64,000 bases of DNA from contig RFTN01000004.1 in the NCBI GenBank assembly GCA_009923445.1, positions 66,438-130,437 on the forward strand, read 5' to 3'. Each line of letters opens with the position of its first letter. Position 1 is the stretch's first letter. This stretch comes from a bacterium (GTDB taxonomy: Bacteria > Patescibacteriota > Saccharimonadia > Saccharimonadales > SZUA-47). Positions 1-64,000 of this stretch are shown here, piece by piece. Under the pieces are notes generated by a model. That model was given only the letters and a program-made list of their open reading frames with translations, searched no databases and was not told the origin of the DNA. The position numbers were made by a program, and so were the translations under genes.

Positions 1-313
1 TTACGGCTTTTGGCGTGACGGTTCGCTGACTTAGACACCAATCGTCACCGTCTTTATCTGGTTTACCGTCATGGAGCGGGCCGGTATAAGCAAAATCAAG
101 TACGTGGTTGTCGTGTGATGAATGAACGCTTACGTTCAACGCTTCGTATGGATTTTTTTCACTCTCTGTAGCATGACAGATATTTATTTTTGTATTTTCG
201 GGTTCAGCAATAGCAGCTGCTTTAGAATTACCAATCCCCGTCGCGGTAACTATTAGTAAAGCAAATGCCACTGTAGCTAGGGCTCTAAGGTTTGTTGTTA
301 CGAATTTTTTCAT
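1..313 (-). CDS. hypothetical exported protein; C-terminus runs off the left edge of the window
   Basis: Missing from the ORF track because there is no stop codon inside the window. Reverse-strand ATG at 313 is preceded by GGAGGTG (complement of 320-326). Hand translation MKKFVTTNLRALATVAFALLIVTATGIGNSKAAAIAEP... shows a basic N-terminus, hydrophobic core and AxA-like site, which fits a signal peptide. The frame stays open to position 1. Confidence 0.55.
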   Translation of the reverse strand, partial: MKKFVTTNLRALATVAFALLIVTATGIGNSKAAAIAEPENTKINICHATESEKNPYEALNVSVHSSHDNHVLDFAYTGPLHDGKPDKDGDDWCLSQRTVTPKAV

Positions 314-557
314 ATCTTGCACCTCCATTTAGGATTATTGGCTTGATTTGATAAAATAACCTCCTCATTCCTAGGTATACTCTTATATTTAGTAATGTCA
401 AAGTTTATGACCAATTCAAGACGTATATTGTAATCAGTTTACGATTGTATCCAAGAACACTAATTTATTTTTTTGTTCCAACACCGCAAAACGCAGAATC
501 GTTAACATGTTACCGCTATAACAAAACCAGTACCTATAGTATTACTTAAGCTAAGTA

Positions 558-743
558 ATGAACACACAACCATACAAAGGGTCACGAGACTTTTACCCCG
601 AAGATAAGCGCTTGCAAAAGTGGTTGTTTGCTAAGTGGGCCGAAGTCTGCGAAACATTTGGCTACGAACAATACGATGCCCCAATGCTTAGTGACAATTC
701 AAAAGAGCATGTAATGTCTCTTGTAAATCAACATAATAAATAA
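558..743 (+). pseudogene. truncated duplicate of the hisS 5' end (first 44 codons) followed by an unrelated short tail
   Basis: 558-689 aligns position-for-position with 2072-2203, the start of intact hisS. My hand alignment gives 7 mismatches in 132 nt, and only one changes an amino acid (T versus K). After codon 44 the frame diverges and stops at 743. Confidence 0.8.
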
Positions 744-763
744 AGTTGTAGTATTATCAAAAT

Positions 764-1144
764 ATGAATGATCACCCAGTAGAAGCGTGGAAGACAGAAG
801 AGCTTGCACACCAACAACAAAGAATTGAAAATTTAGGCAGGGGATTTGCCCATTTGCATCTGTTGCGACAAGAACGCCAAAATAGTAGCTGCCCCGAACT
901 AAGTATTAGCGACGTTGTATTGGCGGCTAACATTGCCCACGGGCCAGATATTGCCAGTGTGACCATACTAGATTTTGCAAAAACTGCTTATGATGCAGGA
1001 TTTTTAGCAAAAACAGACTCACTTGGTCAGCCAGAATTTAGAACAAGACTTATAGCTGGTGTCACTGGGCTAGAACAACTAGGCTTGCTAACAAAACCCC
1101 CGGGCTTTGCCTTATATACACATGTAGACTACCAACCTCAGTAA
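764..1144 (+). CDS. hypothetical protein (126 aa)
   Basis: Intact ORF with no motif I recognise. It sits inside the segment bracketed by the two hisS 5' copies. Confidence 0.45.
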   Translation: MNDHPVEAWKTEELAHQQQRIENLGRGFAHLHLLRQERQNSSCPELSISDVVLAANIAHGPDIASVTILDFAKTAYDAGFLAKTDSLGQPEFRTRLIAGVTGLEQLGLLTKPPGFALYTHVDYQPQ

Positions 1145-1192
1145 ATATTGTATTCATAATTTATTTCTTAACTTATATTAATTTATAAAAAA

Positions 1193-1327
1193 TGGTATAA
1201 TAAATATGATATGAAAAATAATTTCGACAACCTAGTACAGTCACATACTCAGCCGAGGTCAGATCTTCGGAAGTAATTTGTTTGTTTAATATAATCAAAG
1301 CGCCGAAGGACCTCGGCGCTTTTTTTT
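1193..1327 (+). promoter_or_regulatory. candidate leader/attenuator upstream of the dipeptidase gene
   Basis: Extended -10 TGGTATAAT at 1193-1201. A 21-codon ORF at 1211-1276 encodes MKNNFDNLVQSHTQPRSDLRK. GCCGAGGTC at 1252-1260 is the exact complement of GACCTCGGC at 1309-1317, the 3' half of the terminator stem. It can also pair locally with CTTCGG at 1265-1270. These are mutually exclusive structures. Confidence 0.4.
1300..1327 (+). terminator. rho-independent terminator
   Basis: GCGCCGA (1300-1306), loop AGGACC, TCGGCGC (1313-1319), then a run of eight T. Confidence 0.75.
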
Positions 1328-1350
1328 ATAAACTTAAACAAGAACTAACT

Positions 1351-2028
1351 ATGAAGACAAATGAAACTTATACTTTATTAGAAGAAAAAATGAAAACGTA
1401 TTCAGAGCTTGCTGCAGTAGATGTTGTACCAAACAATGAACCGCTCGTGTCAATTGGAAATAGTGAAATATTACGCGCTCGACCTATAGACAATAATATG
1501 GAAGCGTATACTGCAAATGCAATATTTGTAAGATCTAGTGTACAGAAAATGCTTGGCATAGCGGCAATAATGGCAAGTGACTATAGTCCAGATTTGCAGC
1601 TTGAAGTAGTTTATGGCTATAGGCCTTTAACTATTCAAAAGGATTTATTTGAATATTATCGCAACAAACTAACTGATAAATATTCCGGCAACGAACTGCT
1701 AGAAGCTGTTCACAGATTAATTGCTGTACCAGAAGTATCTGGTCACCCTACTGGTGGTGCAGTTGATGTACAGCTATGTAAAAATGGCGTGCCAATAGAA
1801 TTTGGTACGAATATATGGGAATTTACACCAGATAGTTATACATTCAGTCCATTCATAAACAGAACTAGTTGGTCGAATAGGCAATTACTGCGACGTATTA
1901 TGTTAAACGTTGGGTTTGCTCCATTTGATGGAGAATGGTGGCACTTTTCTTATGGAGATAAAGAGTGGGCATCGTATTACAACAAGCAATACGCTATGTA
2001 CCAGCAAACTGAGTTTACTAACCTTTAG
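1351..2028 (+). CDS. D-alanyl-D-alanine dipeptidase, VanX/DdpX-like (peptidase family M15D)
   Basis: Has SGHPTGGAVDV (His/Asp metal ligands) and GEWWHFSYGD (ExxH), at the typical size of about 225 aa. The track start at 1282 is rejected because it would read through the terminator hairpin, so ATG 1351 (MKTNETY...) is used. Confidence 0.75.
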   Translation: MKTNETYTLLEEKMKTYSELAAVDVVPNNEPLVSIGNSEILRARPIDNNMEAYTANAIFVRSSVQKMLGIAAIMASDYSPDLQLEVVYGYRPLTIQKDLFEYYRNKLTDKYSGNELLEAVHRLIAVPEVSGHPTGGAVDVQLCKNGVPIEFGTNIWEFTPDSYTFSPFINRTSWSNRQLLRRIMLNVGFAPFDGEWWHFSYGDKEWASYYNKQYAMYQQTEFTNL

Positions 2029-2071
2029 TTAAAAAAAGTAATATCGTATACTACTTATGAGAGAGAAGAAC

Positions 2072-3373
2072 ATGAACACGCAACCATACAAAGGATCCCG
2101 CGACTTTTACCCCGAAGATAAACGCTTGCAAAAGTGGTTGTTTGCTAAGTGGGCCGAAGTTTGCGAAAAATTTGGCTACGAACAATACGATGCCCCAATG
2201 CTTGAAGAAACGGCGCTGTACCAACTAAAGGGTAGCGACGAGATTTTAAGCGAACAAACGTATACGTTTATAGACCGCGGTGATCGCAGTGTAACTATGC
2301 GTACCGAAATGACACCTAGCGTCAGCCGTATGGTTGCGCAAAAACGCCAAGAGCTTGCGTACCCCTTGCGTTGGTATAGCATTCCTGAGTTGTGGCGCTA
2401 CGAACGCCCACAGCGTGGCCGCTTACGCCAGTTTTGGCAGTTAAACGTAGATATATTTGGTGTGCAAGGCCAGTATGCCGAACACGAAATTATTAGTGTT
2501 GCCGATGCCATTATGCAAAGCGTGGGCGCTAAGCGCAGCATGTACCAAATTAAGCTCAATAGCCGCTTGTTTATAGACTTTGTACTTAAAGACTACCTAG
2601 GGCTAGACGAAGTAGAGTCAGCCACAATTCGCCGCCTTGTTGATAAAATGGCAAAAATTGACCCTGCGGCTTTTGCGGCTAGCATTGAGGCAAGTATGAG
2701 CCCAACTGCCCGCGACAACGGTGCACCGGCCAAGCTTTTAGACCTTTTGCAGTTAAAATCACTAGACGACATGCCCGCAGATGTTGCCGGTCACCCAAGT
2801 ATTGCTGAGCTAAAACAGCTTATGGCGCTACTTAAAACTAACGGCATTACCAACACTGTATTTGATATTAGTCTTATGCGCGGTTTTGATTACTACACTG
2901 ATATTGTTTTTGAGGTGTTTGATACCAACCCTGACAACAACCGCAGCATGTTTGGCGGTGGCCGCTACGACGGCTTAGTTGGGTTATTTGGTGTAGACCC
3001 AGTACCAACTGTTGGCTTTGGTATGGGCGATGTAACATTTGTTAACTTTTTAGAAGTACACGGACTAATGCCGGCATTAGAAAGCGAAACCGAGCTATAT
3101 ATGGCCTTTATTGGTGATATGTACAGCTCGGTACAACCAGTTTTAGCCGAACTACGCGAAGAAGGGGTGACAGTAGCTGTTGATACAACTGGACGCAAGC
3201 TAGATAAACAAATTAAAACAGCCGAAAAGAAGGGAATTGAGTTTGTTGTGTTTGTAGGAGAGCAAGAAATTCAAACTGGCCAATTCCGTATTAAAAACCT
3301 TAAATCCGGTGAAGAACAAACCTTGTCGTTGGCAAGACTCATTACTGTAGTTAAAGACAGGCGAAAAAAATAA
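2072..3373 (+). CDS. hisS: histidine--tRNA ligase
   Basis: N-terminus KGSRDFYPED and motifs RYERPQRGRLRQFWQ and GGGRYDGL, plus a C-terminal anticodon-binding domain. Start MNTQPYKG at 2072 is preferred over the upstream ATG at 2057 because the duplicated copy also begins there. Confidence 0.9.
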   Translation: MNTQPYKGSRDFYPEDKRLQKWLFAKWAEVCEKFGYEQYDAPMLEETALYQLKGSDEILSEQTYTFIDRGDRSVTMRTEMTPSVSRMVAQKRQELAYPLRWYSIPELWRYERPQRGRLRQFWQLNVDIFGVQGQYAEHEIISVADAIMQSVGAKRSMYQIKLNSRLFIDFVLKDYLGLDEVESATIRRLVDKMAKIDPAAFAASIEASMSPTARDNGAPAKLLDLLQLKSLDDMPADVAGHPSIAELKQLMALLKTNGITNTVFDISLMRGFDYYTDIVFEVFDTNPDNNRSMFGGGRYDGLVGLFGVDPVPTVGFGMGDVTFVNFLEVHGLMPALESETELYMAFIGDMYSSVQPVLAELREEGVTVAVDTTGRKLDKQIKTAEKKGIEFVVFVGEQEIQTGQFRIKNLKSGEEQTLSLARLITVVKDRRKK

Positions 3374-3435
3374 CCAAAGTACTCTAAAGTGCTTGTGCTC
3401 GCACTTGTTTGCCGTATCTGTTATACTAGCAATCT

Positions 3436-4707
3436 ATGAAATTTACTATTACACACCCAAATGAAACATCGGCCCAATTGCATATAACCGCAGAACAGCA
3501 CGAACTAGACAAATATAAAAAACAGGTGCTTGGCCGTATGCAGCAACAGGTTAAAATGGCCGGGTTCCGCAAGGGTACCGCTCCGCTAGAGCTTGTCGAA
3601 AAGCAAATTGACCAAAACGCCTACCAGCAAGAATTTTTAGACGAAGCCCTGTCTAGCTTATATAGCGCTGCAGCTAGGTCCGAAAAACTTCGCCCCGTGC
3701 AAAGCCCGCAAGTTACAATTTTAAAGTTTGTGCCGTTTACGAGTCTTGAATTTGAAGCAACCGTGCCAGTTATTGGTAAAATTACCTTACCAGACTACAA
3801 AAAGATTAAAGTAGCTAAAAAAGAGTCTAAAGTTACAGCTGCAGATGTTGATGAAGTGATTCAAAACTTGCGCACACGTGCATCTGTAAAAAACGATGTC
3901 ACCCGTGCCGCCAAAGATAGCGACCAGGTATGGATAGATTTTGAAGGCTTTGACCAAAAAGGCAAGGCTATTGAACGCGCTGACGGCAAAGACTACCCGC
4001 TTGTACTTGGCAGTGGTACGTTTATTCCTGGCTTTGAGCCAGAGCTAGTTGGTAAAAAGGCTGGCGATACAACCGAATTTACCCTAACATTCCCTAAAAA
4101 TTACGGTGTTAAAACTATGCAGGGCCAAAAAGTGACCTTTAAAGTTAAGGTTAATAAGGTGCAAGAAGTAGCGTTGCCTAAACTAGACGATGCTTTTGCA
4201 ACCACGCTTGGGCCATTTAAAACGCTCGATCAGCTTAAAACCGATATTAAAACGCAGCTAGCATTAGATAAAGACAACGAAGTTCGCCGTGACCACGAAG
4301 CTGCAACGCTGCAGGCTATTGTCGCTAAAACCAAAGTAGCCTTGCCGCAAGAGATTATTGACGAGCAAATACAAATGCTTGTGAGCGAAGTACGCCAAAA
4401 CGCCGTACAGCGCGGCCAAACTTACGAGGAGCTTTTAAAAGCTGAGGGTAAAACTGAAGATCAGTACAAAAAAGATGTATTAGAGCAAGAAGCAATAGAC
4501 CGCGTGCAAGCGGGGCTTGTACTAAGCGAAATTGCCACTATTGAAAAAATTACCGTCGAAGCGTCAGAGCTCGACGAGCGTCTAAACGCCCTTAAGGCCC
4601 AATACCGCGACGAAAAAATGCGTGCCGAGCTAGACAACCCAGACAACCAGCGCGAAATTGCTCAGCGCATACTCACCGAAAAAACGATTAAGTTTTTAAC
4701 TAAATAG
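3436..4707 (+). CDS. tig: trigger factor
   Basis: GFRKGTAP ribosome-binding signature and a central FKBP-type segment (IDFEGF...LGSGTFIPGFEPELVG). 423 aa. Confidence 0.9.
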   Translation: MKFTITHPNETSAQLHITAEQHELDKYKKQVLGRMQQQVKMAGFRKGTAPLELVEKQIDQNAYQQEFLDEALSSLYSAAARSEKLRPVQSPQVTILKFVPFTSLEFEATVPVIGKITLPDYKKIKVAKKESKVTAADVDEVIQNLRTRASVKNDVTRAAKDSDQVWIDFEGFDQKGKAIERADGKDYPLVLGSGTFIPGFEPELVGKKAGDTTEFTLTFPKNYGVKTMQGQKVTFKVKVNKVQEVALPKLDDAFATTLGPFKTLDQLKTDIKTQLALDKDNEVRRDHEAATLQAIVAKTKVALPQEIIDEQIQMLVSEVRQNAVQRGQTYEELLKAEGKTEDQYKKDVLEQEAIDRVQAGLVLSEIATIEKITVEASELDERLNALKAQYRDEKMRAELDNPDNQREIAQRILTEKTIKFLTK

Positions 4708-4708
4708 C

Positions 4709-5050
4709 ATGCAAACAAACATCACCCCGACAACTTCGTCAGAAGTTATAAATGGCTTTATTGAGCTGGGTCTTGCGACCGCACAACAGCAAGACATGAT
4801 GAACGCACTCTCGGCCGGGGCTAAATCTCACAACCAAGTGTTGTTTTATGAAGTTCGTTATAAAACTGCAGATTTTTTAGCTAATTACCCAATGCCCGAG
4901 CATTTGCCCGCAGAAGATATTGAAGTATTAATGAGTGAAGATGTCTCGCCAGAACGAAAAGATTTTGCTGCTGCTTTTTTAGTAACACGCTGCGTTTCTG
5001 TACTTCTCCCACAAACTTATAGCGAGCAATATCACGGTGAATTTGCATAA
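4709..5050 (+). CDS. hypothetical protein (113 aa)
   Basis: ORF begins 1 nt after the tig stop. No recognisable motif. Confidence 0.45.
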   Translation: MQTNITPTTSSEVINGFIELGLATAQQQDMMNALSAGAKSHNQVLFYEVRYKTADFLANYPMPEHLPAEDIEVLMSEDVSPERKDFAAAFLVTRCVSVLLPQTYSEQYHGEFA

Positions 5051-5101
5051 ATTAGCACTCAGCATTGACGAGTGCTAATTTGGCAGTATATACTTACAGT
5101 T

Positions 5102-5683
5102 ATGAAAAGTTTACTTATACCCACAGTTATAGAATCAGACGGCCGTATGGAGCGTGCGTATGACATTTACAGCCGCTTACTTAAAGAGCGCATTATATTT
5201 TTGGGCGAAGACGTAAACCCGCATACCGCAAACCTTATTGTTGCACAGCTATTATTTTTGCAAAACGAAGACCCTAAAAAAGACATATTTTTATACATTA
5301 ACAGCCCTGGTGGCAGCGTATACGATGGCATGGCTATATACGACACCATGAACCACGTTAAGTGCGACGTACAAACAGTTGGTATTGGCTTGCAGGCTAG
5401 CATGGGTGCATTTTTGCTTAGCAGCGGCACAAAAGGTAAGCGTTTTATATTGCCACACAGTAAGGTGATGATTCATCAGCCAAGCAGCGGCACACGCGGT
5501 AAAGTGAGCGACATGGAAATTGACTTAAAAGAATCACTCGCAGTACGCAAGCTGTTAAACGACATTTTAGCTAAAAACACCGGTCAAAAACTCAGTCAAA
5601 TCGAAAAAGACGTCGACCGCGATTACTGGATGACCGCCGAAGAAGCTGTTAAATACGGCCTCGTCGACAAAGTTATAAAATAG
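5102..5683 (+). CDS. clpP: ATP-dependent Clp protease proteolytic subunit
   Basis: [27 protein letters not shown], a catalytic Ser in the [11 protein letters not shown] context, and MIHQPS. Start ATG 5102 ([11 protein letters not shown]) is preferred over the GTG at 5072. Confidence 0.92.
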
Positions 5684-5700
5684 TTTTATAGTAGTGCTAT

Positions 5701-6249
5701 ATGAGTAAAGAGGTATCTTTTGTTCCGTTTGTACATATACACGGCGTAAACCGCGTTCGTACTTCTGTAGCGCTGCTTAATGCGCGTGATAGTAACACTC
5801 AACAGCTACGAGTAGAGCAACCGTATGCCGATAAAATTTATCAGTCTCCTATTAAGGCTTATAGACACATTGGCCATATTGCTACACAAATGCATTTGGG
5901 TAAAATAGATGCCTTTGTCACCAAAGTAGGTAGCAAGCCACAAGGTGTTGCAACAATTATGCAGGCACCTTGGGCTGCGAACACACTCGTATCAAACCCT
6001 TTTGAACTTAGTTATTGGGTACGAAAACAACCCAATAAGGACACGGCTATTGAAATAGGTACAATTATTCTTGCAGGCCTTATGAGCTACCACGGCAATA
6101 TACATGATGCACTTTGGATGGTAACCCTACCAGATGATGAAATAAAACGCTACGTATGTGAGGCAAATGGCATGACGCCAGTTGGTGAACCACAGCAATA
6201 TACTATTGAAGACGGCGTAACCATTGACCGCCAACTTTGGGTTAAATAA
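5701..6249 (+). CDS. hypothetical protein (182 aa)
   Basis: Intact ORF between clpP and the rpoB leader. No recognisable motif. Confidence 0.45.
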   Translation: MSKEVSFVPFVHIHGVNRVRTSVALLNARDSNTQQLRVEQPYADKIYQSPIKAYRHIGHIATQMHLGKIDAFVTKVGSKPQGVATIMQAPWAANTLVSNPFELSYWVRKQPNKDTAIEIGTIILAGLMSYHGNIHDALWMVTLPDDEIKRYVCEANGMTPVGEPQQYTIEDGVTIDRQLWVK

Positions 6250-6430
6250 CACTTGACTTTATGCACCTAGCAGGGGTACACTACAATCAAGAAGTAGTAT
6301 ACGCGTGTATTTGATGTCCCTGTGATTTTCAGAGGCATCACATAGTAGTGTTCTTCCGGCCAAAGAACTAAACAACTAAACAATCTGTTCTGATCAAACA
6401 GGTTAAATAAGAAGGTGACAAAAGTAGCTT

Positions 6431-9400
6431 ATGAGCAAAGCATCTGCTGTGAGTATCCCCAAAAAAACACGACAGTTCTATACAAAAAAGAAAGAAATTA
6501 TTAACCTACCAAACTTGGTAGATCACCAGAACAAATCATTCCAATGGTTTGTAGAAGAAGGCCTAGGCGAGCTGTTAGCCGAAATTAGCCCTATAGATGA
6601 CTATACGGGTACTAAACTTAGTTTGCGCTTTAAAGATTACCACTTTGAAGAACCTAAATTGACCGAGGCCGAAGCCCGCGAAAACAACGTAAGCTACGAT
6701 GCACCACTTAAGGCTGTTATTGAGCTTACGAACAAAATTACCGGCGAAGTAAAAGACCAAGAAATCTACCTTGGCGACTACCCATGGATGACTACTCGCG
6801 GCACATTTATTATAAATGGTGCCGAGCGTGTAGTTGTTAGCCAGCTTATTCGTAGTGCAGGTGTATTTTTTACTGCCGATTCGCATGGTTCAACTAACCT
6901 ATACGGTGCTAAGCTCATACCTGGCCGTGGTGCATGGCTCGAATTTGAAACTGCAGCCAGCGGTGCTTTGTTTGTAAAAATTGACCGTAAGCGCAAACTG
7001 ACTGTTACAACGCTATTGCGCGCACTTGGTATGAGTGAAGCTGCTATGCGCGAGGGCTTAAAGCACGTAGATAACGGTAAAACTAGTTATTTAACTGCAA
7101 CCCTAGAAAAAGACGCATCACGTGGCGTTAACGAATCTTTGATCGAGGTTTATCGCCGCTTGCGTCCAGGTGACTTGGCAACTGTTGACAACGCACGCAG
7201 CCTAGTTGAAAACATGTTCTTTAACTACAAGCGCTTTGATTTTAGTCGTGTTGGTCGTTACAAAATTAACAAGCGTCTTGGCTTAGACGTTGCTAACACA
7301 GCCGAAAACCGCATAATGCGTATCGAAGACCTTATAGCAATTATTGCCGAGGTTATACGCCTAAACAACACGCAAGACTTACCTGACGACATCGACAGCC
7401 TTGCTAATCGCCGTGTTAAGTTAGTTGGTGAGCTTGTTCAGAGACAGTTTAGGATTGGCCTACTGCGCATGGAACGAAACGCAAAAGACCGTATGAGCAT
7501 GAGCGATATCGAAACAGTAACTCCATCTCAACTTATTAATGCACGTCCAGTCGTGGCTGCAGTACGCGAATTTTTTGCAAGTAGTCAGCTTAGTCAGTTC
7601 ATGGACCAAATTAACCCGCTTTCTGAGCTTGCTCACAAGCGCCGTTTAAGCTCTATGGGGCCTGGTGGCCTTAGCCGCGAACGTGCTGGTTTTGAGGTGC
7701 GTGACGCCCATGCAACACACTATGGTCGTATTTGTCCTGTAGAGACTCCTGAAGGTGCCAACATTGGTTTGGTGCTTAATATGGCTATGTATGCTCGTAT
7801 TAACGACTATGGCTTCTTAGAGACTCCGTACCGTACAGTCGTTAAAGGCAAGGTTACTGATGATGTCGTGTACTTAGATGCTGCTGACGAAGAGCATGCA
7901 ATTATTGCAAGCAGTAGTGAAGAAGTGAACGAAAAAGGCGCCTTTGTGAATACTCGCGTCAGCGCACGTAAGCATTTGGTTGCTGGTGAGGTTGATGCAG
8001 ACGAAGTAACGCATATGGATGCCGCAGAACGCCAAATTATTGGTAGTAGTGCCGGCCTTATTCCGTTTGTAGAAAAGAACTACGTGTACCGAAGTTTGAT
8101 GGGTAGTAACCAGCAGCGTCAAGCAGTGCCTTTGATCAAGCCAGAAGCCCCTGTAGTGGGTACTGGTCTAGAGGGCGAAGTTGCCCGAAACTCGGGTCAG
8201 ATGGTACTTGCAGAAGAAGACGGTGTGGTTGTATCTGCCGATGCTCAAAAAGTAGTCGTAAGCTATAAAAACAGAAAAGCTACCTACGAGCCACTACACT
8301 TTGTGCGTAGTAACGAAGGCACTTCAATTAACCAACATGTTGTTGTAAGTACCGGAGACAACGTCAAAGCTGGTGATTCTTTAATTGAAGGTATGTCAAT
8401 CGACAACGGCGAGCTTGCTTTGGGTAAAAACCTGCTCGTGGCGTTTATGCCATGGAACGGTTACAACTTTGAAGATGCGATGGTGATTAGCCGCAAACTA
8501 GTCGAAGACGACACACTCACAAGCGTGCATATTGTTGATTACATGACCGAAGTACGCGAGACAAAGCTTGGGCCTGAGATTGTGACAAGCGATATTCCTA
8601 ACGTATCTGAAGAAGCACTCCGTCACCTAGACGAAGACGGCATTGTACGTATTGGAGCCGAAGTGCACCCAGGTGACATTTTGGTTGGTAAAATTACTCC
8701 TAAGGGCGAACAAGAACTTTCGAGTGAAGAACGTTTATTGCGCGCAATTTTTGGTGAAAAAGCAAAAGAAGTTCGCGATACGTCTCAGCGCATGAGTAAC
8801 GGTAAGCACGGTAAAGTTGTTGGCGTTAAAGTCTTTAGCAGGGCCAATGGCCACGAGCTAAAAGCTGGCGTGTTAATGCAAATACAGGTGTTTGTTGCCC
8901 AAATGCGCAAAATTAGTGTAGGTGACAAGCTGGGTGGTCGTCACGGTAACAAGGGTGTTATTGCTCGCGTGTTACCACAAGAAGACATGCCGTTTACAGC
9001 CGATGGTACACCTGTTGACATTGTGCTTAACCCACTTGGTGTGCCAAGTCGTATGAACGTCGGACAGTTGTTCGAAACTCACCTTGGAATGGCTGCAAAA
9101 GCGCTTGGTATTAATGTTGCCAGCCCAAGTTTTAACGGCGTGCCTATTCCTAAAATTCGTGAATTGTTAACAAAAGCTGGTCTACCCGATGACGGTAAGC
9201 AGCAGCTATATGACGGCCATACGGGCGAACCGTTCAAAGAGCGAACAACAGTTGGTTGTATGTACATGATTAAGCTAAACCACATGATCACCGACAAGAT
9301 TCATGCACGCAGCACCGGTCCATACACTATGGTGACTCAACAGCCACTTGGTGGTAAGGCGCAAAACGGTGGTCAGCGCTTTGGAGAAATGGAAGTATGG

Positions 9401-9865
9401 GCGCTAGAAGCTTACGGTGCTAGCAATATGCTTCAAGAAATGTTGACTATTAAGTCAGACGACGTATACGGTCGTTCAAAAGCCTACGAATCTATTATTA
9501 AGGGCACAGACATAATTGGACCAAAAGTACCCGAAAGCTTTAACGTGCTTGTAAAAGAGTTGCAAGGCTTGGGTCTAAAAGTTGACCTTATCGAAAAAAA
9601 TAAAGGTGTAATTTTAGATGCTGAAGAAGTGCTTGCAAGCAATATTAAAGAAGAAGCTGCTCACCTACCCGAAATAGAAGTTCCAAAAGAAATGATATCG
9701 GATATTGACGTTACTGAAGATGCCGCAGTTTTAGACGAATTTGAAGTAGTTACTTTAGACGAAAACGATGAGCCGGTACCAGTTGGTGTTGAAGCAAGTG
9801 ATTTTGAAACATCACACAAGGAGCATGATTATGCAACAGACGATGAAGATGGAGGGAGTAACTAA
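6431..9865 (+). CDS. rpoB: DNA-directed RNA polymerase subunit beta
   Basis: Canonical beta motifs (GTFIINGAERVVVSQL, NQQRQAVPL, GRHGNKGV, PESFNVLVKELQGLGL). 1144 aa, with an extra acidic C-terminal tail. Confidence 0.97.
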   Translation: MSKASAVSIPKKTRQFYTKKKEIINLPNLVDHQNKSFQWFVEEGLGELLAEISPIDDYTGTKLSLRFKDYHFEEPKLTEAEARENNVSYDAPLKAVIELTNKITGEVKDQEIYLGDYPWMTTRGTFIINGAERVVVSQLIRSAGVFFTADSHGSTNLYGAKLIPGRGAWLEFETAASGALFVKIDRKRKLTVTTLLRALGMSEAAMREGLKHVDNGKTSYLTATLEKDASRGVNESLIEVYRRLRPGDLATVDNARSLVENMFFNYKRFDFSRVGRYKINKRLGLDVANTAENRIMRIEDLIAIIAEVIRLNNTQDLPDDIDSLANRRVKLVGELVQRQFRIGLLRMERNAKDRMSMSDIETVTPSQLINARPVVAAVREFFASSQLSQFMDQINPLSELAHKRRLSSMGPGGLSRERAGFEVRDAHATHYGRICPVETPEGANIGLVLNMAMYARINDYGFLETPYRTVVKGKVTDDVVYLDAADEEHAIIASSSEEVNEKGAFVNTRVSARKHLVAGEVDADEVTHMDAAERQIIGSSAGLIPFVEKNYVYRSLMGSNQQRQAVPLIKPEAPVVGTGLEGEVARNSGQMVLAEEDGVVVSADAQKVVVSYKNRKATYEPLHFVRSNEGTSINQHVVVSTGDNVKAGDSLIEGMSIDNGELALGKNLLVAFMPWNGYNFEDAMVISRKLVEDDTLTSVHIVDYMTEVRETKLGPEIVTSDIPNVSEEALRHLDEDGIVRIGAEVHPGDILVGKITPKGEQELSSEERLLRAIFGEKAKEVRDTSQRMSNGKHGKVVGVKVFSRANGHELKAGVLMQIQVFVAQMRKISVGDKLGGRHGNKGVIARVLPQEDMPFTADGTPVDIVLNPLGVPSRMNVGQLFETHLGMAAKALGINVASPSFNGVPIPKIRELLTKAGLPDDGKQQLYDGHTGEPFKERTTVGCMYMIKLNHMITDKIHARSTGPYTMVTQQPLGGKAQNGGQRFGEMEVWALEAYGASNMLQEMLTIKSDDVYGRSKAYESIIKGTDIIGPKVPESFNVLVKELQGLGLKVDLIEKNKGVILDAEEVLASNIKEEAAHLPEIEVPKEMISDIDVTEDAAVLDEFEVVTLDENDEPVPVGVEASDFETSHKEHDYATDDEDGGSN

Positions 9866-12800
9866 TGCGTAAATACAATACAGGCATGAACATTTCTGAC
9901 TTTGATGCAGTGAGGCTTGCAGTTGCCAGCCCGCAAGATATTCAGGACTGGAGTCACGGTGAAATTACAAAGCCAGAAACTATTAACTACCGCACACAAA
10001 AACCAGAGCGCGATGGTCTATTTTGCGAACGTATATTCGGGCCAGTAAAAGACATTAATCCGCACGACGCTAAGTACAAGGGTGTACGTAGTCGCGAAGC
10101 AGCGGTCGATAAAAACGGCGAACTTGTAACAAAAAGCATTGTACGCCGCGAACGCATGGGTCACATCACTCTTGCTACACCAGTGGCGCATATTTGGTTC
10201 TTGCGCGGTACGCCAAGTGCCATTGGTCTGCTACTAGGTATGACAGTTAAAAACCTAGAACGAGTTGCCTACTTTGCAAGTTATGTTGTTATTACAGTTG
10301 ACGTTGAAGCTCGCGATAAAATGCGTGCCGATAAAGAAGCAGAGTTTAACGCTGCTAACGAAGCTGTAAAAGCTCGTTTTGAATCTGAAGCCAAAGAAGA
10401 AGGCTCTAACATCAAAGAACTCGCTACAATGCAAAGCAAAGAGCTCGAAGAACTCGCCAAAGATTACGAAGTTCTTAAAGAACAACTCGATAGTTTAGAG
10501 GCGCAAGGCTTAATTAACGAAACCGACTTTAGGGCTATGCCAACCGAACTACGAGCGCTTGTAAAAGTTGGTATGGGTGGTGCAGCGCTTAAAGGTCTTC
10601 TTGACTTGGTTGATCTTGATCAACTTATCGAAGATCTCCGCATCGAAACAGAAGAAGCAAAAGGACAGCGCAAAAAGAAGCTTATGAAGCGTCTTCGTTT
10701 GCTTGAAGGTATGCAACGCGCAGGCATTAAACCAAACAGTATGTGTTTGAGTATTTTACCGGTTATTCCTCCAGATTTGCGTCCTATGGTGCAGTTAACT
10801 GGTGGACGATTCGCAACAAGCGACTTAAACGACCTTTATCGACGTGTCATTAACCGAAATAATCGTCTTAAAAAACTAATTGAGCTAAACGCTCCTGAAG
10901 TTATTAGACGAAACGAGCAGCGTATGTTGCAAGAAGCGGTCGATGCACTCATAGATAACAATAGTGCACGTTCTGGTCGTGCAGTTGCCGCTACTGGCCA
11001 ACGCCGCCGACTAAAGAGCCTTAGTGACATGCTCAAGGGTAAGCAGGGACGTTTCCGTCAGAACTTGCTTGGTAAGCGCGTTGACTACTCGGGTCGTTCG
11101 GTAATTGTTGCTGGACCCGAACTTAAGATTAATCAATGTGGTCTACCAAAAATGATGGCTCTTGAATTGTTTAAACCATTCGTTATTGGCTGGTTAATCG
11201 ACAAAGAGTATGCTCATAACATTCGCAGTGCAACACGCATGATCGAGCTGGGCGAAATCGCTGTATGGGACGCTGTTGACGAAGTTATTAAAGATAAGTA
11301 CGTATTGCTTAACCGTGCTCCTAGTCTTCACCGTTTGAGTATACAAGCATTTATGCCTGTACTCATCGAAGGCAAGGCTATTCAGTTACACCCACTTGTT
11401 TGTAAGGGCTTTAATGCCGATTTCGACGGCGACCAAATGGCCGTTCACTTGCCGCTAAGTGCCGCTTCTCAAGCTGAGGCGCGCGACATTATGGCAAGTA
11501 ACAAAAACTTGCTAAAACCTGCAGATGGTTCGCCAATACTACACATTGAGCAAGATATTGTGTTGGGTTGTTTTTACCTAACATACGACCGCCCAGGTCT
11601 TAGTGAACTCAAGCCAAAAGCTATGAGTAGTGTTGCAGAAGCAATCATGGCCCGCGACGCCGATGCGATTAGTTTGCAACACCCAATTTCAATTACATAT
11701 CGAGGCGAGAAGCGACTTACGACTCTTGGACGCGTTTTGTTTAACGAAATATTCCCTGAAAATTTCCCTTTCCAAAACGAACCAATGAGCAAGAAAAAGC
11801 TACAAACAGTAATGGCGCTTGTTTACCAGATGTATGGTCAAGATAGAACCGCCGAAATTGCTGACGCGCTAAAAGATTTAGGCTTCGAATTTGCTACATA
11901 TAGTGGCCTTAGTATGGGTATGGATGACTTTAGCGACATAGTTGGCCTAGATGGTATTTTAAGCAACGCAGAAAATAAGTCGACAGATATTAGCGAGCAG
12001 TTTGATCAAGGATTTATAACAGAAGAAGAGCGCTACCGATTAACAGTCGAAAACTGGATGGATACAGACGCTACGGTGCAAAAAACTCTTGCCGAACAGT
12101 TTGTGAGCGAAGATAGTTCAATGTCGATTGCTGTTATATCTGGTGCGCGTGGTAACATCGGTCAGGTTAAAACTGCCGTTGGTATGCTTGGTGTAACAAC
12201 CGACGCAACTGGTCGCGCAATCGAGCTTCCTATTAGAAGCAATTATAAACATGGTTTAACTCCACTTGAATACTTTACCGCTACACGCGGTGCGCGTAAG
12301 GGTATGATTGACACGGCTCTTAAAACAGCTGACTCTGGTTACCTTACCCGCCGTTTGGTTGACGTTGCTCAAGACGTATTTACAACTGACGAAGATTCAA
12401 TTGACCCAGGTTTTGAAATGCGCCGAAGTGACGCAGCTGAAATTGGCGTGTCTTATGGCAGTCGTTTGCTTGGTCGATTCTTGGCTGCAGACGTTAAGGG
12501 TCATGCAAAAGCCAATGAACTCGTAACTGTAGAACTAGCAGCTAAAATTGATGCAGACGAAAAAGTAGACAATGTACGTATTAAAAGCGTGCTTAGCGTA
12601 CAGTCTGTACGTGGTATTCCACGTCAGAGTTACGGCATTGACCCTGCAACCGGTCAGCTTGTAAGTAGTTATCACCCTGCAGGTGTTATAGCGGCCCAAA
12701 GTATTGGCGAGCCAGGCACCCAGTTAACACTAAAGACTTTCCATAGTGGTGGTGTTGCCGGTGAAGATATTACGACCGGTTTGCCTCGTGTAGAAGAATT

Positions 12801-13713
12801 GTTTGAAGTACGAACACCAAAGGGTCAAGCGTACCTTGCAGACATTAGCGGTACTGCTAATGTATGGGAAGATGGCGATCACTACGTCGTTCAAATTACT
12901 GCTAAAGATAAAGAAAAGCTAGAACTGCCTCTTGATGGTCGTGTAATAAAAATTAAAAGTGGTAGCGATGTTGTAATTGGTGATGTAATCGCAGATAGTG
13001 CAGACGCTAATCGTCCTCTTGTGACACCAATGGCTGGTAAAGCCGAAGTTGCAGGTAGTAACATTATAATTACTCCAGCTAAACAGAGTGTATTGCGATA
13101 CGAAATTCCAGGCTTTAAGCAACTTACTGTTAAAGACGGCGATGAAGTTTCGAGCGGTCAACGTTTAAGTAATGGTAGCATAAACTTGCACGAACTTATG
13201 CGTCTTGCAGGTGTCGAAGCAACTCAGCGCTATATTATGAACGAAATCTTGCGTATATTTGCAGCACAAGGTCAAAACATTGCCGATAAGCACCTTGAGA
13301 TTATTGTGCATCAAATGTTTAGCCGCGTCATAATTGAAGACGCTGGCGATAGCGAATACGTAACAGGTGACGTTGTGTCTAAGCAGTCTGTCTTGCTTGC
13401 AAACGAAGAGCTTGTTAAGGGTAAGAAATCACTTATTCAATACGAACAGCTACTTCTTGGTATCACCAAGGCAAGCTTGTCGACTGATTCATTCTTAAGT
13501 GCTGCAAGCTTCCAGGACACAACTCGTGTGCTTATAGCAGCAGCAACGAGCGGTAAAGTTGACAACCTATATGGATTAAAAGAAAACGTCATATTGGGTC
13601 GACGTATACCTGTAGGAACAGGTGGCCGTGACACAATTAAAGCCGAAGCAGATGCCGCCGAAGCAGCCGCTAACGAACAGTACGTTACCGAAGATGTTGC
13701 AACTGTAGTATAA
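9865..13713 (+). CDS. rpoC: DNA-directed RNA polymerase subunit beta'
   Basis: NADFDGDQMAVH catalytic motif, plus RAPSLHRLSIQAF and GEPGTQLTLKTFHSGG. Start overlaps the rpoB stop by 1 nt (TAATG). Confidence 0.97.
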   Translation: MRKYNTGMNISDFDAVRLAVASPQDIQDWSHGEITKPETINYRTQKPERDGLFCERIFGPVKDINPHDAKYKGVRSREAAVDKNGELVTKSIVRRERMGHITLATPVAHIWFLRGTPSAIGLLLGMTVKNLERVAYFASYVVITVDVEARDKMRADKEAEFNAANEAVKARFESEAKEEGSNIKELATMQSKELEELAKDYEVLKEQLDSLEAQGLINETDFRAMPTELRALVKVGMGGAALKGLLDLVDLDQLIEDLRIETEEAKGQRKKKLMKRLRLLEGMQRAGIKPNSMCLSILPVIPPDLRPMVQLTGGRFATSDLNDLYRRVINRNNRLKKLIELNAPEVIRRNEQRMLQEAVDALIDNNSARSGRAVAATGQRRRLKSLSDMLKGKQGRFRQNLLGKRVDYSGRSVIVAGPELKINQCGLPKMMALELFKPFVIGWLIDKEYAHNIRSATRMIELGEIAVWDAVDEVIKDKYVLLNRAPSLHRLSIQAFMPVLIEGKAIQLHPLVCKGFNADFDGDQMAVHLPLSAASQAEARDIMASNKNLLKPADGSPILHIEQDIVLGCFYLTYDRPGLSELKPKAMSSVAEAIMARDADAISLQHPISITYRGEKRLTTLGRVLFNEIFPENFPFQNEPMSKKKLQTVMALVYQMYGQDRTAEIADALKDLGFEFATYSGLSMGMDDFSDIVGLDGILSNAENKSTDISEQFDQGFITEEERYRLTVENWMDTDATVQKTLAEQFVSEDSSMSIAVISGARGNIGQVKTAVGMLGVTTDATGRAIELPIRSNYKHGLTPLEYFTATRGARKGMIDTALKTADSGYLTRRLVDVAQDVFTTDEDSIDPGFEMRRSDAAEIGVSYGSRLLGRFLAADVKGHAKANELVTVELAAKIDADEKVDNVRIKSVLSVQSVRGIPRQSYGIDPATGQLVSSYHPAGVIAAQSIGEPGTQLTLKTFHSGGVAGEDITTGLPRVEELFEVRTPKGQAYLADISGTANVWEDGDHYVVQITAKDKEKLELPLDGRVIKIKSGSDVVIGDVIADSADANRPLVTPMAGKAEVAGSNIIITPAKQSVLRYEIPGFKQLTVKDGDEVSSGQRLSNGSINLHELMRLAGVEATQRYIMNEILRIFAAQGQNIADKHLEIIVHQMFSRVIIEDAGDSEYVTGDVVSKQSVLLANEELVKGKKSLIQYEQLLLGITKASLSTDSFLSAASFQDTTRVLIAAATSGKVDNLYGLKENVILGRRIPVGTGGRDTIKAEADAAEAAANEQYVTEDVATVV

Positions 13714-13822
13714 AGCTGTTATACTTACGGTAAATAAGGTTCTAGTTACGTAAGAAACGAGTGCTGTCGTCTTACACAACACCTACCACTTAAGTTTATA
13801 AATCTATTAGTATTGGAAATTC

Positions 13823-14236
13823 ATGCCAACAATCAATCAGTTAATTCGCAAGCCGCGTAAAACTGCCAAGGTAAAGAGTAAATCTCCAGCCCTGCGGCGA
13901 GTGGTCAATAATTTAAAGACAAAGTCTTACGAAAAAAACGCCCCATTTAAACGTGGTGTGTGCGTTAAGGTAACAACTAAAACTCCTAAAAAGCCTAACT
14001 CTGCTTTGCGTAAGGTTGCACGCGTGCGCCTTACTAATGGTTACGAAGTATGGGCTTATATTGGTGGCGAGGGTCACAACCTACAAGAACACGCTGTTGT
14101 AATGATTAAGGGTGGCCGCGTGCCCGACCTTCCTGGTGTGCGCTACCACATTGTTCGTGGTGCACTTGACCTTCAGGGTGTTGCTAACCGCAAGCAGGGC
14201 CGTAGCAAATACGGTGCCAAGAAAGCTGGTAAATAA
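13823..14236 (+). CDS. rpsL: 30S ribosomal protein uS12
   Basis: [12 protein letters not shown]...[16 protein letters not shown]. Confidence 0.97.
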
Positions 14237-14238
14237 TC

Positions 14239-14715
14239 ATGCCACGAAAAACTACCAAAGCTTTAGTACGACCTAAGCTACCAGACCGCAAATACGACAA
14301 CGAAATGGTACAACGTATCATTAACCGTGTTATGCAAGATGGTAAAAAGCAATTAGCCGAGCGCCTTGTTTACGAGGGTATGGAAAAAGCTGCCGCTAAA
14401 GTTAAAAACGACAACGCACTTGAAGTATTCGAAAAGGCTATTAAAAACATAACGCCATACATGGAAACTCGTTCACGCCGCGTTGGTGGTGCTAACTACC
14501 AGATTCCTTTTGAGTGTAAGGGTCAACGCCAAAAGCACCTTACTGTTATGTGGTTTGTACAAGCTGCGCGTGCTAAAAAAGGTATGGGCATGAGCGACCG
14601 TATAGCTGCAGAGCTTGCAGATGCTTATAACCAAACTGGTACAGCCTTCAAAAAGAAGGAAGATGTACATAAAATGGCAGAATCTAACCGAGCATTTGCT
14701 CACTTCGCACGTTAA
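14239..14715 (+). CDS. rpsG: 30S ribosomal protein uS7
   Basis: Typical uS7 sequence (VGGANYQIP, NRAFAHFR) in the str-operon position. Confidence 0.96.
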   Translation: MPRKTTKALVRPKLPDRKYDNEMVQRIINRVMQDGKKQLAERLVYEGMEKAAAKVKNDNALEVFEKAIKNITPYMETRSRRVGGANYQIPFECKGQRQKHLTVMWFVQAARAKKGMGMSDRIAAELADAYNQTGTAFKKKEDVHKMAESNRAFAHFAR

Positions 14716-14772
14716 TCTTCTAGAAATACTTTATTTCTTACATTACTAACGCTAACAATTAGGAAAAACTAT

Positions 14773-16869
14773 ATGGCAGCAGGAAAGAAAGTTTCGCTCG
14801 ATAAAGTACGCAATATTGGTATTATTGCCCATATTGACGCTGGTAAAACAACAACAACCGAGCGTATTTTGTATTACACTGGCAAAACGCACAAAATCGG
14901 TGAAGTTCACGACGGCGAAGCTGTTATGGACTGGATGGAGCAAGAACAAGAGCGTGGTATTACCATTACTAGCGCCGCAACAACGGCTATTTGGCCATTT
15001 AATGGCACAGATTACCGCTTTAACATCATTGATACCCCGGGTCACGTAGACTTTACTGTTGAGGTTGAGCGCAGCTTACGCGTACTCGACGGTGGTGTGA
15101 CGGTTTTTGACGGTGTTGCTGGTGTCGAGGCTCAAACAGAGACCGTATGGCGCCAAGCCGATAAGTATCGTGTTCCTCGTATTTGTTTTATTAACAAGCT
15201 TGATCGTACTGGTGCAGACTTTTATATTGACCTAGACCGTATCGAACAACGCCTTACTAAAAACGGTGTTGCAATTCAACTGCCCATAGGCACCGAAGGT
15301 GGTTTTAATGGCATTATCGACCTAGTTAAAATGGTTGCCTATATCTACAAAACAGATGACGGCACCGAATTTGAAACTGTAGAAATTCCAGCAGAATACG
15401 CAGAAAAAGCAGCGACATACCGCGCAAAAATGATAGACAAAATTGTCGAAGCCGACGACGACGCTATGATGAAGCATCTTGAAGGCGAAGAACTTAGTGA
15501 AGAAGAAGTCAATAACTGCATACGCAAGGGTGTGATTGCCGTACAGCTTCACCCAATCTTGTGTGGTTCTGCACTTAAAAACAAGGGTGTACAGATGTTG
15601 CTTGACTCGGTATCTATGTACCTACCAAGCCCAATTGATATCCCGCCACAAAAAGCTACTAACCCTAAGACTGGCGAAGAAATGGTTCGTCACGCTGACG
15701 AAAAGGAACCTTTTAGTGGTTTGGCGTTTAAAATCGCTACCGATCCATTTGTTGGTAAGCTTTGTTTCTTCCGTGTGTATTCTGGTACGTTGGCTGCAGG
15801 TAGCTATGTCTACAATAGTAGTACGGGCGAAAAAGAGCGTGTGGGCCGCATCGTGCGTATGCACGCTAACAGTCGCGAAGACGTTGAATCTGTAGGAGCA
15901 GGTGATATTGCCGCTATTGTTGGCCTTAAGGGTACAACAACCGGTAACACATTGTGTGACCAAGCAAACCCAGTATTGCTCGAGAGCATTACTTTCCCAG
16001 AACCTCCTGTAAGTATTGCAATTGAACCTAAAACCAAAGCCGACCAAGAAAAAATGGGTGTTGCTCTGCAGCGCCTTGCTGAAGAAGATCCAACCTTCCG
16101 CATTAGAGTCGATCACGACACGGGCCAGACAATTATTAGTGGCATGGGTGAGCTTCACCTTGAAATCTTAGTTGACCGCATGAAGCGCGAATTTAGCGTC
16201 GAAGCTAACGTGGGTGCGCCACAAGTTGCCTACCGCGAAACTATCAAAAAGTCAGATGTTGAAGTGCAAGGTAAGTTTATTCGTCAATCTGGCGGTCGTG
16301 GACAATACGGTGACGTATGGTTGCGCCTTTCTCCAACCGAATCTGGTGAAGGTTTCGAATTTGTTAACTCCATCAAGGGTGGTGTAATCCCAGGTGAATA
16401 CATCAAGCCTGTATCAGAAGGCATTAAAGAAGCTATGTCTAACGGTGTGCTTGCAGGCTACCCAGTCGTAGGCGTTAAGGCTGAGCTATATTTTGGTAGC
16501 TACCACGATGTTGACTCAAACGAAATGGCCTTTAAAATCGCAGGTTCAATGGCCTTACAAGAAGGTGTTAAAAAAGCACAGCCAACACTTCTTGAACCTG
16601 TGATGAAGGTCGAAGTTACTACTCCAGAGGAGTTTATGGGTGACATTATTGGTGACTTAAGTAGTCGCCGTGGTCGTGTCGAAGGTACCGAAGATCGTTA
16701 CGGCGTTAAAGTTGTAAACGCCTACGTTCCACTAAGTGAAATGTTTGGCTACACCACAGATATTCGTAGCATGACCCAGGGTCGCGCAAGCAGTACCATG
16801 GAACTTAACGGTTACGAAGATGTTCCTAATAACGTTGCCGAAGCAGTTATTGCCAAAGCAGGCAAGTAG
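14773..16869 (+). CDS. fusA: elongation factor G
   Basis: [13 protein letters not shown]1 motif, DTPGHVDF and NKLDR. 698 aa, downstream of rpsG. Confidence 0.97.
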
Positions 16870-17010
16870 TCTTTACAGATTACGCTAAATTAGCTACAAT
16901 TAACCAGTAACTCGCGTGAGGGCTATTATTAGCTTGACTAATAATTATGGATCGCGAATAACATTAAAATATTCATATAAACCCTTTAACTAAAATAGGA
17001 GTCATTACAA

Positions 17011-18192
17011 ATGGCAGAATTTAAACGCGATAAGCCACATGTTAACGTTGGTACTATGGGTCACGTTGACCACGGTAAAACAACACTAACAGCAGCAATT
17101 ACGACTGTGTTAGCTAAAAAACTTCCAAGCGATGTCAACAAGGCTGTTAATTACGCGCAAATCGACAACGCTCCAGAAGAAAAGGCACGTGGTATTACCA
17201 TTGCAACTTCTCACCAAGAATACGAATCAGAAAAGCGTCACTACGCTCACGTTGATATGCCTGGTCACGCCGACTACGTTAAGAACATGATTACTGGTGC
17301 TGCTCAGATCGACGGCGCCGTATTGGTTGTTAGCGCAGCTGACGGTCCTATGCCACAAACACGTGAACACGTTTTGCTTGCTAAGCAAGTGGGCGTACCA
17401 TCAATCCTTGTTTTCTTAAACAAAATGGACATGGCAGACGCAGAGCTAGTTGAGCTAGTTGAAATGGACATTCGTGAACTACTTGCTAAGTACGACTTCG
17501 ACGAGAACGCTCCAATCATTAAGGGTTCTGCTCTTAAGGCACTTGAAGGTGACGCAGCTTACGAAGATGCAATTATGGAACTTGTAAAGGCTATGGATGA
17601 CTTTATTCCAGAACCAAAGCGCGAGCTAGACAAGCCATTCCTTATGCCTATCGAAGACGTCTTCTCAATCAAGGGTCGTGGTACAGTTGCTACCGGCCGT
17701 ATCGAACAAGGTATTGTAAAAGTTGGTGAAGAAATCGAAATTATCGGTGTACGCCCAACTACTAAATCAGTTGTAACTGGTGTTGAAATGTTCAAGAAGA
17801 ATCTTGATCAAGGTCAAGCTGGTGACAACGTAGGTATTTTATTGCGCGGTATCGAGCGTGATGATATCGAGCGCGGTCAAGTTTTGGCTAAGCCTGGTAC
17901 AATTACACCTCATACCGAATTCGATGCTGAAGTGTATATTCTAAGCAAAGAAGAAGGTGGCCGTCATACGCCATTCTTTAAGGGATACAAGCCACAGTTT
18001 TACTTCCGTACTACGGACGTTACTGGTGAAGTTGAACTTCCTGCTGACAAAGAAATGGTTATGCCAGGTGATACTATCACCTTTAAGGTAAAACTACTTG
18101 CGCCTATTGCTATGGATCAAGGTTTGCGCTTTGCTATCCGTGAAGGTGGCCGCACAGTTGGTGCCGGTGTTGTTACGAAGATTACTAAGTAA
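17011..18192 (+). CDS. tuf: elongation factor Tu
   Basis: [23 protein letters not shown] and NKMD. 393 aa. Confidence 0.98.
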
Positions 18193-18210
18193 CAAACGAT
18201 TCTTTAAAAA

Positions 18211-18242
18211 TAGACCCCTCATCGTAGGGGTCTATTTATTTT
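18211..18242 (+). terminator. rho-independent terminator after tuf
   Basis: TAGACCCCT (18211-18219) pairs with AGGGGTCTA (18226-18234), followed by TTTATTTT. Confidence 0.8.
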
Positions 18243-18287
18243 GCCGGTATCTTAGGTTAAATCATACTATCACTATATGATGAGTGT

Positions 18288-19007
18288 ATGTATTTCTTTA
18301 AAAATATTAAAAAATCAGTCGTTCTGGCATGTTTTTCTCCGCCAGTAATGATAGCTACGCTAGTTATAGAGCTATCACTAGCCGTATACACAATCGTTCG
18401 CTATAAATTGGACACAACAGGCAGAATTATATTGGCGCTACTGATAAACTTGGGCATCTTTCAGCTTGCAGAGTACTTAGTTTGTACGCATAGTAGCGTT
18501 GCAATTATTTCGTCTCGAGTAGGATACGCATCTATAACATTACTGCCGTTATTAGGACTTCACTTAATGTCTCGGCTTACGACGACAAAATTACCCAAGG
18601 GTAGCATGCCGGTATTGTACTTATTGGCAATTATGTTTGTAGCATACTTTTTGACTGCAGCGGGAGCATTTGACGGGTATAGATGTACGGGTAATTACGT
18701 AATTTTTCAGATTGGAATGAGGCAGTTTTATGTGTATAGCTTGTATTATTTTGGACTTATACTACTAAGTATTGTAATGGGTGTTTTGTACTTACGTAAG
18801 AATAAAACAAAAAACAACAGACAAAAAAAGATTGTCACCTGGATGATTATAAGCTACGCAGTGTTTTTAGTGCCCATGTCGATACTTGCAATACTAAACC
18901 CAGAAACGCAGGCAGCCGTTCCTTCAATTATGTGCGGCTTTGCAGTTATAACGGCACTTATATACGCGCTAAAAATTGCTCCATCGCAATTGAACAGACG
19001 TAAATAG
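18288..19007 (+). CDS. polytopic membrane protein of unknown function (239 aa, about 7 hydrophobic helices)
   Basis: Repeated hydrophobic stretches of about 20 residues run through the whole ORF. It is inserted between tuf and rpsJ. Confidence 0.55.
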   Translation: MYFFKNIKKSVVLACFSPPVMIATLVIELSLAVYTIVRYKLDTTGRIILALLINLGIFQLAEYLVCTHSSVAIISSRVGYASITLLPLLGLHLMSRLTTTKLPKGSMPVLYLLAIMFVAYFLTAAGAFDGYRCTGNYVIFQIGMRQFYVYSLYYFGLILLSIVMGVLYLRKNKTKNNRQKKIVTWMIISYAVFLVPMSILAILNPETQAAVPSIMCGFAVITALIYALKIAPSQLNRRK

Positions 19008-19026
19008 GCAGAATGTTTGATTAATT

Positions 19027-19054
19027 ACATAGCTGTTGTATAATTTGAACATAA
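19027..19054 (+). promoter_or_regulatory. candidate sigma70-type promoter for rpsJ
   Basis: TTGATT (19027-19032), 16-nt spacer, TATAAT (19049-19054). Confidence 0.45.
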
Positions 19055-19137
19055 ACTAATCGCAGATGACTAAAAGTCTTAAGTATGGTCCTTAGTGCCA
19101 GCGGTAGATGTTACATCAGCAACAGGAGCTAAATATT

Positions 19138-19491
19138 ATGGCAGAAGCCAAAAAAGCAGCCGCACCAGCTGCACCAGCACCAAACCAAAAACAACGTATT
19201 CGTATTCGCCTAAAGACTTACGACCACAAGGTAATCGACCAATCTGCAAAACAAATTGTCGAGACTGCACTTCGCACAGGTGCAACAATCGCCGGTCCGA
19301 TTCCATTACCTACACGTAAAAGTACTTTTACGGTAGTTAAAAGCCCACACGTGTACAAAAAAGGCCGTGAACAGTTCGAAATGCGCGTACACAAACGCCT
19401 TATCGACGTATACGACCCAACACCAAAGACTATTGATAGTCTTATGAACCTTAGCCTGCCTGCAGGTTGCGATGCCGAAATCAAAATGTAA
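19138..19491 (+). CDS. rpsJ: 30S ribosomal protein uS10
   Basis: [19 protein letters not shown]...[27 protein letters not shown] 19138 follows AGGAG. The track start at 19108 is less likely. Confidence 0.93.
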
Positions 19492-19510
19492 TCAAGCGAT
19501 TATAATTTAA

Positions 19511-19538
19511 AACGGATGTACTAAACATCCGTTTTTTT
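19511..19538 (+). terminator. rho-independent terminator immediately after rpsJ
   Basis: AACGGATGT (19511-19519) pairs with ACATCCGTT (19525-19533), followed by a T run. Confidence 0.8.
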
Positions 19539-19587
19539 ATTCTTATGCTTGCAGTTATTTGGCTTTACAGTTTATTATTCTGAATAT

Positions 19588-20268
19588 ATGGCAGGACAAG
19601 ATAAACTCTTTGATGATAGTGTGTATTTTGACGAAGCAATTCATGAGTCTATGACTAATGAACGTAAGATACAAGATATAATGGCGGCAATTGCACTAAA
19701 ACCAAACGCCATTAACATGAATAATCCAGAATATTTTTACGTATCTGTAATAAACGATGATGTTGACATCTACAGATCTGGCTCTTCAGATGCTCCAAAC
19801 GCCACTATTACGTATGAAGACGAATCACTCGGTGAACATGAATTATATACTGTATCTTCTGACACAAGAACGCTCTACGAGGGATTTTTATGGGGTATTC
19901 CTACTATTAAAGTACAAGAAACTGAAGTACCTGCAATACATTTGTTTGGTAATTATACAGACATATACGGAAGTGACATGGTGATACCGCTTGCAAATAT
20001 AGCCGAACTTTTTCGGCACGATAAAACGTTTGCAACATTAACTGCAGAACTTCATGAGCTGGATGAAATGAACGTTGGTACGACATATCAGGTACCACTA
20101 CTAAAAAACAAACGTACTGGCGAAGTTATGTATAGAGATGCAAAAGCTGCAGATGTAGAGAGAGTGATTGGTGAGTTAGGTCTAAAACCAACATTGGTGT
20201 ATAGCGTAGGCAACGCTTGGAACAGCCTAGACCACCCAAGACCTGCTGGTGGGTTTAAACTTTCGTAG
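19588..20268 (+). CDS. hypothetical protein (226 aa from ATG 19588; 239 aa from TTG 19549)
   Basis: Intact ORF with no recognisable motif. It sits between rpsJ and rplC, which are normally adjacent. Confidence 0.5.
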   Translation: MAGQDKLFDDSVYFDEAIHESMTNERKIQDIMAAIALKPNAINMNNPEYFYVSVINDDVDIYRSGSSDAPNATITYEDESLGEHELYTVSSDTRTLYEGFLWGIPTIKVQETEVPAIHLFGNYTDIYGSDMVIPLANIAELFRHDKTFATLTAELHELDEMNVGTTYQVPLLKNKRTGEVMYRDAKAADVERVIGELGLKPTLVYSVGNAWNSLDHPRPAGGFKLS

Positions 20269-20284
20269 TAGAATAGTCTACATA

Positions 20285-20313
20285 TTGACTCCTTAGAACA
20301 ATTCTGTTACACT
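20285..20313 (+). promoter_or_regulatory. candidate promoter for the rplC-led operon, followed by a leader of about 195 nt
   Basis: TTGACT (20285-20290), 17-nt spacer, TACACT (20308-20313). The leader contains hairpins GTTCAC...GTGAAC and CCGTA-AAAA-TACGG just before the SD. Confidence 0.45.
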
Positions 20314-20509
20314 TTAGTGAATATCGTTACTTGGTAAATTAGTAAGTCCGAACAAATGGATACTGCTAGCTACCAAGCATTTTTATGCAAAAGTGACTGA
20401 TGTGGCCATAACTATTTTGTACGACGGTACAAGCTAAATATAAAAGCATGTTCACCTAGCAACTATGTGAACCACTGCAATAACTCCGTAAAAATACGGT
20501 AAGGAATCT

Positions 20510-21121
20510 ATGAAAGCATTTATTACAAGAAAGGTTGGCATGACAAGTACCATCAGTGATGACGGTACTATGCAAGCTGTTACCTTGCTTTCCGCTAGTC
20601 CAGTTGTTGTTACACAACTCAAAACCCAAGAAACAGATGGTTATACAGCTGTTCAAATTGGTGCAGAAGTTGACAAGAACGTGGCAAAGCCGCAGGCAGG
20701 ACACTTTAAAGCATCAGGCAAAATGCCAAAAATTGTACGCGAATTCCGCGTTACCGAACTAGAGCAAGACCTCGCAGTAGGATCAGAACTTACAGCAGAG
20801 GTCTTTTCAGTTGGTGACGTTGTTGACGTTACGGGCACTAGCAAAGGTAAGGGCTTTGAAAGTACTATTAAGCGCCATAACTTTAAGCGTGGTCGCAAGA
20901 CTCACGGTGGCCGTAGCTACCGACGCCCTGGCTCTATAGGGTCGATGTACCCACAAAAAATCTTTAAGGGCAAGCGCATGGCTGGACACGGCGGTGACTT
21001 ACAAGTTACCGTTCGTAACCTTGTTGTTGCTTTGGTTGATACCGAACACAATATTATTGGCGTGACAGGTGCAGTACCAGGCGCACGGAAGGGCATAGTG
21101 CTAGTGAAGGGAGCTAAATAA
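20510..21121 (+). CDS. rplC: 50S ribosomal protein uL3
   Basis: Typical uL3 sequence (GKGFESTIKRHNFKRGRKTHG) in conserved operon order. Confidence 0.96.
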   Translation: MKAFITRKVGMTSTISDDGTMQAVTLLSASPVVVTQLKTQETDGYTAVQIGAEVDKNVAKPQAGHFKASGKMPKIVREFRVTELEQDLAVGSELTAEVFSVGDVVDVTGTSKGKGFESTIKRHNFKRGRKTHGGRSYRRPGSIGSMYPQKIFKGKRMAGHGGDLQVTVRNLVVALVDTEHNIIGVTGAVPGARKGIVLVKGAK

Positions 21122-21780
21122 TGAGTACTCCTACATATACAGCTACTGGTACAAAAGCCACAACATCTGCTAAGCTCGATGCCACAGTGTTCGGCCTAGA
21201 AGTTAAAAATCACGAACTATTAAAGCAGGCCTACCTAGCTCATGATGCAAACCAACGCCAAAACCTTGCAGTGACTAAAACTCGCGGTTTGGTATCGGGC
21301 GGTGGTAAAAAACCATGGAAGCAAAAGGGTACAGGCCGTGCTCGTTTTGGTAGCTCACGCGTGCCTATATGGCGCGGTGGTGGTGTCGTTTTTGGCCCTA
21401 CAGGTAATGAAAACTACACAATTAAACTGCACGCAACCGCAAAGCGAACAGCAATCCGCCAGGCCCTAAGCCTAAAGGCAGCTGCCGGCATCGTTAGTGT
21501 TATTGAAGACATTGATTTTAAAAACAACAAAACTGCAGAAGCAGTTAAACTACTCAGCGCTATAAAGGCTACCGGTAACGTTGTAATCGTAGTAGAACAA
21601 AAAACTCCAGAAGTTATACGTGCATTTGCTAACTTACAAAACGTCATGGTTTGTAACGCTGGATACATCTCTGTATACAACGTACTAAATGCTGATGCAA
21701 TTGTTATTACAAACAAAGCTTTGGCCGCATTACACACCCGCCTTGCTACTGCAAAAACAGCTGCTAAGGAGGCAAAATAA
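21121..21780 (+). CDS. rplD: 50S ribosomal protein uL4
   Basis: KPWKQKGTGRARFGS motif. Start overlaps the rplC stop. Confidence 0.95.
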   Translation: MSTPTYTATGTKATTSAKLDATVFGLEVKNHELLKQAYLAHDANQRQNLAVTKTRGLVSGGGKKPWKQKGTGRARFGSSRVPIWRGGGVVFGPTGNENYTIKLHATAKRTAIRQALSLKAAAGIVSVIEDIDFKNNKTAEAVKLLSAIKATGNVVIVVEQKTPEVIRAFANLQNVMVCNAGYISVYNVLNADAIVITNKALAALHTRLATAKTAAKEAK

Positions 21781-22130
21781 TGAGTAAATTTACTACAATC
21801 CGCCCACGTGTTAGCGAAAAAGCATATGCTATGTCACAAACAGGCGTGTATGTATTTATTGTTCCATCAAACGTTAACAAACTACAAATTGCAGAAGCAG
21901 TTACAGTGCAATTTAATGTACACGTTGTTTCTGTTAATACCATCAATCAAAAAGGTAAGGCAGTACGTTTTTACCGAGCTGGTAAGTTTGAAGACGGAAC
22001 ACGTTCCGACATGAAAAAAGCATATGTACGTTTAGTTAAGGGCGAATCGATCCCTATTTTTGCTGCCGCAGAAGAAGATAAAGAAACTAAGGTCGTAGCT
22101 AAAAAAGCGTCTAAGAAAGCGGAGAAATAG
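21780..22130 (+). CDS. rplW: 50S ribosomal protein uL23
   Basis: uL23-like core with a Lys/Glu-rich C-terminal extension, in the expected operon position. Confidence 0.9.
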   Translation: MSKFTTIRPRVSEKAYAMSQTGVYVFIVPSNVNKLQIAEAVTVQFNVHVVSVNTINQKGKAVRFYRAGKFEDGTRSDMKKAYVRLVKGESIPIFAAAEEDKETKVVAKKASKKAEK

Positions 22131-22132
22131 TC

Positions 22133-22969
22133 ATGGCCATAAAACAAATGAAACCTACTACACCAGCTAGACGCGGTATGACAAGCCAAGATATGAGCAC
22201 GATCACGACTAAAAAGCCGGTTCGTTCACTCACTTCTACTCACAAGATTACTTCAGGTCGTAACAACCAAGGTCGTATTACGACCCGCCACAAAGGTGGC
22301 GGCGTACGAAGAATGTACCGACATGTTAACTTTGATCTGGCAAAAGGTACAAGCGCTACTATCGAACACATCGAGTATGACCCAAACCGTAGTGCGCGTA
22401 TTATTCGTATCAAAGATACTAAGGGTGATTATCACTACAATTTAGCACCAGCTAATGCTCAAATTGGTCAAAAAATTCACAGTGGCGATGATGCGCCTGT
22501 CGAAACTGGTAACCGTTTAGCGCTTAAAAACATCCCTACAGGTGCAAGCATTTATGCTATAGAGCTTGAACCAGGTAAAGGTGCAAAACTAGTACGAAGT
22601 GCCGGTGCTAGTGCGCAGCTAATTGCTAAAGAAGGTACTTATGCGCAAGTACGTATGCCATCTGGCGAAGTACGTTTGATTCACGTAGAATGCATGGCAC
22701 ACATTGGTGTTGTGGGTAACGACCAACATCAAAACATTAAGTATGGTAAAGCTGGACGTATGCGCCGTAAGGGTATTCGCCCAACTGTACGTGGTGTTGT
22801 TATGAATGCCGTCGATCACCCTCACGGTGGTGGTGACGGTGGTCGTCACCGTATGGCGAGGGCTCCGGTCACGCCATGGGGTCAAAAGACCTTGGGCTAC
22901 AAGACTCGTACCCGTAAAACAACGAGCAAATTTATTGTTAAAAGCCGTCATGCGGCCAAGAGGAAGTAG
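22133..22969 (+). CDS. rplB: 50S ribosomal protein uL2
   Basis: GRNNQGRITTRHKGGG and MNAVDHPHGGG motifs. Confidence 0.97.
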   Translation: MAIKQMKPTTPARRGMTSQDMSTITTKKPVRSLTSTHKITSGRNNQGRITTRHKGGGVRRMYRHVNFDLAKGTSATIEHIEYDPNRSARIIRIKDTKGDYHYNLAPANAQIGQKIHSGDDAPVETGNRLALKNIPTGASIYAIELEPGKGAKLVRSAGASAQLIAKEGTYAQVRMPSGEVRLIHVECMAHIGVVGNDQHQNIKYGKAGRMRRKGIRPTVRGVVMNAVDHPHGGGDGGRHRMARAPVTPWGQKTLGYKTRTRKTTSKFIVKSRHAAKRK

Positions 22970-22981
22970 AAAGGTTAGTTT

Positions 22982-23257
22982 ATGAGTCGTTCACTGAAAA
23001 AAGGACCATTTATTGATCCAAAGCTCGCCAAAAAGGTTGAGGCTCTTGGCAATGATGACCGCACAATCATAAAGACATGGGCTAGGGCTTGTACTATTCC
23101 ACCAGAATTTGTTGGTCGTACTATTGCTGTGCATAACGGTAAAGTTCATGTGCCCGTATTTGTTACAGAAAATATGGTTGGTCATAAGCTGGGTGAGTTT
23201 AGTCCAACTCGTAAATTCCGTCGACACGGCGGTAAAATGGCTAAGGGAGGCAAATAA
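22982..23257 (+). CDS. rpsS: 30S ribosomal protein uS19
   Basis: [12 protein letters not shown]...[21 protein letters not shown]. Confidence 0.97.
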
Positions 23258-23259
23258 TC

Positions 23260-23652
23260 ATGCCGGTTAAAGCCTCAGCTAAAGGTGTTCGTATGAGCCC
23301 TCGCAAAGTACGCGAAGTTGCTGCTTTGGTTCGTGGTCGCAGTGTCGCCGATGCGTTGGTTATATTAAGCCATACTCCGCGCCGTGCTGCTACTCCTGTA
23401 CAAAAAGTTATTGCAAGTGCAAAAGCTAACGCAGAACATAACAACAACCTCAAACCAGATACGCTTGTTATAACCGAAATTAGCGTTACATCTGCTACTC
23501 GCATAAAGCGTTTTCGTCCAGCTGCACAAGGACGTGCACTGCCTTTTCAGCGTAAACTATCTCACATATTTGTAACAGTAGACGGCACGGAACGTAATAA
23601 GCCAGTAAAGGCAAATGTTGACGAGCCGAAAGAAAAGAAGGAGGCAAAATAA
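23260..23652 (+). CDS. rplV: 50S ribosomal protein uL22
   Basis: Typical uL22 N-terminus (SPRKVREVAALVRG) in the expected operon position. Confidence 0.93.
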   Translation: MPVKASAKGVRMSPRKVREVAALVRGRSVADALVILSHTPRRAATPVQKVIASAKANAEHNNNLKPDTLVITEISVTSATRIKRFRPAAQGRALPFQRKLSHIFVTVDGTERNKPVKANVDEPKEKKEAK

Positions 23653-24281
23653 TGGGCCAAAAAGTTAACCCAATAAGTATGCGCCTTCAAGTCAACAAAG
23701 ATTGGCGAAGTCGTTGGTTTGCAAGCAAACGAGATTACGCTAAGTTTTTGACCGATGATCTGCAGGTTCGCCGTATGATCGTCAAAAAGCTTGGTTCGCG
23801 CGCTGCTATTAACAAAGTAGATATTGAACGCTCACCCAACTTGGCCAGCGTCACAATTCAAACAGCCAAGGCCGGTGTTGTTATTGGTCGAGGCGGAACA
23901 GGCGCACAAGAACTTAAAGCTGCAATTGAAAAAATTTATGGCATGCCAGTTCGCGTAAACATCGAAGAAATTAAAAAGCCAGAAATGTATGCCAAGTTGG
24001 TTGCCGAAAACATTGCTCACCAACTCGAGCGTCGTATTGCGTTTAGGCGTGCAACAAAACAAGCTGCTGCAGCAACAATGCGTGCTGGAGCAAAAGGAAT
24101 ACGTATAGAAGTTTCTGGTCGTTTAAATGGTGCCGAAATGTCGCGCCGCGAAAAAACCGTTGAAGGCAGCGTGCCATTGCATACATTGCGAGCTGATATA
24201 GATTTTAACAGCGCGAAAGCACAAACAGCTGCTGGAGTCATTGGTGTTAAAGTATGGATTTATAAAGGGGAGCCACTGTAA
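23652..24281 (+). CDS. rpsC: 30S ribosomal protein uS3
   Basis: [12 protein letters not shown] and a KH domain (GVVIGRGG). Confidence 0.96.
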
Positions 24282-24694
24282 TGTTAATCCCATCACGAAC
24301 TAAGTTCCGCAAGGTACGTAAAGGCAAAAACCGTGGACCAGCTACAAGCTGCAACACGATTGCTTTTGGTGAATATGCTTTGCAGAGCCAAGAAAATGAG
24401 CGCATCACTAGCCGCCAAATTGAAGCAAGTCGTCAAGCAATGACTCGTTATATAAAGCGCGGTGGTAAAATTTGGATTCGCATATTCCCACATACACCTG
24501 TAACTCGTAAGCCACAAGATGTAAAAATGGGTAGCGGTAAGGGTAACCCAGAGTTTTTCGTTGCCAAAGTTCAGGCAGGCACCGTTTTGTTTGAAATGGG
24601 CGGTGTTACCGAAGAAATAGCGCGCGAAGCTATGCGCCTTGCTGGTCACAAATTACCAGTTAAGACGAAGTTTATTACAAAGGAGGCAAACTAA
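24281..24694 (+). CDS. rplP: 50S ribosomal protein uL16
   Basis: [11 protein letters not shown]...[11 protein letters not shown]. Confidence 0.96.
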
Positions 24695-24695
24695 C

Positions 24696-24896
24696 ATGAA
24701 AGTTGTTGAAATCCGTAAGCTTGATACGCCTGCATTGGCGCTTAAGTGCAATGAACTACGAGCAGAAATTATTGAAATGAGACGCCGTTTACACATGGGC
24801 GAAGTACAGAATACTCGCGCTATTCGTGGTAAGCGTAAAGATTTAGCACGTATTATGACTGTTATGAGCGAACAACTAAGTAAGGAGAACATGTAA
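24696..24896 (+). CDS. rpmC: 50S ribosomal protein uL29
   Basis: ATG 24696 follows AGGAGG. Sequence MKVVEIRKLDTPAL...LRAEIIEMRRRL. The longer track ORF from 24639 overlaps rplP and is rejected. Confidence 0.92.
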   Translation: MKVVEIRKLDTPALALKCNELRAEIIEMRRRLHMGEVQNTRAIRGKRKDLARIMTVMSEQLSKENM

Positions 24897-25189
24897 TGAG
24901 CCGCACACTTACCGGTACAGTTGTTTCGAATAAGGGTGATAAGACAATTGTTATCAGTATTCAAACACGCAAAACAAACCGCATATATAAAAAGCAGTAC
25001 AGTGTTACTACTAAATACATGGCGCATGATGAAAAAAACGAAGCAAATGTAGGCGATGTTGTAACTATTGTCGAAACACGACCAATTTCTGCACGTAAGC
25101 GATTTAGTCTTAAGACCATTAATACAAGAGCCGCAATTGCAGAAAACGACCGTGTCGAAAACGTAACTGACGTAAAGGACGAGGAGTAA
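24896..25189 (+). CDS. rpsQ: 30S ribosomal protein uS17
   Basis: [18 protein letters not shown]...[14 protein letters not shown]. Confidence 0.95.
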
Positions 25190-25193
25190 TACC

Positions 25194-25562
25194 ATGATAC
25201 AACAAGAATCTCGTCTAGCAGTTTGTGACAATAGTGGTGCTAAAGAAATACTTTGTATTCGTGTACTTGGTGGTACACGTCGTCGATATGCTCGTGTTGG
25301 TGATGTCATTGTTGCCACTGTTAAGCAAGCGAACCCTACGGGTCAAGTTAAGAGAAAGACTGTCGTTCGAGCAGTGATTGTCAGAACAAAACACGCTATT
25401 AATCGAAAAGACGGTACATCGATACGTTTTGACGACAATGCTGCGGTAATTATTGGTGACGATAAATTGCCAAAAGCAACTCGTATTTTTGGACCAGTTC
25501 CTCGTGAATTACGCGACCTTGGTTACGCTAAGATCATTAGCTTAGCACCGGAGGTACTATAA
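25194..25562 (+). CDS. rplN: 50S ribosomal protein uL14
   Basis: [27 protein letters not shown]. Confidence 0.97.
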
Positions 25563-25900
25563 TGAAGACTCAACCTACAGTGGTTAAAATCCGCATTAAA
25601 AAAGGTGATACCGTCGTGGTAATTGCTGGCGCCCAAAAAGGCAAAACTGGCAAGGTCGTTAAGACTCACCCACTACTAAACAAAGTAACCGTTGAAGGCA
25701 TTAACGTCGTTAAAAAGCACGTTAAACCAACACAGGCGAAGCCGCAAGGCGGCATTGTTGAACTAACAAAGCCTATTTGGGTAAGCAAAGTTGCTTTGCT
25801 TGAACCAACAAGCAAAAAACCAAGTCGCGTGCGTTTTGCATTCGATAAAAATGGTAACAAAGTACGCGAGTATGTTAGTACCGGAAAGGAAGTGAAATAA
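25562..25900 (+). CDS. rplX: 50S ribosomal protein uL24
   Basis: KOW motif IKKGDTVVVIAGAQKGKTGKV. Confidence 0.95.
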   Translation: MKTQPTVVKIRIKKGDTVVVIAGAQKGKTGKVVKTHPLLNKVTVEGINVVKKHVKPTQAKPQGGIVELTKPIWVSKVALLEPTSKKPSRVRFAFDKNGNKVREYVSTGKEVK

Positions 25901-26475
25901 TGGCTACTAAATCATCAACCGCAGTGTATGTACCGCGCTTAAAATCACTTTACCTTGCCGAGCGTGCAAACATACAAAAAGAGCTAGGGCTTACAAATGT
26001 TAATCAAGTGCCAAAACTTGAAAAAATTGTAGTTAACATTGGTCTTGGTAAAGCAAAAGACGATAAAAAATACATTGAAATTGCTACAAACACACTTCGC
26101 AAAATTACTGGTCAACAACCAATCGAGACAACTGCACGTATGTCTATAGCGACTTTTAAATTACGTGAAGGCAGCAAGATTGGCCTAAAAGTTACGCTTA
26201 GGGGTGACCGTATGTATGAAATGGCTGACCGCCTAATAGCGATTGTATTACCACGACTTCGTGACTTTCACGGCGTTAGTGCCAAAGCTTTTGATAAACA
26301 AGGAAACTATAGTCTTGGTTTAACTGATCAAACAGTGTTTCCAGAGCTTACGTTTGAAGAAACATCAAACCCACACGGAATGCAATTTGTGTTTGTAATT
26401 AAATCTAAGGGACCTGAGCATAGCAAGAAGTTGTTGCAATTGTTTGGAATGCCTTTTGAAAAGGGAGTTAAGTAG
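25900..26475 (+). CDS. rplE: 50S ribosomal protein uL5
   Basis: Typical uL5 sequence ([23 protein letters not shown]). Confidence 0.96.
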
Positions 26476-26477
26476 AT

Positions 26478-26747
26478 ATGGCAAAGAAATCTATACTGGC
26501 TCGTGATGCAAAGCGAGCAAAAATGCACGCTCAGTACGCTGAAAAGCGTGCAGAGCTTAAGGCTGCAGGTGATTTAGAGGGCTTACATAAGCTACCTCGC
26601 AACTCATCTCCAACCCGTTTAAAGAACCGCTGTAGCGAAACAGGCCGTGGCCGCGCATACATGCGCCAATTCGGCCTAAGTCGTCTAAGTTTTCGTGAAC
26701 ATGCAAGCAAGGGTGAGATCCCTGGCGTAACTAAGGCTAGTTGGTAA
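26478..26747 (+). CDS. rpsN: 30S ribosomal protein uS14 (long, non-zinc-ribbon form, 89 aa)
   Basis: ...[34 protein letters not shown]. It lacks the CxxC pairs. Confidence 0.93.
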
Positions 26748-26752
26748 TAAAT

Positions 26753-27139
26753 ATGATGGTTTCAACAGATCCAATTGCAGATATGCTTACTCGCGTTCGT
26801 AACGCAGTATTAGTTAACAAAGATTCAGTAACGCTTCCTCACAGTAATGTTAAAGAAGCAGTTGCTAAAATTCTAGCGGCCCACAAGTTTATTGGGTCAG
26901 TAGAGGTAGCGCAAGGTATCTCTGGCAAACAGCTTGTTTTAGGCGTTAATGGTGCGCAAGTCACCGAAATTAAGCGTCTAAGCAAACCAGGTCGCCGTAT
27001 GTATACAACCGCTGATGCTATTCCAACTGTAAAAGGCGGCCGTGGTGTCGTTGTAATCAGTACAAGTAAAGGCATAATGACCGGAAACGACGCAAAGAAG
27101 CAACGCCTTGGCGGTGAGCTAATTTGCCAAGTTTACTAA
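26753..27139 (+). CDS. rpsH: 30S ribosomal protein uS8
   Basis: DPIADMLTRVRNA. ATG 26753 is preferred over the TTG at 26741, which overlaps rpsN. Confidence 0.93.
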   Translation: MMVSTDPIADMLTRVRNAVLVNKDSVTLPHSNVKEAVAKILAAHKFIGSVEVAQGISGKQLVLGVNGAQVTEIKRLSKPGRRMYTTADAIPTVKGGRGVVVISTSKGIMTGNDAKKQRLGGELICQVY

Positions 27140-27154
27140 TAATAAGGAGCAATA

Positions 27155-27694
27155 ATGAGTCGTATAGGAAAACTACCAGTCAAAATACCTGCTGGCGTGA
27201 CAATTACTGTCGACAATGACAATGTCACTGTCACAAGTAGTAAAGGCACTCTGCAGCAGTTTATGATGCCCGGCATTAATGTTGAGGTTAATGGTGACCA
27301 ATTAGTTGTTAGTCGTCAAACTGAAGAACGTGAACATCGCAGCAAGCACGGCCTTATGCGCACACTTATCCAGAACATGGTTACCGGTGTGACAGATGGC
27401 TTTAAAAAGCAACTAGAAATTAACGGTGTTGGCTTTAGGGCTGCAGTACAGGGCACAAACTTAAAGATGAACCTAGGGTTCTCTCATGAAGTTGTGTATG
27501 CTATTCCTGTAGGTACTACCGTTACAGTCGAGCAAAACATTATTACCGTTTCAGGTATTAACAAACAACAAGTCGGCCAAGTTGCAGCTGAAATTCGTTC
27601 ATTTAAAAAGCCAGAGCCATATAAGGGCAAGGGTATTAAATATACTACCGAGCGCATTGTTCGTAAGAGTGGTAAGAGCGGAAAGGATAAATAA
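27155..27694 (+). CDS. rplF: 50S ribosomal protein uL6
   Basis: MSRIGKLPVKIPAGV. 179 aa. Confidence 0.96.
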   Translation: MSRIGKLPVKIPAGVTITVDNDNVTVTSSKGTLQQFMMPGINVEVNGDQLVVSRQTEEREHRSKHGLMRTLIQNMVTGVTDGFKKQLEINGVGFRAAVQGTNLKMNLGFSHEVVYAIPVGTTVTVEQNIITVSGINKQQVGQVAAEIRSFKKPEPYKGKGIKYTTERIVRKSGKSGKDK

Positions 27695-27696
27695 TC

Positions 27697-28053
27697 ATGA
27701 GTGAGTTAACTCGTAAACAATCTAACCGTACTCAACGTGCCCACCGCGTACGTGCAACCGTTACCGGTACATCAGAGCGTCCACGTTTGATGATTCGCAT
27801 TACAAATATGCATGTGAGTGCGCAAGTTATAAATGACGAAACGCAAAAAACATTAGTTGCTGCTACTACTGTCGGTAACAAAAAAGCTACAGGCACTTTA
27901 ACAGAAAAAGCTGCCGCTATAGGAACCGAAATTGCTAAAAAAGCCAAAACGGCTAAAGTAAGCAAGGTAGTATTAGACCGCGGTAGTCGCTTGTATCACG
28001 GCCGCGTAAAAGCTTTTGCAGATGCTGCCAGGGCGGAAGGATTGGAGTTTTAA
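27697..28053 (+). CDS. rplR: 50S ribosomal protein uL18
   Basis: ...[27 protein letters not shown]-like C-terminus. Confidence 0.95.
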   Translation: [118 protein letters not shown]

Positions 28054-28054
28054 T

Positions 28055-28594
28055 ATGGCAAGAGAACCACGAAATCAGACACCTCAAGAACCAAGTCCTT
28101 TTGACGAGCGCGTTATGCACGTTGACCGTGTTGCTCGCGTTGTAAAGGGCGGTCGCCGCTTTAGATTCCGTGCACTTGTTGTTGTGGGCGACCGCAAGCA
28201 CAGAGTTGGTATAGGAATAGCTAAAGGTGCAGATGTTACTGCAGCAGTAAGCAAGGCTACCGAAGTTGCTAAAAAGAACATGATTACTGTACCTGTTCTA
28301 GATGGCACGTTACCACACGAAGCAAGTGCTAAAGTTGGCGGTGCACACATTTTAATCAAACCAGCACGTGCCGGTACGGGTCTTATTGCCGGTGGTGTAG
28401 TACGTACAATTTTAGAAGTTGGTGGTGTATCAAACATTCTTTCTAAATCACTCGGATCAAGCAATAAAATTAACGTATCATATGCTACGCTTGACGCAAT
28501 TCGTGCTATGAAACCTAAAAATAACTGGGTTACTACTAAAAACGCAGCAGATGCTAAAAAAGCTGCTTCAACTGCCAAGAAAGCCGAGAAATAA
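28055..28594 (+). CDS. rpsE: 30S ribosomal protein uS5
   Basis: VDRVARVVKGGRRFRFRALVVVGD. ATG 28055 follows GGAG. The track start at 28016 overlaps rplR. Confidence 0.94.
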   Translation: MAREPRNQTPQEPSPFDERVMHVDRVARVVKGGRRFRFRALVVVGDRKHRVGIGIAKGADVTAAVSKATEVAKKNMITVPVLDGTLPHEASAKVGGAHILIKPARAGTGLIAGGVVRTILEVGGVSNILSKSLGSSNKINVSYATLDAIRAMKPKNNWVTTKNAADAKKAASTAKKAEK

Positions 28595-28596
28595 TA

Positions 28597-29058
28597 ATGA
28601 AATATAACGAACTAACACTCGATGCACATAAGCGCAAAAACCGCGTCGGTCGTGGTATTGCTGCTGGCCAGGGTAAAACCGCAGGTCGTGGTACTAAAGG
28701 CCAAGGTTCACGTACTGGTAAGGGTCGACGACCAGGCTTCGAAGGTGGTCAAAACCCACTTATGCAGCGAACACCTAAGCTACGCGGGTTTACACCTTTT
28801 TGGGATAAACCTTATACGCTAACTACCGATAAAGCTAACGCACTTGGTGGGGTAATTGATAACTTTACACTTTTTAATGCAGGTATTATAGATAACCCGT
28901 ATACGAGTGTTCGACTCGTAGTACGCGGTGAGATTACAAAAAAGCTTACTGTTAATGTACAGGCCGTAAGTGCTGGCGCAGTTACGCTCATTGAAAAAGC
29001 TGGTGGTACATATACAAAAACCCCGCTTCCTATGCGTACGACAAAAACAGGTAAATAA
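28597..29058 (+). CDS. rplO: 50S ribosomal protein uL15
   Basis: GRGIAAGQGKTAGRGTKGQ. It directly follows rpsE, with no rpmD between them. Confidence 0.95.
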   Translation: MKYNELTLDAHKRKNRVGRGIAAGQGKTAGRGTKGQGSRTGKGRRPGFEGGQNPLMQRTPKLRGFTPFWDKPYTLTTDKANALGGVIDNFTLFNAGIIDNPYTSVRLVVRGEITKKLTVNVQAVSAGAVTLIEKAGGTYTKTPLPMRTTKTGK

Positions 29059-29094
29059 CAGGGTTGATTTTACAACCAAGCGCGTATTGCCGCA

Positions 29095-29131
29095 AACTCC
29101 TCTTAGCTGATATAGTAAGAGGAGTTTTTTT
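29095..29131 (+). terminator. rho-independent terminator between rplO and secY
   Basis: AACTCCTCTTA (29095-29105) pairs with TAAGAGGAGTT (29116-29126), a perfect 11-bp stem, followed by a T run. Confidence 0.8.
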
Positions 29132-29157
29132 ATTACAGAAATGGACATGCATACATT

Positions 29158-30699
29158 ATGAACTGGAAGTTGATAGGTCGCTCACTTAAAAACGAAGATA
29201 TGCGAAAACGCTTACTCGCTGTTGCTGGTATGCTTTTGGTATTTAGACTACTGGCCCATATACCAATACCCATAGGTACTCCCGAAACACTTAAACAGGT
29301 TTTGGAGGGTTTGTTTACCGCAGCTAAAACAACGCAATTACTTGGCTTTTTAGATATTTTATCGGGTGGTGCGTTGGCGAATTTATCTATAATGCTCATA
29401 GGTCTTGGCCCGTATATAAATGCGTCAATTATAATGCAGCTGCTCACGCAAGCAATTCCAAAGCTCGAAGCGCTTAACAAAGAAGGCGAATTCGGACGTA
29501 AAAAAATAAACCAGTATACGCGTATGTTGGCTTTTCCTCTCGCTATAATTCAATCTATTGGCGCAGTTTATTTAGTTAGCCAAACCGCAAGTCCGTATGC
29601 TCCAAGTGGCAATATAGCTCAAACTGCAAGTATAGGGCAGTGGGTGTTGATGGTAGCTGCACTTACGGGTGGTTCTATGTTACTCATGTGGTTGGGTGAG
29701 CTTATTACCGAACAAGGATTAGGTAACGGTATCAGCCTTTTGATTACTGTTGGAATTGTTTCGCGTTTGCCAGCAACCATAGCAAGTTTAGCAACAAGTA
29801 TCTTTAGTGGTAAAAAAAATATCGAATTATTCGGTAAATCAATACCCGTTAGCACAGAATCTTTGCTCATTGCACTGGTAATTTTAGTAAGCGTTGTTAT
29901 AACAACTTACTTAGTTGTTAAGCTTAACGAAGCTTCCCGTAAAATAACCATACATTATGCAAAACGTGTACAGGGTAATAGAACCTACGGCGGTGTGACT
30001 ACAATATTGCCTGTTAAAGTTATTACAGCTGGTGTCGTGCCTATAATTTTTGCACTAGCATTCTTAAGCCTTCCAGAATTTTTAGGTCGTTTGTTGGCTA
30101 ATAATAGTAGCGCACGCTTAGTTGAGCTAGGTAATAAACTTGTAGTATGGTTTCAGACACCATCAGCTCAAACATTTGAGCAACCAGGGTTTACGCCATA
30201 CATTTACCCTATAGTTTATTTTGTGCTTATAATCATGTTTACATTCTTTTATACGGGCATAACTTTTAATAGCAAAGAAATAGCCGAAAATCTTCAAAAA
30301 CAAGGCGGTTTTATTGAAGGAGTGCGATCTGGTGTACAAACTCAAAAATATTTGCAAAAAGTTGTTGGTCGTTTAACATTATTCGGTTCATTTAGTCTGG
30401 GGTTGCTAGCACTTGCGCCAATTGTTGCCCAAGTATTTTTAAACACAAATATAAGTATTGGCGGTACCAGCGTTCTTATTTTGGTGGCGGTTTCAATTGA
30501 GACGTTGCGTCAAATTGAATCAAGGGCCTTAATGGTAACTTATGACGACTATAGCACGCCAGATTTCTTTTATGGTGCAGATACGCCAATACTTGCTGCG
30601 AGCGGTGCGCGCAGATTAAAATTTGGCGGAAGATTCACTCGACGCAGTAAAGACACTGGCGTAAAAGAGAAAAATAAACCCAAATCGACCAAAAAATAA
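29158..30699 (+). CDS. secY: preprotein translocase subunit SecY (513 aa, with a basic C-terminal extension)
   Basis: Ten-TM SecY pattern with GLGPYINASIIMQLL and GGTSVLILVAVSIETLRQIES. Confidence 0.95.
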   Translation: MNWKLIGRSLKNEDMRKRLLAVAGMLLVFRLLAHIPIPIGTPETLKQVLEGLFTAAKTTQLLGFLDILSGGALANLSIMLIGLGPYINASIIMQLLTQAIPKLEALNKEGEFGRKKINQYTRMLAFPLAIIQSIGAVYLVSQTASPYAPSGNIAQTASIGQWVLMVAALTGGSMLLMWLGELITEQGLGNGISLLITVGIVSRLPATIASLATSIFSGKKNIELFGKSIPVSTESLLIALVILVSVVITTYLVVKLNEASRKITIHYAKRVQGNRTYGGVTTILPVKVITAGVVPIIFALAFLSLPEFLGRLLANNSSARLVELGNKLVVWFQTPSAQTFEQPGFTPYIYPIVYFVLIIMFTFFYTGITFNSKEIAENLQKQGGFIEGVRSGVQTQKYLQKVVGRLTLFGSFSLGLLALAPIVAQVFLNTNISIGGTSVLILVAVSIETLRQIESRALMVTYDDYSTPDFFYGADTPILAASGARRLKFGGRFTRRSKDTGVKEKNKPKSTKK

Positions 30700-30700
30700 C

Positions 30701-30729
30701 TTGTTATACACAAGGTAACCTGTTATAAT
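30701..30729 (+). promoter_or_regulatory. candidate promoter for infA
   Basis: TTGTTA (30701-30706), 17-nt spacer, TATAAT (30724-30729). Confidence 0.5.
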
Positions 30730-30749
30730 TTAAAGTTGATATATAATTT

Positions 30750-30971
30750 ATGGTTAAAAACAAGGAAGTAATTGAACTAAGCGGCATAATTGTCGAGACC
30801 CTTCCGGGTACTCAGTTCAAAGTCGAACTTGAAAACGGTCATCAAATTATAGCTCATGTTGCCGGTAAAATGCGAAAACATTTTATTCGTATAGTTCCCG
30901 GTGACAGCGTTACGGTCGAGTTGACCCCTTACGATCTTACTAAGGGCAGAATCACCTATCGCAAAGCATAG
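30750..30971 (+). CDS. infA: translation initiation factor IF-1
   Basis: S1-like fold sequence [41 protein letters not shown]. Confidence 0.96.
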
Positions 30972-30972
30972 C

Positions 30973-31096
30973 CGTAACTTTGTATGGCAGCACATTTCGG
31001 CCGAATAGTTCCGTTTCGCACTCACTGTGCTTACAAGCACAGCTCGTTTACGTTACTAACTCTTCGAACCGAACTGCACTACCTTACAAAGTTACG
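30973..31096 (+). other. structured intergenic element (long-range inverted repeat enclosing internal hairpins)
   Basis: CGTAACTTTGTA (30973-30984) is the exact reverse complement of TACAAAGTTACG (31085-31096). Inside are the palindrome TTCGGCCGAA and the hairpin CTGTGC-TTACAA-GCACAG. Confidence 0.4.
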
Positions 31097-31163
31097 CGTT
31101 AGGCTGTAGAGTTTAATAATATAAGGCAGTGTGTCACCACACATAAAAGGAGTGATGATCCGC

Positions 31164-31280
31164 ATGAAAGTGCGTGCAAGTGTTAAAAAGATCAGCCCAG
31201 ACGATATCTTCGTAAGGCGCAAAGGTCGACTATACGTCATCAATAAGCTCAAACCAAAGCATAAGCAAAGGCAGGGTTAG
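31164..31280 (+). CDS. rpmJ: 50S ribosomal protein bL36 (Cys-free form, 38 aa)
   Basis: Below the ORF-track size cutoff. Hand translation [38 protein letters not shown], preceded by AAAGGAG. In the canonical position between infA and rpsM. Confidence 0.9.
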
Positions 31281-31283
31281 GGT

Positions 31284-31670
31284 ATGGCACGTATATCAGG
31301 AGTAACGATTCCAAACGATAAACAAGTACTGTTCGCATTACAGTACGTATATGGTGTTGGTCATAAATCAGCAGAAAATATTTTAACTGAGGCAAAAGTG
31401 GACGCGGTAGTACGTGTCAAGAACTTAACTGACGATGAAATATCTAGAATTCAAGAAGTAATAAACAATAAACTTACCGTAGAAGGTGAGTTGCACCGAG
31501 TAGTAACAGGTAACATCAAGCGTCTAAAGGACATCAAAAGTTACCGAGGCACCAGACACAGTAGTAATTTACCTAGTCGCGGTCAACGAACTCGAACAAA
31601 CGCGCGTACAAGGCGTGGTAAAAAAGTAACCGTAGGTGGAACAGCTAAAAAAGCTGTTTCTAAGACGTAG
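31284..31670 (+). CDS. rpsM: 30S ribosomal protein uS13
   Basis: MARISGVTIPNDKQV...YRGTRH. Confidence 0.96.
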   Translation: MARISGVTIPNDKQVLFALQYVYGVGHKSAENILTEAKVDAVVRVKNLTDDEISRIQEVINNKLTVEGELHRVVTGNIKRLKDIKSYRGTRHSSNLPSRGQRTRTNARTRRGKKVTVGGTAKKAVSKT

Positions 31671-31684
31671 GAAGAACTAACTTG

Positions 31685-32131
31685 ATGAGTACAAATACAC
31701 CAGAATTAGTCAAAGAAACTCCTACAGTAGCAGAACCAGTTGTTGCAAAGGCACCAACGCGTAGTAAAAAAGTTAAACGCGCTGTTACGTATGGACAGTT
31801 ACATATACAGGCAACATTTAATAACACTATTGTCACATTTAGCGATCGAAATGGCGCTGTACTATCAGCATCTAGTGCTGGTGCATGCGGTTTTCGTGGT
31901 AGTAAAAAAGGTACGGCTTACGCAGCTCAAGTAGCAGCTGAAAAAGCCGGCACAACTGCTAAGCAGCAGTACGGCATAGTTAAAGTTGACGTGTTTATTA
32001 ATGGAGTAGGTCAAGGCCGTGAAGCCGCTATCCGCTCATTAATGGGGCTAGACATAGCAGTAGAATCTATCAAAGATACTACAGGCATACCGCACGGCGG
32101 CTGTCGTCCTAAAAAAGCAAGGAGGGTCTAG
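31685..32131 (+). CDS. rpsK: 30S ribosomal protein uS11 (with N-terminal extension)
   Basis: GQLHIQATFNNTIVTFSD...GFRGSKKGT...PHGGCRPKKARR. Confidence 0.95.
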   Translation: MSTNTPELVKETPTVAEPVVAKAPTRSKKVKRAVTYGQLHIQATFNNTIVTFSDRNGAVLSASSAGACGFRGSKKGTAYAAQVAAEKAGTTAKQQYGIVKVDVFINGVGQGREAAIRSLMGLDIAVESIKDTTGIPHGGCRPKKARRV

Positions 32132-32133
32132 TA

Positions 32134-32751
32134 ATGGCACGCAATACAGGCTCAATTGTTAAAATGTCTCGCCGCGAAGGCTATGCACTTCACCCAAAAG
32201 CTCACAAGGCTTTAGTGAAGCGCAGTACACCGCCAGGACCGCACGGAGCAAGCCGACGCATGGGCAAGAGTAGTCAATATTCGCTTCAACTTCGCGAAAA
32301 GCAAAAAGTAAAGCGTTTATATGGCCTATTAGAAAAACAGTTTAGTAATTTAATGAAAGAAGCTACAAAAGCTTCGGGTCAGTCGGGCGAAACGCTATTG
32401 AGATTATTAGAGCAAAGAGCAGATAATGTTGTGTATCGATCTGGTTTGGCTCCAAGCCGTCGAGCAGCACGTCAGCTTGTTACTCATGGACATTTTCTTC
32501 TTAACGGTAGACGAATAGATATTCCATCACTCAGAGTTTCTATAGGTGATGTTTTTACAGTACGCGACCACAGTAAGCAGAGTGAATACTTTAAAAAGCT
32601 AGACGAAACTAGTCCCGCAACAGGAGACGTGCAAAGTTGGCTTAAGGTTGATCGTAAAAAATTGAGCATAACGATATCAGCTCTACCTGAACGTGAACAC
32701 GCTGAAGTAGATATTAATGAACAACTAATTGTTGAGTATTACTCACGCTAA
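32134..32751 (+). CDS. rpsD: 30S ribosomal protein uS4
   Basis: YSLQLREKQKVKRLYG and an S4 RNA-binding domain. Confidence 0.96.
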   Translation: MARNTGSIVKMSRREGYALHPKAHKALVKRSTPPGPHGASRRMGKSSQYSLQLREKQKVKRLYGLLEKQFSNLMKEATKASGQSGETLLRLLEQRADNVVYRSGLAPSRRAARQLVTHGHFLLNGRRIDIPSLRVSIGDVFTVRDHSKQSEYFKKLDETSPATGDVQSWLKVDRKKLSITISALPEREHAEVDINEQLIVEYYSR

Positions 32752-32764
32752 GGAGAACAAACGG

Positions 32765-33712
32765 ATGTCAAATATAATCCACACACCAATGTTATCGGGT
32801 GTTACAGATCACAGCACTACAAGTGCGACATTTGTAATTGAACCACTTCACTCAGGGTATGGCATGACACTTGGTAATAGTCTACGTCGAGTATTACTAT
32901 CTAGTATTGCTGGCGCTGCAATTACTTCTTTCCGCATAGACGGTGTAAGCCACGAGTTTACAACTGCAGAAGGTATTAAAGAAGACGTTGTAGAAATCAT
33001 GCAGAATCTTAAAGGAATACGTTTTCGTGTTTTTAGCGACGAGCCACAAACATTACGTATTACTAAAAAAGGTAAAGGCGCCATTACAGCAAAAGATATT
33101 TCTACTAACGCAGACGTTGAAGTTGTAAATCAAGATCATGTTATTGCGCATATAGATAACGATAAAGTATCGATTATCATCGACATTATTGTTGAAAAGG
33201 GTCGTGGCTATCGAACCATTGACGATGCTGCAAATAAGCGAAGTAGTGACATGATTGCACTCGATGCAATATTTAGTCCCGTATTACGAGTACGATATAA
33301 AGTAGAAAACACTCGCGTAGGTCAAATGACAGATCTAGACAAGCTTCTTCTTACAATTGATACTGACGGAAGTATCACATCAAGAGATGCATTTGAAGAA
33401 GCGGCAGCTATTTTGGTAAATCAGTACACGGCGCTAGCTGGCCAAACGCGTGTTGAAGTTGGTGCACCACTCAGTGCCGGTAAAGCTGAAGCAGCAGTTA
33501 CGGCAGAATCAGTAGACGAACCTTCAATGCTAGATACATCTATTGAAGATTTAAACCTAAGCGCACGCACAACAAACGCGCTTATTAATAACGATATTCA
33601 TACATTAAAAGATCTTTTCAGTCTAAGTGACGCAGAGCTTCGCGACCTTAAAGGTTTCGGAAGTAAGGCACTTGACGAAGTAAAAGAGAAGATGGCAGAG
33701 TTGGAGCTTTAG
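32765..33712 (+). CDS. rpoA: DNA-directed RNA polymerase subunit alpha
   Basis: GMTLGNSLRRVLLSSI N-terminal domain and a C-terminal domain with LNLSARTTNAL. ATG 32765 follows AAGGAG. Confidence 0.95.
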   Translation: MSNIIHTPMLSGVTDHSTTSATFVIEPLHSGYGMTLGNSLRRVLLSSIAGAAITSFRIDGVSHEFTTAEGIKEDVVEIMQNLKGIRFRVFSDEPQTLRITKKGKGAITAKDISTNADVEVVNQDHVIAHIDNDKVSIIIDIIVEKGRGYRTIDDAANKRSSDMIALDAIFSPVLRVRYKVENTRVGQMTDLDKLLLTIDTDGSITSRDAFEEAAAILVNQYTALAGQTRVEVGAPLSAGKAEAAVTAESVDEPSMLDTSIEDLNLSARTTNALINNDIHTLKDLFSLSDAELRDLKGFGSKALDEVKEKMAELEL

Positions 33713-33715
33713 TAT

Positions 33716-34144
33716 ATGCACCGACATGGATATCAAGGTAGAAAGTTCGGTCGCGAGCGCGATCAGCGGGAAGCATTGCTAGCAAGCCTTGCCGAAAGCT
33801 TGATTTTGCACGAGTCAATCGAAACGACACTACCGAAGGCAAAAGAAATCGTGCCTTACGTAGAACGTCTTATTACAAAGGCAAAAAAGGGTGATTTACA
33901 TAATCGTCGCTCTGTAATTGCACAATTACAAACACTAGAAGCAGCTCATAAATTGGTTGACGACATAGCGCCTAAACTTGGTTCACGCAGTAGTGGACAT
34001 TTACGAATCGAGCGTACTACTATGCGCCGTGGTGACAATGCTCAACTAGCACGTGTTAGTTTTGTAGATAGCTTAAAAGATGCTCCTAAAGTCGCTAAAC
34101 CTGCAGAAAAAGCAGTTGATTTACCTGCAAAGGAGAAAAAATAA
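33716..34144 (+). CDS. rplQ: 50S ribosomal protein bL17
   Basis: MHRHGYQGRKFGRERDQREALL...ETTLPKAKE. Confidence 0.95.
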   Translation: MHRHGYQGRKFGRERDQREALLASLAESLILHESIETTLPKAKEIVPYVERLITKAKKGDLHNRRSVIAQLQTLEAAHKLVDDIAPKLGSRSSGHLRIERTTMRRGDNAQLARVSFVDSLKDAPKVAKPAEKAVDLPAKEKK

Positions 34145-34587
34145 TGAAGACATACTCAGCAAAACCATCTGAAGTCGTACGAAAATGGTACGTTATAGAT
34201 GCGTCACAGGCACCACTAGGCCGCGTAGCCACACAAATCGCAACTTTACTTACCGGTAAGGGTAAGCCAATGTTCACTCATCATATAGACTGCGGTGACT
34301 TTGTTGTCGTTATCAATGCAGCAAGCGTTGTTGTAACTGGTGATAAAATGAAGGATAAAATGTACTATAGCTATTCTGGATTCCCTGGTGGCTTGCGCGA
34401 ACGCACAATGACCGAGCAAATGCAAAAAGATCCACTACTTGTTATCGAAAAGTCAGTTAAGGGCATGTTGCCAGTTAACAAGCTGCGACCAGCACGTCTT
34501 GCGCGTCTTAAGATATATGCAGGTGCCGATCACAACCACGAGGCTCAAAAGCCTGAATTGCTTGATCTTAAGAAAGGAGCAAAATAA
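34144..34587 (+). CDS. rplM: 50S ribosomal protein uL13
   Basis: RKWYVIDASQAPLGRVATQIATLLTGKGKP. Confidence 0.96.
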   Translation: MKTYSAKPSEVVRKWYVIDASQAPLGRVATQIATLLTGKGKPMFTHHIDCGDFVVVINAASVVVTGDKMKDKMYYSYSGFPGGLRERTMTEQMQKDPLLVIEKSVKGMLPVNKLRPARLARLKIYAGADHNHEAQKPELLDLKKGAK

Positions 34588-34589
34588 CC

Positions 34590-34985
34590 ATGGCTGAAAA
34601 AAGTTATTTCTACGGTCTTGGTCGTCGCAAAAGTGCAACTGCACGTGTCCGCGTAATGAATGGTAAGGGTAGCATTACTATTAATGGTAAAAGCGCTGAA
34701 ACCTATTTTGCTGACGCTCAGATGTTACTAAAAGAGCTACGTAAACCTTTTGAAGTTATCGAAAACGATAAATACGATGTTACAGTTGTTGTTTCTGGCG
34801 GTGGTCACGCTGGCCAGGTTGACGCAATTCGCCTAGGTATATCAAAAGGCCTAGTAGCTATGAACGAAGACCTTAAAAGTACACTTAAACGAGCTGACCT
34901 TCTTGGTCGCGATCCTCGCGAAAAAGAACGAAAGAAGTTTGGTCTTAAGGGTGCTCGTAAACAGCGCCAGTTTACAAAGCGCTAG
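34590..34985 (+). CDS. rpsI: 30S ribosomal protein uS9
   Basis: GLGRRKSATARV...GGGHAGQVDAIRLGISKGL...KQRQFTKR. Confidence 0.96.
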   Translation: MAEKSYFYGLGRRKSATARVRVMNGKGSITINGKSAETYFADAQMLLKELRKPFEVIENDKYDVTVVVSGGGHAGQVDAIRLGISKGLVAMNEDLKSTLKRADLLGRDPREKERKKFGLKGARKQRQFTKR

Positions 34986-35006
34986 TTGAAAAAAACTACT
35001 TCATAT

Positions 35007-35044
35007 ACTCCTTCAGCACTTAGCTGGGGGAGTTTTTGTTTTAA
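35007..35044 (+). terminator. rho-independent terminator after rpsI
   Basis: ACTCC..CAGC-ACTTA-GCTG..GGAGT compound hairpin followed by TTTTGTTTT. Confidence 0.7.
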
Positions 35045-35093
35045 GATGAGTTGTGCTAACGAACACGCGTAAAATGACGTATACTATACTCAT

Positions 35094-36119
35094 ATGGGTA
35101 AACCAGTCATTTTAACAGGATTACGCACTAACGCTGAGTATCACTTAGGTAATTACTTAGGTGGCATATTGCCAATGGTACGCATGCAGCAAGAACACGC
35201 CGGCGTCTACCAGGTAAACATGTTTGCTCCCGATCTGCACAGCTTCACGACAGAAGTTGATCATGACACTCTATACACCCAAACTATGAAGAACATAGCA
35301 GTGTTTGTGGCTGCGGGTATGCCAATAGATAGTCAAGACTTTTATTTGTACCGTCAAAGTTTTATACCAGCACACAGCGAACTTACAGTCATACTTAACA
35401 ACTTTGCTTACTTTGGCGAACTAAGTCGCATGACTCAATTTAAAGATAAAAGTGAGGGTAAATCTAACGTAACAGCGGGGCTATTTGACTACCCGGTACT
35501 AATGGCCGCAGACATATTACTATACGGAGCTAGCTATATTCCTGTTGGAGACGACCAAAAGCAGCATTTAGAACTAACGAGAGATTTAGCAATACGCCTG
35601 AATAATAAGTTTGGTGATATCTTTATCGTACCTAAAGACTGGAAGCATCAGCTACAGTTTAGTAAGAGGCTTGAAGGTGCACGTATTCGCAGCCTTCGTA
35701 ACCCATCTCAAAAAATGAGCAAAAGTGTTAGCGATCCAACTGGCACAATTTTGCTAACCGATACACCCGAAGCAGCTGCTAAAAAAGTTAAATCTGCCGA
35801 GACCGACAGTGTAGGCAAAATTAATTGGGATTGGAACAATCAGCCGGGTATTACAAATTTACTTCAAATCTATGAATTATTAACCAGTAATTCACACAAA
35901 GAAGTGTTGGCTGAATGGACGGGTAGGGAACTATATGGTGACTTAAAAGTAGCAGTAGCAGAACAGGTTAGCGCTTTTTTGTCAGAATTCCAATCTAACT
36001 TGTCAAAAGTTGACAAAAATTCGCTGCAGAAAAAATTGGAAGCATCAGAGTTAGAAATGGCAAATCAGGCTAATATAACACTAGCTAAAGTACAAAAAGC
36101 AGTAGGCTTAAGGCCATAA
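35094..36119 (+). CDS. trpS: tryptophan--tRNA ligase
   Basis: Class I signatures YHLGNYLG (HIGH-type) and KMSKS. The 341-aa size and overall pattern fit TrpRS rather than TyrRS. Confidence 0.88.
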   Translation: MGKPVILTGLRTNAEYHLGNYLGGILPMVRMQQEHAGVYQVNMFAPDLHSFTTEVDHDTLYTQTMKNIAVFVAAGMPIDSQDFYLYRQSFIPAHSELTVILNNFAYFGELSRMTQFKDKSEGKSNVTAGLFDYPVLMAADILLYGASYIPVGDDQKQHLELTRDLAIRLNNKFGDIFIVPKDWKHQLQFSKRLEGARIRSLRNPSQKMSKSVSDPTGTILLTDTPEAAAKKVKSAETDSVGKINWDWNNQPGITNLLQIYELLTSNSHKEVLAEWTGRELYGDLKVAVAEQVSAFLSEFQSNLSKVDKNSLQKKLEASELEMANQANITLAKVQKAVGLRP

Positions 36120-36123
36120 AACC

Positions 36124-36987
36124 ATGAATATGGTTATCGATGAATCTACCGCTAAAAAGCGTGCAGACGTACTGCTCGCTAACCACTACACCCAATATAG
36201 CCGCGCAGCATTAGGCAAGCTTTTTGAAATGGATTGTATAAAATTAGACGGCCAACCAATCAGACGCGGCGACAAGCCCAAACTGGGGCAGGTTATGACT
36301 GCCGATATTTCGCCAATTCAGCAAGAACCAGATGTCGTAGATCTCCCGGTACTATACGAAGACGGTGACGTGATAGTTATTGACAAACCCGCAGGCATCA
36401 TAAGCCATAGCCGCGGTCGTTATTGGCAAGAGGCGTCTGTTGCAAGTTTTATTCGTGACAAAACAAAAGATATGAAGGGTGATCGGGCAGGGATAGTACA
36501 CCGTCTAGACCGCGCTACTAGCGGCGTCATGATAGCTGCTAAAACAGAAGCGGCACAGGCTTATTTGCAGAAGCAATTTGCGGAACGTTCTGTGCAAAAA
36601 CAATATATTGCGTTAGTAGCAGGCACTCCAGCGCAAGTTACAGCTCGCATAGAAGCACCCCTCTTGCGTAACCCGAGCAATCCAAAACAATTTATGGTCG
36701 ACGTAACCGGCAAAAACGCAATCACGACATATCGGGTAGAGCAGTCTGTAGGTGGTATAAGTAAAGTTATCCTAACTCCACTAACTGGCCGCACACACCA
36801 ATTGCGTGTACATATGCAATATATTAAGCATCCTATACTGGGAGACGACCTATACAGCCTACAAAGCCACAAAGAATCACGTCTTTACCTTCATGCATAC
36901 AGCTTGACCATAAACATACCAAGCGGTGAACTAAAAACATTTATTGCACCGCTTCCCAAAGAATTTTTAGCACGTTTAAAAATTTAA
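36124..36987 (+). CDS. RluA-family 23S rRNA pseudouridine synthase (RluD-like, with N-terminal S4 domain)
   Basis: HRLDRATSGVMIAAK catalytic motif and TGRTHQLRVH. Confidence 0.88.
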   Translation: MNMVIDESTAKKRADVLLANHYTQYSRAALGKLFEMDCIKLDGQPIRRGDKPKLGQVMTADISPIQQEPDVVDLPVLYEDGDVIVIDKPAGIISHSRGRYWQEASVASFIRDKTKDMKGDRAGIVHRLDRATSGVMIAAKTEAAQAYLQKQFAERSVQKQYIALVAGTPAQVTARIEAPLLRNPSNPKQFMVDVTGKNAITTYRVEQSVGGISKVILTPLTGRTHQLRVHMQYIKHPILGDDLYSLQSHKESRLYLHAYSLTINIPSGELKTFIAPLPKEFLARLKI

Positions 36988-36990
36988 ATT

Positions 36991-37809
36991 ATGATCGTAA
37001 ACGCAAAAACTACTAAATTGCTACACCAATTTATAGCCCAACCGTCACACGCCCTTTTGCTTGTAGGCACACCCCAGTCTGGAGTTAACGAATTAGTTTT
37101 AGAAGTAGCTACTAGGTTGCACGACGCATTTGGTTCGGTGCATAGGCAATTGCTACCAGATGGCACATCTATATCTATAGAAGCAATAAGAGCGTTGCGA
37201 TCCGAGGAACGTCTAAAAACTTCAGCAACACACACGTCGATAGCATCTATTGTGAGTATTATGCCTATAGATGCAATGCAGCATGAAGCTCAAAACGCCC
37301 TGCTAAAACTACTCGAAGAACCACCAAAGGGCACGTTATTTATTTTAGTATGCTATGACGAGTCCAATATGCTGCCGACTATTAGTTCGCGCTGTAAAAG
37401 AGTCGATGTGCTACCCGTTTCATTAGAACAAGTGTCACTTGTATATGGGACGCAAAAAAATATACTACAAGCCTATTATATGAGTGGTGGCGAGGCTCTG
37501 TTGTTAGACGCATTAATTACCAACCAACAACATCCGATGCTCGAATCAATTACCCATGCCAAGACTATTTTAGCAGCACCGCTGGCAGACAAATTGCAGG
37601 CTGTTGAACAACTTGTTAAAGAACGAAAAGTAGATCAATGTCTCGATGCCTTGTCGCGCATATGCCGTGCTGCGCTACACGTATCAACGGGCAGTAAACA
37701 ACAAACCTGGGCACATAATTTAAAACAAATTCACTTAGCCACTACATACATTCAAGCTCACGTACAACCAAAGCTTGTGCTAACCAACCTATTCTCTAGC
37801 TTCGAGTAA
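36991..37809 (+). CDS. holB: DNA polymerase III delta'-like clamp-loader subunit
   Basis: NALLKLLEEPP motif and SRC motif (TISSRCKRV), with a degenerate P-loop. Confidence 0.75.
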   Translation: MIVNAKTTKLLHQFIAQPSHALLLVGTPQSGVNELVLEVATRLHDAFGSVHRQLLPDGTSISIEAIRALRSEERLKTSATHTSIASIVSIMPIDAMQHEAQNALLKLLEEPPKGTLFILVCYDESNMLPTISSRCKRVDVLPVSLEQVSLVYGTQKNILQAYYMSGGEALLLDALITNQQHPMLESITHAKTILAAPLADKLQAVEQLVKERKVDQCLDALSRICRAALHVSTGSKQQTWAHNLKQIHLATTYIQAHVQPKLVLTNLFSSFE

Positions 37810-37832
37810 GTATATGCTATACTAAGTATAAG

Positions 37833-38486
37833 ATGTTAAGTCTCATTATTGTGTGTATATGCGCGCTATTAGCTATAACAAGCAGTAAGTTTCGTGATAC
37901 AGAACTATCGCCAATTCCGCTTAAAATTAGCGATCAACTCAGTAAATTATGGGATATTGCCCACCAGGGAATGCGCGAAAACCGTTTGTTGCGGGCCGAA
38001 AAGGCACTATTAACCATACTTAAAATGGATGAAAAAAATGCAGCCGCCTATAATCGTTTAGGTATTTTGTATGCTAAACAAAAAGAGTATAAAGACGCTA
38101 TAGACTGTTTTGAGATAGCTAGTAGTATCGAGCCTACGGCATCAAGTTTACACAACCTAGGTCTTATATATCTAGAAACAGAAAATTATAATAAAGCTGC
38201 AGTTGCTTTTGAACAAGCTCTAAAACTCGAAGATACTCTAGCCGCACGGCACATTGCTTACGCAAAAGTACAAGAAAAACTTGGTAATGACAAGATTGTT
38301 ATTGCAGAGCTTGAAAAAGCAGCAGAAATCGAACCTAACAAAGAATCATTTATGTTACTACATAAAGCCTATGAATCTAGGGGCATGCAAGAAGATGCAG
38401 CATTAATTGCCAAACGCATTGAAACGCTTATAATGCCCGCAGGACAGCCAAAGCGTATAATGCGTCCAAAACGAGTGGTAGTGTAG
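37833..38486 (+). CDS. TPR-repeat protein with N-terminal membrane anchor
   Basis: N-terminal hydrophobic helix, then repeated TPR-like A..YN.LG..Y......A...F..A units. Confidence 0.7.
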   Translation: MLSLIIVCICALLAITSSKFRDTELSPIPLKISDQLSKLWDIAHQGMRENRLLRAEKALLTILKMDEKNAAAYNRLGILYAKQKEYKDAIDCFEIASSIEPTASSLHNLGLIYLETENYNKAAVAFEQALKLEDTLAARHIAYAKVQEKLGNDKIVIAELEKAAEIEPNKESFMLLHKAYESRGMQEDAALIAKRIETLIMPAGQPKRIMRPKRVVV

Positions 38487-38550
38487 CTTAACCGGTTGCC
38501 CTAAGCTCTATTTTCTGCTAAAATTCTAATCTGTTACACTAGTAGCAAGT

Positions 38551-38626
38551 GCCGACATAGCTCAGTGGCCAGAGCGGCTGTTTTGTAAACAGCGGGTCGT
38601 GGGTTCAAATCCCTCTGTCGGCTCCA
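38551..38626 (+). tRNA. tRNA-Thr (anticodon TGT), CCA encoded
   Basis: Hand-folded cloverleaf: acceptor GCCGACA/TGTCGGC, anticodon arm GCTGT-TTTGTAA-ACAGC, T-loop TTCAAAT. There is one T-T mismatch in the T-stem. Confidence 0.85.
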
Positions 38627-38652
38627 TTTTTATATACATTATTGAGTAACTT

Positions 38653-38738
38653 GCAGAGTTAGTGAAGCGGTCAAACACAAGAGACTGTAAATCTCTCGGC
38701 TTATGCCTTCGTAGGTTCGAATCCTACACTCTGCACCA
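38653..38738 (+). tRNA. tRNA-Tyr (anticodon GTA), long variable arm, CCA encoded
   Basis: Acceptor GCAGAGT/ACTCTGC, anticodon arm AGAGA-CTGTAAA-TCTCT, 14-nt variable arm, T-arm GTAGG-TTCGAAT-CCTAC. Confidence 0.92.
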
Positions 38739-38890
38739 AAATGAATAGTTCCATTTATGGGACTTTTTTATTTTGGTATAAACTGGTAGGATTCGAACCG
38801 ATAGGCGAAGTATGCTTGCAACATACTGAGTTTTCCTTGCTTGGCCGACCGAGCGTGCCTTCGGGCACGTTGTCGAGGGAGCTAGAATGG

Positions 38891-38913
38891 CGAATCCTAC
38901 ACTCTGCACCAAA
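38891..38913 (+). repeat. 23-bp direct repeat of the tRNA-Tyr 3' end (att-like scar)
   Basis: CGAATCCTACACTCTGCACCAAA at 38891-38913 is identical to 38718-38740, which is the T-arm 3' half, acceptor 3' strand, CCA and 2 further nt of tRNA-Tyr. Confidence 0.8.
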
Positions 38914-38993
38914 TTGTTTATTTGCATAAATAAATTATAGTGTGTCAATCTGATGTCATTGACATCACCTAACCCAATTGCTACAATACATTT

Positions 38994-39263
38994 ATGAAAA
39001 CTACTCAAATAACCGTAAGAAATGTTGATCCCGCATTAAAGCAGCGGATTGATAAGCTCGCTAAGCTAAAGGCAATGAGCATTAATGACCTTGTACTTGA
39101 AGCACTGCGCACAAAAGTTGGTAGTAGTCCCTCTGACAACCCGATAAGCTGGGATCGATACAGTGGTATTATGGATAAATCAGCTATAAACCAGGGCGTA
39201 TTAGATGATTTTGGAGTAATCGATCCAAGAATGTGGAAAATATCGCCGGATGATCGCAGTTGA
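38994..39263 (+). CDS. antitoxin, ribbon-helix-helix/VapB-like
   Basis: N-terminus MKTTQITVRNVDPALKQRIDKLAKLKAMSINDLVLEAL has an RHH-type pattern. It overlaps the downstream PIN gene by 14 nt. Confidence 0.7.
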   Translation: MKTTQITVRNVDPALKQRIDKLAKLKAMSINDLVLEALRTKVGSSPSDNPISWDRYSGIMDKSAINQGVLDDFGVIDPRMWKISPDDRS

Positions 39264-39630
39264 TACAAACATAATAAGCGCTATGTTGCGTGGCGAAGAC
39301 TGCGTATTACCAAACGATGAACTCTATATACCCTATGTCGTGCTTGCAGAATTAATGGCAGGCGTATCTGCTGGAAATAATCCAAGAAAAAATAAACCTT
39401 TACTCGATAGCTTTTTGCATGATACAAATGTCACGACAAGCCCTGGATTAACGCCAGAGTTACTGCCATTCTATACAGAAATATACGGTTACCTGAGAGC
39501 CAAAGGCACCCCAATTTCCCCAAATGATCTATGGATTGCCGCCGAATGTATGTATTTGTCTATGTCATTACTTACACGAGACAATGATTTCAAAAGTGTG
39601 CCACAAATTATACTAATTGAAAAAGATTAA
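39250..39630 (+). CDS. vapC: PIN-domain toxin, VapC-like ribonuclease
   Basis: IAVDTNII (first acidic residue) and a distal LTRDNDF motif. 126 aa, paired with the upstream antitoxin. Confidence 0.8.
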   Translation: MIAVDTNIISAMLRGEDCVLPNDELYIPYVVLAELMAGVSAGNNPRKNKPLLDSFLHDTNVTTSPGLTPELLPFYTEIYGYLRAKGTPISPNDLWIAAECMYLSMSLLTRDNDFKSVPQIILIEKD

Positions 39631-39940
39631 ACAATTAAAAGCTATGCTAGTCACTTAGGAGCATGGCTAGTTTTTTTTGGTCTCTTATCTTGCAACTATT
39701 CCGGGCGGATGATATGCATCAAATGCTAATGATGCAAAAACACTGGGTGGTTTTATGAATGAATGCTCTGGCGGCGTGATTAAATATGGATCTCAAGGTT
39801 ATCGATGTGACTTGTATGGCCCTTCAAAAAAAGCAAGTAAAGGCAAGAAATAAGGTTCTGACCTCAGTCATGATACTGCACTATTAAAGCCAACGTTGTG
39901 GGTTTTTTATAACAAGTATATCTGTTAAAATAATGTAGTT

Positions 39941-40015
39941 GCCCAGGTAGCTCAGTGGTAGAGCGCATCCATGGTAAGGATGAGGTCTCGAGTTCAATCC
40001 TCGATCTGGGCTCCA
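39941..40015 (+). tRNA. tRNA-Thr (anticodon GGT), CCA encoded
   Basis: Acceptor GCCCAGG/TCTGGGC, anticodon arm CATCC-ATGGTAA-GGATG, T-arm TCGAG-TTCAATC-CTCGA. Confidence 0.92.
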
Positions 40016-40023
40016 TTATTGTT

Positions 40024-40305
40024 ATGAATTCGTACGAAAAAGATATAGAAAAGTTGCAAACTATAAAACTTGAACGTCATAGATTAAGAAATAATGCTAT
40101 ACATAGCTTAGGTGCAGGAATACTGGTTTTATCTATCTATGTTCAAGAATATGATTTTCCGGTAGGCTTGTTTGGTATGGGGCTATTGGTATTTTCTGCA
40201 GCAAATCTAATTGAGCATGTAAATTCCGATAAAGTACAAACCGATACAATAAACAACATGGTAAGAGATTTTTCTGAAAGCATAGATACTTGGCAAACAG
40301 AGTAA
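40024..40305 (+). CDS. small membrane protein (93 aa, two hydrophobic helices)
   Basis: The track ORF start at 39955 overlaps the tRNA, so ATG 40024 (MNSYEKDIEKL) is used. It has two hydrophobic segments (GAGILVLSIYV, GLFGMGLLVFSAANLI). Confidence 0.45.
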   Translation: MNSYEKDIEKLQTIKLERHRLRNNAIHSLGAGILVLSIYVQEYDFPVGLFGMGLLVFSAANLIEHVNSDKVQTDTINNMVRDFSESIDTWQTE

Positions 40306-40341
40306 TATCTGCTATTATAATCACTAAAGGATTTATTTTTT

Positions 40342-40548
40342 ATGGCAAAAAAAGGCGACAAGCGTAAAATTATAGGTATGGTTAGCACCGAAAGTGGTCA
40401 CCGTACGTACTACACACGCAAAAATACGCAAAATACACCCGACAAACTTAAACTACGAAAATACGACCCAATTTTGCGCAAGCATGTTATATACGAGGAA
40501 ACTAAAAAGAACCTTGGTCGAAACGAAGTTAAGCCACGAAAGGGTTAA
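40342..40548 (+). CDS. rpmG: 50S ribosomal protein bL33 (Cys-free form, with C-terminal extension)
   Basis: [55 protein letters not shown] matches the bL33 pattern. Confidence 0.85.
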
Positions 40549-40567
40549 AGTTTTAAGTACTGTATTA

Positions 40568-40592
40568 AATCCCGCTAAATTAGCGGGATTTA
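40568..40592. terminator. bidirectional terminator hairpin between convergent rpmG and the GH15 gene
   Basis: Near-perfect palindrome AAATCCCGCTAA-A-TTAGCGGGATTT flanked by A/T runs. Confidence 0.7.
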
Positions 40593-42524
40593 TTATACAT
40601 CTGAAATATCTAGTATCGTATTAATTAGTTCTGCATGGCTCCACACTAGTGGTGACACGCCAGTAGATGCGCCTGTTTCAGTATGAGCTTGTTCTGACAG
40701 CATGCCGCTCGGTGATGTATGCTGCAAACACCATGCTATTAATTCTGAAGCCTGTTCGGTTTTGTTTGACCTAACATAATATTGCGCAAGCCATAGCGTA
40801 GTTACGTACCAGGAGTTTCCTTTATACTTTGGGACACTTGCAAAGTAGTTATCGTTCTCATATCTAGGCACTCCACCACTAGGTGCACTATTGAGTAGTT
40901 CTTGTTCAATTGTTTTTGCACCGTTAACAATTCTCTGTTTATTGGTCTCGTATTCGAATGTAAACATGCCGTACCAGCTAGAGACGTCTAACGTGTTATC
41001 ATATGTAATTTCGTTGTTTTCTTGCAACAGCACGCTTTTGATATAAGAATTCCGCTCGTCATTAAAAAAAATATAGTTGTTAGCTTGAAGCCGTTCAGCC
41101 GAGTACTTCCAGTTCGTATAGTCTTCTTCGAACCCAAAGCGATCTGCAAAACTACTAGCTACAACAAGCGCTTTATATGTAACTGCGGTTGTATAGGCGT
41201 GTGTAGCAAATTTTTCTTCCCACAAGTCGTAGCTTGCGTGCGGCAAATGAGTCTGTTCGTCAATAAATGTGGCCATAAAATCTGCCGCTGGTTTTATGAA
41301 TGTATCGTACATTTGCTCTATAAATTCTTCGTCTTTTGTATAGTCTAAATATTCTCCTAGCATAAAAAGTACCACTGCCGTTTCATCTTCTTGTATTGCA
41401 AGTTCTTTTTTAAGCCCGTGCAACAGCGGGTGCCAGGTACTACCGATAGCTTTATCTGGCTGATACTTATGCATTAAATAGCCATCTTTATGCAGTATAT
41501 CTGCGCAAAATGTAAAAAATCGTTTAGCCTCAACAGTATAGTCAAGTCGTATAAGTGGCCATAATACAAAAGCGCCGTCGCGGGGCCAAACATAACTATA
41601 ATAATCACGACCATAGTTATATATAGATGAATCGCAGCTTGCAATAATACCTCCGCGTTTATCTATGTGAGCTTTAATAACTAAGAGAGATTTTGTAACA
41701 GACGCCTGTAGCTCTTGAGCTATATTTTTTCGTTGCAATTGCGAGCGGTTAAGCCAAGTATTAAAGTGTCGACGTGTTTTGTTAATATCTTCAGATACTC
41801 CATTTTGCACATACTCGAGATGAATAAGTGCGGCATCTTGACGTGAGTCAGATGCAACAACCCAATAATCAAAAAGGAACGAACCGTGCGGAGTAACGAC
41901 TTGAGTAAAGCGAATAACAGAGTCTACTCCGGCATGTTCAACAGCAGATCCCGACAACTCGCCGTCCTCTGCATCTTTAAAGGTACCTTCTTTACCCTCG
42001 ACACCGTAATTTCCAACAGCAAATTGATCAAATAATCGGCCATCATAATGTCTGCCTCCAATAAGAAGAGTCACCGCCCCCTTGTAATCAAGTATATATA
42101 CATCTTCGGGTTCGTATAGAGCGGTATCAGCTCTCCCCGCACGAGAAATCTGAAATACTTGGTGCATAAATACGCGTATTTCGCGCTGTTCTGTTGAGTG
42201 ATTTTTAACCTCAATACTACGAACGAATGCATTTTTATTGCTTACAACTGTATCCGTACAAACAAGCTCTATATTTAAAGATTCGTTACGCATAACTACC
42301 TTACTAATTAATGCATTAGACTCAAAGTCAACCGATATTCTCCAGGTATTGCTGCATACCCAGCTAAACTTACCGTTTACCCAAACGCCAATTTTATGGT
42401 GTGCACTACGAGCAGTAGTTAGGTTTTCTAAACCAACGTATGGGTAATAAAAATCATGCACAAGACCTTGTTCGTCTAAGCCTACAACCATTGAACCGTT
42501 GCTAAGTATTACGGGTCTTGCCAT
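40593..42524 (-). CDS. glycoside hydrolase family 15 protein (glucoamylase/glucodextranase-like)
   Basis: 643 aa. GH15-type motifs YVWPRDGAF and YDLWEE (catalytic acid region), and an N-terminal beta-sandwich region. Confidence 0.8.
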   Translation of the reverse strand: MARPVILSNGSMVVGLDEQGLVHDFYYPYVGLENLTTARSAHHKIGVWVNGKFSWVCSNTWRISVDFESNALISKVVMRNESLNIELVCTDTVVSNKNAFVRSIEVKNHSTEQREIRVFMHQVFQISRAGRADTALYEPEDVYILDYKGAVTLLIGGRHYDGRLFDQFAVGNYGVEGKEGTFKDAEDGELSGSAVEHAGVDSVIRFTQVVTPHGSFLFDYWVVASDSRQDAALIHLEYVQNGVSEDINKTRRHFNTWLNRSQLQRKNIAQELQASVTKSLLVIKAHIDKRGGIIASCDSSIYNYGRDYYSYVWPRDGAFVLWPLIRLDYTVEAKRFFTFCADILHKDGYLMHKYQPDKAIGSTWHPLLHGLKKELAIQEDETAVVLFMLGEYLDYTKDEEFIEQMYDTFIKPAADFMATFIDEQTHLPHASYDLWEEKFATHAYTTAVTYKALVVASSFADRFGFEEDYTNWKYSAERLQANNYIFFNDERNSYIKSVLLQENNEITYDNTLDVSSWYGMFTFEYETNKQRIVNGAKTIEQELLNSAPSGGVPRYENDNYFASVPKYKGNSWYVTTLWLAQYYVRSNKTEQASELIAWCLQHTSPSGMLSEQAHTETGASTGVSPLVWSHAELINTILDISDV

Positions 42525-42526
42525 AT

Positions 42527-43738
42527 TTATTCTAATAAACCCTTAATACTCAATCGGTATTGTATATCGTGGTATGCGTTCATAAAGTTTTCGTAAGCAA
42601 TATACGGTGATTCATAAGGACTAAAGTAAGCGTGTACATCACCATCACTCCACCACTTGGTGCACATATAGTAAAAATGATCGCTCGTTTGTAATTTACG
42701 CCAATCTTCTAGTAGTTCAGCATCATTACTTTTTAAAACCGCACTTTCAAGTGCATAAAGTGCGGCTATCGATCCTTGCTGCATTTTATTACCTAGCCAC
42801 GCAGTCAAATCACGCTCTGTGTCTGCCCATGTGATGGTATGTGGTACATCTATCTGATCAACAGCTTCGAATGACTCGGCAGCTTCTGAGACGGTCATAA
42901 ACGTATGGTTTGTATCACCTAACCATACGTGGGGCAAATGTTCTAAAAAGTTGAATATACCCGTGTCTTCCCATTGGTGTTCGCCGAATGTCTCATAGTC
43001 CATAAATAAGTTAACTAGCGGTTGGTCCCATGAGGAATTCAACCACTGTAAATATTTTTCAGTTGTAAGAGGGTACTCTTCCCATGAACGATTACTAAAC
43101 CTAAAGGCTATATCGTCACTTAGTTTATAGTTTTTGGTTAATAACTTAATGTTATTGGTATAGGCTGGTCTGTACACAAAATTCGGACTACGCCAACCAA
43201 GTACCGGGTCCCAGCCCTCTGACAATATAGCTTTATAACCAGCTTGATCTGCCCAATATGCTATATCATTGTTGTAACTAAGTTCAGTGTTACGAAATGC
43301 TGTTGGTACAACTCCAAACAACTCATAAATTTTATCTGCATGTTTTTTAACTTGGGCTTCAAATTCCGATCTAGAGTAGAAAAACGCTAAACTATGATGA
43401 TATGTTTCTGCTACAATTTCTACTCGCCCCGTTTTAATAACTTGCTTAAAGCTTTCTAAGACTTCAGGTGCATATTGTTCAAATTGTTCCAGTACCGTGC
43501 CTGTAATAGACATAGAAAGTTTAAATTCTTGGTTGTCATGTAGCATACGAAGCAGGCGTTCGTTAGTAGGAATATATGATTTATAGGCCACTTTACGAAT
43601 TATATCTGCGTTGTTAGTGCGGTCGCCTTCGTGGGTATCAAAATAATTATGATCTATACCGGCGTCAAAAATTGTATAGTGCCGAATACGGTACGGCTGA
43701 TGTACGTGCAAATATAACACTATAGCTCGCTTAGGCAT
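42527..43738 (-). CDS. glycoside hydrolase family 57 protein (alpha-amylase/branching-enzyme type)
   Basis: LHVHQPYR N-terminal motif, ISGT..EQ and DYETFGEH regions typical of GH57. Start MPKRAIV is preferred; the alternative is 43753. Confidence 0.78.
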   Translation of the reverse strand: MPKRAIVLYLHVHQPYRIRHYTIFDAGIDHNYFDTHEGDRTNNADIIRKVAYKSYIPTNERLLRMLHDNQEFKLSMSITGTVLEQFEQYAPEVLESFKQVIKTGRVEIVAETYHHSLAFFYSRSEFEAQVKKHADKIYELFGVVPTAFRNTELSYNNDIAYWADQAGYKAILSEGWDPVLGWRSPNFVYRPAYTNNIKLLTKNYKLSDDIAFRFSNRSWEEYPLTTEKYLQWLNSSWDQPLVNLFMDYETFGEHQWEDTGIFNFLEHLPHVWLGDTNHTFMTVSEAAESFEAVDQIDVPHTITWADTERDLTAWLGNKMQQGSIAALYALESAVLKSNDAELLEDWRKLQTSDHFYYMCTKWWSDGDVHAYFSPYESPYIAYENFMNAYHDIQYRLSIKGLLE

Positions 43739-44966
43739 GCTGTAACCCCACATTTATATGTTTATTATACTCTTCTAGCAGGGTAGAGACTGATTTGTCC
43801 CACGTAAGATTTTTAAGTTCAATTTGGCCCATCTCGATTAAGGTATCTTGTAAATCTTGATTATCTAAAACACAAGAAATATGATTGGCCATTTCATCTA
43901 TATCCCAAAAATCTACTTTAAGAGAATTTTGCAGCAACTCGGCGACTCCAGATTGCCTGCTTATAAGTACTGGTGTGCCGTGTGTGATTGCTTCGAACGG
44001 CGTTAAGCCAAATGGCTCAGAAATACTGGGCATAACAAATATATCAGCTACTCTAAATGAATCACGCCATGATTTGCCGGTACCATTCAAATGGCCGGTA
44101 AATAGTACATTAGCCCCAATACCAAGTTCAGCCGCTAAGTTCATAAGTTCAATTTGTTGTTCGCCACTGCCAACAAATAATAAAAGAGTCTTTGGTCTAT
44201 GCTTTACGACTTTTTGCATGGCGTACACTAAATGCGATAGACCTTTTTGAATAGTTAAACGTCCTGCGCTGAGGACAACTTTGTAACCAGATGTTTGCAT
44301 CTGCTTTAAATACACAAAAACGTTACTGTGGGTATCTTCTAGTTCGTGAGGTTCAAACTCCATAGCGTTATGTGCAACAACAATTTTAGACGCATCAATA
44401 TCGTATTCTCGTATGATTGCTCGCTTCGTAGCTTCGCTAACAGCAATAATTTTGTCAGCTAGCTGCAGACCCATATACTCTATTTCACGCACCATTGGAT
44501 TTCCATTTTTACCACCAGCTCGATCAAATTCGGTTGAGTGAATATGCACAATAAGCGGTTTACCGCACATTTGTTTAGCCATAAGACCAGCACGAAAGGT
44601 TAGCCAGTCATGAGCATGAATAATATCGTATGAGCCAAGTAGTGCAATTTTAGCCGCGTACTCTGCGTAGTTTTTTTGGTGCTCGTCCATTGCCACGCCG
44701 CGCGTGGAACCATCTGAGTAAAAATACTTAAAATATTGACTGCTATAAGTGCTGCCAGCAGATTGCCCCAATACTTCTTTTGCACCGTTGGGTAATGCAG
44801 GGTTTATTTTCATAAAATCAATCGCACTAAAATCAGCGGTATACGGAAGTATAAATTCAATATCTGCGCCACTTTGGGCTAATTTTTTACAAAGCTGATA
44901 GCAAACAATTCCCATACCACCAGTGTGGTGAGGTGGTAGCTCCCATCCCAACATTAATACTTTCAA
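43731..44966 (-). CDS. GT-B glycosyltransferase, glycogen/alpha-glucan synthase-like (GT4/GT5)
   Basis: MKVLMLGWELPPHHTGGMGIV N-terminus and EPFGLTPFEAITHGTPVL C-terminal motif. Confidence 0.8.
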   Translation of the reverse strand: MKVLMLGWELPPHHTGGMGIVCYQLCKKLAQSGADIEFILPYTADFSAIDFMKINPALPNGAKEVLGQSAGSTYSSQYFKYFYSDGSTRGVAMDEHQKNYAEYAAKIALLGSYDIIHAHDWLTFRAGLMAKQMCGKPLIVHIHSTEFDRAGGKNGNPMVREIEYMGLQLADKIIAVSEATKRAIIREYDIDASKIVVAHNAMEFEPHELEDTHSNVFVYLKQMQTSGYKVVLSAGRLTIQKGLSHLVYAMQKVVKHRPKTLLLFVGSGEQQIELMNLAAELGIGANVLFTGHLNGTGKSWRDSFRVADIFVMPSISEPFGLTPFEAITHGTPVLISRQSGVAELLQNSLKVDFWDIDEMANHISCVLDNQDLQDTLIEMGQIELKNLTWDKSVSTLLEEYNKHINVGLQHA

Positions 44967-45115
44967 TGCTCGCTCCGTTTTATTGTTTTTTACTAATTAA
45001 TTGTAAATTACCATCAGATTAAGCACAACCTTTTTATTTCTGTTAAATGTTGTATTAGTGTGTAGTAATTTTAACTATTTTTTGTTACAATAACATTTAA
45101 GGAATTTTATATATT

Positions 45116-46930
45116 ATGGATCCACTAAAAATACGTAACGTGGCTATTATAGCCCATGTCGATCACGGCAAAACAACACTTGTTGATGGCCTACTAAAAC
45201 AGTCAAATACTTTTCGCGATAACCAAGCAGAAATGAGCCAAGATTTAATAATGGATAGCGGTGATCAAGAAAAAGAACGCGGAATTACCATTACTGCCAA
45301 AATAACATCTGTTAATCATGCAGATAGTCGCGTAAACATAATTGACACGCCAGGTCACGCTGATTTTAGTGGAGAAGTTGAGCGAACATTAAACATGGCC
45401 GACGGCTGTTTACTTATAGTAGACGCTCAAGAAGGCCCAATGCCTCAAACAAAATTTGTATTATCTAAGGCTTTGGCGCTAGATCTTAAGCCTATAGTTG
45501 TTATTAACAAAATAGACAAACCAGCGAGCCGCATTAAAGAAGTTTTAAACGAACTTGATGATTTGTTTTTAGAGCTTGCAGTTCACGAGTCTCAACTACA
45601 TTACCCAGTGTATTACGCTATTGGCCGCGAAGGTAAAGCATGGGATACGATTCCCGAGGATCCAGCCGCACCAGGTAACTTAGACACTATTTTTGATGCA
45701 ATTATGACCAAGATTCCACCACCTACTGTAGAGCTAGATAAGCCATTTCAAATGCTTATTAACGCACTCGCATGGGATAGCTTTAAGGGCAAATACGCAA
45801 TTGGACGCATTACTCGTGGCCAAGTTAAGGCGGGCGACCAAGTAACACTTTGTAAAAAAGACGGCAAAATGGTAAAAGCTAAGGTAGATAACGTTTTTAT
45901 GAGCCGCGGGGTATCTAAATTTGAAGTCGGGCAGGGAGTTGCAGGTGACATTGTACAGCTTACAGGTATAGCAGACGTACAAATAGGCGAAACTATTGCC
46001 GATGCTACTCAACCAGAAGCGTTGCCAGTTTTTGAAGTTGAGGCACCAACTCTGCGTATTTATTTAGGCCCCAATACCAGTCCGTTTAAGGGTCTAGAAG
46101 GTGAATTTAGTACAAGTCGCCAAATTAAAGAACGCTTAGACAAAGAGCTTGAAACAAATGTTGGCCTGCGTGTACAAGACGACGGTATTGGCTTTACAGT
46201 CAGTGGTCGCGGTGAACTACACCTGGGTGTACTTATAGAGGCTATGCGCCGCGAAGGTTATGAGTTTGAAGTAGGTCGCCCACAAGTTGTTACCTTTGAG
46301 CAAAACGGAAAAACTATGGAGCCACTCGAAGAAGTTATTATCGAAGTACCAGCAGAACATGTCGGTGCTGTACAAATGGAGCTAGGTAAAAGGCGCGCTA
46401 ACCTAAAAGAGCAGTTTAGTAGCAATAAAGGCGTCACAAAGCTTGTATATGAAATGCCCACGCGTACGCTGCTTGGTATGCGCAACATTTTAATGACTAA
46501 TACTAAGGGTACGCTTGTTATGAACACGTTGCCTCTTGGCCACCAAGAACAAGGAGCAGCACTGTCACAGTTGCGCAACGGTGTACTTATAGCTTTTGAA
46601 ACCGGTGTAACAACACCATATGCCCTACAAAATGTCGAAGAGCGGGGAACGAATTTTATCGGTGCTGCGGTTAAAGTGTATGCAGGTCAAATTATTGGGC
46701 TCAACACTCGTCAAGAAGATATGGAAATTAACGTTTGTAAAGCAAAGCACCTTACAAACATGCGTAGCAGCAGCAGTGATGGCGTGGTTCAGCTAACGCC
46801 TCCTACTATTTTTAGCTTAGAACAATGCTTAGACTTTATTGAAAACGATGAGCTTTTAGAAGTCACACCAAAAACACTACGTCTACGAAAAAAAGAACTC
46901 GACCCAAACAAGCGAAAACGTCAAAAGTAA
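45116..46930 (+). CDS. typA: translational GTPase TypA/BipA
   Basis: [27 protein letters not shown] and NKIDK. The 604-aa size and domain order are typical of BipA. Confidence 0.93.
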   Translation: MDPLKIRNVAIIAHVDHGKTTLVDGLLKQSNTFRDNQAEMSQDLIMDSGDQEKERGITITAKITSVNHADSRVNIIDTPGHADFSGEVERTLNMADGCLLIVDAQEGPMPQTKFVLSKALALDLKPIVVINKIDKPASRIKEVLNELDDLFLELAVHESQLHYPVYYAIGREGKAWDTIPEDPAAPGNLDTIFDAIMTKIPPPTVELDKPFQMLINALAWDSFKGKYAIGRITRGQVKAGDQVTLCKKDGKMVKAKVDNVFMSRGVSKFEVGQGVAGDIVQLTGIADVQIGETIADATQPEALPVFEVEAPTLRIYLGPNTSPFKGLEGEFSTSRQIKERLDKELETNVGLRVQDDGIGFTVSGRGELHLGVLIEAMRREGYEFEVGRPQVVTFEQNGKTMEPLEEVIIEVPAEHVGAVQMELGKRRANLKEQFSSNKGVTKLVYEMPTRTLLGMRNILMTNTKGTLVMNTLPLGHQEQGAALSQLRNGVLIAFETGVTTPYALQNVEERGTNFIGAAVKVYAGQIIGLNTRQEDMEINVCKAKHLTNMRSSSSDGVVQLTPPTIFSLEQCLDFIENDELLEVTPKTLRLRKKELDPNKRKRQK

Positions 46931-46999
46931 GCTTCAAATACGCTCACTTTTATAGCACACCGTAACAGAGTAGGGTATAATGTATTTTGTGCTAATTAT

Positions 47000-47075
47000 A
47001 GGAGTGTAGCTCAGCTGGTAGAGTACCGGTCTCCAAAACCGATGGTCGCAGGTTCGATCCCTGTCACTCCTGCCA
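47000..47075 (+). tRNA. tRNA-Trp (anticodon CCA), CCA tail encoded
   Basis: Acceptor AGGAGTG/CACTCCT, anticodon loop CTCCAAA, T-arm GCAGG-TTCGATC-CCTGT. Confidence 0.9.
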
Positions 47076-47104
47076 TATAGGACGAATCAGCTTTTTAAGC
47101 TCTA

Positions 47105-47132
47105 GAAGACCTCTGTTATTGGGGTCTTTTTT
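47105..47132 (+). terminator. rho-independent terminator downstream of tRNA-Trp
   Basis: AGACC...GGTCT hairpin followed by TTTTTT. Confidence 0.6.
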
Positions 47133-47146
47133 AGTGGTTTGGTTTC

Positions 47147-48643
47147 TCATTTTGCTCCTCCTAAGATTTTATAAGTTTCTGAAACATTTTCGGCGATTAT
47201 TCGCGCAAAGTTTGTATATTTAACAGATACGATACCTCCTTTATATGTTATTTCTTCGAAAAGTTTGGAAATTATCAAGCGTCGTTGCTCCGGAGTGCAT
47301 TTTTGGTATATTTTTCCGGCTCGTTGGGTTAGTTTTAGCAGTACTAGCTTCTTCTCAAGCCTCCTGCCTGATTGGTGGTCTATGGTCGATAGCTGTGCTT
47401 CTATCTCGGCCTTTTGTTCTTCTAATTCGGTACGCTTCAAGTTGTACCGTTCCATAGTAATTTCACCAGCTAGCTTGTCGTCGTAAAGGTTCGTTAGCAT
47501 ACGTTCAATTCTTTCAATCTGAGCTTCCATAGAGCTTGCTAGATATGCAGTATTGCCGACACTTTTAGCATGTTTTTCACGCATGGCTTCAGTTGCCCAT
47601 TCGATCACTTCTTCAGAAGGACATATAAGTGACTTCAACATAGCTTGTATACGATTCTCTAGTTCGTCCTGACGTATGAGCTTATTGCCTCTGCATTCAG
47701 CTTTCGTTCTTTGACAGGCTCCGTAGAAATGACCTTTTTGTAGTTGCCATGTGATCATTCGATTGCAGTGGCTACAGGTAACCATATTCTTCAATGTAGG
47801 ATTGTGTTGTCTGTACTTTCCGGCAGTCTTACGGGTCATTTTATGCTGAACTTTTTCAAAGGTAGTTCTACTAATTATCAGTTGTTGCGCTCCAGGGTAT
47901 TCACGACCATTAAACTTATTAATGCCTATATAGAAAGGATTATTAAGGATAGTTTGAACCTGGCTCTTACAGAATGGCCTCCCACGCCTTGTTGTTAGTC
48001 CAAGCCGCTTCATTTCGTTTGTTATGGTAAGAATTGACTGTCCTGGTTCAAGGTATAGCTCGAATATCTTCTTAACCAAATTCTTTGTCTTAGGATCTGG
48101 CATATGAATCTTTTTGCCATTAACAGTTGTTGTTATATAGCCTGGAGGCGGTGGTGCAGGTAGCCAACCCTGCGCTAGCTTTTCCGCCCAGCCTTTCATA
48201 GCTTCTTCGCGGAGGTTGTCGGTATACTTCTTAGCGACCGAGAGGTGTATGTTCCACATAAACTTTACGTCAGATTTAGCTTCTTTGTGCAGGAGTAGAT
48301 TTTCCTTAACGGCATGAAGTCTTCGTCTAGCATCCTTCTCCAGCCATTCGTCTACAGCAACAGAATCCTTGAAGTTGCGTGTTAATCGGTCGGTTTTTTC
48401 TACGGCAAGGTTAAATATCTTTTCTTTGTTTAAGTAATTAAGTAACTCATGGAATACTTTTCGGCTTTGTTGTTTTGATGCTGTTTCAGCGATTTTAAAG
48501 ACTCTCACTACTCTTAGGTCTCTTTGTTCGCAGTAGCCTTGTAGTAGCTTCATTTGTGAGTCGAGGGAGTAGCCTTCGTCTTCCTGGGCTTTACTGGACA
48601 CTCGAGCCAGTATGACGGTGCTGTTCTCTTTATTGTTCATCAT
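47147..48643 (-). CDS. large serine recombinase (integrase)
   Basis: N-terminal resolvase catalytic motif VILARVSSKAQ..GYSLDSQ, a recombinase domain, a Cys-rich zinc-ribbon segment CSHCNRM...GACQRTKAEC, and a coiled-coil C-terminus. Start MMNNKE at 48643 is preferred; the alternative is 48670. Confidence 0.88.
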   Translation of the reverse strand: MMNNKENSTVILARVSSKAQEDEGYSLDSQMKLLQGYCEQRDLRVVRVFKIAETASKQQSRKVFHELLNYLNKEKIFNLAVEKTDRLTRNFKDSVAVDEWLEKDARRRLHAVKENLLLHKEAKSDVKFMWNIHLSVAKKYTDNLREEAMKGWAEKLAQGWLPAPPPPGYITTTVNGKKIHMPDPKTKNLVKKIFELYLEPGQSILTITNEMKRLGLTTRRGRPFCKSQVQTILNNPFYIGINKFNGREYPGAQQLIISRTTFEKVQHKMTRKTAGKYRQHNPTLKNMVTCSHCNRMITWQLQKGHFYGACQRTKAECRGNKLIRQDELENRIQAMLKSLICPSEEVIEWATEAMREKHAKSVGNTAYLASSMEAQIERIERMLTNLYDDKLAGEITMERYNLKRTELEEQKAEIEAQLSTIDHQSGRRLEKKLVLLKLTQRAGKIYQKCTPEQRRLIISKLFEEITYKGGIVSVKYTNFARIIAENVSETYKILGGAK

Positions 48644-48809
48644 TGCTGTCGCCCTCAGCCAATACCTCAAACAAAGATAATAATGATGTAGCTATCTCTT
48701 CAGTCTCAGCATCGCTAAATTTTCTGTTTTGTTGGCTCTCAAGAATACACCTTAGTTGTTCTACGGAGTTATCTACTTCACTAGTTGTACCCTCAGAAAG
48801 TGCATTCAT
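48630..48809 (-). CDS. small acidic hypothetical protein (59 aa), possible recombinase accessory factor
   Basis: One residue below the track cutoff. Hand translation MNALSEGTTSEVDNSVEQLRCILESQQNRKFSDAETEEIATSLLSLFEVLAEGDSNDEQ. It overlaps the recombinase start. Confidence 0.3.
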   Translation of the reverse strand: MNALSEGTTSEVDNSVEQLRCILESQQNRKFSDAETEEIATSLLSLFEVLAEGDSNDEQ

Positions 48810-49043
48810 AACTATCCTTACAAGGATAATTATACTATCCTTTGACGGATAGTTTCAAGTAGTTATTAGTATTTTTAGCGATAAAGTTATCCACAAGAAC
48901 TACGTATATCGATATAAGTAGTATATACTGCATTTAACAGATACAAACATACATTATTATTCTCTCTCTATTATATATACATATAAGGTAGAAAAAAGAA
49001 GAAGCAATGTCAGTACAAAAGATCAATCAATAGACGTACAATC

Positions 49044-49808
49044 ATGAAAGACAGAAAACCCTCATTACTCCAAGTAGAACTACTCAAGCTCCTATACAAG
49101 TTCCGTTTCGCTACAGCCCCATTACTAGCCATACATAAACAAAAAGGTATCGTTACTATTACTCAGTCTCTTAAAACGTTACTAGATAAAAAGTACATAG
49201 CCAGAAACTATACTCCATCATACAAACTAGCTGGTAGAGGTGCAGAATACTATCTCACTAATGATGGGATTCGTTATTTGCGTGATAACTACAAAGTTAA
49301 CGAGGCCGTTCTTCACTCCATGTACAAAAACAAAACTATCGGCCAGCCCTTTATCCAAAAGTGCCTGCTTATTTACCATCTATATATAAAGATCCAAAAG
49401 CAGTATCCAGATACTTTCACTATTCTCACAAAAGCCGAACTTGCCGGTAGCGACGACTTTCCGGAGCCATACCCAGATCTCTATATCTATAACGATCAAA
49501 ACGACTACATGCTAGATATCTTTAGCGATAGCCTCTTCTATCTCATCAAGAAGCGTATAGACCAACTTATTAAGCATCATGAATCTGGCGATTGGCCAGA
49601 GGAAACTTACCCTACACTACTGCTTGTATTGGCCGACAGCCGTATAGAGGCTAAAACACAGGCATATGTCGAGAAAGTTAAAGACGATAACTATATTGAA
49701 GATGCTGAGTTACGAATCCTCACCACAACTCTAAAAGTGTTAGCAGAAGGCGCCGGATCAAATATCTGGTCAGATGGAAAAGATAAAACACCAGTTTCCC
49801 TAGAATAG
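49044..49808 (+). CDS. replication-relaxation family protein (Replic_Relax-like)
   Basis: N-terminal winged-helix-like LLQVELLKLLYKFRFATAPLLA and a later PDLYIY...MLDIF pattern, as in this plasmid/ICE family. Confidence 0.6.
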   Translation: MKDRKPSLLQVELLKLLYKFRFATAPLLAIHKQKGIVTITQSLKTLLDKKYIARNYTPSYKLAGRGAEYYLTNDGIRYLRDNYKVNEAVLHSMYKNKTIGQPFIQKCLLIYHLYIKIQKQYPDTFTILTKAELAGSDDFPEPYPDLYIYNDQNDYMLDIFSDSLFYLIKKRIDQLIKHHESGDWPEETYPTLLLVLADSRIEAKTQAYVEKVKDDNYIEDAELRILTTTLKVLAEGAGSNIWSDGKDKTPVSLE

Positions 49809-49831
49809 TCGCTGAGGAGTATACTCTGCTT

Positions 49832-51040
49832 ATGGATATGTTCCGCAATATTTTAAATAAAAACGACACTGTTAAAGAATCTTCTGAGTGGAAACTACCA
49901 TCAATCGATCTTTTGAGTAAAAACGAAAAAATTATAGATCAAGATACTACTGAAGAACGTTCTAAGCTCATTACAGATGCGGTGCTAGTGATGAATACCA
50001 TTAAGGATTACGGTTGTGATGTTGAGCTTGAGCATGTCACATCTGGCCCTAGACTTAACGTGTATCGGTTTAAACCGAAAGTTGGTAACTCAGTAAAAGA
50101 CCAAAAAGAACTAGCCAGAAATATCTCTCAGGCACTCGACACTAACACTGTGCGGGTATTTGTTGAAAACAAAGACAATGCTCGCATACAGATAGAGGTA
50201 ACGCGCAATACACCTACATTTGTTTCGTTAAGAGAGATGCTCGAGTCTCGACAATTTACTGATAGTGAAGCAAAACTTCCGATAGTTATTGGGCTGGATG
50301 TTGCTGGTGTGCCAATAGTTGAAGACCTAACCAAGATGCCTCACATGCTCATCTCTGGCCAAGTAGGATCTGGCAAATCTACTTTCCTTAACTCTCTTAT
50401 CATGAGTTTGCTATATACAAAGAGCCCTGACGAGGTAAAACTAATTCTAGTAGATCCAAAATGGGTTGAATTCACGGTATACAACGATATCCCTCACCTA
50501 TTAACGCCGGTTATAAATGCCCCAGAAGACTGGAATAAGGCTAGTAATTGGTTACTTGAGGAGATGGAACGCCGTTTTGTAACACTAGCAAACAGTAGAA
50601 CAAAAAACATTGAAGAATATAACGCCAAAGCTGAAGTACGAATGCCCTATATCATTATGGTGAATGACGAGTTTGCTGACTTAATGATGCTGGACGGCGA
50701 AGCAACAGAAAAATTAGTTGTAGAGTTAGCTCAAAAATCTCGAGCCGTTGGTATTCACCTTGTAATTGCAACACAGCGTCCAAGTGTCGATGTAATTACC
50801 GGGATGATTAAAGCCAACATCCCATCTAGAGTTGGTTTAACGACTGCTAGCAAAGTAGATAGCCGTACAATTATTGATCAAGAAGGTGCCGAGAAACTCC
50901 TTTCTAAAGGCGATATGTATTATTCCAATTACCAGATGCCAAAACCCGAACGCATGCAGGGCGCACTTATTACAGACGAAGAAGTCATTAAAGTAACTGA
51001 TTATCTTAGGTCTAAAAGTTCGCCTGTCTATGTTATCTAG
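49832..51040 (+). CDS. FtsK/SpoIIIE-family DNA translocase (TraB/conjugative type)
   Basis: Walker A GQVGSGKST, Walker B IIMVNDEFADL and ATQRPSVDVITG. It has no N-terminal membrane domain. Confidence 0.88.
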   Translation: MDMFRNILNKNDTVKESSEWKLPSIDLLSKNEKIIDQDTTEERSKLITDAVLVMNTIKDYGCDVELEHVTSGPRLNVYRFKPKVGNSVKDQKELARNISQALDTNTVRVFVENKDNARIQIEVTRNTPTFVSLREMLESRQFTDSEAKLPIVIGLDVAGVPIVEDLTKMPHMLISGQVGSGKSTFLNSLIMSLLYTKSPDEVKLILVDPKWVEFTVYNDIPHLLTPVINAPEDWNKASNWLLEEMERRFVTLANSRTKNIEEYNAKAEVRMPYIIMVNDEFADLMMLDGEATEKLVVELAQKSRAVGIHLVIATQRPSVDVITGMIKANIPSRVGLTTASKVDSRTIIDQEGAEKLLSKGDMYYSNYQMPKPERMQGALITDEEVIKVTDYLRSKSSPVYVI

Positions 51041-51168
51041 AAAAGTACTTAGTAGAATCTACGATCTAATTGAAAATATACTAGTTAAACTTGCGTGGCT
51101 ATATGGGTACGTTGAAGGCTGGGTGCGTCGAGATTAGAGCAGTTTTAAGTCTTACTCAGGACTAATAA

Positions 51169-51474
51169 CTACCAGCGCGGGATATCACCAACCTGCGTTG
51201 GCTTAAAATGAATGTCCCGCTCTACCTTGAGTCCAAACGGTCCTTCAATACTCTCTAGCTCTTGAAGTGAGAAGTAACCAAACTCTGCATCAAGACCCTT
51301 CACGAATCCGAAGCATTGGTTCTCACCATCAAACTCGATAACGTACCATGTCCAGTTACTCCATGGTGTGAAGAACTTAGCATGGATGATCTTGTCTTCC
51401 ATCTCTACATCTTCCGTCTCATACAACTTTGGTATGTTTGCTAGATCAGCGTTAGTTAGTAATGATGAATTCAT
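51169..51474 (-). CDS. DUF2958-family protein
   Basis: MNSSLLTNADLANIPKLYETED...KFFTPWSNWTWYVIEFDG...FGFVKGLDAEFGYFSLQELE...ERDIHFKP. ATG 51474 follows AAGGAGG. The long N-terminal extension in the track is rejected. Confidence 0.75.
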   Translation of the reverse strand: MNSSLLTNADLANIPKLYETEDVEMEDKIIHAKFFTPWSNWTWYVIEFDGENQCFGFVKGLDAEFGYFSLQELESIEGPFGLKVERDIHFKPTQVGDIPRW

Positions 51475-51696
51475 TGCAGCCTCCTTTGGCATTTCTTTAT
51501 TAACGCCGATGGAAGCACGGCATAGGTTCTGGCTTGGCAAGGTGGAGATGCCCCATAAGACAACCAAACTTATCAATAATGTCTTATGGGCGAATACTAC
51601 CTTACCTAGTCTGGTTCTATGCGTACACTGAGAAGGCATAAGAAAGAAAAAACTATATTTCGGTTTACTGGGGAAAAAGTTCTATAATATACAATA

Positions 51697-54600
51697 ATGG
51701 CGTTAATTGATAACAAAGAGAAAACACTACAAGAAGCATTGAAGAATGCCTTACCCAATGTAGAGTCGGTTGATATCTTAACGGCCTACTTTTATTTTTC
51801 TGGCTTTTCTGCCTTAGCAGATGAACTTAAAGACAAGAAAATACGCATACTTGTAGGCAAAGCAATTGATCCGAATGCGGTTGATGATTTAAGCGCTGCC
51901 ATGAAACATGATCCAAATGTTAGCTTGGATGCGTTTCAGAACCGTAAGTATGTCAGTCTTAGCCAAACTCAAAAACAATCGGAGTATACCGAAAGCTTTA
52001 TACGACTTTTCAATAAATCTGCATTGTCTGAAGCTTTTGATGGAACTAGAGACCAATATATGCAGAAGATCTTTGAAGATAAGCTTCGTGACGGTTCACT
52101 TGAAATTCGAATGACAAATGAAGCAAATCATGCAAAAGCGTATATCTTGACGAATAAACAAGAGTTTTCTCAGGGTGGCGACTACAAGGGTAACGTGTTC
52201 ATGGGATCATCTAACTTTACTTATAGCGGTTTGGTCGGCCAAGGTGAACTAAATGAATCTCATCGAGATAACGACAACTACGATAAGTACTCTAAGCACT
52301 TTAGTAATTTATGGAACGATTCAAACGCTATCGATATCCAAGTAAAAGATACTCCAGACTCCGAAGATAGTTTCTTGAATAAAATCCAGAAACGTCTATG
52401 GATACATTCAACACCTGATCCATATAAGATTTTTATTCGAGTTCTACATGAAATTTATGCCGAGCTAGAAGACGAAGATGTAAAAACACCCTCCTCCATA
52501 ACTGGCGGGAAATTCACTAATCTAAAATACCAACTCGACGCTATTAGATCAGGCATAGACTGTGTAAATAAAAATAATGGCGTGATCATAGCCGATGTGG
52601 TTGGTCTCGGTAAATCCGTGATTGCATCAGCGATCGCGCACAACTTAGAAATGTCCACGATAATTATTACCCCTCCACACCTCAAGTCTCAATGGCAAGA
52701 TTACGCAACACGATTCAAGATACCTGGTGCTCACGTTGAGAGTGGTGGAATGATACGGCACCTACACGAGCACTATGCAAAGGATAGTGAGCCAAAACTT
52801 TACATCATAGACGAGGCTCATCGTTATAGAAACGAACTTACAGACGACTACCAATGGCTCCATCAATTAACACGCTCTAATGCAAATAATAAAGTCTTAT
52901 TATTGACGGCAACTCCCTATAACAATAGGCCCCAAGACCTGTTTGCTATGGTAAAACTTTTCCAAACACCAAGTCGCTCAACTATTAATTCTGTAGACAA
53001 CCTTGGTCTTCGTTTTGACGATTTAATCGTAAAATATCGTAAACTTGAAAAAATTGGTAAAAAAAACCTGTCAGAAGAAGTTAAAGGAGAGCTACAGAAG
53101 CTAAGCAACGAACTTCGTTTACTCATCGAGCCTATTGTAATTCGTCGTTCGCGTATAGATCTTAAAGAAATTAAAGAGTACGCCGACGATCTAAGAAACC
53201 AAAATATTGAATTTCCAGAAATCGTAGGTCCAGAATTAGTGGAATATGATCTAGGTAATATTCGTCAGCTTTACATTCAAACACTTGAAAAACTTACTGA
53301 TACAGAAAATGGTTTTAACGGAGCGCGTTACCAGTCGGCTTCATACATTAAAGATCGTGATACGTTTATAGAGAAATACGGGGATTTCTTTGATGATTCA
53401 GATCTTAAGACCGCTCAGGCCAACTTGGCATTCTTTATGCGCCGATTACTTGTACAGCGCTTCGAGAGCTCAAAGTATGCCTTCCAAACTACATTAGATA
53501 ATATGATTCGTTCTCACGAGATAATCTTAAAATGGTGGGATAAAGGCTATGTCCCTATCCGAAAAAAAGAGGGTCTTATAGATCCGGACGAACTGGAAGA
53601 ATTTGATAGCATTGATGCTATAAATGATTTAATTGAGAGTGGCGAAGAAATAGACGCTGAAGCTATTAAAAAGGTAGCCCTAACGATACCGAGAGATCTA
53701 TTTGAAGATACCTTTGCTTTACTTGTGAAAGATGACCTCGCCTTGTTAGAAGAAATTAAGCATAGCTGGTTCTCTAATGGAATTACGGGAGATGACCCAA
53801 AACAAGTCCGAACCGAACAAAAAATACGAGAGTTACTTGATGAAAACCCTAATAGAAAAATCGTAATATTTTCAGGTTACGCTGACACTGCTGAGTACGT
53901 AGCTAAAAATCTTAGAGAACACGGGCTAGACAGAACACTACTATATACAGGCTCATCCACTAATGAGCTGAAAAAAGTTGTGTCTGAGAACTTTGACGCA
54001 TCGTATGATGGAGACCATAAAAATGATTACGATATTGTTGTTGCGACGGATGCTTTAAGTGAAGGATTCAACCTTCACCGGGCGGGTATCGTTATTAATT
54101 ACGACATACCCTACAACCCAACTCGTGTCGTTCAACGTATCGGTAGAATTAACCGTATAAACCAAAAGATGTTTGATAAAATCTATATTTACAATTTCTT
54201 CCCAACAGATGTCGGTGAAGGTGTTGCGAATGTTAAGGGCATAAGCACGCTAAAGATGCTTCTTATTAACAATATAGTTGGTAGCGACACTCGAACGCTT
54301 ACGCCGGATGAAGATCTAAAGAGTTATTTCAAAAGTACATATAACGATGCAGATAGTGCTAATAGCGAACGGTCGTGGGATAACGAATACCGCAATATAT
54401 ACAATGCAGTTAAACATGATCATAACCTCCTAAAAGAAGTCTTGAATATACCAGAACGAACTCGTATAGTTCGCAACGGACGACCAAATAATGTATCTAT
54501 ATCGTTTGCACGGCGTGGCAATGGAATTCTGTTCGCACTAGCCGGTGAATATGATTCAGAAGCGGAGATTGTGTCGCCGGAATTTGTATTACCTTACTTT

Positions 54601-54999
54601 AAGGCCAGTAGCGATGAAAAATCACACGAAGGCGATGCAGCATTAGATAGCAAATTTGAAATACTACGAAAACGCATTACAGCTCCTCACCCACTACCAA
54701 AAATTCAAGGACGCAGAGCTGACGCATTAAAGATAATTGAAGCCCTGAAAGAAGTGTATTCACCAGAGCGTAACTACCTTACTGATCTGTATGATGCTAT
54801 TCGAGAGTTCGATGACTTATCAAACGGAGAGCTTAAATACATTGCCCAAATAAGACTCGATGAAAATAATCTAGGTGAAGCCGTCCATGAACTTAGACAG
54901 AAGTTTACCCCACATTATTTGGGAGTTATTAAAGAGAAGGCAGAAGCAATCGATAGTGTATCGGAAATAATCATGTTCACGGAAGACTTGCGTAAATGA
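51697..54999 (+). CDS. PLD-nuclease-domain / SNF2-family helicase fusion protein (1100 aa)
   Basis: A single HKD motif (NHAKAYILTN...GSSNFTYSG) in the N-terminal part of the protein. SNF2 motifs follow: DVVGLGKS (I), IIDEAHRYRN (II), LLLTATPYNN (III), ATDALSEGFNLH (V), QRIGRINR (VI). Confidence 0.85.
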   Translation: MALIDNKEKTLQEALKNALPNVESVDILTAYFYFSGFSALADELKDKKIRILVGKAIDPNAVDDLSAAMKHDPNVSLDAFQNRKYVSLSQTQKQSEYTESFIRLFNKSALSEAFDGTRDQYMQKIFEDKLRDGSLEIRMTNEANHAKAYILTNKQEFSQGGDYKGNVFMGSSNFTYSGLVGQGELNESHRDNDNYDKYSKHFSNLWNDSNAIDIQVKDTPDSEDSFLNKIQKRLWIHSTPDPYKIFIRVLHEIYAELEDEDVKTPSSITGGKFTNLKYQLDAIRSGIDCVNKNNGVIIADVVGLGKSVIASAIAHNLEMSTIIITPPHLKSQWQDYATRFKIPGAHVESGGMIRHLHEHYAKDSEPKLYIIDEAHRYRNELTDDYQWLHQLTRSNANNKVLLLTATPYNNRPQDLFAMVKLFQTPSRSTINSVDNLGLRFDDLIVKYRKLEKIGKKNLSEEVKGELQKLSNELRLLIEPIVIRRSRIDLKEIKEYADDLRNQNIEFPEIVGPELVEYDLGNIRQLYIQTLEKLTDTENGFNGARYQSASYIKDRDTFIEKYGDFFDDSDLKTAQANLAFFMRRLLVQRFESSKYAFQTTLDNMIRSHEIILKWWDKGYVPIRKKEGLIDPDELEEFDSIDAINDLIESGEEIDAEAIKKVALTIPRDLFEDTFALLVKDDLALLEEIKHSWFSNGITGDDPKQVRTEQKIRELLDENPNRKIVIFSGYADTAEYVAKNLREHGLDRTLLYTGSSTNELKKVVSENFDASYDGDHKNDYDIVVATDALSEGFNLHRAGIVINYDIPYNPTRVVQRIGRINRINQKMFDKIYIYNFFPTDVGEGVANVKGISTLKMLLINNIVGSDTRTLTPDEDLKSYFKSTYNDADSANSERSWDNEYRNIYNAVKHDHNLLKEVLNIPERTRIVRNGRPNNVSISFARRGNGILFALAGEYDSEAEIVSPEFVLPYFKASSDEKSHEGDAALDSKFEILRKRITAPHPLPKIQGRRADALKIIEALKEVYSPERNYLTDLYDAIREFDDLSNGELKYIAQIRLDENNLGEAVHELRQKFTPHYLGVIKEKAEAIDSVSEIIMFTEDLRK

Positions 55000-57900
55000 T
55001 ACTTAATGAACCATACAGCAAGGAATCTTTTGAGGAATTCTTAAAAGTTTTCTTGCCCGATTACCAAAAAGATGAGCGCAAGGTACGAACCCCGGACAGT
55101 TCCATTCTTACTGAAGTCAATCAACTGGGAATTTCTCGTGCTGTCAATGTAACCGTTCTAGAAGCTGAATGCGAAGAAACAGACACTAATAGACGTATCG
55201 CCATCACACAAGCGGCGTTTAAGGTTTTGCGCGATCACAGCATACGCAACGCAATAATTGCCTTTCACGATGGCGATGATCAATGGCGTCTGTCATTGCT
55301 TACTTCATCTTTATACATCAAGGACGGTCAAGTTGTTAAAAAAGACAGCAACCCTCGTCGCTACTCATATTTACTGGGCCCTGATGCAAAGACTGCAACA
55401 CCATATAAGTATCTTATAAAAAATGGAAGGGTTACAGATTTTGAGGATTTACAAGGACGATTCTCAATAGAAGTTGTAAACAAGGAGTTCTACAGCTCTA
55501 TAGCCGAACTCTATACTAAACTTATTGGCGGTAAACGTAAAAAAGGTAGCAGCTTAATTGAGTATCAAGGATTGCTTAGAATAAAAGGAGAGGTAAATCA
55601 GTCTTTAGAGCATCAGGAGTTTGCTGTTAGGCTCATCGGTAGACTTGTCTTCTGCTGGTTTCTTCGCGAGAAAAAAAGTGCTAAAGGTACTTCTTTGATT
55701 CCAGACACTATCTTGTCTGCAAAAGCAGCCCAAAAGGACCAGTATTACCATACAGTACTAGCCCCACTTTTTTTTGAACTGCTTAATCAACGGCCTGCTA
55801 TGCGCAAAGATCCTTTCAAAGAGTATCCGCACTCCATGATCCCATATCTTAACGGTGGACTTTTCAGCCCTCAGAAAGGCGAAAGTGGAGATTACTATGA
55901 ATATAGCGAAGCTACAAAGGGGGCTACACTAGGCTTAGTCGATGTACCTGATTCCTGGTTGAAGGAATTTACTGAGCTACTAGAAACCTATAATTTCACA
56001 GTCGACGAAAACACATCATATGACGCTGATCTTTCTGTAGACCCAGAGATGCTTGGTAGAATTTTTGAAAATCTCTTGGCGGAGATCAACCCTGAAACCG
56101 GAGAAAGTGCACGCAAGAGCACGGGTAGTTTTTATACACCTCGTGAGATTGTTGAGTATATGGTTGACCGAAGCCTCGTTTGTTTTTTGGCGCAGAGAAC
56201 CAATATAGAGACAAAAAAACTCGAAGCATTAGTTAGTTATGGTATAGAAGACGATGTCGAGTTTCAGCGTACATTAGATGAGGAAAAAGCTATAGTAGAT
56301 GCTCTAGCAAACTTCACAATATTAGATCCGGCTTGCGGGTCAGGTGCTTTTCCTATCGGCATATTACAGAAGGTAGTATACATACTACAACAAGTAGACA
56401 AAGAGGCTAGGCACTGGTTAGAGAGGCAGCTTAAGGGTGTATCCCCAGAGCTCAGGAGGCATCTTGAACAACAATACGAAGATCAAAATTACGATTATCT
56501 CAGAAAGCTTGGCGTAATTAGGGAAAGTATTTTCGGTGTCGATATCCAGCCTATTGCTACAGAGATAGCGCGACTCCGTTGTTTCTTGACTCTGATTGTG
56601 GAGGAAGAAGTGGATGACGAGGCGCCTAATAGGGGTATTCAACCATTACCAAATCTTGATTTTAAGTTTGTTAGTGCCAACTCTTTAGTTCATCTTCCGG
56701 TAAACGACATCCAAAATAAGGCAAAACAACAACAGATATTTGAAGATTCAACTCACATCGACGAACTTAAAGAGATACGAAACAAGTACTTTGGTGCAAA
56801 TTCAATAGAGAGGCTAGAGCTACAGAGTGAGTTTAATGCTCTACAGACTGAGATGGCTCTTAAAAATGTTGATGAATACAAGGGAGCGGCATCTGAACTC
56901 TACAACTCTCTGACTCGCTGGAAACCATTTGAGCACAGTATGGTTGGCTGGTTCGATGCGGAATGGATGTTTGGTATAGATAAATTTGATGTAATTATTT
57001 CTAACCCACCGTGGGGCGCAAAGCTAACCGCTGATGAAAAGATGATCCTTAAAAGTACATATCCTTCAATCGACTCTTCAACCCCTAACTCATTTGCATA
57101 TTTTATTGGTCTTGCACTACAACTGAACGCACAGGTCCTTACTTACGTGCTACCTGATAGCATAATGACGAAGGACTACGCTAAGACCCGTGCACTTCTA
57201 CGGCCATTTCTGACTAACTTAAACTGGTATCAAAATTCTGGAGTCCCAGAAAAATTTAGGCCATTCATATACGTTGAGCACGATGTATGCGTTATGGTTG
57301 CAACTCAAGAATTGAGTGACGAGGTGCATTATTGTAGGTATGATTACATCCCTACTAAAATAATCAAAAACGAATGGATTGCCAGTAAAGAAGTAACTAT
57401 AAGACCCGCTTTTGAATACGTCTTTAATTTATTAGCAACTGATGATGACTATAAAATTCTGGATAAACTTACTAAGCACGAGCCTTTAAGCATTAAATTG
57501 CAATGTCACGAGGGCATTCATACGGGTAACAGTAGAGATATACTCTTTAGTAAAGAAACCAAGGGTAACTTTAAACCATTATTCTACGGCGGGGGTGCAG
57601 GAGACACTATCGATGACTATGTCTCTCAGACAAGTGGATGGTTTGTCGATTATCGCTCAGAAATAGTTAGTAAGAGTGAAGGTAATTATGCATCTCTTCG
57701 AGATGAGAGGATATTTTCAAACCCAAAACTGTATGTCACTAGAACAGGAAACCCTTTGAAGGTCTTTCTTGATGAAGGAACATATGCTTCTAACAACTTT
57801 TTCTCACTACAGCTTAAAGATTATTCTAAAAACAGCGTGGAAGAGTTAAAATTAATCCTACCTTTCATCAACTCTAGAATTGCACAATATTTTATCAGAA

Positions 57901-58154
57901 CTTTTGCCGCACCACGAATTGGCTCTACGTTTATAGAGACGAAAATAATGCATTTACTAAAACTTCCAGTTCCCGTGCTTGATGGTAGTAATAGAGAGGA
58001 ACTACTAAAATTGGTAGATCAGGCGATTGACAGCAAGAGAAGCAGATCGACCAATGACTTCAGTGCAATCAATGAGAAGATCCAAATGTTTATATATAAT
58101 GCTTACGGCCTAACTCCAGCAGAAATCCAGCTAATCGAGGAGTCTACAAAATGA
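54996..58154 (+). CDS. Eco57I/PglX-like gamma-class N6-adenine DNA methyltransferase with C-terminal target-recognition region (1052 aa)
   Basis: SAM motif ILDPACGSGAFP, catalytic IISNPPWG, and a C-terminal LNSRIAQYF-type TRD segment. ATGA overlap with the upstream helicase gene. Confidence 0.85.
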   Translation: MILNEPYSKESFEEFLKVFLPDYQKDERKVRTPDSSILTEVNQLGISRAVNVTVLEAECEETDTNRRIAITQAAFKVLRDHSIRNAIIAFHDGDDQWRLSLLTSSLYIKDGQVVKKDSNPRRYSYLLGPDAKTATPYKYLIKNGRVTDFEDLQGRFSIEVVNKEFYSSIAELYTKLIGGKRKKGSSLIEYQGLLRIKGEVNQSLEHQEFAVRLIGRLVFCWFLREKKSAKGTSLIPDTILSAKAAQKDQYYHTVLAPLFFELLNQRPAMRKDPFKEYPHSMIPYLNGGLFSPQKGESGDYYEYSEATKGATLGLVDVPDSWLKEFTELLETYNFTVDENTSYDADLSVDPEMLGRIFENLLAEINPETGESARKSTGSFYTPREIVEYMVDRSLVCFLAQRTNIETKKLEALVSYGIEDDVEFQRTLDEEKAIVDALANFTILDPACGSGAFPIGILQKVVYILQQVDKEARHWLERQLKGVSPELRRHLEQQYEDQNYDYLRKLGVIRESIFGVDIQPIATEIARLRCFLTLIVEEEVDDEAPNRGIQPLPNLDFKFVSANSLVHLPVNDIQNKAKQQQIFEDSTHIDELKEIRNKYFGANSIERLELQSEFNALQTEMALKNVDEYKGAASELYNSLTRWKPFEHSMVGWFDAEWMFGIDKFDVIISNPPWGAKLTADEKMILKSTYPSIDSSTPNSFAYFIGLALQLNAQVLTYVLPDSIMTKDYAKTRALLRPFLTNLNWYQNSGVPEKFRPFIYVEHDVCVMVATQELSDEVHYCRYDYIPTKIIKNEWIASKEVTIRPAFEYVFNLLATDDDYKILDKLTKHEPLSIKLQCHEGIHTGNSRDILFSKETKGNFKPLFYGGGAGDTIDDYVSQTSGWFVDYRSEIVSKSEGNYASLRDERIFSNPKLYVTRTGNPLKVFLDEGTYASNNFFSLQLKDYSKNSVEELKLILPFINSRIAQYFIRTFAAPRIGSTFIETKIMHLLKLPVPVLDGSNREELLKLVDQAIDSKRSRSTNDFSAINEKIQMFIYNAYGLTPAEIQLIEESTK

Positions 58155-58624
58155 AGGGTATGGATAATGGAAAAACTGAACTTACATCACTCCTATCCGG
58201 TGTAGCAGGTGAATATTTTGTAGCTGCTGAGCTTTCAAGGAGGGGTTATTTAGCTTCTATTACACTGAGAAATACAAAAGGAGTGGATATACTTTGCTCC
58301 AACTCTGATGCCACAAAGACTGTAGCCATCCAAGTAAAAACAAATAGAAGGTCAAATCGTGAGTGGGTTCTAAACCAGAAAGCGGAATTCTTCTATGCCG
58401 ATAATCATTTTTATGTATTCGTTAATCTGCACAATAATAAACAGCAACCAGATTACTTTATTGTGCCTAGCAAAGTAGTAGCAACTTACGTAAAAGAGAC
58501 ACATGCAGCTTGGCTTGCAGCACCTGGCAAAGCTGGCCGAGCGCATATAGATACTACTATGCGTAAGTTCGCTGACCTTAGCGAAGAGTATAGGAATTGC
58601 TGGGATAATCTAGGTTTAAATTAA
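58151..58624 (+). CDS. small PD-(D/E)xK-like protein (157 aa), putative nuclease
   Basis: GEYFVAAELSRRGY...GVDILC...VAIQVKT spacing resembles the E...D...(E/Q)xK restriction-endonuclease-fold core. ATGA overlap with the methyltransferase gene. Confidence 0.45.
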   Translation: MKGMDNGKTELTSLLSGVAGEYFVAAELSRRGYLASITLRNTKGVDILCSNSDATKTVAIQVKTNRRSNREWVLNQKAEFFYADNHFYVFVNLHNNKQQPDYFIVPSKVVATYVKETHAAWLAAPGKAGRAHIDTTMRKFADLSEEYRNCWDNLGLN

Positions 58625-58628
58625 ACGC

Positions 58629-60107
58629 ATGCAGTTATCTAAGTCAGAATACATGATGTTCTTGAAGCACCCTGCATGGCTGTGGCTTAAAAAACACGAT
58701 AAATCCAAACTCCCACCAATCGACGATAACACTCAGGCTGTGTTTGATGCTGGAAATATGTTTGAAGGCTATGCAGAGAAGCTATTCCCTGAAGGTATCA
58801 GACTTGGTTTTAGTGATTATAGTGAATATCAATTGCTTCCCCAGGCGACAACGAAAGCTATTAAAGACGGCAATAAGACCATATTTCAAGGTAGGTTTGA
58901 GTACGAGAGTATTACTTGCATCTGTGACGTTGTACAGTTTATAGACGGTAGCACTGTAGATCTATACGAAATAAAGTCCAGTACAAAAGCCAAGCCTGAA
59001 CACCATCTAGACCTTGCGTTCCAGATGGTCGTATTAGAGGGCAATGGTTACGAAGTACGTAATATTGAGGTAATCCACGTTAACAATCAGTACGTACGTA
59101 ATGGCGATGTTAAAGCAGAGGATATTGTAGCTAAAACTAACGTAACTGATAAAGTTAAAAATAAAAGAGATTTTACAGTTCAAAAGATAGCCGAAGCCGT
59201 AAAGATGCTCGAAGACGGTGATCACCCAGATTTTTCTCCATTCTTGGCTGGCGACAATGGCGCATTTGCCGAGTGGCTAGAAATATATAAACACCTATAC
59301 CCACAAGATAAGGGAAGTATTTATGATTTATGCAGGCTGGACTCAACGACTCTTAAGAACTTAATAGATTCTGGTATTGAGCGTATTGTAGATATTCCTG
59401 AAGACTTTGCACTTAAACCGGTACAGGCGCTTCAGGTAGAAGCTACAAAGCTTGGGCATCCTATAATTCACAGTGACAAAATTAAAGCATTTCTAGATGA
59501 ACTTGTGTTCCCGCTGTATTTCTTTGACTACGAAACACTGATGAGTATAGTGCCTTACTTTGACGGCGTAAGACCATACCAACAACTTCCATTCCAGTAT
59601 TCATTGCATATTCTAGAATCTCCGGATGCTGAGCTTAGACACAAAGAATACCTACATACCGTTAATTCCAACCCAGCTCATCCCCTATCACAGAAATTGC
59701 ACGATGATATTGGGACACAAGGCACAGTACTTGTTTGGTATGAAAGCTTTGAAAAGTCACGTAATAGCGAGCTTGGAGAGTTACTTCCTGAATTTAAAGA
59801 GGCGTTTAAAGCATTAAACGGACGAGTTGTAGACTTAATCGCTCCATTCTCTAAAGGTTGGTACGTTGATAAAGACTTCAAAGGAAGTGCATCGATAAAG
59901 GATGTTTTACCTGTGCTTGTTCCTGAATTGTCATACAAAGTTCTTGGCATACAAGAAGGAGGATCTGCTCAAAGATTATGGATGGAAGCAGTACTAGATG
60001 GTAAGCGCGCAGATGAAAAAGAAAAGATCCTCAGCGACCTGCTTGAATACTGCAAGCTAGATACTTTGGCTATGGTCAAAATATATAACGTACTAAGAAA
60101 GTTATAG
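58629..60107 (+). CDS. DUF2779-type protein: Cas4-like PD-(D/E)xK N-terminal half plus RNase-H-like C-terminal half
   Basis: LSKSEYMMFLKHPAWLWL N-terminus and a D...DLYEIKSS nuclease core. The C-terminal half has LYFFDYETLMSIVPYFDGVRPYQQLPFQYSLH and YCKLDTLAM, as I recall for DUF2779. Confidence 0.65.
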   Translation: MQLSKSEYMMFLKHPAWLWLKKHDKSKLPPIDDNTQAVFDAGNMFEGYAEKLFPEGIRLGFSDYSEYQLLPQATTKAIKDGNKTIFQGRFEYESITCICDVVQFIDGSTVDLYEIKSSTKAKPEHHLDLAFQMVVLEGNGYEVRNIEVIHVNNQYVRNGDVKAEDIVAKTNVTDKVKNKRDFTVQKIAEAVKMLEDGDHPDFSPFLAGDNGAFAEWLEIYKHLYPQDKGSIYDLCRLDSTTLKNLIDSGIERIVDIPEDFALKPVQALQVEATKLGHPIIHSDKIKAFLDELVFPLYFFDYETLMSIVPYFDGVRPYQQLPFQYSLHILESPDAELRHKEYLHTVNSNPAHPLSQKLHDDIGTQGTVLVWYESFEKSRNSELGELLPEFKEAFKALNGRVVDLIAPFSKGWYVDKDFKGSASIKDVLPVLVPELSYKVLGIQEGGSAQRLWMEAVLDGKRADEKEKILSDLLEYCKLDTLAMVKIYNVLRKL

Positions 60108-60216
60108 AGTACTGTAACGCACAGAATCTTTTCATAAGGATTAGATTTGAGTACAAGCGTTAGCAGTTTTGCGCTAACGTCAAATATCCGTTATAAAAAC
60201 TACTACTTATAGTGCC

Positions 60217-60252
60217 TTGAATATATTTACGCTACTAGCGTATAATTATACG
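60217..60252 (+). promoter_or_regulatory. promoter with overlapping palindromic operator candidates for the lexA-like operon
   Basis: TTGAAT (60217-60222), 18-nt spacer, TATAAT (60241-60246). Palindrome TACGCTA-C-TAGCGTA at 60228-60242 and perfect 14-bp palindrome CGTATAATTATACG at 60239-60252. The ATG is at 60257 with no SD. Confidence 0.55.
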
Positions 60253-60256
60253 TATT

Positions 60257-60871
60257 ATGAGTTTAGAGGGTCTAACACCAAAACAGAAAACCGTGTTTGC
60301 AGCAGTGCGAGAGTTGCAAACTGTTACTGGTCGGATGCCGACACTAGATGAAATACGCCGTCATCTTGGGTATGCCACCGTCAGCTCCGTGCAAAGACAT
60401 ATGGATGCACTTAAGCGTAAGGGCTACATTCAATCCGAAAAGCACCAGAGCCGTACGATGAAACTTGTTCATCAACATTTAGCCAGCATTCCACTTGTTG
60501 GTAACGTGGCCTGTGGCGCACCTCTATTAGCTGAAGAAAATATCGAAGCCTATGTAGCCTACGATGCCGACTCTTTGAAGGGTGCATCAGAAGATTACTT
60601 TTTCCTGCGCGCAATCGGCGATAGCATGAACAAAGGCGGAATAGACGATGGCGATCTAGTACTTGTTAGAAAATCAGATACCGCTGAACCTGGCAAAAGG
60701 ATAGTGGCGCTAGTGGGAGATGATGCAACCGTAAAGAAGCTGGCGCAAGACGATGGCCATTGGATTCTCCGCCCTGAGTCGACTAATCCAAAACACAAAG
60801 ATTTAATCATGGCAGAAGAGTTTGCCATCCAAGGCACAGTCTATGCCGTCGTGAAAGCTGAGCAATTGTAA
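60257..60871 (+). CDS. lexA: LexA-type repressor (winged-HTH plus S24 self-cleaving peptidase)
   Basis: LTPKQKTVF...MPTLDEIRRHLGYATVSSVQRHMDALKRKGYI DNA-binding domain. IPLVGNVACGAPLLAEENIE cleavage-site region, GDSM catalytic Ser and TVKKL Lys. Collinear with E. coli LexA. Confidence 0.9.
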   Translation: MSLEGLTPKQKTVFAAVRELQTVTGRMPTLDEIRRHLGYATVSSVQRHMDALKRKGYIQSEKHQSRTMKLVHQHLASIPLVGNVACGAPLLAEENIEAYVAYDADSLKGASEDYFFLRAIGDSMNKGGIDDGDLVLVRKSDTAEPGKRIVALVGDDATVKKLAQDDGHWILRPESTNPKHKDLIMAEEFAIQGTVYAVVKAEQL

Positions 60872-61602
60872 TGAGCCATGCGACGAACATGGACAACATA
60901 CGATCTATGTTGAACGATTCATACACTAAGGAAGACACGAGTACAATTCCAAAAAGAACGGATTTAACATTTGGTAATACCCTTAAGAAAATCAAGCATA
61001 CTGTGGTCTTCTACGTAGACATGAGGGGATCAAGAAAGATAATCCAAGATTCGACCAGTTTTATGAGCGTCAAAGTACACCGTTCTTTTCTTCAAGCAAT
61101 TACATACTGCGTAGAAAATAGAGGTGGTCACTTTCGTAGTTTTAATGGAGACGGTGCTCTAGCATTTTTTGTTGGCGATAACGACTCAACAGATGCCGTT
61201 AAGGCAGCATTGGATTTGAAAAGTTACGTCATGGAAATGAACACTATTCTAGAAGACAAAATCTCCAAGAAAGTAGATTTTGGCGTTGGCATTGGTCAAG
61301 GAGCAATTTACGTCGCTAAGAGTGGCAAGAAAGGTGATGACAGTACCAAGCAAGACCTCGTATGGGTAGGTTTGCCTGTGTATGTTTCTGTTGAACTAAG
61401 CGATTATGCAAGATCTAGCAACAATATATGGATTAGTCCTGCAGTAAAATCTTCTCTAGATAAACAAGGTGACAAGTTTGTGCTAACAGACGACAAGGAC
61501 GGTAGCAGTATCTGGACTAGGGAGACTAAGAATCTGAAGTCCCTAGGAGAAACCTCAGTTTATAAAACATCATATTACAGCACCCTAAAGTTGAGCCAAT
61601 AA
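60871..61602 (+). CDS. class III nucleotidyl cyclase homology domain protein (Pycsar PycC-like), copy 1
   Basis: VVFYVDMRGS (metal Asp 1), FNGDGALAFF (metal Asp 2), and FGVGIGQGAIYVAKSG...LVWVGLPVYVSVELSDYA (the transition-state/purine-pocket region of the fold). TAATG overlap with lexA. Confidence 0.7.
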   Translation: MSHATNMDNIRSMLNDSYTKEDTSTIPKRTDLTFGNTLKKIKHTVVFYVDMRGSRKIIQDSTSFMSVKVHRSFLQAITYCVENRGGHFRSFNGDGALAFFVGDNDSTDAVKAALDLKSYVMEMNTILEDKISKKVDFGVGIGQGAIYVAKSGKKGDDSTKQDLVWVGLPVYVSVELSDYARSSNNIWISPAVKSSLDKQGDKFVLTDDKDGSSIWTRETKNLKSLGETSVYKTSYYSTLKLSQ

Positions 61603-62438
61603 TGAAACCAGTCAATGACATCTATTCTGATCTAAAAGTAAATGCCGATTACAGATATGATAATTTTCGAATTGAAGAGATTGGTTCGATTAAGCGCATT
61701 GCCGAAGATTCTTATTTAGAAGCACCAGTGTGGGTTGGCGGTGATGCCAAGTTTGTATGTCTTTTCATCGATTTAGATAACTCATCTAAGATGTCGTTTA
61801 AGAAGCACCCTAAAACAATGGCTAAAATATACGATTACTTTACTCAAACACTGATTGATGTACTTTCACAAGAAGGCATTGAAGCTGATTATATCGACAT
61901 TAAAGGTGATGGTGCATTTGGTATTTTCGAAGGCGATAACGCATCATTTCGTGCACTTTCTGCTGCCCTAACATTCGGAACTTTCTTCAAGAAATATATA
62001 CGACCAAAATTTCAAGACGACGAACATGTCTTTAACTTTAAATCGGCAATTCATACCGATAAATTACTTGTTAAGCGCATAGGTAAACGAGGCTCGAGAA
62101 ATAATAATGAGGTTTGGGCAGGTCGACTTGTTAATAATTCTTCCAAACTAGCAACTCTATCAAAGGAAATATATGATATCGACCGAGACTTTAACCCGTC
62201 TACCGGCGGAGTGCTGGTTATTTCTGAACCGATATACCAGATATACAGGACAAAGCATGAGTTTGCCATTATGCACTGCGGACATGACCTTTCTGGTAAT
62301 CCACAGCCACGATCAGAACTATGGAGAAGAATAGATACTAGTAACTACGATTACGTGCATGACGATGTAGCGTATTATGCTCCAGGTCTTTGGTGTGACA
62401 TCTGTCAAGATACGGTCAATGAAGGGTTGCTAGCGTAA
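61602..62438 (+). CDS. class III nucleotidyl cyclase homology domain protein, copy 2, with Cys/His-containing C-terminal extension
   Basis: VCLFIDLDNSS, IKGDGAFGIFEG, and FKSAIHTDKLLVKRIG...EVWAGRLVNNSSKLATLS. The C-terminus has HCGHD...CDIC. TAATG overlap on both sides. Confidence 0.65.
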   Translation: MKPVNDIYSDLKVNADYRYDNFRIEEIGSIKRIAEDSYLEAPVWVGGDAKFVCLFIDLDNSSKMSFKKHPKTMAKIYDYFTQTLIDVLSQEGIEADYIDIKGDGAFGIFEGDNASFRALSAALTFGTFFKKYIRPKFQDDEHVFNFKSAIHTDKLLVKRIGKRGSRNNNEVWAGRLVNNSSKLATLSKEIYDIDRDFNPSTGGVLVISEPIYQIYRTKHEFAIMHCGHDLSGNPQPRSELWRRIDTSNYDYVHDDVAYYAPGLWCDICQDTVNEGLLA

Positions 62439-62956
62439 TGGCTCTTGATAAGATATCGATATACGAAAAGAACCTTACTCGTATACATGAGTGGATTAGG
62501 GCTGTTGATCAAAAATTAAGCGTTCTCATGGCAATACAAGGTGTGTACATCGTCTTTATCACTCCACTGTTTCTATCGCTACTATCAAGAAAATACCTGC
62601 ATGTAGGAAGTCTACTAGCTGCAGGTATACTAGTATCTTATGCCGTGCTGGCCTACGGGTTGCTAAAGTGTTTCATATCATTGTATTCAAGCCTAAAAGT
62701 AAAAGGTCAGTCGGTTACTGAAGACCAGTTGTCGTTAACCTACTTCAACCACATTGAAAAGATGACTCTTGAAAATTATAAGAAGAAAATGCGATCACTA
62801 ACATCAAAAAAGTATGACGATGAATTATTGACACAAATTCACACCTCATCAACCATTGCCACAAAGAAACACAGACGCTTTAATGATGCCCTATTCCTGT
62901 TTATAGTTGGCGCTTTGCTCTCTGCAATTACACTGTGCTTTTTATATCTAATCTAA
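62438..62956 (+). CDS. small three-helix membrane protein, candidate cyclic-nucleotide-activated effector (PycTM-like)
   Basis: N-terminal amphipathic segment with AVDQKLSVL. Hydrophobic helices at about residues 28-50, 56-82 and 150-172, and a soluble helical insert between helices 2 and 3. Confidence 0.55.
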   Translation: MALDKISIYEKNLTRIHEWIRAVDQKLSVLMAIQGVYIVFITPLFLSLLSRKYLHVGSLLAAGILVSYAVLAYGLLKCFISLYSSLKVKGQSVTEDQLSLTYFNHIEKMTLENYKKKMRSLTSKKYDDELLTQIHTSSTIATKKHRRFNDALFLFIVGALLSAITLCFLYLI

Positions 62957-62979
62957 AAATTAGGGCGTAAAATAAAGGT

Positions 62980-64000
62980 GTGTATACATACCTAAAAGAT
63001 CATAAATATTACGAAGATCGTTACGATGAAGGAACTATAGACCGGTGTCGTTCTGGCGAAAGTATGGTTAACGGTACCTTCAAAGAGCTGGAAAAGAAAC
63101 TCCCCAAGAAGGAGTTATCAGAAAAATTGCCTGGTTGGTATCTACAATATAGCCAGATGTATTTCTTTTTAGTTGAAAAGCCCGCTGCTTCACGCGCCGA
63201 GCAACGTGACGCTACAATTACAAAATGGATGGAAGAAGATCAAGCGAAAGACGAAAAACTTGCCTCTGCACATATTAAGGGCGAAACCTACTGTCGCAGT
63301 TGTGGCAAAGATATGCGTGTGATCAGTAAAGACTATATGCAACGTGACGGACATAAAGAAGACATTCTATTCATGTTCGAATGTGAAGGCTGTAATAAAC
63401 GCCTAGCTTTATGGCTAGACGGTACAGAATGGGAGGGCGCAAAGCATCAATGTGAAAAATGTGGTGGAAATACGGTATCAAAACACACTAAAAAACTTGG
63501 CGTCATTACCTCGACCGAGACATGCGAAAAATGTAAACATACTAAGACCACCAAGCTTGACCTGTCCGATTCTAAAAAAGAATCCGAACCCGTCGATCCC
63601 TATATTGAACTTGATCGTAAACGCTTTGTTTTCGATAGCGACGCTTTGTTCAAATATAGCCAAAAATTAAAACACTTTGAACGTATGGCTAAGTTGCATG
63701 CTACTGCAGAAGATAAGGTACAACACGCAGATGTGTATGATGGTATAAAACAAGTGAAAAGACTCAAGATAGCTCAATTGAAGGAGTTACTTGAACCAAT
63801 ATTCATAAATGAAGGATACAGTGACTTTAAGCTTGGCGATCCACAGTTTGGCCGCGAAGTATCCTTGGATTTCAGTTGCTTAGACACAAAAGATGATCGA
63901 GAAGAGTATCAGAGTAAGAAAACCCTGCATAAGGCAATCGAGAGAGCTTTGGTGGATACTAACTGGCGATTAATGAGTGCAGGTGTAAGCTATAGATTAG
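62980..64000 (+). CDS. hypothetical protein with two CxxC...CxxC zinc-ribbon-like pairs; C-terminus beyond the window
   Basis: Missing from the track because there is no stop in the window. The frame is open from GTG 62980 (alternative ATG 63065) to 64000. Hand translation contains CRSCGK...CEGCNK and CEKCGG...CEKCKH. Confidence 0.5.
   Translation, partial: MYTYLKDHKYYEDRYDEGTIDRCRSGESMVNGTFKELEKKLPKKELSEKLPGWYLQYSQMYFFLVEKPAASRAEQRDATITKWMEEDQAKDEKLASAHIKGETYCRSCGKDMRVISKDYMQRDGHKEDILFMFECEGCNKRLALWLDGTEWEGAKHQCEKCGGNTVSKHTKKLGVITSTETCEKCKHTKTTKLDLSDSKKESEPVDPYIELDRKRFVFDSDALFKYSQKLKHFERMAKLHATAEDKVQHADVYDGIKQVKRLKIAQLKELLEPIFINEGYSDFKLGDPQFGREVSLDFSCLDTKDDREEYQSKKTLHKAIERALVDTNWRLMSAGVSYRL

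What the first reader, a model, noticed from the sequence alone, without database searches (positions are those of the whole stretch)
60871..62438. Two divergent cyclase-homology genes in tandem suggest a heterodimeric cyclase; the second has a Cys/His-rich tail
Class III cyclases are head-to-tail dimers with active sites at the interface. Described Pycsar cyclases are, as far as I recall, single-gene homodimers. Here two clearly different CHD proteins (243 and 278 aa) are translationally coupled. Both keep the two metal-binding aspartates (VDMRGS/NGDGA and IDLDNS/KGDGA). They differ in the substrate-pocket region (GIGQGAIYVAKSG versus AIHTDKLLVKRIG). Copy 2 adds a tail of about 55 aa with HCGHD...CDIC, a possible metal or ligand site. 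This suggests an asymmetric heterodimer with one catalytic and one regulatory pocket, as in mammalian AC C1/C2 or Rv1625-type pseudo-heterodimers. That arrangement would be new for a defence cyclase.
Basis: partly seen in the sequence, partly recalled or inferred. Interest (0 to 1): 0.7.

Follow-up and report, generated by a model that had tools for sequence, protein, structure and literature searches.

The report
Pycsar defence operon with two cyclases
This is a known type of anti-phage system (Pycsar: a cyclase makes a cyclic pyrimidine that switches on a membrane-killing protein) that carries two different cyclase genes instead of one, a recurrent but apparently undescribed layout whose purpose (two sensors or one mixed enzyme) is still open.

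Summary
Four genes are joined by TAATG stop/start overlaps: an S24/LexA-type repressor (60257-60871), cyclase 1 (243 aa), cyclase 2 (278 aa) and a PycTM effector (62438-62956). Both cyclases are Pycsar PycC proteins with confident class III cyclase folds and are about 25% identical to each other.

Cyclase 2 belongs to published clade D, the uridylate cyclases typified by AnPycC. Its Cys/His tail is that clade's known, functionally required zinc ribbon, so it is not a new ligand site.

The two-cyclase layout is neither chance nor decay. It recurs in more than 25 loci from several phyla and in three plasmids of cultured Actinobacteria, in every gene order. I found no paper describing it, but the founding Pycsar paper could not be read.

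The heterodimer idea remains unproven.
- For it: the cyclase 1 family has replaced the transition-state Asn and Lys/Arg with Tyr171 and Glu175, and every partner it pairs with keeps them.
- Against it: both families also occur alone with PycTM. Lone cyclase 1 genes are 86-91% identical to paired ones. Partners are swapped between lineages. Both proteins keep both metal-binding aspartates.

My best reading is two self-sufficient sensor-cyclases feeding one effector (about 0.5). An asymmetric heterodimer is about 0.33.

The parts
60217..60246 (+). Promoter-like site (TTGAAT, 18 nt spacer, TATAAT). A perfect palindrome TACGCTAcTAGCGTA at 60228-60242 lies between the hexamers and overlaps the -10 box. 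It is a candidate operator for the LexA-like repressor. The ATG follows only about 10 nt after the -10 box.
   Evidence: The promoter scan matched 10 of 12 positions. The sequence was read directly. The palindrome occurs once in the window, and 33 of 100 shuffles also give at least one match, so statistical support is weak.
60257..60871 (+). LexA-type repressor (204 aa): an N-terminal LexA DNA-binding domain plus an S24 self-cleaving peptidase domain. It is the first gene of the operon. It has a Cys-Gly candidate cleavage site (VACGAP) and candidate Ser (GDSM) and Lys (VKKL) catalytic residues.
   Evidence: Pfam Peptidase_S24 E 2.8e-25 and LexA_DNA_bind E 2.5e-13. The motifs were read from the translation. 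S24 genes recur next to related Pycsar loci.
60871..61602 (+). Cyclase 1 (PycC, 243 aa, called family G1 here). It has metal-binding Asp50 and Asp94. Tyr171 and Glu175 stand where class III cyclases have the transition-state Asn and Arg/Lys. It has no zinc ligands.
   Evidence: PADLOC PycC E 5e-49. The best PDB sequence match is 7r65 BcPycC, E 2e-16. AlphaFold2 pLDDT is 91.1. Foldseek gives 7r65 at E 4e-19, TM 0.82/0.87. Motif tables are, and family conservation.
61602..62438 (+). Cyclase 2 (PycC, 278 aa, clade D-like). It has metal-binding Asp57 and Asp103. Phe55, Lys101 and Phe106 match the UTP-pocket residues F60, K104 and F109 of AnPycC. Asn178 and Lys182 are retained.
   Evidence: PADLOC PycC E 1.6e-60. 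The best PDB sequence match is 8jsz AnPycC, E 1e-24. AlphaFold2 pLDDT is 89.8. Foldseek gives 8jsz at E 5e-17. Invariant columns are listed, residue numbering, and the AnPycC residues come from PMC11224242.
62277..62405 (+). C-terminal zinc-ribbon region of cyclase 2: Cys226-Gly-His228 ... Cys265-x-x-Cys268.
   Evidence: It aligns with the SCGC...WCPIH region of AnPycC. C226 and C265 are invariant in 106 homologues. PMC11224242 shows that the AnPycC ribbon binds zinc and is needed for activity.
62438..62956 (+). PycTM effector (172 aa, predicted membrane protein). It is the only effector gene in the operon.
   Evidence: Pfam PycTM E 2.6e-11. PADLOC PycTM E 2.4e-30.

Best explanation
The locus is a Pycsar abortive-infection operon (repressor, PycC, PycC, PycTM) carried on an integrative element next to tRNA-Trp.

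Cyclase 2 is a clade D zinc-ribbon uridylate cyclase and is predicted to make cUMP. Cyclase 1 belongs to a second PycC family whose product is unknown.

The most likely mechanism is that the two cyclases are separate sensor-enzymes. Each forms its own head-to-tail homodimer, each can drive a PycTM effector alone, and they were combined as modules. Infection cues seen by either cyclase then raise the cyclic nucleotide that opens the single PycTM effector and kills or arrests the cell. This is an OR gate that widens the range of phages detected. It is comparable to Thoeris operons with several ThsB sensors and one ThsA effector (from my own knowledge of the Thoeris literature).

Shown: the identities and folds of the proteins, their catalytic residues, and the recurrence and modularity of the pairing.

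Inferred: the products, the oligomeric states, the OR-gate logic, and repressor control of the operon.
For: Both families work in two-gene form elsewhere. Copy-1 relatives sit alone with PycTM in 12 loci with enough flanking DNA, often inserted between hsdS and hsdR of type I restriction systems. Copy-2 relatives sit alone with PycTM in L068 and L066. According to PMC11224242, AnPycC plus AnPycTM defends E. coli by itself.

Lone copy-1 proteins are 91% (L037) and 86% (L041) identical to paired ones. Nucleotide homology between those lone and paired loci begins 4-15 nt before the copy-1 start codon, so the second cyclase behaves as an add-on or removable module. In L035 the second cyclase looks frameshifted.

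Partner families are swapped across the copy-1 tree (G5, G4, G3 or G2), and every gene order occurs, including with PycTM between the two cyclases.

No alignment position separates lone from paired copy-1 proteins. All families keep both metal-binding aspartates, and the copy-2 catalytic residues are invariant in lone and paired members alike.
Against: By the classical class III rule, metal-binding aspartates come from one protomer and Asn plus Arg/Lys from the other. A copy-1 homodimer with Tyr171 and Glu175 should therefore be a poor enzyme, yet this substitution is at least 90% conserved.

Every partner found next to a copy-1 protein carries the canonical Asn and Lys.

The genes are translationally coupled. 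AnPycC is a monomer in solution, so the choice of dimer partner may be flexible (PMC11224242).

No activity, interaction or phage data exist for this locus.
Confidence: 0.5

Rival explanations
1. Asymmetric heterodimer. Cyclase 1 acts as a C1-like half and supplies Asp50 and Asp94. Cyclase 2 supplies Asn178, Lys182 and the UTP-reading residues Phe55, Lys101 and Phe106. This gives one canonical cUMP-forming site. The second pocket (cyclase 2 aspartates facing cyclase 1 Tyr171 and Glu175) is degenerate and may bind a regulator or a phage cue.
For: Tyr171 and Glu175 (and Leu168 where others have Arg or Lys) replace the Asn and Lys/Arg helix motif in the whole copy-1 family. All of its partners (G5, G4, G3, G2) keep that motif.

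Two actinobacterial plasmid pairs also have one altered partner: pAO1 cycB has Asn replaced by Ser, and M. arabiense cyc1 has Lys replaced by Asn.

The junction between the two genes is TAATG. Pairs are always divergent, at most 43% identical. Distances between copy-1 proteins and between their partners are correlated (Mantel r 0.77, p about 5e-4). AnPycC is monomeric in solution.
Against: Twelve loci have a copy-1 protein and PycTM with no second cyclase nearby. A profile built from all the cyclases found no hidden partner, and the upstream ORFs there are HsdS, MrcB-like and similar proteins. The lone proteins are up to 91% identical to paired ones.

Cyclase 2 has lost nothing, so it does not need a partner. 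Partner families are exchanged and gene order is not fixed. G2+G5 pairs and the Rhodococcus pair have both members canonical.
Confidence: 0.33
2. The two cyclases make different nucleotides, for example cUMP from cyclase 2 and another cyclic mononucleotide from cyclase 1. The system then signals through two messengers or resists phage enzymes that destroy one of them.
For: The residues at the base-selecting positions differ. Cyclase 1 has Tyr48, Asn92 and Leu97. Cyclase 2 has Phe55, Lys101 and Phe106. BcPycC has Tyr50, Asp94 and Arg97. The abstract of a 2026 preprint reports Pycsar-related cyclases that make cGMP (the full text was not readable).
Against: There is only one effector gene. The product of cyclase 1 cannot be predicted from sequence. 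According to PMC11224242, clades A to D are all reported to make cUMP.
Confidence: 0.12
3. One copy is a non-catalytic regulator or a remnant. Cyclase 1 has lost chemistry and only modulates or senses, or the pair is a leftover of two merged Pycsar systems after one effector was lost.
For: Key catalytic residues are substituted in cyclase 1. The second cyclase is lost or frameshifted in some relatives.
Against: Both proteins are full length. Their metal-binding aspartates and many other columns are invariant across more than 100 homologues each. Copy-1 proteins are the only cyclase in many intact two-gene systems.
Confidence: 0.05

Closest known systems
Canonical two-gene Pycsar (PycC + PycTM or PycTIR; Tal et al. 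2021, as summarised in PMC11224242 and PMC9117128)
   Same: It has class III-type PycC cyclases next to a PycTM effector, sits among other defence genes, and is predicted to signal with a cyclic pyrimidine and act by abortive infection.
   Different: There are two divergent PycC genes for one effector. An S24/LexA-type repressor gene is translationally coupled at the front of the operon.
Clade D PycC, AnPycC (PDB 8jsz; PMC11224242)
   Same: Cyclase 2 shares the fold, the metal-binding aspartates, the Phe/Lys/Phe UTP-pocket residues, and the C-terminal zinc ribbon with four ligands in the same places.
   Different: The ligand chemistry is permuted: Cys-x-His ... Cys-x-x-Cys here against Cys-x-Cys ... 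Cys-x-x-His in AnPycC. Identity is about 28%. AnPycC was studied as the only cyclase of its system.
Clade A PycC (PaPycC, PDB 6YII): two cyclase domains fused in one chain
   Same: Two non-identical cyclase-homology domains belong to one defence system, so an asymmetric pair is conceivable.
   Different: Here they are two separate genes from two different PycC families, not a fusion. Neither window protein matched 6YII in the sequence searches.
Heterodimeric class III cyclases (mammalian adenylyl cyclase C1/C2; soluble guanylate cyclase alpha/beta)
   Same: There are two different cyclase-homology polypeptides. Cyclase 1 keeps the metal-binding aspartates but lacks the Asn and Arg/Lys pair, like a C1-type half.
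   Different: The expected reciprocal loss is missing, because cyclase 2 keeps everything. Both families also occur without a partner. No interaction has been shown.
Thoeris operons with several ThsB sensors and one ThsA effector (from my own knowledge)
   Same: Several divergent paralogous sensor/signal-producing genes share one effector, and their number varies between related operons.
   Different: The enzyme family (TIR rather than cyclase) and the signal are different.
Phage lambda cI-rexA-rexB (from my own knowledge)
   Same: An S24-family repressor gene is co-transcribed with an abortive-infection module on an integrated mobile element.
   Different: The defence proteins are unrelated. 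Whether the repressor here maintains the element or only regulates the operon is unknown.

Membership tests
Pycsar system | A cyclase of the class III cyclase-homology fold (PycC) | tested here: met
   Both proteins match PADLOC PycC models (E 5e-49 and 1.6e-60). Their best structural matches are the solved PycC structures 7r65 and 8jsz.
Pycsar system | An adjacent effector of the PycTM or PycTIR type | tested here: met
   The ORF at 62438-62956 matches Pfam PycTM at E 2.6e-11 and PADLOC PycTM at E 2.4e-30.
Pycsar system | Synthesis of cCMP or cUMP, and protection against phage | not testable with these tools
   This needs enzyme assays and phage challenge.
Clade D PycC (zinc-ribbon uridylate cyclases) | C-terminal zinc ribbon with four Cys/His ligands | tested here: met
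   C226, H228, C265 and C268 align with AnPycC C221, C223, C260 and H263. C226 and C265 are invariant in 106 homologues. Zinc binding itself was not tested.
Clade D PycC (zinc-ribbon uridylate cyclases) | Conserved UTP-pocket residues (AnPycC F60, K104, F109) and metal-binding aspartates (D62, D106) | tested here: met
   Cyclase 2 has F55, K101, F106, D57 and D103.
Clade D PycC (zinc-ribbon uridylate cyclases) | Placement inside clade D of the published PycC tree | not tested
   The reference tree and sequences of Tal et al. 2021 were not available. The clade of cyclase 1 (closest solved relative is clade B BcPycC) also remains unassigned.
Heterodimeric class III cyclase (C1/C2-type) | Two different cyclase-homology polypeptides expressed together | tested here: met
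   The genes are adjacent with a TAATG junction and the proteins are 25% identical.
Heterodimeric class III cyclase (C1/C2-type) | Complementary loss of catalytic residues in the two halves | tested here: inconclusive
   Cyclase 1 lacks the Asn and Lys/Arg pair (it has Y171 and E175), but cyclase 2 keeps both the aspartates and the Asn and Lys. The pattern is one-sided.
Heterodimeric class III cyclase (C1/C2-type) | Obligate co-occurrence of the two subunits | tested here: not met
   Twelve loci have copy 1 alone and at least two have copy 2 alone. Lone copy-1 proteins are 86-91% identical to paired ones.
Heterodimeric class III cyclase (C1/C2-type) | Physical heterodimer with a shared active site | not testable with these tools
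No multimer predictor is available.
Clade A PycC (fused double cyclase) | Two cyclase domains in one polypeptide | tested here: not met
   There are two separate ORFs in different reading frames.
LexA / S24 self-cleaving repressors (upstream gene) | A winged-helix DNA-binding domain plus an S24 peptidase domain with a Ser/Lys dyad | tested here: met
   Pfam LexA_DNA_bind E 2.5e-13 and Peptidase_S24 E 2.8e-25. GDSM and VKKL motifs are in the translation. Cleavage itself was not tested.

The most novel reading that the evidence does not exclude
Cyclase 1 is a C1-like half-enzyme: it keeps the metal-binding aspartates but has Tyr and Glu in place of the transition-state Asn and Lys. It would pair with the complete zinc-ribbon cyclase 2 to form the first two-gene, asymmetric heterodimeric defence cyclase. 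That enzyme would have one canonical cUMP site and one degenerate pocket that could act as the phage-sensing or regulatory site. The many two-cyclase Pycsar operons, including those on plasmids of cultured Actinobacteria, would then form an unrecognised heteromeric subtype.
Probability: 0.3. Interest if true: 0.7.

Novelty: new variant of a known kind. Interest (0 to 1): 0.45.

Why it matters
How Pycsar cyclases sense infection is still unknown. A natural and widespread layout with two different cyclases and one effector offers a direct experimental handle.

If the cyclases act separately, deleting each one should reveal phage-specific triggers. If they form a mixed dimer, the degenerate pocket is a candidate sensor site.

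The Tyr/Glu replacement of the transition-state residues in a whole PycC family, which also occurs as the sole cyclase of many systems, raises a separate enzymology question.

Practically, annotation tools that expect one PycC per system will not flag this subtype. Testable examples exist in cultured strains, such as pAO1 of Paenarthrobacter nicotinovorans.

Tried and rejected
Only monomer models were made.
- Literature: Tal et al. 2021, the Slavik and Kranzusch review and the 2026 'Pucsar' preprint are not held. Six full-text searches found no description of a two-cyclase or heteromeric Pycsar. One further search was badly specified and useless. I therefore cannot rule out a mention in the founding paper or its supplements.
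- A hidden second cyclase in the 'lone' loci: a profile built from all the cyclases found none. The tightly linked upstream ORFs turned out to be HsdS, MrcB-like, DUF5677, EcoRI methylase and similar proteins, not partners.
- Positions that distinguish lone from paired copy-1 proteins: none were convincing.
- Mirror-tree test: distances are correlated, but this fits co-inheritance under either model and does not discriminate.
- The palindrome in the promoter as a repeated operator: only one copy in the window, and it is not statistically unusual.
- Pfam alone would have missed the cyclases.
Full report
WHAT IS THERE

The region holds four + strand ORFs: 60257-60871 (204 aa), 60871-61602 (243 aa, 'cyclase 1'), 61602-62438 (278 aa, 'cyclase 2') and 62438-62956 (172 aa). 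Each junction reads TAATG, so the stop codon of one gene shares a base with the start codon of the next. A promoter-like site (TTGAAT, 18 nt, TATAAT; 60217-60246) lies just before the first ATG. It contains a perfect palindrome, TACGCTAcTAGCGTA, at 60228-60242. That palindrome occurs only once in the window and is not statistically unusual.

IDENTITIES

The first gene encodes a LexA-type repressor (LexA_DNA_bind E 2.5e-13, Peptidase_S24 E 2.8e-25). The last encodes a Pycsar membrane effector (Pfam PycTM E 2.6e-11; PADLOC PycTM E 2.4e-30).

Both middle genes match PADLOC PycC models, but different ones: PDLC02367 at E 5e-49 for cyclase 1 and PDLC02369 at E 1.6e-60 for cyclase 2. Against solved structures, cyclase 1 is closest to BcPycC (7r65, E 2e-16). 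Cyclase 2 is closest to the Anabaena uridylate cyclase AnPycC (8jsz, E 1e-24).

AlphaFold2 models built on 114 and 106 homologues are confident: pLDDT 91.1 with pTM 0.89, and pLDDT 89.8 with pTM 0.88. Foldseek returns the same two structures first, followed by classical class III adenylyl and guanylyl cyclases.

The two proteins are 25% identical over 135 residues, and their family profiles align with 97.6% probability.

THE CYS/HIS TAIL

PMC11224242 reports that clade D PycC enzymes carry a conserved C-terminal zinc ribbon, with ligands C221, C223, C260 and H263 in AnPycC. Mutating it abolishes cUMP synthesis and phage defence.

Cyclase 2 aligns with AnPycC through this region. It has C226-G-H228 and C265-x-x-C268 at the matching places. 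C226 and C265 are invariant in 106 homologues.

Cyclase 2 also has the clade D pocket residues: F55, K101 and F106, matching AnPycC F60, K104 and F109. Its metal-binding aspartates are D57 and D103. The tail is thus a known feature, and cyclase 2 is predicted to be a uridylate cyclase.

The profile alignment suggests that cyclase 1 keeps a remnant of the same C-terminal sub-domain without the ligands.

IS THE PAIR RECURRENT?

I scanned species-representative genomes and metagenomes with a cyclase 1 profile and looked up contigs encoding cyclase 2 relatives. This gave 70 loci. Their cyclase ORFs cluster into five groups:
- G1: the cyclase 1 family.
- G5: the cyclase 2 family.
- G4 and G3: two other long, zinc-ribbon types.
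- G2: a second short type.

The pairings found were:
- G1+G5: the window, L015, L046, L051, L069.
- G1+G4: ten loci.
- G1+G3: four loci from Solirubrobacterales.
- G1+G2: L005/L030 and L044.
- G2+G5: L060, L062, L064, L070.

Every gene order occurs, including with PycTM between the cyclases. About 20 of about 32 informative G1 loci, and 5 of 7 looked-up G5 relatives, have a second cyclase.

Their identities to the window proteins are 74-83% for cyclase 1 and 64-81% for cyclase 2. Both genes are therefore maintained in this sub-clade.

RefSeq plasmids of cultured Actinobacteria carry the same theme, annotated as two 'adenylate/guanylate cyclase domain-containing' genes plus a 'Pycsar system effector'. 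They are pAO1 of Paenarthrobacter nicotinovorans, which also has a third, long cyclase facing the operon, M. arabiense pJCM18538, and a Rhodococcus plasmid.

The arrangement is widespread and is neither chance nor decay.

EVIDENCE BEARING ON A HETERODIMER

For it. In class III cyclases one protomer gives the two metal-binding aspartates. The other gives the base-reading residues, the transition-state Asn and the Arg/Lys (established enzymology of adenylyl cyclase C1/C2). All five groups keep both aspartates. G2, G3, G4 and G5 keep the W-x-G-(R/K)-x-x-N-x-x-x-K helix motif, as do BcPycC and AnPycC.

G1 alone has Leu168, Tyr171 and Glu175 at these three places, and Tyr171 and Glu175 are at least 90% conserved. 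Every partner of a G1 protein has the canonical motif.

Two actinobacterial pairs also have one altered member: pAO1 cycB has Asn replaced by Ser, and M. arabiense cyc1 has Lys replaced by Asn. AnPycC is a monomer in solution and a dimer only in crystals, so mixed pairing is conceivable.

Against it. Twelve loci with ample flanking DNA have G1 and PycTM and no second cyclase. A profile of all the cyclases finds no hidden one. The tightly linked upstream genes there are HsdS, MrcB-like and similar proteins, meaning the cassette often sits inside type I restriction operons.

Lone G1 proteins in L037 and L041 are 91% and 86% identical to paired ones. Nucleotide homology with the paired loci starts 4-15 nt before the G1 start codon, and the long cyclase of L035 appears frameshifted. 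No alignment position separates lone from paired G1 proteins.

Long cyclases also occur alone (L068, L066), and AnPycC with AnPycTM defends by itself. Partner type changes across the G1 tree: G1 proteins 57-62% identical to the window's carry a G3 partner only 27-29% identical to cyclase 2. Cyclase 2 has lost no catalytic residue, so the complementarity is one-sided.

VERDICT ON MECHANISM

It is secure that this is a Pycsar system with two intact, divergent cyclases, one PycTM effector and a co-transcribed S24 repressor.

I favour two self-sufficient sensor-cyclases feeding one effector (about 0.5). This resembles Thoeris operons with several ThsB genes. The always-divergent pairs could even reflect selection against cross-dimerisation between the two paralogues.

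An asymmetric heterodimer, with cyclase 1 as the aspartate donor and cyclase 2 as the Asn/Lys and base-reading donor, remains a serious rival (about 0.33). The main reason is the G1 Tyr/Glu substitution.

That substitution is puzzling under either model, because G1 is the sole cyclase in many systems. A conserved insertion in the beta4-beta5 arm (GDDxTKQD; K160 and Q161 invariant) may supply substitute residues. That is my inference only.

CONTEXT

The operon lies at the end of a probable integrative element. In order, the element contains:
- tRNA-Trp at 47000-47075;
- a serine recombinase, Replic_Relax, FtsK/SpoIIIE and DUF2958 genes, then a PLD-SNF2 helicase;
- a type IIG-like methyltransferase;
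- a DUF2779/Cas4-like gene.

S24 repressor genes recur beside related Pycsar loci (L015, L005/L030, L066/67). In L008 and L046 the LexA-S24 module is fused to an N6/N4 DNA methyltransferase and faces away from the operon. The layout recalls lambda cI-rexAB. Whether the repressor maintains the element or makes the operon damage-inducible is unknown.

NOVELTY

I found no paper in the searchable library that describes two-cyclase or heteromeric Pycsar systems. The founding paper and its tables could not be read.

Fused two-domain PycC (clade A) and the clade D zinc ribbon are already published. I rate the finding as a new variant of a known kind with moderate interest. It would rise if the heterodimer is confirmed.

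Noticed in passing
window 60871-61602 (residues 168-175), and all G1 loci: The whole cyclase 1 family has Leu, Tyr and Glu where other PycC proteins and classical class III cyclases have Arg/Lys, the transition-state Asn, and Arg/Lys. Yet this family is the only cyclase in many two-gene Pycsar cassettes. It may use substitute residues from a conserved GDDxTKQD insertion.
   Followed up: partly
window 60217-60871: A LexA/S24 repressor gene is the first, translationally coupled gene of the Pycsar operon. A perfect 7-1-7 palindrome (60228-60242) sits inside its promoter-like site, and the ATG follows about 10 nt after the -10 box, so the transcript may be leaderless.
   Followed up: partly
L008 3563-5092 (-) and L046 1783-3483 (-): These are single proteins of 509 and 566 aa that fuse a LexA DNA-binding domain, an S24 peptidase domain and an N6/N4 DNA methyltransferase. 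They are encoded divergently from two-cyclase Pycsar operons.
   Followed up: partly
window 47000-60107: This looks like an integrative element beside tRNA-Trp. It carries a serine recombinase (47147-48670, - strand), Replic_Relax, FtsK/SpoIIIE and DUF2958 genes. Its defence cargo includes a PLD-SNF2 helicase (51697-54999) overlapping a 1052-aa type IIG-like methyltransferase (54996-58154), a 157-aa ORF of unknown function (58151-58624) and a DUF2779/Cas4-like protein (58629-60107).
   Followed up: partly
L006, L031, L033, L041, L069: Pycsar cassettes, with one or two cyclases, sit inside type I restriction-modification operons. They lie directly after hsdS (L006, L031, L033), after a ResIII-helicase gene (L041), or, in L069, between hsdS plus a PIN-domain gene and hsdR.
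   Followed up: partly
L071 (pAO1, NZ_CP089294.1 19271-22372): The classic nicotine-catabolism plasmid pAO1 carries three cyclase genes around one PycTM gene. Two are short paralogues 43% identical to each other, one of which has the catalytic Asn replaced by Ser. The third is a convergent long zinc-ribbon cyclase annotated only as hypothetical.
   Followed up: partly
L035 31-836: The long cyclase upstream of the G1 gene is split between two reading frames. This is either a frameshifted pseudogene or an assembly error. The G1 and PycTM genes are intact.
   Followed up: no
L066/L067 3163-5996: This is a variant operon: S24 peptidase, DUF1508 (60 aa), cyclase 2 relative, PycTM, and then two small ORFs (125 and 92 aa) of unknown nature where other loci have the second cyclase.
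   Followed up: no
L064/L065 1-626: A gene with Viral_Rep and RNA_helicase domains lies a few kb from a cyclase-PycTM-cyclase operon on contigs of 22-84 kb.
   Followed up: no
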